Part shown: positions 1 to 25,825 of the stretch, one piece after another | How positions within the stretch are numbered: position 1 is the stretch's first letter | Layout of the letters: each line of letters opens with the position of its first letter | DNA from: a virus | Taxonomy: Duplodnaviria > Heunggongvirae > Uroviricota > Caudoviricetes | Length of the DNA stretch: 25,825 bases | Strand: one strand, 5' to 3' | IMG/VR virus record: IMGVR_UViG_2537561935_000023 | Coordinates: 1 to 25,825 of that record | The notes under the pieces: generated by a model | Database searches by the model: none | Told to the model about the DNA's origin: nothing | Seen by the model: only the letters and a program-made list of their open reading frames with translations | Position numbers and translations under genes: made by a program

Positions 1-1119
1 TCAAATAACCAACTTAACCCATTCCTGACCTCGAGTATCGTTATAGCGATCGGTGGTTGCCTGGACTTTATGCCCTAGTAATGTTTTTGTATCGATACCC
101 TGTGCACGGTACAGCCGTTCTGATAGAGAGCGTTGTTCATGAAATGTTGGCGGAGTTTTTCCTGCTGGTGGAATTATCCCAGCCAGATCCCGTGCTTTGG
201 CAAAGTAGTCGCTCAGGTTGTCTTTACTCATCGGCTTCGGTTGTTTCTGGTGCCGACTATGGATTAGATATGGACTTAATATTCTGTCTCGGCCCCCATC
301 AATAACTTCTTTTAACGTTATCCCAATGGCATCACAGCGTAGTGTAAGCGGTAACGCCAGACGCATTCCGGTTTTTCCCTGGGTGATATGCAAGTGTTCG
401 TTCCACACATCTGAAAAACGCATGTGGCAAATGTCATCACGGCGCTGACCAGTAACAATCGCAAGAAGCATTGCGTTACGGATAAAGTGTTTTTCAGGCG
501 TTGCATTGTAAATTTTTTGCCAGTCTTCCATGGTGAGCCTGGCTCTGGTTACTTTAGGGATCGGTTTACGGGTAGCCTCCGGAGGATTCCATCCAGGAGG
601 AACTTCCCCTGCATGCTGTGCTTCTTTATAAATATCAACCCATAATCCACGATTTACTCTCGCTGTGCTGACCATGTCTTTATCCAGCCACTCATCCAGT
701 ATTAATGCAAAGTCTCTTACTTCCAGTTCTTTCAATGGGTGGTTTCCCAGACGGGAAACCAGGTATGCAGCCATTCGAGTTTTTTCTTTGTGAGTTGTAG
801 CTGCAATATCTCCATTTTTCAGTCGCGCGTCCTGTATTTTCAGATATCGATCAACCCATGCCTTTAATCTGATGCCCCGACGTTTTGTTGCTGACGGACT
901 TTCATCAATTTTGCGCATGAAATATTCAGCTTCTGCTGCAGCTATTCGCTGATTGGCTGTGGAAGCGATTTTTTCTGCTTTGCCTTTGTCTGTTCCGAGA
1001 CCGTGAAATTTTCCAGTCACAGGGTTTTTATACTGGTAGTAAACCCTGCCAGTTCTGCGATCAAACTTTTCGTAAAGACCGGTTACGTCAGTGCTGTTTT
1101 TTCGTGGCCTCGGTGACAT
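1..1119 (-). CDS. int: Lambda-type tyrosine integrase (372 aa), complete; its stop codon lies at window positions 1-3, so attL is expected just left of the window
   Basis: Full-length ORF on minus strand; ATG at 1117-1119; C-terminal tyrosine-recombinase signature (HxxR ... GH ... Y in ...TFHEQRSLSERLY...LLGHK...RY...); overall collinear with lambda Int as recalled from memory. Confidence 0.9.
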   Translation of the reverse strand: MSPRPRKNSTDVTGLYEKFDRRTGRVYYQYKNPVTGKFHGLGTDKGKAEKIASTANQRIAAAEAEYFMRKIDESPSATKRRGIRLKAWVDRYLKIQDARLKNGDIAATTHKEKTRMAAYLVSRLGNHPLKELEVRDFALILDEWLDKDMVSTARVNRGLWVDIYKEAQHAGEVPPGWNPPEATRKPIPKVTRARLTMEDWQKIYNATPEKHFIRNAMLLAIVTGQRRDDICHMRFSDVWNEHLHITQGKTGMRLALPLTLRCDAIGITLKEVIDGGRDRILSPYLIHSRHQKQPKPMSKDNLSDYFAKARDLAGIIPPAGKTPPTFHEQRSLSERLYRAQGIDTKTLLGHKVQATTDRYNDTRGQEWVKLVI

Positions 1120-1357
1120 GAGTTAAAATCTCCTTCAGTGCATCATCATCGCCAGTATGAATTTCCGGCGCAATTCCCGTTTCACCAGGTCCAACAAATA
1201 CTGCCCGGCGATCTATCAGCCAACGCCCACGAATTTTTTGTGGTCTTGGAACGATGTATCCTAGTTTTCCGTATTTCACCAGGGTAGTGTTTGTTATTGG
1301 GAGACTGAACCGTTTTGGTTTCCACTCGTCGAGCGTTATCAGGTACTGTTCGCTCAT
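1088..1357 (-). CDS. xis: Excisionase-like small DNA-binding protein (Rac/e14 Xis type), overlapping the int start
   Basis: Minus-strand ORF; first ATG at 1355-1357 with GGAG about 9 nt upstream (the ORF-track start at 1366 is GTG); 3' end overlaps int by about 32 nt as in int-xis operons; motif ...LTLDEW...PRPQKIRGRW...D..AV resembles prophage excisionases. Confidence 0.65.
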   Translation of the reverse strand: MSEQYLITLDEWKPKRFSLPITNTTLVKYGKLGYIVPRPQKIRGRWLIDRRAVFVGPGETGIAPEIHTGDDDALKEILTHVTEATKKQH

Positions 1358-1418
1358 GGCTATCACTCCGGAACGCGCCAGTTGCAGAATACCAACGACA
1401 ACTGGCGACGGTTGAACA

Positions 1419-3890
1419 TTAAAAATCAGCCTGACTCGGGATCAGTTTTTGCCAGATAGCTGAAACGTATTTTGCCTGGTAACGAGCGTCATCAAGTGCA
1501 TTATGGCGCTCACCTTCGAATGGGATAGCAGTTCTGGCATCGAAGTCTATGGCTTTCCCCAGCTCAACGATTGTGCGTACATCGCGATCGTTGTAGTAAC
1601 GCCACGGGCAGGGGATCCCCTGCCGCTCGTATGAACGGCGCAAAATAGTGTTGTCGAAGTTGGCTCCATTTCCCCAGACCTGAACAAAAAATTCACCGGA
1701 GTTTTCGTCGATAAATTCCCGCAATTGTAACAGTGCATCATCTAACGGGATTTCATCGGTCATAATGGCAGATTGCGCTTCGCGTGATTGTTTAAGCCAC
1801 CATTTAATGGTGTCCCGATCAATGACTCCGCCAGCAGTTTCCAGATCGATAGTCTTACTAAATTCCGGTCCCATATCTCCGGTTTGCGGATCGAAAAATA
1901 TTGCACCTATTGAGATAATCGGGGCATCGGGATTTTTTCCCATGGTTTCAAGGTCGATCATCAGATGAATCCCCGCTCTGCTGGTGGATGTGAGATTATG
2001 ATGACCGTTCGCCTTAATTAAGGGATCTGACGCCTCGCCAGTTTCACTATCGCTGGCATGATGCTGATTGCCGCCAGTGTTCTCCTTGTGCTGATGCGCA
2101 GTGCCTTCCATTTCCTCCGGATCATTTTCCTGAACTTCAGGCTGATTCTCTCCATCGAATATTTCCTGGTATGTTGCGTCACCCATCACCGCACCACAAT
2201 CAGGGCAGTTGCCGCCACCGCTCTGACCGCAGGCGGTGCAGATCTTTTCCGGTTCCTGTTGCACTACTGGTTCAGGTTGTTTCGTTTCTGGCTCGTTTTG
2301 TTGCGTATTTTGGCTGTTTTGTTCCGCTTTCTGGTCGTTCTGTTCCGTTTCTTGCTGGTTCTGGTTCGCAGAATCGCGGGTCTGGATCCCCTTAACCCAT
2401 TTCGGATCATTCGGGTCGCTAATCCCTTCAACAAATTCACCACGTGATACTGCAAGCAGTTCATCGGCGTCAGGCTGGCTGATATTGGCTGCCTGCATAA
2501 TTTTGTTTACTTCGTCAGCGGTAACTTTTACCGGTTCTGGCTGTGCGGTCGTGTCAGATGCACCAGTATTTTGTTGTGAACCTGAGTATGTACTGTTTTT
2601 GCGGGCGAAATATTCTTCTTTCGTGATTTCAGTAGCCCCGGCAGCCAGCGCCTTATCCAGACCAGAAAGTTTGTTTGCGCGACCGTATTTTTCGCCATCC
2701 TTGTCGGTGAAGAGGAAGTAGAACGGCCCCTCACGCTCTACAGATGGTTCGACTTCCACTTTGCATTCGGTTTTTTCGTTGTCCGGAATTGCCGTTTCCA
2801 CTGCATCAGTTTCTGGTACTGGCGACGAGAGAGTATCAGTTGCGCTCTGATTTGTTCCTTCATCTTCAAACACGCCCTTTGTAGTCAGGTATTCAGTAAT
2901 GTATTTGTTCAGTGCCACAGGATCTTTGTGAATGTCGATCGGACGTCCACGGACAAGGCCAAAAATAGTCTGGCGGTCGTAGCGAAGGGCATCAGGCTGT
3001 TTGCGCATCGATGCCGAGATACGCTTCCAGTCTTCGCGGTCGTTGTCGATAACTTCATTTTTTGCCCAGCGATGGATGCTGCCGTCAATGTTTCCGGCAT
3101 CCACATCACCAGGCCAGAGAGCGTAGGCCAGTTCGTCATCCAGTGTTTTCCATGTCTGCTTGTATTCGCGATGAATGACTGCAGTGACAGGGGAGATATT
3201 TTCTGCTGAGTTTTCAGTGTGCTGTCGGTTGACTCTGGCGCGGGCGAGATCAACAGCAGACGTGTATTTTCCGGTTTCCTTGCGTTCACCTTCGCGACGT
3301 TTTTTCCAGATGCGCATCTCTGCCTGAATTTCGGGCCATTTAGCTCCAGGCTTACATTTATGCTTAACCCACCCGATGGCATGCAACTTAAGTTCTGGAT
3401 ACATGGCGTTAACTTCTGGCATTTTCATCAACGCTTCAACGATATGTCCGTCGAATGTTGCCATGTCTTCCTGCAACAATTCCTGCGCGCTAATCACCAT
3501 ATCAACGGTGATGTTTTCACATGTGTCGAACTTAACCATGACAGCGTTCTGTACTTCAGGGGCCAGCTTGTCAAAAGTGACGTTCATCGGATCTGATTCA
3601 GTCTCAACCGGGACAAAGGAAGCAGACTCCTCATCCCAGCGGTTTTCCTGCATATATTCAGCATCCCAGGAATCGAGGGCAGGGCGGGGTATACCGGGTT
3701 TATCCTCGCAAACAAGAAATTTATAAGCGCAGTCCTGAGCAGCCGGATAATGCTCCAGGAATTGCCAGTGAAATTTTGCGCGGGCGCGACGTTCATCACC
3801 GGCTTCAATGGCAGTGGCTACAGCGACTGCACCTTCTTCCTTTATTGCCTGTTCGTCCGGAATGGCGGCGCAAATAAAGACTTTACTCAT
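1419..3890 (-). CDS. Large prophage exonuclease (823 aa): C-terminal DnaQ-like DEDDh 3'-5' exonuclease domain, central CxxC...CxxC zinc ribbon and Q/N/E-rich low-complexity linker
   Basis: C-terminal motifs MIDLETMG (Exo I, D-x-E), NGANFD (Exo II), HNALDDA (Exo III, H-x4-D); zinc ribbon CTACGQSGGGNCPDCG; repetitive DNA at about 2258-2378 encodes the QNQQETEQNDQKAEQN... linker; GAGG about 11 nt upstream of ATG at 3888-3890. Confidence 0.75.
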   Translation of the reverse strand: MSKVFICAAIPDEQAIKEEGAVAVATAIEAGDERRARAKFHWQFLEHYPAAQDCAYKFLVCEDKPGIPRPALDSWDAEYMQENRWDEESASFVPVETESDPMNVTFDKLAPEVQNAVMVKFDTCENITVDMVISAQELLQEDMATFDGHIVEALMKMPEVNAMYPELKLHAIGWVKHKCKPGAKWPEIQAEMRIWKKRREGERKETGKYTSAVDLARARVNRQHTENSAENISPVTAVIHREYKQTWKTLDDELAYALWPGDVDAGNIDGSIHRWAKNEVIDNDREDWKRISASMRKQPDALRYDRQTIFGLVRGRPIDIHKDPVALNKYITEYLTTKGVFEDEGTNQSATDTLSSPVPETDAVETAIPDNEKTECKVEVEPSVEREGPFYFLFTDKDGEKYGRANKLSGLDKALAAGATEITKEEYFARKNSTYSGSQQNTGASDTTAQPEPVKVTADEVNKIMQAANISQPDADELLAVSRGEFVEGISDPNDPKWVKGIQTRDSANQNQQETEQNDQKAEQNSQNTQQNEPETKQPEPVVQQEPEKICTACGQSGGGNCPDCGAVMGDATYQEIFDGENQPEVQENDPEEMEGTAHQHKENTGGNQHHASDSETGEASDPLIKANGHHNLTSTSRAGIHLMIDLETMGKNPDAPIISIGAIFFDPQTGDMGPEFSKTIDLETAGGVIDRDTIKWWLKQSREAQSAIMTDEIPLDDALLQLREFIDENSGEFFVQVWGNGANFDNTILRRSYERQGIPCPWRYYNDRDVRTIVELGKAIDFDARTAIPFEGERHNALDDARYQAKYVSAIWQKLIPSQADF

Positions 3891-3982
3891 TTTGTTTTAC
3901 CTCATTACAGATTTAAGGGTGAACAAATCCCTGCCATTGCTGGCATATAAGAATGAAAGCGGATGTTTATTACGGAACTGTT

Positions 3983-4174
3983 TTAAAGACCTGCCGGGAT
4001 TTCGTTATTATCCTGGTGAATAACTTTATCGACCGGGTAACAGTTACCGGGAATTTTCTGTTCGGTTGCTGCAGTCATACATTCCTGCATTGTCCTGTGA
4101 ACACTGACTGCAATATCAACTGGCTCTCCGGAAACAAGATAAACTGTCAGAACAAGCGCAAATGCTGAATTCAT
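3983..4174 (-). CDS. Small hypothetical protein (63 aa) with N-terminal hydrophobic signal/anchor segment
   Basis: ATG at 4172-4174 overlaps the stop of the upstream ORF in an ATGA arrangement (translational coupling); N-terminus MNSAFALVLTVYLVSG is hydrophobic; no family recognised. Confidence 0.4.
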   Translation of the reverse strand: MNSAFALVLTVYLVSGEPVDIAVSVHRTMQECMTAATEQKIPGNCYPVDKVIHQDNNEIPAGL

Positions 4175-4359
4175 TGTGCACATCCTTTTGGCATCAGACG
4201 TAAACGAGCCAGCATTGAAACAATGCATATTTTATTTAATAGCTCCCCTTCTTGTTTTCTCTTGTTAATGGCATCTTCAGTAAATACAGGGTTACTGATA
4301 GTGACACCAATTTCAAAACAACCTTCAGACGTATTAACGTTTGGTAATAACGTTTTCAT
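4171..4359 (-). CDS. Small hypothetical early-left protein (62 aa)
   Basis: Minus-strand ORF with GAGGA about 6 nt upstream of the ATG; ATGA stop/start overlap with the downstream small ORF; function unknown. Confidence 0.4.
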   Translation of the reverse strand: MKTLLPNVNTSEGCFEIGVTISNPVFTEDAINKRKQEGELLNKICIVSMLARLRLMPKGCAQ

Positions 4360-4410
4360 TATCGCGTCCTCAACAATGAATTTTGTGATGCAGTGCCTGG
4401 TGCCTCCAGG

Positions 4411-4438
4411 TGACGTTAACCAGTTAACAATTAACGTC
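4411..4438. promoter_or_regulatory. Operator-like palindrome (GACGTTAAC-cagTTAACaa-TTAACGTC) in the divergent control region between leftward early genes and rightward replication genes
   Basis: Near-perfect 9-bp inverted repeat plus a central GTTAAC palindrome, seen directly in sequence; positioned where lambdoid OL/OR operators would lie. Confidence 0.35.
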
Positions 4439-4502
4439 GGATATCCGGATTAGTGATTTCAGGTTGTATCGTGAGATCAGTGATGGAAAAAGTATTACGT
4501 AC

Positions 4503-4685
4503 ATGATCGCCGGGTTAAATAAAGAATATGGCGATGTGGTGGAATCCGGACTGCTTTTTGCAGATCCTGCCGTTGTAGATCGTGAAACTGACGAACTTAT
4601 AGAAAAAGCAATTGCTTTCAAGCTTGCGTATCGACAGCAATACCAACAAAAAGCTGGATGGAATTATGAGTCTTCTTTTTGCTGA
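4503..4685 (+). CDS. Hypothetical small protein (60 aa) overlapping the start of the replication gene
   Basis: ATG at 4503 in frame with ORF 4464..4685; 3' end overlaps the replication gene start (4666) by 20 nt; weak SD; no recognisable motif. Confidence 0.25.
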   Translation: MIAGLNKEYGDVVESGLLFADPAVVDRETDELIEKAIAFKLAYRQQYQQKAGWNYESSFC

Positions 4686-5631
4686 ACGCCCACTGGTTAT
4701 AAACACGCAGCTGGCAATGAAAATTGGCTTAAACGAAGCCATTGTTTTGCAACAACTGCACTACTGGTTGAGAGATACCAACTCCGGCATGGAATGTGAT
4801 GGTGTTCGCTGGATTTATAACACAACGGAACAATGGCTGGAACAGTTCCCATTCTGGTCAGAGTCAACGTTAAAGCGCGCGTTTGCAAGTCTGAAAACGC
4901 TGGGGCTTTTGCGTTGTGAAAAGCTCAATAAATCAAAGCGCGATATGACCAATTTCTACACGATCAACTACGGGAGCGAGCTTTTAGATGGTGGCAAATT
5001 GAGCGAATCCATCGGTTTAAAATGCGCCGCTCCATCAGGTCAAAATGACACGATGGAAGAGGTCAAAATGAAACGCTCCATTGGTTCAAAACGACTCAAT
5101 GTCATCGGGTCAAAATGGCCTGATGATCTTACAGAGAATACAACAGAGATTACTACAGAGAATAAAAAGACTTCTCGTCCGGAAGCTTCGCAACCGGACC
5201 CGCAGACGGTTGAACAGGATTTTTTAACCCGACACCCTGACGCGGTTGTGTTCAGTGCGAAAAAACGCCAGTGGGGCAGCCAGGAAGATTTGGCGTGTGC
5301 GCAGTGGATCTGGGGGCGAATCGTGAGTCTTTACGAGCAGGCCGCCAGCGATGATGGCGAGATTTCGCGACCGAAAGAACCCAACTGGACCGCATGGGCC
5401 AACGACGTGCGCACAATGCGGATGCTGGATGGCAGAACTCACAGACAAATTTGTGAAATGTTTGGTCGGGTGCAGCGGGATCCATTCTGGGTAAAAAATA
5501 TCATGAGTCCGTCAAAGCTTCGCGAAAAATGGGATGAACTGGTTATCCGCCTGGGGCGTTCGTCTGTACAGCGTTGTGTGAATCATATTTCTGAGCCGGA
5601 TACCGAAATTCCGCCGGGCTTCAGGGGGTAA
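4666..5631 (+). CDS. Phage replication initiation protein: N-terminal replisome-organiser-like winged-helix domain and C-terminal DnaT-like (primosomal protein 1) domain
   Basis: First ATG of the frame is 4666 (ORF-track start at 4612 is TTG); N-terminal segment LVINTQLAMKIGLNEAIVLQQLHYWL typical of phage replication proteins; C-terminus ...SEPDTEIPPGFRG matches the DnaT C-terminus (...SEPDSQIPPGFRG) as recalled. Confidence 0.7.
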   Translation: MSLLFAERPLVINTQLAMKIGLNEAIVLQQLHYWLRDTNSGMECDGVRWIYNTTEQWLEQFPFWSESTLKRAFASLKTLGLLRCEKLNKSKRDMTNFYTINYGSELLDGGKLSESIGLKCAAPSGQNDTMEEVKMKRSIGSKRLNVIGSKWPDDLTENTTEITTENKKTSRPEASQPDPQTVEQDFLTRHPDAVVFSAKKRQWGSQEDLACAQWIWGRIVSLYEQAASDDGEISRPKEPNWTAWANDVRTMRMLDGRTHRQICEMFGRVQRDPFWVKNIMSPSKLREKWDELVIRLGRSSVQRCVNHISEPDTEIPPGFRG

Positions 5632-5671
5632 GTGTTAATTTCTGGTCATGAGGTAATTTTCAGGAGGGCTT

Positions 5672-6094
5672 GTGGCAAAAGTTTTTACACAAGAAGAGCG
5701 GGAAAAAATTAAAGGGCAGGTTGTTGAACTCGTACGCCGGAGTGGGCGTGAGACGTTACGGCAACTGGAAGTCAAGACAGGTGCGACAAGATATCTGATG
5801 AGCGTTCTCGCAAGAGAGCTGGTTGCCAGCGGCGATGTATACAACTCTGGTTACGGGTTATTCCCGTCTGAACAGGCGCGTAAGGACTGGCAAAATGCCC
5901 GTAAAAAGCTCTCAAGGGCAAAGCTGAAGGAACCATCTGCGGTTGATCCGGACCTTATCTGGTCATTACCTGACGGAGAAATACGTCGTTACGACAGGCG
6001 TCATAATATGATTTGTACTGAGTGTCGTAAAAGCGAAGTTATGCAGCGCATATTGTCGTTTTATCAGGGGGATGTCCGGTATTTATTGAAGTGA
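5672..6094 (+). CDS. Hypothetical protein (140 aa), possibly DNA-binding/regulatory, downstream of the replication gene
   Basis: GTG start with GGAGG about 5 nt upstream; basic, helix-rich N-terminal half; family not recognised. Confidence 0.5.
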   Translation: MAKVFTQEEREKIKGQVVELVRRSGRETLRQLEVKTGATRYLMSVLARELVASGDVYNSGYGLFPSEQARKDWQNARKKLSRAKLKEPSAVDPDLIWSLPDGEIRRYDRRHNMICTECRKSEVMQRILSFYQGDVRYLLK

Positions 6095-6162
6095 CGAGAT
6101 TAAAGTGCATTAGTTCAGATGCAAATTGACATTTTGTGGCACAGGGTAGAGCTAGCGTGGTT

Positions 6163-6186
6163 GTCCGCTTTGTGCCAAGAGCGGAC
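6163..6186. repeat. Palindromic repeat, Y-type copy 1 (GTCCGCTTTGTGCCAAGAGCGGAC)
   Basis: 7-bp inverted arms GTCCGCT/AGCGGAC; 22 of 24 identical to the copy at 7379-7402; lies just beyond the 3' end of the GIY-YIG gene. Confidence 0.7.
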
Positions 6187-6223
6187 TTTGCAAAATGGGG
6201 GTTATTTCAATCAAAACGTAACG

Positions 6224-7168
6224 TCACAACCAGCCGACGCTCTCTCGCCATTTATAATTAGTAACTTTATCATTTTCGCTTATTTTTTTAGATATAGAGC
6301 GCGGCTCTCTTCCTAGATACTCAGATATTTCTATCGGGGACAAATCAAAATCAACAAGCATGACTCTAAGTTTTTCCATTTCCTTTAAAGTCCAAGGCTT
6401 GCCATAATTTTCATAAAGAGATACCTTATGCTCCCTGATAGTTCGCTTTCTCTGAGTTTCACTTTCCCTCTGAAAAATCTCGCTTTTAAATTGTGAACGG
6501 AACTCTTTACAGAAGTTGTTATCAGTTTTTTTGTTATATAGATTGCTAAAAATAAGCTGGGATGCCGGGTCTAAATCAGGTGTGTTAATAATGAAAACTT
6601 TGACCTTTTCCATATAGGGATATTCAATTTTACCCAATATGCTTAATTGCTTTATATTAAAAAAACCTCTCAAATCAAAAGATTTAATGAGCTTTGATTG
6701 GATTACACTTTCAATCCTGCTTGCATTTAAATAACAGTACTTTGCCATTGGAAGGGCCCATACTACCAGTTGAGGAATATATTTTTCTAATGCAATGCTC
6801 TGCCAATCAGTATCAAAGGTTTGGCTTTTTGCTAGCATGTTTTTCGGCAAATCAGAATACATTGTGGTAGATGCCCATATCTTATAATCATTCGCCAAGG
6901 CTTGATAGTATTTTGTGTGGTTATGAATTTTATAAGCTGACATGAAGCGATAAACGTCTTCGTCGTGACCAGCGTCGTAAATTGTTCGATTTCCTCTAAG
7001 ATAACCGTCGTAATGTTCGGTTATCCTTCTACCTACATTACAACTTACCCCAACGTAAACCACACGACTGAAAAGTCCTTTATGGACAATAAGATAAACT
7101 CCGCTACAGCCAGATTTCCTGGCCTCTGATAGAGAACCTAAAAATCTCCATTCCATAATTAAATCCAT
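6224..7168 (-). CDS. GIY-YIG nuclease-domain protein (314 aa) with a C-terminal putative helix-turn-helix region; AT-rich cargo gene
   Basis: N-terminal GVYLIVHKG...VVYVGVS.NVGRRITEHY matches the GIY-(about 10 aa)-YIG + Arg + Glu nuclease core; C-terminal ...WTLKEMEKL...SPIEISEYLGREPRSISKKI looks HTH-like; codon usage and AT content differ from flanking phage genes. Confidence 0.7.
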   Translation of the reverse strand: MDLIMEWRFLGSLSEARKSGCSGVYLIVHKGLFSRVVYVGVSCNVGRRITEHYDGYLRGNRTIYDAGHDEDVYRFMSAYKIHNHTKYYQALANDYKIWASTTMYSDLPKNMLAKSQTFDTDWQSIALEKYIPQLVVWALPMAKYCYLNASRIESVIQSKLIKSFDLRGFFNIKQLSILGKIEYPYMEKVKVFIINTPDLDPASQLIFSNLYNKKTDNNFCKEFRSQFKSEIFQRESETQRKRTIREHKVSLYENYGKPWTLKEMEKLRVMLVDFDLSPIEISEYLGREPRSISKKISENDKVTNYKWRESVGWL

Positions 7169-7336
7169 AATTATTGCTACTGTTTTTGTTTATCATTATT
7201 TTCGTGAAACTTCAACAATTTTATCCAAAAGCTAAGGGCAAAGACTTATATAATTATACTTGTCATCGTTAGCGATTATATAGAGTAGTGGCGCTGACCT
7301 GCTCCCTGGTGATTCACACAGAATGCTGTTAGTAAT

Positions 7337-7360
7337 GTCCGTTCCTCGCTCTCAGCGGAC
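7337..7360. repeat. Palindromic repeat, X-type copy 1 (GTCCGTTCCTCGCTCTCAGCGGAC)
   Basis: Terminal 5-bp inverted arms GTCCG/CGGAC around an asymmetric 14-bp core; 20 of 24 identical to 11550-11573 and 18 of 24 to 9320-9343. Confidence 0.65.
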
Positions 7361-7378
7361 CTTCAGCTCAGTGATATC

Positions 7379-7402
7379 GTCCGCTCTGTGCAAAGAGCGG
7401 AC
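7379..7402. repeat. Palindromic repeat, Y-type copy 2 (GTCCGCTCTGTGCAAAGAGCGGAC)
   Basis: Perfect 9-bp inverted arms with 6-bp spacer GTGCAA (10 bp including flanking C/G at 7378/7403); sits 18 bp after the X-type copy. Confidence 0.7.
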
Positions 7403-7715
7403 GTTGGTATGCAAGAGCCCTCCAAAAGTTGATGGTTGGTTTGCAGGGGGGCTTAAAGAAACTGCACTTATCAAGTTGAAGTTCTGTATTCAGCGAAATC
7501 GTAGCACTCTGACGATAAGTAACTCCGGTACTCCGCTCTTCGATGAAGAACCAGAGTAATCCCCCCGAAAAACCAGCGCATCAAAATTGGATCTTCAGCG
7601 GTAGCTTATCGGCTATCGGAAGTACAGGTGTGGATTCGTGGTGAATTGCTTTGATAATAAACGATTAATACGGAAAAACGCATTAATCATTTATTAGCTT
7701 TTAGTAAACCACAAT

Positions 7716-15730: not shown

Positions 15731-15947
15731 GTTAGAGTCTTTCAGTCTGCGATGATGGGAAATCCCGGAGTGACTGAAAGACGTTTAAGTTATGAATGAT
15801 CGCTTTTTTTTGCAAAATTGCTGTGCAGAAATACTAACCTTCGGGCAGGCGATCATTCATAAGCACTCTGCTTTTATTCCGATTAACTGTGGGTGGTTTG
15901 TTGGATAGAGTGCTTTCCTTACTGTATATATTGTTTCGCCCGCTTTT

Positions 15948-15972
15948 GCGGGCTTTTCTTTTCAAATCCCTT
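15948..15972 (+). terminator. Rho-independent terminator upstream of the holin-derived ORF
   Basis: GCCCGC-tttt-GCGGGC stem-loop followed by TTTTCTTTT. Confidence 0.55.
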
Positions 15973-16022
15973 TCATTTCTCAGTGTAAAACTACGCCATC
16001 CGTTATTTGCGGAGGTGAGGCT

Positions 16023-18185
16023 ATGAAATCCATGGACAAAATTTCAACGGGCATTGCCTATGGCACCTCCGCAGGCAGTGCTGGCTACTGGTTTTTACAG
16101 CTGCTCGATAAAGTCACGCCCTCACAGTGGGCAGCAATAGGTGTGCTGGGTATCCGCACCGGCGGGCGCGTGCTGGCGGTAAACAGCCAGACCCGGACGC
16201 TGACGCTCGACCGTGAAATCACGCTGCCATCTTCCGGCACCACGCTGATAAGCCTGGTTGACGGGCAGGGGAGTCCGGTCAGCGTGGAGGTTCAGTCCGT
16301 CACCGACGGCGTGAAGGTGAAAGTGAGCCGTGTTCCTGACGGCGTTGCTGAATACAGCGTATGGGGGCTGAAGCTGCCGACGCTGCGCCAGCGCCTGTTC
16401 CGCTGCGTGAGTATCCGTGAGAACGACGACGGCACGTATGCCATCACCGCCGTGCAGCATGTACCGGAAAAAGAGGCCATCGTGGATAACGGGGCGCACT
16501 TTGACGGCGACCAGAGCGGCACGGTAAATGGTGTCACGCCGCCAGCGGTGCAGCACCTGACCGCAGAAGTCACCGCAGACAGCGGGGAATACCAGGTGCT
16601 GGCCCGCTGGGACACGCCGAAGGTGGTGAAGGGCGTGAGCTTCCTGCTTCGCCTGACCGTGGCAGCGGATGACGGCCGTGAGCGGCTGGTCAGCACGGCC
16701 CGGACGACGGAAACCACTTACCGCTTCACACAACTGGCTCTGGGGAACTACAGGCTGACAGTCCGGGCAGTAAATGCGCGGGGGCAGCAGGGCGATCCGG
16801 CGTCGGTATCGTTCCGGATTGCCGCACCGGCAGCGCCGTCGCGGATTGAGCTGACGCCGGGCTATTTTCAGATAACCGCCACGCCGCATCTTGCGGTTTA
16901 TGACCCGACGGTACAGTTTGAGTTCTGGTTCTCGGAAAAACGGATTGCGGATATCAGGCAGGTTGAAACCAGCGCGCGTTATCTTGGTACGGCACTGTAC
17001 TGGATAGCCGCCAGTATCAATATCAAACCGGGCCATGATTATTATTTTTACGTTCGCAGTGTGAACACCGTTGGCAAATCGGCATTCGTGGAGGCTGTCG
17101 GTCAGCCGAGTGATGATGCATCAGGCTATCTGGATTTTTTCAAAGGCGAGATAGGGAAAACCCATCTGGCTCAGGAGCTGTGGACGCAGATTGATAACGG
17201 TCAGCTTGCGCCTGACCTGACTGAAATCAGGACGTCCATAACGGATGTCAGCAATGAAATAACACAGACCGTCAATAAGAAACTGGAAGACCAGAGTGCA
17301 GCGATCCAGCAGATACAGAAGGTTCAGGTTGATACAAATAATAACCTGAACAGCATGTGGGCAGTGAAGCTGCAGCAGATGCAGGACGGACGCCTTTATA
17401 TTGCGGGTATCGGTGCCGGTATTGAGAACACCCCTGACGGCATGCAGAGTCAGGTGCTGCTGGCAGCAGACAGGATTGCGATGATTAATCCTGCGAATGG
17501 CAACACAAAGCCGATGTTTGTTGGTCAGGGCGATCAGATATTCATGAATGAAGTGTTCCTGAAACGCCTGACGGCCCCCACCATTACCAGCGGCGGTAAT
17601 CCTCCGGCATTTTCCCTGACATCAGACGGGAGACTGACGGCGAAAAATGCGGATATCAGTGGCAGTGTGAATGCGAACTCAGGAACGCTCAACAATGTCA
17701 CGATTAACCAGAACTGTACGATTAAGGGCATGCTGGAGGCGACCCAGGTCAGAGGAGATTTCGTTAAAGCTGTATCAAAAGCCTTCCCGAAAAAAGTCGG
17801 TACGTGGGGTAACACGGAAACACCAAACGGTACGGTTACAGTAACCATCAGCGATGATCATAACTTTGACCGCCAGATTATTATTCCGCCCATTATTTTT
17901 AACGGTATAGCGTATGACGATCCGGGGAGCGGAAATAACCCAGGAGGCACGCGATACACGGGTTATGGTTTTGAAGTTCGCAAAAACGGCGTATTAATCG
18001 CATCCAGAGAAACTAAAGGGGCCATTCCCGGTAGTTACAGTGCAGTTATTGATATGCCGAGTGGCAGGGGAAGCGTCACTCTGGAGTTTAAGATTTTCCA
18101 GAAAGGCAATCAGGGGGCAGGCAATATCACCGACTGTACGGTGATTGTGACCAAAAAAGCGGCTTCCGGCATCAGTATTCGTTGA
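16023..18185 (+). CDS. Chimeric ORF: N-terminal about 43 aa of a phage 21-type pinholin fused in frame to the C-terminal about 677 aa of a lambda J-type host-specificity protein (deletion remnant)
   Basis: N-terminus [43 protein letters not shown] matches the S21 pinholin N-terminus as recalled; from about nt 16152 the protein is collinear with the lambda J C-terminal half (e.g. ...[40 protein letters not shown]...); GGAGGTGAGG SD. Confidence 0.8.
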
Positions 18186-18255
18186 AATATTTATAACCCC
18201 AATAAAGGGCGTCAGGAATGACGCCTTTTTTATTGCAGAAAAGCGAGAGGTAATT

Positions 18256-18651
18256 ATGCGTAAAGTTTGTGCAGCAATTTTGTCCGCAGCCATTTGTCTG
18301 GCCGTATCCGGTGCGCCTGCATGGGCGTCTGAACATCAGTCCACGCTGAGCGCGGGGTATCTTCATGCCCGGACCAACGTTCCCGGCAGTGATGATCTGA
18401 ACGGGATTAACGTGAAATATCGTTATGAGTTTACGGATACGCTGGGGCTGGTGACGTCATTCAGCTATGCAGGAGACAAGAATCGCCAGCTGACCCGTTA
18501 CAGCGATACCCGCTGGCATGAAGATTCCGTGCGTAACCGCTGGTTCAGCGTGATGGCGGGGCCGTCTGTGCGCGTGAATGAATGGTTCAGCGCGTATGCG
18601 ATGGTACTGGTGGAAGAACTATCGAGCAAGCACGTGCGAACTTGCGGGTAA
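18256..18651 (+). pseudogene. lom: 3'-truncated lom (Lom/Ail/PagC-family outer-membrane protein) remnant
   Basis: Signal peptide plus about 115 aa collinear with lambda Lom up to ...SAYAM (nt about 18603); the frame then runs into unrelated tail-fibre-derived sequence and stops. Confidence 0.75.
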
Positions 18652-20357
18652 TGTATGAGCAAAAAGCTGGCCTTGCTAATACTGACCTAAACACCCTTAC
18701 CGGTGAATATTCTGGTTTCTATCAACAACCAACGAGCGCTTACGCAACAGAAGAGTTAAATTACCCAATCGGTCTGGCGGGCGCTTTAATAGTGCTCCAA
18801 ACGAGAGCCAACACTGCTTCTTCCTGCGTTCAGGTGTACCACCCTTATAATAATCCGGGAATTACTTATAGACGAATATATGAAGGAGGTAGCGGTACCT
18901 GGTCTGAATGGAAGAGAGATGTATCAACAGAAAGGGTTGAAGAGGGAAAAGAAACAACTTACGTATATTCTACGTATTCTTCAGGCGCACCACGCTTACA
19001 GGTTTCCAAATCTGGTTTGTGGGGTTGTCATAATGGCACTGGCTGGTTGCCATTAGCTGTTGGGCAAGGAGGTACAGGTGCGACAACAGTAGAAGATGCG
19101 CGAAACAACTTAAGTCTTGGCGAAAGTAGCGCAGTTAAATTTAAAAACCTTACTTTAACCGAAGCGCTCGACACGACATTAGGACTGCTTACAAAAACAG
19201 GACGAGACTGGAACGCTCAGCATACTGATAACGTCGACAAATTTAGACCAATTGCAGGCAGTACAAACGGCCCGGCAGGCTCTATGGTTCTTGGCGGCAT
19301 TCATGTTCAATTTAGTAAAAATTATGCTGTGCAGTTCGGAGGCCGCAATTCCGGTTTTTGGGGAAGAACAATTGAAAATGGAACGACGCAGGAATGGAAG
19401 AAATTACTAACAGTAGACGATCTCAATTCATCTACCGATCTTGCTGTCAGGTCATTAACCACATCTAACCCGATAAAATCTGGCGGAGGGCGGATTGATG
19501 TCCTTGGAAGCACGTCAGACTATAGCAAAATGGATTGCTTTGTACGTGGGTTTGATAGCACCGGTAATTCTCTCGCGTGGGCGTTGGGTTCATCAGTCGG
19601 CGTAAGTAAGATGCTGTCGCTAAAAAATTTCTTTAGCGGAGCTGAGATACTGCTAAATGGTAATGACGGCGCGGTTCAACTCAAAACAGGTGCTGTTAAC
19701 GGTGCTAAAGCGCAGGCGCTCACTATCAACAAGGATGAGGTTAACTCAACTGTTGATTTAACTCTTACAAAACAAACAGGGACTGGCAATCGTTTTGTTT
19801 TACAGAACTTAGGTAATACAGAACTACCATTTGCTGTCAAGGTGTGGGGTTCAGGTGATCGACAAAACGTTTTTGAGGTTGGAACGTCTGCCGCGTATCT
19901 GTTTTATGCTCAAAAAACATCGTCAGGTCAGCTGTTTGATGTAAACGGTGCTATTAACTGTACAACACTGAATCAGTTATCAGACCGCGAGCTGAAAGAC
20001 AATATTCAGATTATCAGTGACGCAACCGAAGCTATCCGTAAAATGAACGGGTACACCTACACACTTAAGGAAAACGGACTGCCTTACGCTGGTGTTATTG
20101 CACAGGAAGCAATGGAGGCAATACCGGAAGCGGTAGGCTCATTCACTCATTACGGTAAAGAGTTGCAGGGACCAACGGTTGACGGCAATGAATTACGTGA
20201 AGAAACACGTTATCTGAATGTTGACTACGCCGCCGTGACGGGCTTACTTGTTCAGGTCGCCCGTGAAACAGATGATCGCGTTACCGCGCTGGAAGAAGAA
20301 AACGCAGAATTAAAACAAAGATTATCTGCAATTGAGGCGGCGCTTGCCTCTAAATAA
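18604..20357 (+). pseudogene. 5'-truncated side tail fibre gene with C-terminal intramolecular-chaperone (S74-type) domain
   Basis: Tail-fibre motifs GGTGATTVEDARNNL and TIEQARANL; C-terminal ...SDRELKDNIQ...MNGYTYTLKENG...VIAQEA...LEEENAELKQRLSAIEAALASK typical of auto-cleaving chaperone domains; no native start, and the only ATG (18582) lies in lom-derived sequence. Confidence 0.7.
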
Positions 20358-20361
20358 TATT

Positions 20362-20386
20362 AAGGGGCTGTGCGCCCCGTTTTATT
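20362..20386 (+). terminator. Rho-independent terminator after the tail fibre remnant
   Basis: GGGGC-tgtgc-GCCCC followed by GTTTTATT. Confidence 0.55.
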
Positions 20387-20393
20387 GGGTAGG

Positions 20394-20687
20394 ATGAAAA
20401 TGGGTATAACACCTTTCCTTCATGCACTTTGTGCTGTGGCTGCGCAGATACTGGTGGGGCTTTTTACCGGAAACTGGGTTTACGGAGCGATAGCCAGTTG
20501 TACGTTCTTCATTGCGGGCGAACACACCCAAGCATAATATCGCTGGATTGAAATGTTCGGGCATGGCAAGCGGATTAACATGCCGTGGTGGGGCGGTTTT
20601 GATCCACGCGCATGGGATGTGGCAAGCCTGATGGATTTTGCTGTGCCGATGGTAGCGTGTCTTCTGATCTGGCTGTTGATCCGTTGA
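20394..20687 (+). pseudogene. Small hydrophobic protein gene interrupted by an in-frame TAA (about 45 + 50 codons)
   Basis: MKMGITPFLHALCAVAAQILVGLFTGNWVYGAIASCTFFIAGEHTQA-stop-YRWIEMFGHGKRINMPWWGGFDPRAWDVASLMDFAVPMVACLLIWLLIR; both halves share one frame and hydrophobic character. Confidence 0.45.
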
Positions 20688-20696
20688 ACATAAAAA

Positions 20697-20730
20697 GCCG
20701 CAGCAACTTGCCATGGCAGGATACTGCGGC
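20697..20730. terminator. Hairpin between the convergent pseudogene (+) and RT gene (-); likely terminator for the RT operon
   Basis: GCCGCAG ... CTGCGGC 7-bp stem enclosing the palindrome TGCCATGGCA; on the minus strand it is followed by TTTTTA. Confidence 0.45.
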
Positions 20731-20794
20731 TGGTTTGTGAGTTTAAATAGTGTGTTTATTGCGATATATTTTAATGACTTAATGGATTACATAT

Positions 20795-22165
20795 CTATGA
20801 TATTCCTGAAATATCCTCTTCAAGCTCTTTTACTGATTTCGCAATTTTAAATTTAAACTTCCTCTCTATTTCACTATTGCTAAGTTTTTTTTCCTTCTCT
20901 TTACCTATCCACATAGAAACAAGTTCTCGTTTCTGAGATATATGTAGATTGTCAAAGTTAGGTATGTATTTAAAAGTCTCCGCTCTACCTCTGCGGAGTT
21001 CATAGAAAGTTTTAATCAAAGATTTTGGTTTTATTTCTGATGAAAGGCCGAATCGGCGGATAAGATTATTGATAGTATGATTAACAGAGCGAAGTTGAGC
21101 TGTTGAGGTTATTTGTGAGAAGTACGATACCCATCCCAATCGTTTACCTTCAAACACACATCCCGTAATTCTGAGATTTAGTTTCCACTGACAATATGCA
21201 ACAGCTCGTTCTTTATCACGCTTACTTTTAGCTTGTAGTAGAGCGTGCCTATATGCAGTAAAAATTTTTGCTAAGGATGACTCAAATCTAAGAATGCTCT
21301 CATGTTTTATCAATAATTCTCGATTTTCTATGTGGTATCCCAAAAAGTTAAAACTTTCATCCAAACTGCCTACTTTGGATTTTGAGTTCTCTTCATTTAA
21401 TGGATGTGGGTTTAAATTTAATGATTGAAGCTTATCAATGATATGAGAAGCTATTTTTGTTGCTTGATATTTTGGTGTTAAAATAAGAATGTCATCAACG
21501 TATCGCATGTACCATATGTCATGCATTTTATTGATTTCATCATCGAAATTAGATAGTGATATTTCAGCTAAAATGTTTGATATCGCTAATCCCTGAGGTA
21601 CTCCTCTGGTATTATTAGGGATACCTTTGCTTCCTGTGGTTCCACTTACAGTAGGCACGATTAATGATGATGTTATTAACTGTCTAATTTCTTTTTTTCT
21701 AATTTTATTTTTTATTGCATTAATTATCAATTTATGTTCAATTGAAGGATAGAAACTTTTAAGATCTATTTTTGCATATTCAGCATATAGACTGTTGTTT
21801 AATGCTTCTTTCAATGAGTCAATTACTGTATGTGGTAGTTTTAATCTGGACTTAGGATATATTTCCGTAAGGCATTCACAGAGAGCTCTAAGAGTAATTC
21901 TGTCCCTAGCAGTTGGTATGGAAATCTGTCTGGGTGTAGAGTTAGCGCCTTTAGATATTAATTTTTCTTTATATGCTGTAAATTTGTAATTGCCAGAATT
22001 AACCTTTTCAAAAATGAAAGTGATCTCATTTTTTATTGTCAAATCAAGTTTTGATGGGCGAATCCGATCTATGCCAATCGCTCCTGATTCTTTGATTTTT
22101 TCAGAGTATACTTTTAGAAGATTTTTTTTCGAGAATGACTTTTTAAAAATTCTGCTTGCAGTCAT
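20795..22165 (-). CDS. Reverse transcriptase (456 aa), defence-type/retron-like, with about 200-aa C-terminal extension
   Basis: RT motifs read directly: R.ISIPTARDRITLRAL (motifs 1-2), KIDLKSFYPSIEH (motif A), GVPQGLAISNILAEI (motif B'), YMRYVDDILIL (YxDD motif C), LNLNPHPLNEENSKSKVG...FLGYHI (motif D/E); AT-rich; first ATG at 22163-22165 (ORF-track start 22171 is TTG); 23-nt overlap with the upstream gene. Confidence 0.85.
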   Translation of the reverse strand: MTASRIFKKSFSKKNLLKVYSEKIKESGAIGIDRIRPSKLDLTIKNEITFIFEKVNSGNYKFTAYKEKLISKGANSTPRQISIPTARDRITLRALCECLTEIYPKSRLKLPHTVIDSLKEALNNSLYAEYAKIDLKSFYPSIEHKLIINAIKNKIRKKEIRQLITSSLIVPTVSGTTGSKGIPNNTRGVPQGLAISNILAEISLSNFDDEINKMHDIWYMRYVDDILILTPKYQATKIASHIIDKLQSLNLNPHPLNEENSKSKVGSLDESFNFLGYHIENRELLIKHESILRFESSLAKIFTAYRHALLQAKSKRDKERAVAYCQWKLNLRITGCVFEGKRLGWVSYFSQITSTAQLRSVNHTINNLIRRFGLSSEIKPKSLIKTFYELRRGRAETFKYIPNFDNLHISQKRELVSMWIGKEKEKKLSNSEIERKFKFKIAKSVKELEEDISGIS

Positions 22166-22694
22166 AGTCAATCCAAAGATATATTAATGGGAGTATATAA
22201 AGTGCGGCAGTAATAAATATTCGAAGTAATATCCATAAAATAACAATTATTTTTTCTTTTTGTGTGGGGATCCTCGTCTTAAGTCCAACTTGAGTTACCC
22301 TTGAAATTTTATCATCTATGTCACGGTGATTCTCAACCTCATTGAGCAAATTAAAATATTTTTCTTTCTGTTCAAGAGATAACTGTTGACTGGTGGTAAT
22401 GTCAAAATAGAGTCGCTGTAGTGCAATATAATTCCTTCTCATGGCTATTGCTCGACCACGAAAATCTAGGTTAGATACGATCAGAGAAATACCCAGTAGA
22501 GCCACTGAAAGTATCGCCGCAACGACATCTGTATTATCTCCTAGAACCTTTGGAAATCGCAACGTTACAATTGAAAGTACCGCACTCAATATAGCATACC
22601 AAACGAGGATAAATTGAGAGTGTTTTTCAAGCCATTCTAGTCGATGGTGCGCTTGGATACGTGCTTTATATGTAAACCAAATATTGTCATGCAT
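22143..22694 (-). CDS. Small membrane protein (183 aa), SLATT-like, with an N-terminal two-helix hairpin and a C-terminal TM segment; putative effector partner of the RT
   Basis: Hydrophobic helices FILVWYAILSAVLSIVTL, VVAAILSVALLGISLIVSNL and IIVILWILLRIFITAALYILPLIYLWI; AGGA SD 7 nt upstream of ATG; 3' end overlaps RT start; SLATT assignment is inference from topology and context. Confidence 0.7.
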   Translation of the reverse strand: MHDNIWFTYKARIQAHHRLEWLEKHSQFILVWYAILSAVLSIVTLRFPKVLGDNTDVVAAILSVALLGISLIVSNLDFRGRAIAMRRNYIALQRLYFDITTSQQLSLEQKEKYFNLLNEVENHRDIDDKISRVTQVGLKTRIPTQKEKIIVILWILLRIFITAALYILPLIYLWIDYDCKQNF

Positions 22695-22699
22695 AAAAG

Positions 22700-22900
22700 A
22701 TCCTTTTTAAAAGCGGAAGGGGCAGGATATATTGGAACCGTTGAACATCCTGCCCGGCAGGATCAGTGAGCATAAGCTCAACAGTAAAATATTACTGTTC
22801 ATTATCAGAGCCGCCCTTGCATGCGCAAGAGGAAAAACCTGCCCCATCCCTTTGAATTATTACAATTTAATGATCTTAAAGTCAATACAAGTGAATGGTG
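22700..22900 (-). ncRNA. Candidate structured non-coding RNA/leader upstream of the SLATT-RT operon
   Basis: No ORF; dense nested inverted repeats: GGGCAGGAT (22720-22728) / ATCCTGCCC (22747-22755) / GGCAGGAT (22757-22764), GGGGCAGG (22719-22726) vs CCTGCCCC (22838-22845), ACAGTA-aaatat-TACTGT (22781-22798), CTTGC-atgc-GCAAG (22816-22829). Confidence 0.3.
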
Positions 22901-22916
22901 TCCAGAGATGATGAAC

Positions 22917-23165
22917 TTAATGAACAAACCACTCGTCAGCAGACTCCCAGGTATCTTTCAGAGTCTCCTGAACAAAAGTTTTAGCTGAATCTTTATCAGC
23001 GGTGCGCGTAACAGAAAGGCCATCGTTGCTGGTGGCTTTTACGATCACTTCTACATCGTCATAACGTTTACTGATGCGTCGGGTTAATTCTTCCTTTAAC
23101 GCATCCACAGCACCGGTTGGCATTTTAGTCATTTTTTCTTTGGCTATGCAGATTTCAATACGCAT
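22917..23165 (-). CDS. dinI: DinI-family SOS protein (82 aa)
   Basis: MRIEICIAK...AVDAL..EL.RRI...LSV......D......[15 protein letters not shown] collinear with E. coli DinI as recalled; GGGGA SD. Confidence 0.85.
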
Positions 23166-23177
23166 AAAAGTCCCCTA

Positions 23178-23225
23178 CACTGTATTTGTATACAGTATTA
23201 TTTTTAACTGTATGGATAAACAGTG
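23178..23225 (-). promoter_or_regulatory. Two tandem LexA (SOS) boxes in the dinI-like promoter
   Basis: Box 1 at 23178-23197 caCTGTatttgtatACAGta (17 of 20 to consensus TACTGTATATATATACAGTA); box 2 at 23206-23225 aaCTGTatggataaACAGtg (CTGT-N8-ACAG). Confidence 0.75.
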
Positions 23226-24323
23226 TCAAGAGGTCTTATTTCTGCTCCTTTGGAGTTCTTCAAAACGATTATGTAAAGATTTCGGATACAGTTCGGTATA
23301 TACCTGCCATAGCACGTTTAATGAACGATGCCCTGTAACCTGAGCGACTTCCTCAATACTAAAACCAGCCTCAAATAAGCGACTTGCCCCTTCTCTACGC
23401 AAATCATGGTATCTCAGATCTTTAATACCTAATTTGCTTCTTACCCTCTGAAATCCTGCGGTAACAGAAGTGCTGTTATATGGAAAAATGAATTCTGATT
23501 TTTTGGGTTGTCGCTGGACGATATCCCAGGCTTCCCCAAGCAAGGCAACTTTCATATGGTTGCCTTCCTTTTTACGTGGATCTTTCCTGTCTCTTACTAG
23601 TATAGATTTTTGTTCCTGGTCGAGATCTTCCCATCGTAACCGGCATACTTCTCCGATTCGCATACAGGACCACACAGAAAATTTGAGGATATCAACGAAC
23701 GGAATTTTTGAGCATTTATGAGTAGATCGTTGTTGAAGGCCTTCAATGAGCATGTTCAGTTCATCAGATGCTGGTCTACGATTACGACGGTTTGATTTAC
23801 CAATCAAACCGAGTTTAAGTAGATATGGACGAGCGCTTTTCGCCGGGTTTGATGTGTAATTGATTCCGTATACAGGTTTTGCCGCATCCAGAACACTGCC
23901 AAGATAACTAACATCGTGGCTGACTGTTGCTGGGCCTGCACCAGCGTTGTTTCTTAGCCTGCAATGTTCAATTACGTCATTTTCTGTCAGTTCAGATAGT
24001 TTGATCGCGGAGATGTCACTATCCATAAGCAGTTCCAGCACATATCTTTTAGTACGGCCTGCTTTACCTCCGGCATTTGGGTCATTTAAATATTTGTGTA
24101 GTAAGTCACGGACTGTAAGTCCGTCAACAGCATTTGATGATGGAATGCCATATAGATCTAATTCCATCACTTTCTGTGCGCCCCATGTTTTGGCATGAGC
24201 ATGTTTAGGGAATGTTTTGCTTTCCCTGTAAGTGATAACACCTTTTTCTTTGATAATCACATTACAGCGATAGCGTGGTGTGCCATCGGATTTTAGTCGT
24301 TTCTCTATGTTATAGTACGCCAT
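23226..24323 (-). CDS. int: Tyrosine integrase (365 aa) adjacent to and divergent from dusA: dusA-associated integrase type
   Basis: C-terminal tyrosine-recombinase motifs (...RYHDLRREGASRL...VTGHRSL..L.VY); GAGG SD; 5' end about 90 bp from the dusA reading frame. Confidence 0.85.
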   Translation of the reverse strand: MAYYNIEKRLKSDGTPRYRCNVIIKEKGVITYRESKTFPKHAHAKTWGAQKVMELDLYGIPSSNAVDGLTVRDLLHKYLNDPNAGGKAGRTKRYVLELLMDSDISAIKLSELTENDVIEHCRLRNNAGAGPATVSHDVSYLGSVLDAAKPVYGINYTSNPAKSARPYLLKLGLIGKSNRRNRRPASDELNMLIEGLQQRSTHKCSKIPFVDILKFSVWSCMRIGEVCRLRWEDLDQEQKSILVRDRKDPRKKEGNHMKVALLGEAWDIVQRQPKKSEFIFPYNSTSVTAGFQRVRSKLGIKDLRYHDLRREGASRLFEAGFSIEEVAQVTGHRSLNVLWQVYTELYPKSLHNRFEELQRSRNKTS

Positions 24324-24456
24324 TACACGACCTCGTTATTTCGGGTTCCCATAAAGCGTGGGAACCTGTGCGGGAACCTAACGCGAGAAAAATAGCCTGA
24401 AATGTTCAAAAATGCACGATAATCCTGAAACACAGAAAACTAATCAAACCAGCGTG

Positions 24457-25449
24457 ATGCCTGAAAAAACTGGCGCTTACTGGAGTTCTCGGTTTAGCAT
24501 TGCTCCTATGCTCGACTGGACGGACAGACATTGCCGCTATTTCTTGCGTCTGCTTTCCCGCAATACGTTGCTGTATACCGAAATGGTGACCACAGGGGCG
24601 ATTATTCACGGTAAAGGTGATTACCTGGCGTACAGTGAAGAAGAACATCCGGTAGCGTTGCAACTCGGCGGTAGCGATCCGGCGGCGCTGGCACAGTGTG
24701 CGAAGCTGGCAGAAGCGCGTGGATATGATGAGATCAACCTGAATGTCGGCTGCCCGTCTGACCGGGTGCAGAACGGCATGTTTGGTGCGTGTCTGATGGG
24801 TAATGCGCAGCTGGTTGCCGACTGCGTGAAAGCGATGCGCGATGTGGTGTCGATTCCAGTGACGGTGAAAACGCGTATTGGCATCGATGACCAGGACAGC
24901 TATGAATTTCTCTGCGATTTCATCAACACCGTTTCCGGCAAAGGCGAGTGTGAGATGTTTATCATCCACGCACGTAAAGCCTGGCTTTCGGGGTTAAGCC
25001 CGAAAGAAAACCGTGAAATCCCGCCGCTCGATTATCCGCGTGTGTATCAACTGAAGCGTGACTTTCCGCATCTGACAATGTCGATTAACGGTGGTATCAA
25101 GTCGCTGGAAGAGGCCAAAGCACACCTGCAACATATGGATGGCGTGATGGTCGGGCGCGAGGCGTATCAGAATCCGGGTATTCTGGCGGCGGTAGACCGG
25201 GAGATCTTTGGTTCCTCGGATACCGATGCCGATCCAGTGGCGGTAGTGCGCGCCATGTATCCGTACATTGAGCGTGAACTCAGCCAGGGGACGTATCTCG
25301 GCCATATTCCCCGGCATATGTTGGGCTTGTTCCAGGGTATTCCTGGCGCGCGGCAGTGGCGGCGTTATTTAAGTGAAAATGCCCATAAAGCGGGTGCAGA
25401 CATTAATGTGCTGGAACACGCGCTCAAACTGGTGGCGGATAAGCGTTAA
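24457..25449 (+). CDS. dusA: tRNA-dihydrouridine synthase A (DusA), 330 aa from ATG 24457; the open frame extends upstream to 24412 into element-derived sequence
   Basis: Near-identical over most of its length to E. coli DusA as recalled (…[17 protein letters not shown]…NLNVGCP…HARKAWL…); the N-terminal about 25 residues differ from K-12 as recalled. Confidence 0.9.
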
Positions 25450-25531
25450 CTTTTCACCAAAAAGTAGTCAAATTCACCACGCCCTGCGCACCGTCGCGGG
25501 GCATTTTGCTGTTAAATCAATAGATTATTTT

Positions 25532-25546
25532 TGGCATGATTCTTGT
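25532..25546 (+). promoter_or_regulatory. Candidate sigma-54 promoter of pspG (TGGCATG-N4-TTGT)
   Basis: GG/-24 and TTGT/-12-like elements with correct spacing about 37 nt upstream of the pspG ATG; pspG is a PspF/sigma-54 regulon member by established knowledge. Confidence 0.4.
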
Positions 25547-25582
25547 AATGCCAGCAAGAGATTTCATATTTGGGAGAGCATC

Positions 25583-25825
25583 ATGCTGGAACTACTTTTT
25601 GTGTTTGGCTTTTTTGTCATGCTGATGGTCACCGGCGTTTCGTTGCTGGGCATTATCGCCGCGCTGGTTGTGGCGACGGCCATTATGTTCCTCGGCGGTA
25701 TGCTGGCATTGATGATTAAGTTGCTGCCGTGGTTACTACTGGCGATTGCGGTGGTGTGGGTTATTAAGGCGATTAAAGCACCAAAAGTGCCGAAATATCA
25801 GCGTTATGACCGCTGGCGTTACTAA
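25583..25825 (+). CDS. pspG: Phage shock protein G (PspG), 80 aa
   Basis: MLELLFVFGFFVMLMVTGVSLLGIIAALVVATAIMFLGGMLALMIKLLPWLLLAIAVVWVIKAIKAPKVPKYQRYDRWRY matches E. coli PspG as recalled; canonical position downstream of dusA. Confidence 0.9.
   Translation: MLELLFVFGFFVMLMVTGVSLLGIIAALVVATAIMFLGGMLALMIKLLPWLLLAIAVVWVIKAIKAPKVPKYQRYDRWRY

What the first reader, a model, noticed from the sequence alone, without database searches (positions are those of the whole stretch)
20795..22916. AT-rich operon pairing a SLATT-like membrane protein with a reverse transcriptase: candidate RT-based anti-phage system
Two overlapping minus-strand genes (23-nt overlap) encode a 183-aa protein with an N-terminal two-helix membrane hairpin and C-terminal TM segment, then a 456-aa reverse transcriptase with intact catalytic motifs (KIDLKSFYPSI, GVPQG, RYVDD) and an about 200-aa C-terminal extension. 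The pair is strongly AT-rich relative to flanking prophage and host DNA, sits in an integrase-proximal cargo position and follows a structured 220-bp leader. The architecture resembles retron (RT + 2TM effector) and UG/DRT defence RTs, but the gene order (membrane protein upstream of RT, leader upstream of both) and the extended RT C-terminus do not obviously match the canonical layouts I can recall, so this may be an uncharacterised variant.
Basis: partly seen in the sequence, partly recalled or inferred. Interest (0 to 1): 0.85.

Follow-up and report, generated by a model that had tools for sequence, protein, structure and literature searches.

The report
Known DRT10 anti-phage reverse transcriptase system
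This is an intact copy of DRT10, a phage-defence system already studied in E. coli: a small RNA, a membrane protein and a reverse transcriptase that makes telomerase-like repeat DNA, so the sighting is real but not new.

Summary
Two overlapping minus-strand genes (SLATT 22143-22694; RT 20795-22165) lie in AT-rich DNA behind a 222-bp leader, between a prophage tail-fibre gene and dinI-integrase-dusA.

It is an RT-based defence system, but not an uncharacterised one.
- The RT matches PADLOC RT_UG17 end to end (E=1e-158). The membrane protein matches the RT-associated SLATT model (E=1.5e-56) and Pfam SLATT_5.
- UG17+SLATT is DRT10, described in three bioRxiv preprints (2025-2026). ncRNA-SLATT-RT is its canonical gene order.
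- The locus is almost the published model system Eco_3_DRT10. It shares the 456/458-aa start-codon ambiguity and the C-terminal priming serine S456. Its 137-nt ncRNA (22713-22849) fits every published nucleotide number.
- I confirmed the ncRNA independently: a covariance model found it upstream of SLATT in 13 of 13 gammaproteobacterial relatives, with 96% of cells paired and 17 compensated pairs.

The one difference is two natural substitutions in the RNA template (CAACGGUUC, against CAAUGAUUC in the published system). These predict a (GAACCGTTG)n cDNA.

About 3.5% of complete E. coli genomes carry the locus. Novelty: already known. Interest is low.

The parts
22856..22885 (-). Sigma-70-type promoter of the ncRNA (TTGACT, 18-nt spacer, TG-extended AATAAT). 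It places the transcription start at about 22849.
   Evidence: The promoter scan scored 10 of 12 with a TG extension. The sequence is 100% conserved in five E. coli variants of the leader. The predicted start coincides with position 1 of the 137-nt ncRNA numbering of Tang et al..
22713..22849 (-). DRT10 ncRNA, 137 nt. It has a basal stem SL1 (nt 1-12 pairing with 124-135), SL2 (19-36), Loop A (about 37-50, containing U43 and G44), SL3 (51-70), SL4 (71-82), SL5 (87-103) and Loop B, the template loop (104-123).
   Evidence: MFE -57.2 kcal/mol, z=-4.6. Covariance model R1 finds a full-length homologue just upstream of SLATT in 13 of 13 gammaproteobacterial loci, E=2e-10 to 3e-21. RNAalifold on an independent MAFFT alignment recovers the same five helices. 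In that alignment 96.1% of cells are paired, against 49-55% when partners are slid, and 17 pairs show changes on both sides. The numbering fits the published U43, G44, G86, G104, U105-U106, C107, G111, C116, A117, U119 and A120-U123. Rfam 15 has no family for this RNA.
22735..22743 (-). Predicted cDNA template A-B (ncRNA nt 107-115, 5'-CAACGGUUC-3'). The predicted repeat unit of the cDNA is 5'-GAACCGTTG-3'.
   Evidence: It is positionally homologous to the Eco_3 template CAAUGAUUC (published cDNA motif GAATCATTG). It differs at nt 110 (U to C) and nt 112 (A to G). E. coli CE10 carries the published allele.
22731..22734 (-). A' realignment element (nt 116-119, CAAU). C116 is the published initiation site.
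   Evidence: The spacing CAA-N6-CAA gives a 9-nt period. An A-B-A' direct repeat with a 10-11-nt period is present at the same place in 11 of the 13 homologues. Published mutagenesis and a dGTP-bound structure bear on C116.
22143..22694 (-). SLATT effector gene, 183 aa, SLATT_5 family. It has an N-terminal two-helix hairpin and a C-terminal TM. An AAAGGA ribosome-binding site lies 7 nt upstream of the ATG.
   Evidence: Pfam SLATT_5 E=1.3e-28. PADLOC RTasSLATT E=1.5e-56. NCBIfam SLATT_5 136 bits against a cutoff of 60. Hydropathy segments at 25-52, 54-79 and 146-177. There is no solved structure.
20795..22165 (-). UG17 (DRT10) reverse transcriptase, 456 aa from the ATG. YVDD is at residues 222-225 (21491-21502). 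A C-terminal helix spans about 430-453, and the terminal S456 (codon 20798-20800) is the priming residue.
   Evidence: PADLOC RT_UG17 E=1.2e-158 over 3-458 of the protein and 1-429 of 429 profile positions. S456, R371, K385, Y388 and YVDD are invariant in 24 homologues of 59-84% identity. The AF2 model has pLDDT 83.8 with a C-terminal helix at 430-453.
20692..20730 (-). Intrinsic terminator of the operon: a 10-bp GC-rich stem (GCCGCAG...CUGCGGC) followed by UUUUU.
   Evidence: Fold -21.3 kcal/mol, z=-3.3. The stem is conserved downstream of the RT stop in four other E. coli loci, but only two of them keep the U-run. It appears as palindrome I2.

Best explanation
The locus is an intact DRT10 (UG17) defence system of the Eco_3 type, carried as cargo between the tail-fibre genes and the integrase of a defective lambdoid prophage at dusA. 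It has three parts: a 137-nt ncRNA with its own promoter, a SLATT_5 membrane protein, and a 456-aa reverse transcriptase.

Steps shown experimentally for the near-identical Eco_3_DRT10, and inferred here by homology:
1. Two RT monomers bind one pseudo-symmetric ncRNA.
2. The monomer on Loop B starts DNA synthesis from the hydroxyl of its own C-terminal serine (S456), opposite C116.
3. It copies nt 115 to 107 and stops at C107, a boundary measured from the SL5 anchor (R371 contacting G104).
4. The nascent 3' end then unpairs and realigns on A' (nt 116-119).
5. Repeated cycles give kilobase-long, protein-linked, single-stranded tandem repeats.

In this window the template reads CAACGGUUC, so I predict (GAACCGTTG)n. 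Realignment would use three Watson-Crick pairs plus one G:U wobble.

Defence requires the ncRNA, RT catalysis and SLATT.

My inference for the last step: cDNA with a free 3' end is kept low by host ExoI (SbcB). When phage infection disturbs ssDNA metabolism, the cDNA or the RT-cDNA conjugate passes a threshold. It then activates SLATT, which damages the membrane and aborts the infection.

SLATT and RT are probably transcribed by read-through from the ncRNA promoter, because only 18 nt separate the ncRNA 3' end from the SLATT start codon. This too is inference.
For: Family assignment:
- Full-length RT_UG17 and RTasSLATT profile matches. SLATT_5 passes curated cutoffs.
- Near-identical RT and SLATT sequences are catalogued as UG17 loci 457 and 495 in Tang et al. 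Table S1.

Link to Eco_3_DRT10:
- The Eco_3 RT is described as 458 aa in NCBI, corrected to 456 aa, with S456. This ORF shows exactly the same TTG/ATG situation.
- The ncRNA fits all published nucleotide numbers.
- The published template allele occurs in E. coli CE10, whose RT differs from the window's at 6 of 456 residues and whose SLATT differs at 4 of 183.

Independent comparative support:
- ncRNA homologues lie upstream of SLATT in 13 of 13 relatives with 58-70% RT identity, with strong covariation.
- An A-B-A' repeat sits at the same place in 11 of the 13 homologues.
- S456, R371, K385, Y388 and YVDD are invariant. G86 and G104 are invariant.

Published mechanism.

Activation rather than neutralisation of SLATT:
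- The UG17-A model system of Sanchez-Nieto et al. is toxic in a sbcB deletion strain only when RT, ncRNA and SLATT are all intact.
- RT-dead mutants that still carry SLATT are viable and lose defence.

The locus looks maintained: the exact 456-aa protein is recorded on 1000 or more contigs (the counter's limit), and the locus is in 188 of 5426 complete E. coli genomes.
Against: - Nothing was measured on this locus. Every biochemical step is transferred from a homologue.
- I could not retrieve the sequence of OKX54664 (Eco_3), so the identity is inferred from length, numbering and the published motif.
- The template differs at two positions from the tested one, and Loop B has two G residues rather than one.
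- The window allele also creates a perfect GUUC...GUUC direct repeat with an 8-nt period. This could in principle disturb the register.
- For Eco_3, cDNA was reported to fall on infection. That fits a neutralisation model better than my activation model. The two laboratories disagree on this point, and how SLATT is controlled is unresolved.
Confidence: 0.95

Rival explanations
1. It is a retron: an RT plus a two-TM effector, with the leader encoding msr/msd and producing branched msDNA.
For: The layout of an RT with a small membrane protein resembles retrons with 2TM effectors. Some databases name the protein 'putative retron-type reverse transcriptase'. There is a weak NCBIfam retron St85 match.
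Against: The retron St85 score is 58.7 bits against a cutoff of 235, while RT_UG17 scores 526 bits. No inverted repeats of the a1/a2 kind flank the leader, and there is no Rfam retron msr hit. The leader has the DRT10 five-stem architecture with covariation. The RT has a conserved C-terminal priming serine and is 456 aa.
Confidence: 0.01
2. The RT belongs to a mobile group II intron or to a diversity-generating retroelement.
For: The nearest solved structures by sequence and by fold include group II intron and G2L4 RTs and a DGR RT. TIGR04416 gives E=5e-42.
Against: TIGR04416 scores 144 bits against a cutoff of 300. No intron RNA domains or any other Rfam family were found in 20500-23400. There are no template/variable repeat pairs, and the longest direct repeat is 19 nt. 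No Avd or target gene is present. The gene is always paired with SLATT and the ncRNA in relatives.
Confidence: 0.01
3. It is a DRT10 locus by descent but is no longer active, because it sits in a decaying prophage or because the two template substitutions break repeat addition.
For: The host prophage is defective, with a holin::J fusion ORF at 16023-18185. In some genomes an IS2 lies next to the locus or the neighbouring dinI is frameshifted. The window's template allele has not been tested.
Against: Both ORFs, the promoter, the ncRNA stems and the terminator are intact. All residues shown to be essential are present: YVDD, R371, K385, Y388 and S456. The window allele is the commoner natural one: 9 of 11 IMG/VR hits, and it occurs on three protein backgrounds. 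The published U110A substitution, and changes in the B segment, were tolerated. The C110 change keeps realignment through a G:U wobble.
Confidence: 0.05
4. It is DRT10, but the cDNA acts as an antitoxin. On this view it holds SLATT inactive in healthy cells, and loss of cDNA during infection releases SLATT.
For: Tang et al. saw Eco_3 cDNA fall after Bas18 infection and proposed this possibility.
Against: RT-dead (YVAA) and ncRNA-deleted constructs that still carry SLATT grow and merely lose defence. Toxicity in sbcB-deleted cells needs active RT and ncRNA. An 83.5% drop in cDNA yield (deletion of U105) left defence almost unchanged.
Confidence: 0.12

Closest known systems
Eco_3_DRT10 (E. coli UG17 system; RT accession OKX54664; Tang et al. 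bioRxiv 10.1101/2025.10.16.682844; Ramirez et al. bioRxiv 10.64898/2026.06.29.735271)
   Same: Same gene order (ncRNA, SLATT, overlapping RT). Same RT length and TTG/ATG start ambiguity. Same C-terminal S456. A 137-nt ncRNA with five stem-loops and identical numbering of all published functional nucleotides. An associated tyrosine recombinase. The strain CE10 version, which carries the published template, is 98.7% (RT) and 97.8% (SLATT) identical to the window's proteins.
   Different: There are two substitutions in the template (nt 110 U to C, nt 112 A to G). The predicted repeat is therefore GAACCGTTG rather than GAATCATTG, A and A' match at 3 nt plus a wobble rather than 4 nt, and Loop B has two G residues. 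The proteins differ from the CE10 version by a handful of residues. This allele has not been tested experimentally.
Eco_1_DRT10 and the UG17-A system of Escherichia sp. E3659 (Sanchez-Nieto et al. bioRxiv 10.64898/2026.04.29.721553)
   Same: Same family and tripartite logic, protein-primed tandem-repeat cDNA, and a SLATT effector. SbcB control was demonstrated in E3659.
   Different: These are different RT lineages (about 444-445 aa, with a tyrosine primer in Eco_1). Their ncRNAs are unrelated in sequence (134-143 nt, six stem-loops) and the repeats are 7-8 nt. Published covariance models work only within a subtype. Consistent with this, my model did not detect an ncRNA in seven alphaproteobacterial loci whose RTs are 31-34% identical to this one. 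I could not assign the window to the A, B or C subtype from the text.
DRT9 (UG28)
   Same: A Class 2 UG RT, with an upstream structured ncRNA of similar shape and protein-primed synthesis of long repetitive ssDNA. It is among the best structural matches (ranks 3-7).
   Different: DRT9 makes poly-dA from a U-tract, primes from internal tyrosines, forms hexamers and does not need SLATT. The PADLOC Drt9 score here is only 69 bits.
Telomerase (TERT plus telomerase RNA)
   Same: Repeat-addition processivity from a short internal RNA template flanked by a realignment sequence, with a structural 5' template boundary.
   Different: Telomerase primes from a chromosomal DNA 3' end rather than from protein. 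TERT is much larger and has extra domains. Its function is chromosome-end maintenance, not immunity. I did not test the proposed evolutionary link here.
Retrons with transmembrane effectors, and DRT3 (UG3+UG8 with an accessory SLATT)
   Same: Defence RTs that work with a non-coding RNA and are found with membrane or SLATT proteins in prophage and defence islands.
   Different: Retrons make branched msDNA from an msr/msd RNA flanked by inverted repeats. DRT3 needs two RTs. Neither feature is present here.

Membership tests
DRT10 (UG17 RT + SLATT + ncRNA) | The RT belongs to the UG17 group | tested here: met
   PADLOC RT_UG17 E=1.2e-158, 526 bits, covering the whole profile. The next best model is Drt3a at 127 bits. 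Near-identical sequences are listed as UG17 loci in Tang et al. Table S1.
DRT10 (UG17 RT + SLATT + ncRNA) | An adjacent, co-oriented SLATT_5 gene, overlapping the RT gene in the predominant arrangement | tested here: met
   SLATT_5 and RTasSLATT matches. The overlap is 23 nt. A SLATT gene lies upstream of the RT in 17 of 20 related loci.
DRT10 (UG17 RT + SLATT + ncRNA) | [quoted passage not shown] | tested here: met
   Fold z=-4.6. Covariance-model hits in 13 of 13 gammaproteobacterial relatives. Covariation: 96.1% of cells paired and 17 compensated pairs, with 0 of 500 shuffles reaching these values.
DRT10 (UG17 RT + SLATT + ncRNA) | An A-B-A' direct repeat in the template loop, next to SL5 | tested here: met
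   CAA-N6-CAA at nt 107-118, homologous to Eco_3 CAAU-GAUUC-CAAU. The pattern is conserved in 11 of the 13 homologues while the B segment varies.
DRT10 (UG17 RT + SLATT + ncRNA) | Catalytic YVDD, a C-terminal priming residue (Ser or Tyr) after a conserved helix, and the RNA-anchoring residues R371, K385 and Y388 | tested here: met
   All are present and invariant in 24 homologues. The model has a helix at 430-453 followed by GIS-COOH.
DRT10 (UG17 RT + SLATT + ncRNA) | [quoted passage not shown] | not testable with these tools
   This needs cDNA sequencing and plaque assays. It has been shown only for homologues.
Retron | A retron-clade RT, and an msr/msd RNA flanked by inverted repeats with a priming guanosine | tested here: not met
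   Retron St85 model 58.7 bits against a cutoff of 235. No flanking inverted repeats. No Rfam retron family hit.
Group II intron | An RT/maturase above the family threshold, lying inside intron RNA domains | tested here: not met
   TIGR04416 144 bits against a cutoff of 300. GIIM 14.5 bits against 23. No intron RNA family was detected.
Diversity-generating retroelement | A template/variable repeat pair and an accessory Avd gene | tested here: not met
   The longest direct repeat in 20300-23300 is 19 nt at 84% identity. The neighbours are SLATT, dinI and integrase.
DRT3 (UG3 + UG8) | Two different RT genes acting together | tested here: not met
   There is a single RT gene. NCBIfam Drt3a scores 112.6 bits against a cutoff of 200.

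The most novel reading that the evidence does not exclude
The window carries the commoner natural template allele (CAACGGUUC). It differs from the only allele studied (CAAUGAUUC) at two linked positions, and I found no intermediates among the 17 locus copies I could read (the window, 5 other E. coli genomes and 11 IMG/VR contigs). If the SLATT effector or a phage counter-measure reads the repeat sequence itself, the two alleles would be functionally distinct 'specificities' of one defence system. Template dimorphism would then be a trace of an arms race rather than neutral drift. The extra GUUC...GUUC repeat (8-nt period) in this allele might also lower repeat precision.
Probability: 0.12. Interest if true: 0.35.

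Novelty: already known. Interest (0 to 1): 0.15.

Why it matters
DRT10 itself is important biology. It is a bacterial reverse transcriptase that makes telomerase-like repeats from an internal RNA template and has been proposed as a relative of TERT. That work has already been done and published on a system almost identical to this one.

What this window adds is modest:
- It is a clean natural example of the cassette as prophage 'b-region' cargo at dusA.
- It gives evidence that about 3.5% of complete E. coli genomes carry the locus.
- It shows that RefSeq and Rfam still annotate neither the ncRNA nor the system name.
- It records that the template is dimorphic in nature. This fits the published finding that defence tolerates different repeat sequences.

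As annotation, the two genes should be labelled Drt10 RT and Drt10 SLATT, and the 137-nt ncRNA should be added.

Tried and rejected
- Rfam scan of 20500-23400 at E<=1: only a chance microRNA-family hit inside the RT gene. There is no retron, intron or DRT RNA family.
- PDB sequence search: there is no DRT10 entry in this copy. The best hits are group II intron RTs at E=3e-14, and SLATT has no hit at all. Foldseek gave the same generic RT neighbours plus DRT9 and DRT2.
- I tried to find the Eco_3 ncRNA and plasmid sequences in Tang et al.'s supplementary tables. The stored file is truncated and holds only the Eco1 and Eco2 ncRNA rows, so the link to Eco_3 rests on indirect evidence.
- Subtype A, B or C of Sanchez-Nieto et al. 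could not be assigned from the text.
- The 8-nt GUUC...AACG...GUUC register as the template: rejected as the main product. The published 5' boundary is fixed at C107 by the distance from the SL5 anchor, and G104 is engaged by R371 and G86.
- A 14-nt near copy of the template downstream of the RT (20678-20691): it is not conserved in relatives and lies just past the terminator, so it is chance.
- MFE pairs between nt 38-44 and nt 110-116: dropped from the model. They involve the template and do not survive in the CE10 allele or in RNAalifold.
- Coevolution of the template allele with SLATT or RT residues: only I161T (SLATT) and K300R (RT) track the TA allele, and only in two fully read lineage-linked loci. 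No conclusion is possible.
- Alphaproteobacterial UG17 loci (31-34% RT identity) gave no hit with my ncRNA model. This is consistent with subtype-specific ncRNAs, not evidence that the RNA is absent.
Full report

Yes. ORF listing gives a 183-aa ORF at 22143-22694 (-). It also gives an RT ORF ending at 20795 that starts at a TTG (22171, 458 aa) or an ATG (22165, 456 aa).

The RT motifs KIDLKSFYPSI, GVPQG and RYVDD are all present. Pfam RVT_1 covers residues 74-281. Hydropathy finds three membrane-length segments in the small protein, at 25-52, 54-79 and 146-177.

GC content is 0.32-0.34 in the two genes, against 0.44-0.50 in the flanking windows. The leader between the dinI-like gene (22917-23165) and the SLATT start is 222 bp.

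A tyrosine integrase (23226-24323) and dusA (24412-25449) follow. An identical arrangement is annotated in E. coli AR434.

**2. What is it?**

Profile searches settle the family.
- The RT matches PADLOC RT_UG17 over the whole profile (E=1.2e-158, 526 bits). The next best model, Drt3a, scores 127 bits.
- The small protein matches the PADLOC 'RT-associated SLATT' model (E=1.5e-56), Pfam SLATT_5 (E=1.3e-28) and NCBIfam SLATT_5 above its cutoff.
- Models for group II intron maturase, retron St85 RT, Drt2, Drt3a and Drt4 all score far below their curated cutoffs.

UG17 was linked to SLATT and predicted to be defensive by Mestre et al. 2022 (PMC9226505). It was then shown to be a defence system and named DRT10 by Tang et al. 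(bioRxiv 10.1101/2025.10.16.682844). Sanchez-Nieto et al. (bioRxiv 10.64898/2026.04.29.721553) and Ramirez et al. (bioRxiv 10.64898/2026.06.29.735271) studied it further.

The predominant published architecture is ncRNA, then SLATT, then an overlapping RT.

**3. How close is it to what has been studied?**

Very close.
- RT and SLATT sequences nearly identical to the window's are in Tang et al.'s Table S1 as UG17_locus_457 and UG17_locus_495.
- The methods state that the model system Eco_3_DRT10 has an RT (OKX54664) annotated with two extra N-terminal residues, so that S458 in NCBI is S456 in the paper. The window's ORF has exactly this 458/456 ambiguity and ends in ...DISGIS.
- The exact 456-aa protein is recorded on 1000 or more contigs (the counter's limit), and the 458-aa form is in E. 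coli chi7122.

**4. The leader is the DRT10 ncRNA.**

*Promoter and fold.* A promoter-like site (TTGACT, 18-nt spacer, TG-AATAAT; 22885-22856) places the start near 22849. The 137 nt from 22849 to 22713 fold into the following elements (-57.2 kcal/mol, z=-4.6):
- a GC-rich basal stem;
- four inner stem-loops;
- a 14-nt single-stranded stretch;
- a 20-nt loop next to the last stem-loop.

*Numbering.* Taking 22849 as nucleotide 1, every nucleotide named in the papers falls on the right base: U43 and G44 in Loop A, G86, G104, the U105-U106 linker, C107, G111, C116, A117, U119 and the A120-U123 linker.

*Independent test.* I built a covariance model from five E. coli variants. I searched it against 20 loci that encode relatives of the RT, taken from other species' genomes.
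- All 13 gammaproteobacterial loci (RT identity 58-70%) have a full-length hit on the same strand just upstream of SLATT (E=2e-10 to 3e-21).
- The seven alphaproteobacterial loci (31-34% identity) have none. This agrees with the published statement that ncRNA models work only within subtypes.

*Covariation.* A separate MAFFT alignment of the hits, folded by RNAalifold, recovers the same five helices and leaves the template loop unpaired. In it, 17 of 36 pairs are compensated. On that alignment 96.1% of cells are paired, against 49-55% when partners are slid by 1-3 columns. No shuffle in 500 reaches the observed covariation.

Rfam 15 has no family for this RNA, and RefSeq annotates nothing under it.

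**5. Template.**

The published Eco_3 cDNA motif is GAATCATTG. It is copied from CAAUGAUUC (A-B, nt 107-115), which is followed by CAAU (A', nt 116-119).

The window reads CAACGGUUC-CAAU, which is two substitutions at nt 110 and 112. E. coli CE10 carries the published allele. Its RT and SLATT differ from the window's at 6 of 456 and 4 of 183 residues.

Among 11 IMG/VR contigs holding this ncRNA, 9 have the window allele, 2 have the published one, and none is intermediate. The window allele occurs on three protein backgrounds.

The 5' boundary is set by distance from the SL5 anchor, not by sequence, and U110A was tolerated. I therefore predict a 9-nt repeat (GAACCGTTG)n, with realignment through three Watson-Crick pairs and a G:U wobble.

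The window allele also creates a perfect GUUC...GUUC repeat with an 8-nt period. I consider that register unlikely, because G104 is held by R371 and G86.

Across the 13 homologues, 11 keep an exact direct repeat at this place with a 10-11-nt period (UCAA-type, or CAAU in Buttiauxella), while the B segment varies.

**6. Proteins.**

In 24 homologues of 59-84% identity, YVDD, R371, K385, Y388 and the terminal S456 are invariant. These are the residues shown to be needed for catalysis, SL5 and SL1 anchoring, and protein priming.

An AlphaFold2 model (pLDDT 83.8) shows fingers, palm and thumb plus a helical C-terminal domain. That domain ends in a long helix (430-453) just before the serine.

Foldseek aligns the model over most of its length with G2L4 and GsI-IIC group II intron RTs, DRT9, DGR and DRT2 RTs. 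The 'C-terminal extension' is therefore the usual thumb plus the priming domain.

No DRT10 or SLATT structure is in the PDB copy available here.

**7. Mechanism.**

Shown for the near-identical Eco_3 system:
- Two RT monomers bind one ncRNA.
- The monomer on Loop B primes from S456 opposite C116 and copies to C107. The product then realigns on A' and is extended again, giving kilobase-long protein-linked ssDNA repeats.
- The monomer on Loop A makes only an abortive product of about 10 nt.
- ncRNA, RT catalysis, S456 and SLATT are all required for defence.

Shown for another DRT10 (the UG17-A system of Sanchez-Nieto et al.):
- Host ExoI (SbcB) suppresses a toxicity that needs RT, ncRNA and SLATT.
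- A phage SSB-like protein is needed to trigger defence.

Unresolved: how the cDNA controls SLATT. I favour activation of SLATT when cDNA accumulates (about 0.6). My reasons are that RT-dead constructs carrying SLATT are viable and merely defenceless, and that loss of SbcB is toxic only with active RT. The alternative is neutralisation of SLATT by cDNA (about 0.12), which Tang et al. raised after seeing cDNA fall on infection.

For this window, every one of these steps is inferred by homology.

**8. Operon ends and context.**

Only 18 nt, including an AAAGGA ribosome-binding site, lie between the ncRNA 3' end and the SLATT ATG. SLATT-RT transcription therefore probably reads through from the ncRNA promoter; this is inference.

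A GC-rich hairpin followed by a U-run at 20692-20730 ends the operon. The hairpin stem is conserved in four other E. coli loci, but only two of them keep the U-run.

The cassette lies between the tail-fibre genes and the integrase of a defective lambdoid prophage at dusA. In other strains the same dinI-ncRNA-SLATT-RT cassette is the terminal cargo of prophages beside prfC, with no adjacent integrase. Tang et al. found the associated recombinase dispensable for defence.

The locus is present in 188 of 5426 complete E. coli genomes, always on the chromosome.

**9. Rivals.**

- Retron, group II intron, DGR and DRT3 each fail a defining feature.
- An inactive remnant is unlikely, because all parts and all essential residues are intact and the allele is common.

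**10. Verdict.**

The claim of a possibly uncharacterised variant is not supported. This is DRT10, essentially the published Eco_3 model with a natural two-base template variant. Novelty: already known. Interest is low (0.15).

Noticed in passing
window 7716-9065 (-), within the AT-rich stretch 6000-9000: A 449-aa ORF is a full-length match to the PD-T7-1 anti-phage protein (PADLOC PDLC04073, E=7e-157). The same prophage therefore carries a second defence gene. Its neighbours are ORFs with no family match (6224-7168 -, 10345-11325 +) and a 202-aa integrase fragment (9377-9985 +), which suggests a small inserted island.
   Followed up: partly
window 16023-18185 (+): One 720-aa ORF joins the N-terminus of a P21-type holin S (residues 5-43) to the C-terminal two thirds of tail-tip protein J. 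This is the scar of a large deletion that removed the lysis, head and most tail genes, so the prophage is defective.
   Followed up: partly
window 23178-23197, upstream of the dinI-like gene 22917-23165 (-): A LexA-box-like palindrome (TACTGTATACAAATACAGTG, 17 of 20 to consensus; 0 of 100 shuffles give a match) sits just downstream of the best promoter-like site for the dinI-like gene. The terminator scan found none on this strand between dinI and the DRT10 promoter, so SOS-driven read-through into the DRT10 cassette is conceivable.
   Followed up: no
window 22731-22746 (-), and loci L002, L032, L033: The ncRNA template is dimorphic in nature. CAACGGUUC is the window's allele (9 of 11 IMG/VR hits). 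CAAUGAUUC is the allele of the published Eco_3 system (2 of 11 IMG/VR hits, and E. coli CE10). No intermediates were seen. The window allele also forms a perfect GUUC...GUUC direct repeat with an 8-nt period.
   Followed up: partly
hits H1-H3 (NZ_CP082087.1, NZ_CP182198.1, NZ_OW848980.1), junction equivalent to window ~22916: In three complete genomes an IS2 element (an extra 1.3 kb) lies under the match. From the leader hit (query 2-222) it appears to sit at the dinI/leader junction, just upstream of the DRT10 promoter.
   Followed up: no
loci L001 and L004 (prfC-side prophages), and L003: The dinI-like gene next to the cassette is frameshifted in some strains. One strain has a 180-aa SLATT with a different C-terminus and a duplicated dinI. 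The same cassette also occurs at a second chromosomal site (beside prfC) with no adjacent integrase.
   Followed up: partly
window 1419-3890 (-): There is an 823-aa RecE-like exonuclease (PHROG 2082, full length; Rv2179c-like 3'-5' exoribonuclease domain at residues 642-813). It is followed by replication O-like and DUF977 genes, the early region of the lambdoid or Rac-like prophage.
   Followed up: no
window 22713-22849 and public annotation: RefSeq labels the genes only as 'reverse transcriptase domain-containing protein' and 'SLATT domain-containing protein', and annotates nothing over the ncRNA. Rfam 15 has no DRT10 ncRNA family, and NCBIfam has Drt2-Drt4 models but nothing matched as Drt10.
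   Followed up: yes

Follow-up and report, generated by a model that had tools for sequence, protein, structure and literature searches.

In the 25,825-nt stretch of DNA that we analysed (the window), a 222-nt intergenic region (22695-22916) separates a dinI-like gene from a gene pair for a SLATT protein and a reverse transcriptase (RT), which raises the question of what this region encodes. The original prediction, made from the letters of the DNA, was an RT-associated, DRT-type ncRNA that templates cDNA synthesis. This central guess was right. The RT proved to be a UG17 enzyme nearly identical to that of Eco3DRT10. The segment running from 22849 to 22713 on the minus strand is, with high confidence, the ncRNA of a DRT10 (UG17) defence system and a natural allele of Eco3DRT10. 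The structured leader is thus the already described DRT10 ncRNA of the Eco3 type, and the element is not new.

The combination of a UG17 RT with SLATT has been described as DRT10 by Tang et al. in October 2025 (PMC12632851) and by Sanchez-Nieto et al. in April 2026 (10.64898/2026.04.29.721553). In both studies DRT10 is a tripartite module with a structured ncRNA of 137-143 nt just upstream of SLATT, defence needs all three of ncRNA, SLATT and RT, and the RT makes long tandem-repeat ssDNA from a short ncRNA template (PMC12632851; 10.64898/2026.04.29.721553).

The SLATT-RT operon

All features of the operon, its promoter and the ncRNA described below are on the minus strand unless stated otherwise. 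The dinI-like gene (23165-22917) is followed by the intergenic region, the SLATT_5 effector gene (22694-22143) and the RT gene (22165-20795), whose start overlaps the end of the SLATT gene (22165 vs 22143). The SLATT protein matched Pfam SLATT_5 (PF18160, 1.3e-28) and PADLOC RTasSLATT (1.5e-56), and it was identical to Eco3 SLATT at 178 of 183 residues (97%). Its Shine-Dalgarno sequence, AAGGA, is at 22702-22706. The SLATT ATG is located only 18 nt past the 3' end of the ncRNA; therefore, SLATT-RT is probably transcribed by read-through, either from the ncRNA promoter or from dinI.

The RT comprises 456 aa counted from its ATG and carries a YVDD motif. It matched PADLOC RT_UG17 at 1.2e-158 with 526 bits, every other model scoring 127 bits or less; UG17, Drt3a, UG4 and Drt2 were the best models among the best 25 of 74 matches. 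The supplement of PMC12632851 names the Eco3 RT as NCBI OKX54664, and over the compared part of OKX54664 the window RT was identical at 394 of 399 residues (99%). Eco3 uses the C-terminal Ser456 of its RT as the primer of synthesis (PMC12632851). The window RT likewise ends in ...EEDISGIS, with the last serine being residue 456 (codon at 20798-20800), and this serine was invariant in 26 homologues, so that the DRT10 priming residue is in place. The arrangement is also that of DRT10, with the ncRNA directly upstream of a SLATT-RT pair on the same strand, a UG17 enzyme as the partner RT and SLATT_5 as the partner effector.

Boundaries and promoter of the ncRNA

We placed the 137-nt RNA at 22713-22849 by mapping the published Eco3 numbering onto the window (RNA position p = coordinate 22850 - p, with C107 at 22743 and position 137 at 22713), and the covariance model described below matched this segment with 177.7 bits. 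The published residues U15, U62, U64, U110, C116, A117, U119 and C107-U119 all fit with position 1 at 22849, with U15 and U62 lying within poly-U tracts and U64 at the end of such a tract. We infer the identity with the Eco3 ncRNA from the RT accession, the template motif and this residue numbering. What had been proposed as one leader of 220 bp consisted of two parts, a promoter in 22850-22916 and the RNA in 22713-22849.

A consensus scan of the promoter part found a -35 hexamer, TTGACT (22880-22885), and an extended -10 element, TGTAATAAT (22856-22864), with a score of 10/12 and an 18-nt spacer. The -35 hexamer was invariant in nine E. coli alleles, and the extended -10 element ends 7 nt upstream of RNA position 1. 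The position of the extended -10 element was conserved in Pseudomonas, Stenotrophomonas and Photorhabdus homologues, and an TGTAGAAT / TGTAAGAT element was found equally far from the start of the covariance-model match in nearly all homologous loci. The promoter is of the sigma-70 type, and the distance kept in almost all loci supports the first base of SL1 as the start of transcription.

The original prediction that the region contains no ORF was borne out, as no conserved ORF was found and the homologues were 123-137 nt long, not differing in steps of three. A small ORF on this strand (46 aa, 22707-22847) was rejected because the length differences between homologues are not multiples of three. 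A search of Rfam 15 at E <= 10 over 20000-25825 gave only noise and no curated DRT10 ncRNA family, and nothing is annotated over the ncRNA (22713-22849) in RefSeq E. coli genomes (NZ_CP029122.1, NC_017646.1 and others).

Repeats and fold of the RNA

The motif GGCAGGAT occurs exactly at 22721-22728 (plus strand), 22747-22754 (minus strand) and 22756-22763 (plus strand), that is, in three copies within 43 nt, and the whole 25.8-kb window holds six copies against 0.72 expected from shuffles. A fourth copy is partial, having only the 6-nt core CCTGCC (22838-22843), which extends to CCTGCCCC at 22838-22845. The four copies in alternating orientation that had been reported were thus recovered, as three exact GGCAGGAT/ATCCTGCC copies and one core-only copy, all inside 22719-22845. 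SL1 and SL5 each contribute two of them, one per strand, and these two stems happen to share sequence in the E. coli/Xenorhabdus lineage.

A repeat search also recovered every inverted pair of the original prediction, including 22720-22728/22747-22755, 22747-22754/22756-22763 and 22780-22787/22792-22799, with two corrections of position. The long-range pair reported at 22719-22726/22838-22845 exists, although its true extent is 12 nt at 92% (22715-22726/22838-22849), and the hairpin arm given as 22757-22764 does pair as stated but lies one nucleotide away, at 22756-22763. The short hairpin reported at 22816-22829 is SL2 (22814-22831), and a fifth hairpin, SL4 (22768-22779), had been overlooked.

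Folding of the whole 222-nt intergenic region as minus-strand RNA gave -66.6 kcal/mol, compared with -50.6 +/- 4.2 kcal/mol for shuffled sequences (z -3.8). The 137-nt core RNA gave -57.2 kcal/mol, compared with -38.9 +/- 4.0 kcal/mol (z -4.6), and none of 200 shuffles was equally good. The minimum free energy (MFE) structure of the 137-mer is the published architecture, with probabilities of about 0.98 for both SL1 and SL5. The basal stem SL1 pairs positions 1-3 and 5-12 with 124-131 and 133-135; its 5' strand is GGAUGGGGCAGG (positions 1-12, 22838-22849) and its 3' strand is CCUGCCCCUUCC (positions 124-135, 22715-22726). SL1 carries SL2 (positions 19-36, pairing 19-25 with 30-36), SL3 (positions 51-70, 22780-22799, pairing 51-58 with 63-70), SL4 (positions 71-82, pairing 71-74 with 79-82) and SL5 (positions 87-103, 22747-22763, pairing 87-93 with 97-103). 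SL5, with the sequence AUCCUGC-CGG-GCAGGAU, is the template-boundary hairpin and lies immediately 5' of the template loop (positions 104-123, 22727-22746), GUUCAACGGUUCCAAUAUAU, whose 20 nt are unpaired according to the fold and the comparison of loops.

Two overlapping complementary stretches of 9-10 nt were observed between 22796-22806 and 22907-22926, matching the 3' end of dinI and the bases just after it to the conserved ncRNA junction GAUAAUGAACA. The dinI-side stretch is upstream of the predicted ncRNA start, and pairing would thus need read-through from dinI. This complementarity is probably a chance occurrence in AT-rich sequence.

Covariation across homologous loci

We gathered 44 loci with RT relatives from one-genome-per-species contigs and searched them with a covariance model derived from the E. 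coli alleles and the five-helix structure. One strong match (52-138 bits) was found in each of 27 of the 44 loci, with RT identities of 50-84%, and the match always lay 20-35 nt upstream of the SLATT start, which in many homologous loci is a GTG or TTG codon. These 27 loci came from Xenorhabdus, Photorhabdus, Buttiauxella, Pseudomonas, Stutzerimonas, Stenotrophomonas, Bordetella and three metagenome-assembled genomes. Among them, 96.5% of the cells in the five helices were paired, compared with 49-56% when the partners were slid by 1-3 columns, and compensatory changes were found in 24 of 37 pairs. SL1 had compensatory changes in 9 of its 11 pairs and SL3 in 7 of 8.

An alignment made with a covariance model is fitted to that model, and hence we also applied MAFFT and RNAalifold to the raw sequences, which gave the same five helices with compensatory changes in 16 of 33 pairs. 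The DRT10 structure was thus recovered by the MFE, by covariation and by RNAalifold on an unfitted alignment. Covariance across homologous loci had been named in the original prediction as a way to check it, and there the five helices covaried in 27 loci. The long-range pairing potential is kept in the homologues, with both the long-range stem (SL1) and the hairpin at 22747-22763 (SL5) covarying strongly.

Template, alleles and predicted repeat

In Eco3DRT10, the cDNA repeat GAATCATTG is templated by CAAUGAUUC at positions 107-115, and the first four template bases (A) recur as A' at positions 116-119, where the nascent cDNA is re-aligned (PMC12632851). By homology, the window template A-B is CAAC-GGUUC (positions 107-115, 22735-22743), and the alignment segment A' is CAAU (positions 116-119, 22731-22734), the latter also backed by the comparison of loops. 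The whole pattern, CAAC-GGUUC-CAAU, starts 3 nt after SL5. The A-B-A' repeat, anchored on a conserved GUU-CAA, was present in 19 of 21 distinct homologous loops, in agreement with the published rule: GUU-(U)CAA at the start of the loop recurs as (U/C)CAA 9-11 nt downstream, and the B segment between them is variable. The original prediction took the roughly 110 nt bracketed by the inverted repeat as the templated part. This did not hold, the template being a 9-nt stretch in an unpaired loop; reads of Eco3 did not map over the ncRNA, and the 9-nt loop segment alone was copied (PMC12632851).

The window and Eco3 templates differ by 2 nt (CAAC-GGUUC-CAAU vs CAAU-GAUUC-CAAU). In an alignment of nine E. 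coli copies, those of CE10, O15_8X and CFIA carry GUUCAAUGAUUCCAAU, which is exactly the published template plus alignment segment, whereas the window carries GUUCAACGGUUCCAAU. Only U110C and A112G distinguish the window RNA from that of CFIA (135 of 137 positions identical), and from this identity to an allele with the Eco3 template the window locus would also be expected to make RNA-templated cDNA. The predicted cDNA of the window allele is a protein-primed (GAACCGTTG)n.

The 137-nt RNA was found in 188 of 5426 complete E. coli genomes at 95-100% identity. The window template allele was present in 154 of these carriers and the tested Eco3 allele in 34, and no third template allele was found among the 188. 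Among the nine aligned E. coli copies, 6 of 137 RNA positions varied (12, 25, 27, 96, 110 and 112), two of them in the 9-nt template and two in hairpin loops. C27U is in the loop of SL2 and G96A in that of SL5, while C25U turns a G-C pair of SL2 into G-U and G12U breaks the innermost pair of SL1.

In the window allele, A and A' differ at the fourth base (CAAC vs CAAU). Realignment is predicted to proceed with the terminal TTG pairing with CAA and a G:U wobble at the fourth base, and mutation of the fourth base of A in Eco3 (U110A) was tolerated, with a changed repeat (PMC12632851). Furthermore, A112G creates an overlapping GUUC...GUUC repeat of period 8 (22735-22746) without a counterpart in the tested Eco3 allele; the same feature is present in the loops of Xenorhabdus, Photorhabdus and Bordetella homologues (loci L009, L033 and L034). 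It could be a cryptic realignment site: were the RT to read 3 nt further, 8-nt (CGTTGAAC) or mixed repeats might result, whereas a stop at C107, as in Eco3, would leave this second repeat without effect.

Alternative explanations

The original prediction likened the leader to a retron msr/msd, in which the inverted repeat would be a1/a2 and branched msDNA would be made from the approximately 110 nt enclosed. There is a likeness, in that the internal hairpins of a structured ncRNA are enclosed by a terminal inverted repeat beside a defence RT operon, and many database records call such RTs 'retron-type'. However, the RT belongs to another clade, with 526 bits on RT_UG17 and no retron RT model among the best 25 of 74 PADLOC matches, and no Rfam retron family was found at E <= 10 over 20000-25825; neither a retron-clade RT nor an msr/msd recognisable by curated models was thus found. 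In addition, DRT10 priming is from a serine and not from a branching G, and with the nearly identical, protein-primed Eco3 enzyme the enclosed stem-loops are not copied (PMC12632851). The RT clade, the lack of an Rfam match and the protein priming together exclude a retron, to which we give almost no credence. The same low standing applies to a reading at the DNA level, with the four 8-mer copies as operator sites bound by a prophage regulator of the defence operon. The 8-mer is indeed clustered and over-represented, and the region is within a prophage. In homologues, however, substitutions in the arms preserve the pairing (GC to AU and CG to UA, in SL1, SL3 and SL4), which argues for an RNA helix and not a DNA site, and RIP-seq for Eco3 shows RT-bound RNA here (PMC12632851).

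The shared sequence of SL1 and SL5 also allows a second fold, in which the 5' strand of SL1 can pair with the 5' strand of SL5 and the 3' strand of SL5 with the 3' strand of SL1 in the E. coli/Xenorhabdus lineage. The original prediction noted mutually exclusive hairpins, and a cis-regulatory attenuator or switch could be imagined in which exchange between SL1+SL5 and this 1:2+3:4 pairing gates termination before SLATT-RT or access to the template. The alternative fold is merely 3.3 kcal/mol less stable (-53.9 vs -57.2 kcal/mol) and becomes the MFE when folding covers all 222 nt of the intergenic region; a U-rich stretch, UUCCGCUUUU, follows the last stem, and the short distance to the SLATT ATG means that SLATT-RT needs read-through. 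However, the alternative fold has a probability of only about 0.02 at equilibrium, and as terminators the two folds would be alike, each ending in a stem at the same nucleotide. In the homologues, the alternative pairing was at the level of column shuffles, as seen for 22720-22728/22747-22755: 72.2% of cells were paired compared with 70.8% after shuffling, and 4 compensatory pairs were found compared with 4.1 expected. In Pseudomonas, Stenotrophomonas and Bordetella, SL5 reads AUCCC/GGGAU and has lost its match to SL1. Two exclusive pairings that are both conserved were thus not found, as SL1+SL5 covaries and the alternative does not. The 1:2+3:4 fold was rejected, being the MFE only with promoter sequence included and pairing at shuffle level in homologues. 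A conserved switch is unsupported because of this shuffle-level pairing and because SL5 is unlike SL1 outside E. coli/Xenorhabdus, and we consider it very unlikely. Also very unlikely are two variations on the DRT10 ncRNA, a kinetic switch specific to the E. coli/Xenorhabdus lineage, with the second fold forming first during transcription, and a period-8 register in the common window allele giving 8-nt or mixed repeats. If true, the kinetic switch could delay loading of the RT or tune read-through into SLATT-RT.

Prophage context

The DRT10 cassette is located in a defective lambdoid prophage adjoining dusA. A 720-aa ORF (16023-18185, plus strand) joins the N-terminus of a P21-type holin S (aa 5-43) to tail-tip J domains (aa 165-719). 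This fusion has the appearance of a scar left by a deletion of the genes from lysis to tail, and it is on the apparent loss of these genes that we call the prophage defective. The window has two integrases, one of the lambda type (1-1119) and another by dusA (23226-24323). A 449-aa protein (7716-9065, minus strand) matched PADLOC PD-T7-1 at 7e-157 with full-length coverage and had no Pfam match; its gene is a second anti-phage defence gene of the same prophage remnant.

The cassette starts directly after the dinI stop codon (22917), and GTTCAT is present on both sides of the dinI/cassette junction. The 3' end of dinI alone matches about 1500 E. coli genomes, and the ncRNA region is in 188 only. 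The dinI-ncRNA-SLATT-RT block occurs at varied sites, namely at dusA here, at prfC in O15_8X and at yecD/aspS in HS1496 (loci L001, L002 and L053), and dinI is frameshifted in the HS1496 copy.

Proposed mechanism

The position of the RNA, its promoter, its covarying fold, the template pattern, the identity of the RT and its priming serine are supported by the results above. For Eco3, RNA binding, templating and the role in defence were established by RIP-seq, miniprep-seq, in vitro reconstitution and plaque assays, and SL5 was required for any repeat synthesis (PMC12632851). By analogy, RT binding, protein-primed processive synthesis of repeats and the three-part requirement for defence would apply to the window locus as well. 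Most likely, the RNA is transcribed from its own extended -10 promoter and adopts a fold in which SL1 carries SL2-SL5. The RT would bind it, prime DNA synthesis from its own C-terminal serine and copy the 9-nt template CAACGGUUC just 3' of SL5, halting at the boundary that SL5 defines. The 3' end of the cDNA (..TTG) would then re-anneal on the downstream CAA(U) and the cycle would repeat in a telomerase-like manner, yielding a long single-stranded (GAACCGTTG)n with a covalent link to the RT.

The repeat cDNA is proposed in the literature to govern the membrane effector SLATT and thereby abortive infection, and its level may be set by host ExoI (SbcB) and phage SSB-like proteins. The two preprints disagree on its change upon infection. 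Tang et al. reported that cDNA falls and proposed that it neutralises SLATT (PMC12632851), whereas Sanchez-Nieto et al. found that first-strand cDNA rises, with toxicity in the absence of SbcB/ExoI and a phage SSB-like trigger (10.64898/2026.04.29.721553). An RT-SLATT locus of H120 makes sbcB essential (Rousset 2021, as cited in PMC9226505).

Comparison with known systems

The closest relative is the Eco3DRT10 ncRNA (PMC12632851), which shares the location upstream of SLATT, the length of 137 nt, SL1-SL5, the template region at 107-119 and CAAU, together with an RT that is 99% identical and has the same C-terminal serine. It differs by U110C and A112G in the window, so that the predicted repeat is GAACCGTTG rather than GAATCATTG, and the A/A' match is 3 nt plus a wobble in the window and 4 nt in Eco3. 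The UG17-A DRT10 of Escherichia sp. E3659 (Sanchez-Nieto et al.) is likewise an ncRNA-SLATT-RT module that makes tandem-repeat ssDNA; its ncRNA is expressed from a promoter of its own, depends on the basal stem SL1 and has a short template with a copy of one trinucleotide on either side. However, its RNA is 143 nt long with six stem-loops, and its repeat is 7 nt (AGTAATA). In that study, covariance models worked within subtypes only (10.64898/2026.04.29.721553).

DRT9 (UG28) resembles DRT10 in its overall fold, as reported (fig. S1F, PMC12632851), and in having a protein-primed RT of the class 2 UG group. Its template is poly-U and gives poly-dA, whereas the window loop is without a U tract, and the window RT scored 69 bits on Drt9 vs 526 on UG17. 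Telomerase RNA works alike, with a short internal template that is recopied, a downstream alignment segment and a 5' boundary helix, but it is not homologous. DRT10 priming is from a protein serine and not from a chromosome end, the RT here has 456 aa and is without TEN and TRBD domains, and its product is a free, RT-linked ssDNA used in immunity.

Implications

The prediction of a templating ncRNA, drawn from the sequence alone, was correct in essence, and the locus adds an allele only to the known DRT10 systems. The covariance model built here finds the DRT10 ncRNA in 27 loci from about eight genera. DRT10 attracts real interest at present as a telomerase-like enzyme of bacteria whose RNA supplies the template, the alignment segment and the boundary helix. 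Not the tested Eco3 template but CAACGGUUC predominates among complete E. coli genomes (154 of 188 carriers), and the two natural alleles, with RNAs that are nearly identical save for the template, can serve directly to test whether the control of SLATT depends on the repeat sequence.

Follow-up and report, generated by a model that had tools for sequence, protein, structure and literature searches.

A prophage dinI unit with putative tandem LexA operators appears to host an independently promoted DRT10 cassette

Results

Gene content of the locus

The window analysed here, a viral sequence of 25,825 nucleotides, contains an integrase gene, a dinI-like gene, a SLATT_5 effector gene and a reverse transcriptase (RT) gene, all on the minus strand (Table 1). 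The DinI profile match covers 63 of 63 profile positions, and the product aligns over its full length with Escherichia coli DinI (PDB 1GHH, residues 1–79, E = 4e-13), with conservation of the C-terminal helix TWESADxWFV. The int–dinI segment shares 97% identity with its counterparts in phage mEp460 and in many Stx and lambdoid phages; the homology with mEp460 and the Stx phages ends exactly at the dinI stop, at position 22917. An initial sequence-only reading of the locus had placed dinI and the SLATT–RT pair in the same direction and 222 bp apart, and this is correct (dinI stop at 22917, SLATT ATG at 22694, all on the minus strand).

The SLATT and RT open reading frames overlap at 22143–22165, with the RT start codon (ATG) at 22165. 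The RT carries a YVDD motif, and its C-terminal serine, S456, is invariant in the RT alignment; the priming serine described by Tang et al. is likewise S456 (PMC12632851). DRT10 systems are tripartite: an ncRNA of about 137–143 nt, encoded just upstream of SLATT, templates tandem-repeat cDNA, whose synthesis is protein-primed (PMC12632851; bioRxiv 10.64898/2026.04.29.721553). Judged by its gene and ncRNA content, the combination of RT, SLATT_5 and upstream ncRNA in the window is a DRT10 (UG17) defence system; the experiments that demonstrate tandem-repeat cDNA and phage defence concern its published homologues.

Table 1. Features of the dinI–DRT10 locus, ordered from the dusA side
Feature	Position	Strand	Evidence and remarks
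dusA	24412–25449		Adjoins the integrase gene
Tyrosine integrase gene	23226–24323	minus	dusA-inserted lambdoid element; Pfam Phage_integrase 8e-21
−35 hexamer, dinI promoter	23224–23229	minus	TTGACA; promoter scan; also annotated in mEp460
Distal LexA box (predicted)	23206–23225		Minus-strand reading CACTGTTTATCCATACAGTT; fills the −35/−10 spacer
Distal CTGT-N8-ACAG core	23208–23223		CTGTATGGATAAACAG
−10 hexamer, dinI promoter	23200–23205	minus	AAAAAT; promoter scan
Proximal LexA box (predicted)	23178–23197		Minus-strand reading TACTGTATACAAATACAGTG; between −10 and ribosome-binding site
Proximal CTGT-N8-ACAG core	23180–23195		CTGTATTTGTATACAG
dinI-like gene	22917–23165	minus	82 aa; Pfam DinI PF06183 1e-19; Shine–Dalgarno AGGGGA at 23171–23176
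DRT10 promoter (predicted)	22856–22885	minus	TTGACT 22885–22880, 18 nt, TG 22864–22863, AATAAT 22861–22856
DRT10 ncRNA	22716–22848	minus	About 135 nt; basal stem enclosing four stem-loops; fold and covariation
SLATT_5 two-transmembrane effector gene	22143–22694	minus	Pfam SLATT_5 1e-28; PADLOC RTasSLATT 1.5e-56
UG17 (DRT10) RT gene	20795–22165 (ORF to 22171)	minus	456 aa; PADLOC RT_UG17 1e-158; Pfam RVT_1
Intrinsic terminator	20692–20731	minus	Hairpin 20731–20696 and U-run; directly after the RT gene

Putative LexA operators in the dinI promoter

Exactly two CTGT-N8-ACAG palindromes occur in the whole window, and both fall inside the interval 23166–23225, where the sequence-only reading had reported them. 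For a sequence of this size 0.34 sites would be expected by chance, and two or more arose in 4 of 100 shuffles of the window. We scored the sites against the E. coli 20-mer consensus (TACTGTATATATATACAGTA), of which CTGT-N8-ACAG is the 16-bp core. The proximal 20-mer matches at 17 of 20 positions, with three mismatches, a quality that no site attained in the 100 shuffles and that bears out its earlier description as near consensus; the distal 20-mer matches at 15 of 20 positions, with five mismatches.

The two boxes are framed by a sigma-70-like promoter on the minus strand, TTGACA-18 nt-AAAAAT (23229–23200), which has 10 of 12 hexamer matches in a promoter scan and an imperfect −10 hexamer. 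The distal box lies within the promoter spacer, and the proximal box sits 3′ of the −10 hexamer and 5′ of the Shine–Dalgarno sequence and the ATG (23165), covering the start region. Both thus lie at sigma-70 promoter elements, as expected of LexA operators that block initiation. With this promoter around them and a downstream reading frame that is DinI by both Pfam and the 1GHH alignment, their assignment to the promoter of a dinI-like gene holds, as does their reported contact with the 3′ end of the integrase gene, whose TGA stop codon falls within the −35 hexamer. More than one LexA box in a promoter, as at lexA, recN and the colicin genes, usually goes with tight repression and late or strong induction. 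The boxes lie 21 bp apart in the lexA promoter and overlap in colicin promoters, whereas the spacing here is 28 bp from centre to centre.

The boxes are strongly conserved. Among dinI promoters from IMG/VR and metagenome loci with upstream sequence, 65 of 66 keep both strict boxes, and the sole exception carries an insertion within the proximal box. Across 23 distinct promoter haplotypes, none of the 16 half-site positions (CTGT/ACAG) varies, compared with 3 of 16 central N8 positions and 28 of 44 other positions (half-sites versus other positions, Fisher 4e-6); for the −35-to-ATG stretch only, our own count gives about 17 variable positions among 33 others. The boxes are also present at dinI in IHE3034, M45 and ST131, and in IAI39 the distal box reads CTGT-N8-CCAG.

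We considered whether the boxes might be chance AT-rich palindromes that LexA does not bind. Two sites somewhere in the window are not beyond the reach of shuffling, as noted above, but a site with three or fewer consensus mismatches is; moreover, both sites lie in one promoter, that of a dinI gene, their half-sites are invariant amid variable flanks, and homologous prophage dinI promoters are LexA-controlled by experiment. We therefore regard a chance origin as very improbable. Equally improbable is an action mainly on int, as a roadblock or in the 3′ processing of int transcripts. The int stop does overlap the −35 hexamer, and no terminator parts int from dinI, but dinI has this tandem-box promoter also in prophages without an integrase gene upstream of it (at prfC in IHE3034 and M45, and at yecD in ST131), so the boxes travel with dinI and not with int. 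The hairpins that the palindromes could form are, in addition, weak, AU-rich and without a U-run.

Because the quality and placement of the operators fit, the boxes are conserved and LexA-regulated prophage dinI genes have precedents, SOS (LexA) control of dinI is very likely on the sequence evidence, and ordinary. We infer that LexA binds both palindromes, which we take as putative operators of the prophage dinI promoter.

Variants of this promoter region occur in other loci. In one isolate (02A16CRGN003, locus L099), ISKox3 (ISL3 family) has inserted into the AT-rich middle of the proximal box, where it duplicated an 8-bp target (23184–23191), and parts the promoter and distal box from dinI. 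In locus L138 the promoter is replaced from the same point, probably through the same kind of insertion. A human-gut metagenome contig (L136, 1190–3250) carries two copies of dinI about 1.75 kb apart, each with tandem LexA boxes, and DRT10 comes after the second copy.

A conserved promoter and a template ncRNA between dinI and SLATT

The sequence-only reading had treated the 222 bp between dinI and SLATT as a leader. Its length was right, but the spacer is not empty: it holds a predicted promoter and a structured ncRNA, both of which that reading had missed. The segment 22704–22850 folds with −57 kcal/mol (z = −4.4 against shuffles; z = −3.5 for the whole spacer). We established the DRT10 ncRNA by comparative alignment, since Rfam 15 does not include it; a scan of 20300–23400 with Rfam 15 returned no DRT10 ncRNA model and only a chance microRNA match. 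The comparison set comprised 14 DRT10 loci from Xenorhabdus, Photorhabdus, Buttiauxella, Pseudomonas and Stutzerimonas. The alignment supports a five-helix structure of 34 pairs that is 99.4% paired, with compensatory changes at 14 pairs, compared with about 50% pairing in slid controls. The template loop of the window ncRNA, CAA-CGGUUC-CAA, has the A-B-A′ form, from which the predicted cDNA repeat is GAACCGTTG. Template loops vary widely among 101 homologous DRT10 loci.

The DRT10 promoter reads TTGACT-18-TGtAATAAT (22885–22856) and is without LexA boxes. Its −10 element ends about 7 nt before the basal stem of the ncRNA in all 15 aligned DRT10 loci. DNA homology between the window and the 14 loci from other genera extends from the RT stop to 22849, and in the closest of them (Xenorhabdus and Photorhabdus) to 22885. 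All 14 lack genes for DinI and for this integrase, and in each of them the 600 nt upstream are free of LexA-like boxes. Because the −10 element is conserved before the ncRNA in all aligned loci, including those of other genera without dinI, the cassette appears to bring its own conserved promoter. This agrees with published work, in which the DRT10 ncRNA is transcribed independently from its native promoter and cDNA synthesis is constitutive (PMC12632851; bioRxiv 10.64898/2026.04.29.721553).

The cassette lies between dinI and the dinI terminator

In cargo-less phages a GC-rich hairpin stands 66–103 nt past the dinI stop, followed in mEp460 by a UUUUUCUUUUU tail. Changes in the stem are compensatory between variants, and the hairpin is kept in all cargo-less variants, with U-runs of variable quality. 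This conservation was established by inspection and alignment; a simple terminator scan missed the bulged dinI terminator, and a stricter script called it in 6 of 79 IMG/VR loci. In the window, alignment with mEp460 and IMG/VR loci shows that the homologous hairpin (20731–20692) is the terminator directly after the RT gene. The 71 nt past the dinI stop are unstructured (−3 kcal/mol, z = +1.7), and the simple scan, which misses the bulged dinI terminator, found no minus-strand terminator in 20500–24500. The earlier observation that no strong terminator separates dinI from SLATT is thus confirmed.

The cassette, from promoter to RT stop (about 22916–20785), therefore occupies the space between the dinI stop and the dinI terminator. 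Because no terminator lies between dinI and the cassette and a dinI-type hairpin follows the RT stop, DRT10 is, as read from the sequence, nested in the dinI unit, in the order PdinI[LexA ×2]-dinI-[P_DRT10-ncRNA-SLATT-RT]-dinI terminator. With the dinI terminator displaced past RT and none in the junction, read-through from the SOS promoter would be the structural default.

The space between dinI and the tail-fibre gene is a cargo hotspot, as seen in five further IMG/VR loci. From their N termini, other co-oriented inserts look like acyltransferases and a type III effector, and there is also a 231-aa Cys-rich protein; unlike DRT10, all of these lie 3′ of the dinI terminator hairpin. A small membrane-protein gene 3′ of the tail fibre (20370–20714, plus strand) is split in the window by an internal stop into reading frames at 20370–20537 and 20553–20687; it is intact (95–100 aa) in related phages, is recorded as a pseudogene in RefSeq and has no Pfam match.

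An IS2 element with a 5-bp duplication (22911–22915) is found exactly between the dinI stop and the DRT10 promoter in loci L098 (MS20649), L067, L104 and L125 and in the genome matches H3, H4 and H26 (APEC O78), where it physically uncouples the cassette from the LexA promoter.

A 95%-identity allele with a dinI pseudogene occurs in loci L208 (IAI39) and L209 (ST131 MB1159; region 5040–5480). The pseudogene is frameshifted, contains in-frame stops and has lost 8 nt at its end; the LexA-box promoter and DRT10 are intact. At 99% identity or more this allele is present in at least 54 genomes, mostly ST131, and an exact-pattern search of viral contigs found none. We considered the intact promoter before a dead gene as a sign of selection for the promoter and rejected the argument: its carriers are for the most part clonal, and the promoter segment is a mosaic between the two contexts.

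A sister allele without the LexA promoter

The window cassette has the same ncRNA–SLATT_5–UG17 RT order and Ser456 as Eco3DRT10 (Tang et al. 2025, PMC12632851) and the UG17-A DRT10 (Sanchez-Nieto et al. 2026). Two loci, L111 and L117, carry a cassette 97–98% identical to that of the window with an Eco3-type template, CAAUGAUUC; reverse-complementing their template CAATGATTC gives the published Eco3DRT10 repeat, GAATCATTG. These loci are linked to Eco3DRT10 by that published 9-nt repeat, by the length of the ncRNA and by S456. By contrast, the window template CAACGGUUC (read as CAACGGTTC at the Eco3 template position) would give the repeat predicted above; its loop differs at two bases from the Eco3 loop, CAA-UGAUUC-CAA.

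The two alleles also differ upstream. The window allele keeps a complete dinI and the LexA promoter, whereas the Eco3-type loci (1–1750) retain only the last ~130 nt of dinI, with neither LexA boxes nor dinI promoter; a divergent pair of genes for an XRE-family HTH protein and an ImmA-IrrE metallopeptidase takes the place of int–dinI. Because they retain this 3′ remnant, the dinI junction would be ancestral, and because they lack the LexA promoter, that promoter would be dispensable for a functional sister system. Neither DRT10 paper (Tang et al. 2025; Sanchez-Nieto et al. 2026) mentions dinI, LexA or SOS, and the linkage between dinI/SOS and DRT10 is so far unreported.

Distribution in E. coli and make-up of the window

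The cassette (at least 90% identity) is present in 188 of 5,426 complete E. coli genomes, and a query that runs from the ncRNA through dinI to the promoter has at least 80% coverage in 181 of these 188. The version with the dusA-type integrase is confined to 57 genomes. The dinI–DRT10 pair lies at prophage ends at dusA, at prfC (IHE3034, M45 and IAI39) and at yecD/aspS (ST131).

The window is not found as one contiguous stretch in any complete E. coli genome. Positions 1375–20303 match, at 98%, a Qin/Rac-like defective prophage elsewhere in the chromosome, with int, xis, exonuclease, dicB, hokD, rem and tail-fibre remnants. Positions 18602–25825 match the dusA-linked element, and the overlap with the 1–20303 part consists of tail-fibre sequence. 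The window, which has an integrase at each end, looks like a recombinant of two prophages or an inversion, or else an assembly chimera. The Qin-like part also contains, 3′ of the antiterminator gene, a cluster of four tRNA genes called by ARAGORN (15421–15730; Met-CAT, Lys-TTT, Thr-TGT and Gly-TCC); the homologous region in RefSeq has Ile, Thr and Gly only.

SOS elements near other DRT10 loci

We surveyed 101 DRT10 loci with an ncRNA match, grouped into 55 upstream contexts. Strict LexA boxes numbered 9 in 116 kb upstream and 3 in 113 kb downstream, and only 3–4 of the 55 contexts had boxes upstream. Strong upstream boxes were confined to three contexts, namely dinI, Buttiauxella and the metagenomic locus L173. 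We rejected a general association between DRT10 and LexA, because 9 versus 3 strict boxes is too weak for enrichment. Individual contexts make the recurrence of SOS elements near DRT10 suggestive. In Buttiauxella sp. B2 (L004, 1394–3320; also L127), a umuD–umuC operon with the LexA box TACTGTATATAAATACAGTT lies directly upstream of DRT10 and is co-oriented with it, and no terminator-like structure was found in the 150-nt gap between umuC and the DRT10 promoter. In L173, DRT10 and an ABC-3C (MC3) defence system are divergently oriented, and the gap between them holds a LexA box of perfect consensus (3099–3118), 206 nt upstream of the ncRNA. In L121, DRT10 lies between a gene for an SOS-response-associated peptidase (SRAP) and a convergent umuDC with a LexA box.

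These contexts bear on whether read-through from PdinI is a selected, physiologically important input, through which damage or phage-induced ssDNA would raise DRT10 and alter defence or toxicity. The three contexts just described would fit such an input, as would the nesting of the cassette before the dinI terminator, the junction kept in 181 of 188 E. coli genomes at three integration sites, and published work in which SbcB and an SSB-like phage trigger connect DRT10 activity with the metabolism of ssDNA. Against it stand the cassette's own promoter, conserved in every aligned DRT10 locus, the lack of a LexA box within 600 nt in all 14 loci from other genera, the few boxes in the upstream contexts and their small excess over the downstream sequence, the Eco3-type allele without PdinI, and natural IS2 insertions that part dinI from the cassette; the conserved junction, moreover, could be explained by a single ancestral insertion and dinI-anchored recombination. 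On balance, we consider a selected input unlikely.

Discussion

The explanation that we favour overall, and consider probable, is a LexA-operated dinI unit that hosts an independently promoted DRT10 cassette, with SOS read-through probably adding expression. Before induction, LexA dimers bound at the spacer and start-site boxes would exclude RNA polymerase from the dinI promoter; after DNA damage, RecA-stimulated LexA cleavage would free the promoter and DinI would be made. A small SOS-inducible dinI unit of this kind stands at the end of many lambdoid prophages, past the tail-fibre genes and oriented against them. The present lineage would have gained a compact DRT10 cassette, inserted precisely between the dinI stop and the dinI terminator. 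Basal expression would come from the cassette's own conserved, LexA-box-free promoter, and during the SOS response transcripts from the derepressed dinI promoter, with no terminator ahead of RT, would probably add to transcription of SLATT and RT and of an extended ncRNA.

The boxes are a new instance of a known arrangement, the LexA-controlled prophage dinI. In the Salmonella prophages Gifsy-1, -2 and -3, dinI heads a LexA operon with an antirepressor gene and irsA (Lemire et al. 2011, PMC3121763; Merida-Floriano et al. 2021, PMC8072944); the unit responds to DNA damage, induction is 5–23-fold, and the LexA box lies 19 nt from the ATG (PMC3121763; PMC8072944). As in Gifsy, the window has co-oriented genes 3′ of a LexA-promoted dinI with no separating terminator. 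In Gifsy, the downstream genes, which drive prophage induction, need the LexA promoter; the DRT10 cassette is defence cargo with its own predicted promoter and does not share that dependence. Gifsy also has one box, whereas the window has two, in a unit at the tail-fibre end of the prophage and, in this window, beside int.

LexA control has been reported for the dinI-like gene of PhiKO2 and inferred for that of Serratia phage OS31 (PMC7556043). As in the window, a near-consensus LexA box lies just 5′ of dinI in both, and the gene is found past the tail genes in the opposite orientation; OS31 has a coupled gene 3′ of dinI. The chromosomal dinI of E. coli, which is 49-fold induced, likewise codes for a protein of the DinI family and is closely preceded by a near-consensus LexA box. 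Unlike the window, PhiKO2, OS31 and the E. coli chromosomal gene have a single box, different cargo and no RT system. The closest relative, mEp460 (JQ182728), is 97% identical to the window in int, dinI and promoter; the promoter is annotated in its record and the LexA boxes are not. There, dinI is followed by the terminator and then by a convergent tail-fibre gene, with no cargo.

The sequence-only reading had proposed that SOS may control the RT operon through the dinI promoter. The route that it described is supported, with no intervening terminator and the dinI terminator after RT; a need for it is not. It had also named an independent promoter in the leader as a point against its proposal, together with termination before SLATT: such a promoter is predicted from the sequence at 22885–22856, and no terminator was found between dinI and RT. 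Since the literature describes DRT10 as constitutive and no LexA promoter is present in the Eco3-type allele, SOS input would be dispensable, and an SOS boost of DRT10 is plausible but not required. We give about even chances to a measurable rise of the SLATT and RT transcripts under SOS. Much of the read-through could be halted by the ncRNA structure with the GCUUUU behind it, or by Rho on the ~220 untranslated nucleotides, and a 5′-extended ncRNA made by read-through may be non-functional. The analysis shows the anatomy of the locus, its conservation, the cassette's own promoter and ncRNA and the displaced terminator; we infer both read-through and any effect on defence.

Given that LexA-controlled prophage dinI genes are already established, the boxes alone add little. 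The anatomy of the locus corrects the first reading of it: the supposed leader consists of the putative DRT10 promoter and the template ncRNA, and the cassette shares the terminator of dinI. The locus also offers a cheap test case for a DNA-damage input to a defence system that has been described as constitutive, with ssDNA-dependent activation. Sequenced strains provide natural controls, namely IS2 between dinI and the cassette, ISKox3 in the proximal box and the Eco3-type allele, which lacks the dinI promoter. A bolder picture, which we hold as a tentative and rather unlikely one, is that DRT10, through its nesting between the tandem-box dinI promoter and the dinI terminator, has become part of the SOS response in the lambdoid prophages of E. 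coli, that its own ssDNA product might feed RecA, with DinI tuning the loop, and that the umuDC and orphan-box contexts reflect selection for SOS coupling. If this were so, DNA damage or phage-generated ssDNA would derepress PdinI and raise SLATT, RT and ncRNA.

Follow-up and report, generated by a model that had tools for sequence, protein, structure and literature searches.

The integrase-proximal end of a dusA-integrated prophage in a draft contig probably mis-joined through prophage repeats

The stretch of viral DNA analyzed here (25,825 nt; IMG/VR record IMGVR_UViG_2537561935_000023; referred to below as the window) ends on the right in chromosomal sequence. Its last gene, pspG (positions 25583 to 25825, plus strand; Pfam PspG match, annotated as such in identical sequence), has its stop codon at the window end and lies downstream of dusA (24412 to 25449, plus strand; Pfam Dus, E = 4e-104), an intact open reading frame (ORF) of 345 aa in which the frame is restored. 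Divergent from dusA is the intact gene of a 365-aa tyrosine integrase (23226 to 24323, minus strand; Pfam PF00589 Phage_integrase, E = 8e-21); the two start codons, at 24323 and 24412, leave a gap of 88 bp. The neighboring genes, also on the minus strand, encode a DinI-like protein (22917 to 23165; Pfam DinI, E = 1e-19), a SLATT protein (22143 to 22694; PADLOC RTasSLATT, E = 1.5e-56), and a UG17-class reverse transcriptase (20795 to 22171; PADLOC RT_UG17, E = 1e-158, covering profile positions 1 to 429 of 429). The integrase-dinI pair is conserved and is found likewise in Cronobacter and Serratia lysogens. The reverse transcriptase and SLATT genes (20795 to 22694) are element cargo with 100% identity to dusA elements in many genomes, and the two form a candidate DRT defense pair as judged from their profile matches. 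The stretch comprising the DinI gene, the integrase gene, dusA, and pspG was present in 731 of 5,426 complete Escherichia coli genomes (i.e., approximately one in seven), and positions 22911 to 25825 had at most one mismatch to APEC O78 (NC_020163).

The left end carries genes of a lambdoid prophage of the type integrated at potC. These are int (1 to 1119; PF09003 Arm-DNA-bind_1, E = 4e-21; PF00589, E = 4e-18), xis (1088 to 1357), which overlaps int and is annotated as an excisionase gene in relatives, and an exonuclease gene (1419 to 3890), all on the minus strand. Together with ydfD and the 3' part of dicB, they make up the segment from 1 to 4248 (minus strand), and the first 4,287 nt of the window had a single mismatch to potC prophages in eight draft genomes. 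All parts of a lambda-type module (i.e., arm-binding and catalytic domains, an overlapping xis gene, and an att site beside int) were found at this end. An earlier note on this DNA had proposed a lambda-type integrase at 1 to 1119 with its attL outside the window; this was borne out, the attL side lying just outside, beside potC. A truncated third integrase gene (9377 to 9985) had been overlooked.

The middle of the window (4288 to 18601, plus strand) is the interior of a Qin-type defective prophage and is identical to the rspB-ydfJ prophage of AR434 (CP029122). It contains the 5' part of dicB, the PD-T7-1 island, hok/sok, rem, a DUF968 gene, rusA, Q, tRNA genes, a holin'-'J fusion, and lom'. 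From 4249 to approximately 19000, there were no mismatches to the AR434 prophage, and strain 042 carries this prophage as well. The window holds the interior only; the flanks and the 426-aa integrase of the Qin-type prophages of AR434 and 042 are absent from it. The remainder, from approximately 18.6 to 19.2 kb up to 24507, belongs to the dusA element and represents its integrase-proximal (attR) end.

The earlier note had been unable to locate an internal boundary; two could be placed. The left switch falls in dicB (4171 to 4359) at 4249 to 4287 (minus strand), with sequence of the potC-prophage type to its left and of the Qin type to its right; mismatches to Qin cease after 4248, and mismatches to the potC prophages begin to cluster at 4288. 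The right switch, from Qin-type to dusA-element-type sequence, falls at 18602 to 19214 (plus strand) in a tail fiber ORF (18651 to 20357). This interval was derived from the pattern of single nucleotide polymorphisms (SNPs) against both AR434 loci and was widened to its present limits because site 18755 is G in an ordinary dusA element and is thus not diagnostic. On sequence identity, the window is therefore a mosaic of three prophages (i.e., a potC-site prophage, a Qin-type prophage, and a dusA element). Two of them, the Qin (Kim) type and the potC prophage, lack their outer ends in the window and are fused with each other and with the dusA element.

The source of the window is contig AQCL01000169.1, which is 100% identical to it and in which the order is mfd...potD-potC, the window, and qorA-dnaB-alr-tyrB; potC lies 167 bp beyond window position 1 and the left integrase gene. 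The two switch intervals correspond to positions 92488 to 92526 and 106841 to 107453 of this contig (assembly GCA_000354615.2). The 568-aa version of the tail fiber protein (from an internal ATG) and the integrase variant both matched this contig, and an exact look-up of the 591-aa tail fiber ORF returned no match. In K-12 DH10B, potC (1.238 Mb) and dusA (4.359 Mb) are 3.1 Mb apart, and the orientation of the flanks is as in the contig. Among 5,426 complete E. coli genomes, there was no place at which the whole window or the tail fiber junction was covered to at least 80%, and neither hybrid junction was present. The diagnostic junction pattern (a Qin-type SNP, a gap, and a dusA-element SNP) was likewise found neither in species-representative genomes nor in viral contigs, and its one match in metagenomes was the ordinary dusA element with G at 18755. 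Each of the examined assemblies of potC prophages with the same exonuclease retained its own phage interior after dicB, and the tail fiber repeat is the point at which draft contigs of relatives end. Because potC and dusA are so far apart and in the same orientation, and because neither junction exists in any complete genome, we infer that AQCL01000169.1 is most probably an assembly chimera. Positions 1 to approximately 4270 derive from the lambdoid prophage at potC, and those from approximately 4270 to approximately 18.6 to 19.2 kb from the Qin-type defective prophage whose normal home is between rspB and ydfJ. The switches lie in stretches common to these prophages, so that the contig leads from potC directly to dusA; the likeliest cause of this join would be a draft assembly made chimeric by prophage repeats. 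The combined reading, a dusA-integrated prophage end together with mis-joining of the draft contig at prophage repeats, has in our judgment a high probability. Contigs mis-joined in this manner can mimic "composite islands."

It is unlikely, although conceivable, that the mosaic is real, i.e., that RecA-mediated recombination among three co-resident prophages (at potC, rspB-ydfJ, and dusA) gave rise to a hybrid prophage that truly links potC to dusA, for example where a tandem duplication of 1.56 Mb is joined or within some more complex rearrangement. Co-resident lambdoid prophages commonly recombine, and the resulting switch points are equally clean, so that sequence alone does not separate a real recombinant from a chimera. 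Both switches are in homologous sequence, as recombination requires, and every segment matches a known prophage at 99.96 to 100% identity, which would make any such event recent. The left switch has only 39 bp of exact identity to the reference parents, which is short for a repeat-induced mis-join and speaks against a chimera; in the 440 bp around it, the parents differ by only approximately 2.5%. The contig has also been reported for three samples, which were perhaps not independent assemblies. Against these points, the flanks of potC and dusA are in direct orientation, and a single crossover would entail either the loss of 3.1 Mb of the chromosome, an interval that on the K-12 map we take to include oriC, or else a very large duplication. 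A real mosaic would moreover need two independent crossovers, and the junction searches and the potC prophages described above, which, with an identical exonuclease, all continue into their own interiors, count against it as well. As a separate matter, an inversion between the Qin prophage and the dusA element was ruled out as the origin of the hybrid, since the left flank is potC and not rspB and the flanks are direct.

The earlier note had offered either two tandem elements or a composite. The composite part stood, with three lineages instead of two. A tandem arrangement of two complete integrative elements, each bounded by att sites of its own and with a boundary between the tail fiber and reverse transcriptase genes, is scarcely credible: although each window end does hold one full-length integrase gene and the two differ in architecture, this is contradicted by the lack of a dusA att copy inside the window, by the onset of dusA-element identity within the tail fiber ORF and not at an att site, by the contiguity of the tail fiber-to-integrase stretch in hundreds of dusA elements, and by potC as the site of the left integrase. 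The window should not be taken to show tandem or interacting integrases.

At the right end, the 5' end of dusA (codons 1 to 32; 24412 to 24507, plus strand) is supplied by the element. In these 96 nt, 18 positions differ from K-12 and 10 of the 32 codons change residue, compared with 11 differences in the remaining 934 nt (Fisher P = 9e-13). The chromosomal remainder of the gene (24516 to 25449, plus strand) is 98.8% identical to K-12. A three-way alignment of attR (window), attB (K-12), and attL (AR434, whose attL copy keeps the K-12-type sequence) placed the crossover core, ATGCTCGA, at 24508 to 24515 (plus strand), immediately after the last 5' difference to K-12 dusA, in codon 32 (24507). 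Around the core is a 21-bp semiconserved att sequence (24502 to 24522, plus strand) over the APMLDW codons, in which attL and attR agree at 16 of 21 positions; the site overlaps the APM(M/L)DW codons of published Acinetobacter baumannii att sequences (PMC4482086, supplementary figure S4). These data uphold the proposal of a tyrosine integrase divergent from and adjacent to dusA (88 bp apart, with PF00589 and Dus matches) and of a dusA-associated element that supplies a replacement 5' end, for which the alignment, the differences to K-12, and the integrase family all speak. The comparison with an uninterrupted locus that the earlier note had called for (K-12 attB) showed that the divergence is limited to the 96 nt that precede the att core. 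Its claim that the first approximately 25 codons differ from the host version was right as to the difference and wrong as to its extent, 32 codons having been replaced. It had also held that the lack of a dusA direct repeat anywhere in the element would refute its reading. By blastn-short and fuzzy matching, neither the dusA 5' sequence nor the att core recurs in the window, and no attL is found in it, but only because the left end of the element is missing there; in AR434 and APEC O78, a dusA' copy lies 24 kb and 15 kb upstream, respectively.

More than one dusA 5' allele does exist in E. coli. Nonetheless, ordinary allelic variation with an integrase adjacent by chance has next to no probability: besides the confinement of the differences to the 96 nt before the core, the displaced K-12-type fragment sits at attL of related genomes and ends at the same core, and the same integrase-dusA layout recurs at 54 of 80 loci in many genera. 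The attL/attR/attB alignment contradicts ordinary divergence of the dusA 5' end.

On integration, a phage attP would have recombined with the chromosomal site over the dusA APMLDW codons at the core ATGCTCGA, splitting dusA. A defective lambdoid prophage would have entered in this way by means of the dusA-associated tyrosine integrase. The codons 1 to 32 and the upstream sequence carried by the element rebuild a full-length dusA ORF with an altered N terminus at attR, and the displaced dusA 5' fragment would remain at attL, the far end of the element. Both attL and RdfN, the PrtN-like excision factor, belong to this far end, which the window does not include.

The 365-aa integrase belongs to the dusA-associated integrase (DAI) family. 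It has the complete catalytic domain in a full-length ORF that characterizes a DAI, and the candidate catalytic residues (R222, H306, R309, H332, and Y342) were invariant in an alignment of 14 sequences; the enzyme is presumably active. It was 99% identical to a cluster of 1,437 sequences. NCBIfam had no specific model for it and gave only weak Xer/integron matches far below the cutoff. We examined 80 homologues with 52 to 99% identity, from Escherichia to Vibrio, Shewanella, Colwellia, and Aeromonas, and at the 54 loci mentioned above, from other species, dusA lay divergently approximately 90 bp upstream of the integrase gene. At several of the others, the flank was too short or the integrase was at another site, and the latter loci agree with the noncognate sites reported previously (PMC4482086).

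Integration into dusA with replacement of its 5' end is already known (2015 and 2021) and has been dissected experimentally. Farrugia (2015) described the DAI family with its 21-bp att repeats and the replaced dusA 5' end and gave prophage examples from E. coli (PMC4482086), the latter including "phage lysogen" islands of 28 to 47 kb in strains 101-1, 3003, and B171 (Table S1, PMC4482086). Those islands share with the window element the divergent integrase, the element-derived dusA 5' end, the 21-bp repeats over APM(L/M)DW codons, and prophage cargo. The N terminus MAYYNIEKRLKSDGTPRYRC resembles that of the S. baltica OS155 member (MAYSIQKREKADGTVRHRC) as drawn in Fig. S2 of that study (PMC4482086), the figure being the basis of comparison. 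Most of the islands carry a PrtN-family gene (64% have a PrtN-like gene, which is hence not a strict criterion; PMC4482086), whereas the window has the attR half only, the half with attL and PrtN/RdfN being replaced by sequence of other prophages. Durand (2021) identified RdfN as the excision factor and reported that an element gives E. coli dusA a promoter and an altered N terminus (PMC8409611). IMEVchUSA3 and other SGI1-like Vibrio elements have the same target site and integrase family; their integration into dusA in E. coli was shown experimentally, and their excision requires the PrtN-like RdfN (PMC8409611). They differ in being IncC-mobilizable islands under AcaCD, whereas the window element is a defective lambdoid prophage with no rdfN in the window. 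A tblastn search with the AR434 PrtN-family protein as the query found no RdfN/PrtN-like gene in the window. Because there is no attL nearby, excision as a circle would not be expected from the window arrangement. The finding as first given, for an element of approximately one in seven complete E. coli genomes, adds nothing new.

The closest complete relatives are the elements of AR434 (24 kb) and APEC O78 (15 kb), prophage remnants with 99.96 to 100% identity to the window from 18602 and 19196, respectively, through pspG. Both have the same integrase, DinI, SLATT, reverse transcriptase, and tail fiber genes. They differ from the window in keeping, on the left, the repressor region, the Panacea and PrtN genes, and attL, where a dusA' pseudogene adjoins the PrtN-family gene. 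APEC O78 further differs in that IS2 lies between the SLATT gene and dinI and that the reverse transcriptase gene is split.

The "host version" of dusA against which the earlier note had made its comparison proved unusable as a baseline, the K-12 dusA 5' end belonging itself to the element-supplied class. This property of the K-12 start may be a new observation. Two types of dusA 5' end, mutually exclusive and exhaustive, were found in complete genomes (1,123 with the short native form and 4,303 with the other, out of 5,426); they differ by a replacement of 133 bp versus 1,686 bp, the right edge of which is the att site. The K-12 start is of the fixed 32-codon, MH.N-initiated form seen in 15 of 15 Enterobacterales lysogens, and its DNA is 81 to 84% identical to element copies in E. 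coli, Kosakonia, Pluralibacter, and Phytobacter. The long dusA form adjoins an integrase gene in Cronobacter and Serratia, whose empty loci have the short form. K-12 also retains a weak, collinear remnant of integrase codons 1 to 10. A B2-type dusA' fragment beside zur, which would be the fossil attL, was not found in K-12. From these observations, it appears likely that the K-12-type 5' end (79% of complete E. coli genomes) is the fossil attR of an ancient dusA-targeting element whose integrase was later lost. The ancient element would have replaced the native dusA start and upstream region, only phylogroup-B2-like genomes (21%) would keep the native short start, and the window element would be a second-generation integrant at this core, by which the fossil 5' end was displaced to attL. 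K-12 dusA is a treacherous reference, since it is apparently element derived as well. If so, the standard laboratory strain would owe its DusA promoter and N terminus to a former phage, and one att core would have been reused over evolutionary time, visibly within one species.

The intergenic region between the integrase gene and dusA (24324 to 24411) is borne by the element, on the arm side of attR, and has no homology to the K-12 or B2 upstream sequence. dusA may be expressed from this element sequence; a simple promoter and terminator scan of 24200 to 24560 detected neither, with no sigma-70 consensus in the 88-bp intergenic region. The region contains three repeats of 7 to 8 bp (GGGTTCCC at 24343 to 24350 and GGGAACC at 24360 to 24366 and 24372 to 24378). 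The same repeat architecture, with different sequences, recurs in other genera, exact 6-mers being present at 16 of 51 loci versus 0.1 expected from shuffles.

The integrase ORF (365 aa; 23226-24323, minus strand; Phage_integrase domain, E = 8e-21) and dusA (24412-25449, plus strand; Dus domain, E = 4e-104), after which pspG comes next, are divergent neighbours, as the earlier note had described, and are separated by 88 bp. We aligned three sequences: the window (attR), the empty site of K-12 DH10B (attB), and the far end (attL) of a near-identical element in Escherichia coli AR434 (CP029122). The attL sequence matched K-12 exactly as far as ...CCAATGCTCGA and diverged beyond. Upstream of dusA, attR was unrelated to K-12; over the initial 96 nt of dusA the two were approximately 82% similar, and from ATGCTCGACTGG on they were identical. 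The common core was ATGCTCGA (24508-24515), and attL and attR agreed at 16 of 21 positions in the 21-bp stretch enclosing it. Codons 1 to 32 of dusA differed from K-12 at 18 of 96 nt (10 of 32 aa), versus 11 of 934 nt farther downstream in dusA (Fisher p = 9e-13). Judged from this alignment pattern, dusA codons 1 to 32 were supplied by the element; the replacement N-terminus proposed earlier was thus borne out, and its extent, first put at about 25 codons, was corrected to 32. The att site overlaps the APM(L/M)DW codons, like published Acinetobacter att sequences.

Searches across the window found neither a second copy of the dusA 5' sequence, which the earlier note had proposed seeking, nor a PrtN/RdfN homologue. 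In AR434 and APEC O78 (NC_020163), a dusA' pseudogene (i.e., the repeat sought) bounds the same element 24 kb and 15 kb upstream, respectively, and is adjoined by a PrtN-family gene. Just upstream of the integrase start, 24343-24378 contains three 7- to 8-bp repeats (GGGTTCCC ... GGGAACC ... GGGAACC); the first is inverted, and the other two are direct copies with a 12-nt spacing. This layout, approximately 20 to 60 nt upstream of the integrase start, is kept across genera as the repeat sequence changes (loci L025, L028, L034, L044, L063, L075, L100, and others). Exact 6-mer repeats were present in 16 of 51 loci (0.1 in shuffles). These repeats are candidate arm-type or operator sites.

The integrase had 1,535 relatives at an E value of 1e-20 or better, and an alignment of 14 of them retrieved 80 loci in species-representative genomes. 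The integrase had dusA divergent approximately 90 bp upstream in 54 of these loci, with integrase identities from 99% (Escherichia) to 52% (Aeromonas); Vibrio, Shewanella, and Colwellia were also represented. The integrase belongs to the DusA-associated integrase family, whose islands have a replaced dusA 5' end, 21-bp repeats, and circular excision and carry a PrtN homologue in 64% of cases, with E. coli prophages among the examples (Farrugia et al. 2015, PMC4482086). The excision factor is RdfN, a PrtN homologue, and in E. coli such an element alters the N-terminus and provides dusA with a new promoter (Durand et al. 2021, PMC8409611). Since the family and its effects on the dusA promoter and N-terminus are already published, the integration mechanism is known; the dusA reading is right, yet textbook for this family. 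The window shows the anatomy, from which integrase activity may be inferred. The DinI-int-dusA-pspG stretch was detected in 731 of 5,426 complete E. coli genomes. A DinI-like gene (22917-23165) directly follows the dusA-targeting integrase, as in the Cronobacter (L107, 1505-1753) and Serratia (L109, 1276-1768) lysogens, the latter having two DinI-like copies; int-dinI looks like a conserved module.

The only point here that is possibly new concerns K-12-type genomes. In B2-type strains, zur is only 155 bp from a dusA of 331 aa whose start (22 residues) is unrelated to that of K-12; the two differ by a replacement of 1,686 bp (K-12) versus 133 bp (B2) with its right edge at the att site (compared regions: window, 24412-24507; K-12 locus L006, 2885-3112; B2 locus L106, 3369-3520). 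The two types are exclusive and partition the 5,426 genomes exactly (K-12 type, 4,303; B2 type, 1,123). Across 120 enterobacterial DusA clusters, N-terminal length was bimodal: a short, genus-specific group with 12 or 17 residues ahead of APMLDW and a long group with exactly 30, mostly with an MH.N start. Each of the 15 Enterobacterales lysogen loci inspected had the 30-residue form. Cronobacter sakazakii and Serratia liquefaciens have both forms, the long one beside dinI and an integrase of 365 aa, the short one in empty loci. The B2-type start is also short and resembles such empty loci in other genera. The K-12 dusA locus has no integrase, and its dusA start is the fixed 32-codon MH.N form supplied by dusA-targeting elements, with 81 to 84% DNA identity to element copies of E. 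coli, Kosakonia, Pluralibacter, and Phytobacter versus 33% to the B2 sequence. On the basis of these results, the K-12-type start is probably a fossil attR of an older integration whose integrase was lost. A weak collinear match to the first integrase codons in K-12 (E = 0.6 and E = 13) is only suggestive of a remnant. A nonexhaustive literature search found no mention of this start as a fossil integration.

A second, lambda-type integrase with an arm-binding domain does lie at the far left (1-1119, minus strand), as reported earlier. Of the two arrangements then offered, tandem elements or a composite with an unlocated boundary, the composite stood, with three segments and both boundaries now located. 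Positions 1-4287 matched potC-adjacent prophages of eight draft genomes (1 mismatch), 4249 to approximately 19000 matched the Qin-type defective prophage (rspB-ydfJ) of AR434 (and 042; 0 mismatches), and 18602-25825 matched the AR434 dusA element and chromosome (3 mismatches). The switches fall at 4249-4287 in dicB and at 18602-19214 in a tail-fibre gene. The middle segment bears characteristic Qin deletions and the holin'-'J and lom'-'stf fusions, and is thus that very element and not merely a relative.

The window is 100% identical to positions 88240-114064 of AQCL01000169.1 (GCA_000354615.2; 127,695 bp), the sole contig matching the integrase variant and the hybrid tail-fibre ORF in an exact look-up. 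Both window edges are stop codons (lambda-type integrase at 1, pspG at 25825), so the window was cut at gene boundaries of the annotated contig. The start of potC lies within 167 bp past the lambda-type integrase (contig locus L104, 11120-11285), placing that phage at the potB/potC junction. The contig order is mfd...potD-potC, window, qorA-dnaB-alr-tyrB; in K-12 DH10B, potC (1.238 Mb) and dusA (4.359 Mb) are far apart, with both flanks oriented as in the contig. Relatives' draft contigs end within the tail-fibre repeat, and assemblies with an identical exonuclease gene run on, at potC, into their own phage interior. A mis-join via prophage repeats is very probably why two integrases share one window. 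The main rival, a genuine recombinant, is unlikely: a single chromosome carrying the potC-dusA junction would lack the intervening 3.1 Mb or require a 1.56-Mb tandem duplication, and neither junction was present among the 5,426 complete genomes. An inversion cannot yield the potC-dusA junction. The mosaic is thus most probably an assembly chimera.

Near the dusA-targeting integrase, a UG17-class reverse transcriptase and a SLATT protein (20795-22694, minus strand; PADLOC E = 1e-158 and 1.5e-56) form a candidate defence pair carried as cargo; APEC O78 has a split reverse transcriptase, and there IS2 separates the SLATT gene from dinI. Within the Qin-type segment, a low-GC island (36 to 43%; 6224-11325) carries a homologue of PD-T7-1 (7716-9065; E = 7e-157) together with a third, truncated integrase (tyrosine recombinase, 9377-9985) and two unknown ORFs. 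A hokD/sok type I toxin-antitoxin locus lies at 11885-12209 (Rfam sok, 111.7 bits). In one ORF (16023-18185), residues 1 to 43 of a P21-type holin run into tail-tip protein J, of which the C-terminal two-thirds remain; this fusion marks a deletion that removed the lysis and head genes and most tail genes. At 18256-18651, lom is truncated, and its junction with the tail-fibre gene, at 18602, falls in the middle of the latter. ARAGORN predicted four tRNAs (Met-CAT, Lys, Thr, and Gly) at 15421-15730, downstream of the Q antiterminator; three are backed by Rfam and by RefSeq, which annotates the identical sequence in AR434 and calls the CAT one tRNA-Ile, and the Lys call (15498-15574) is doubtful.
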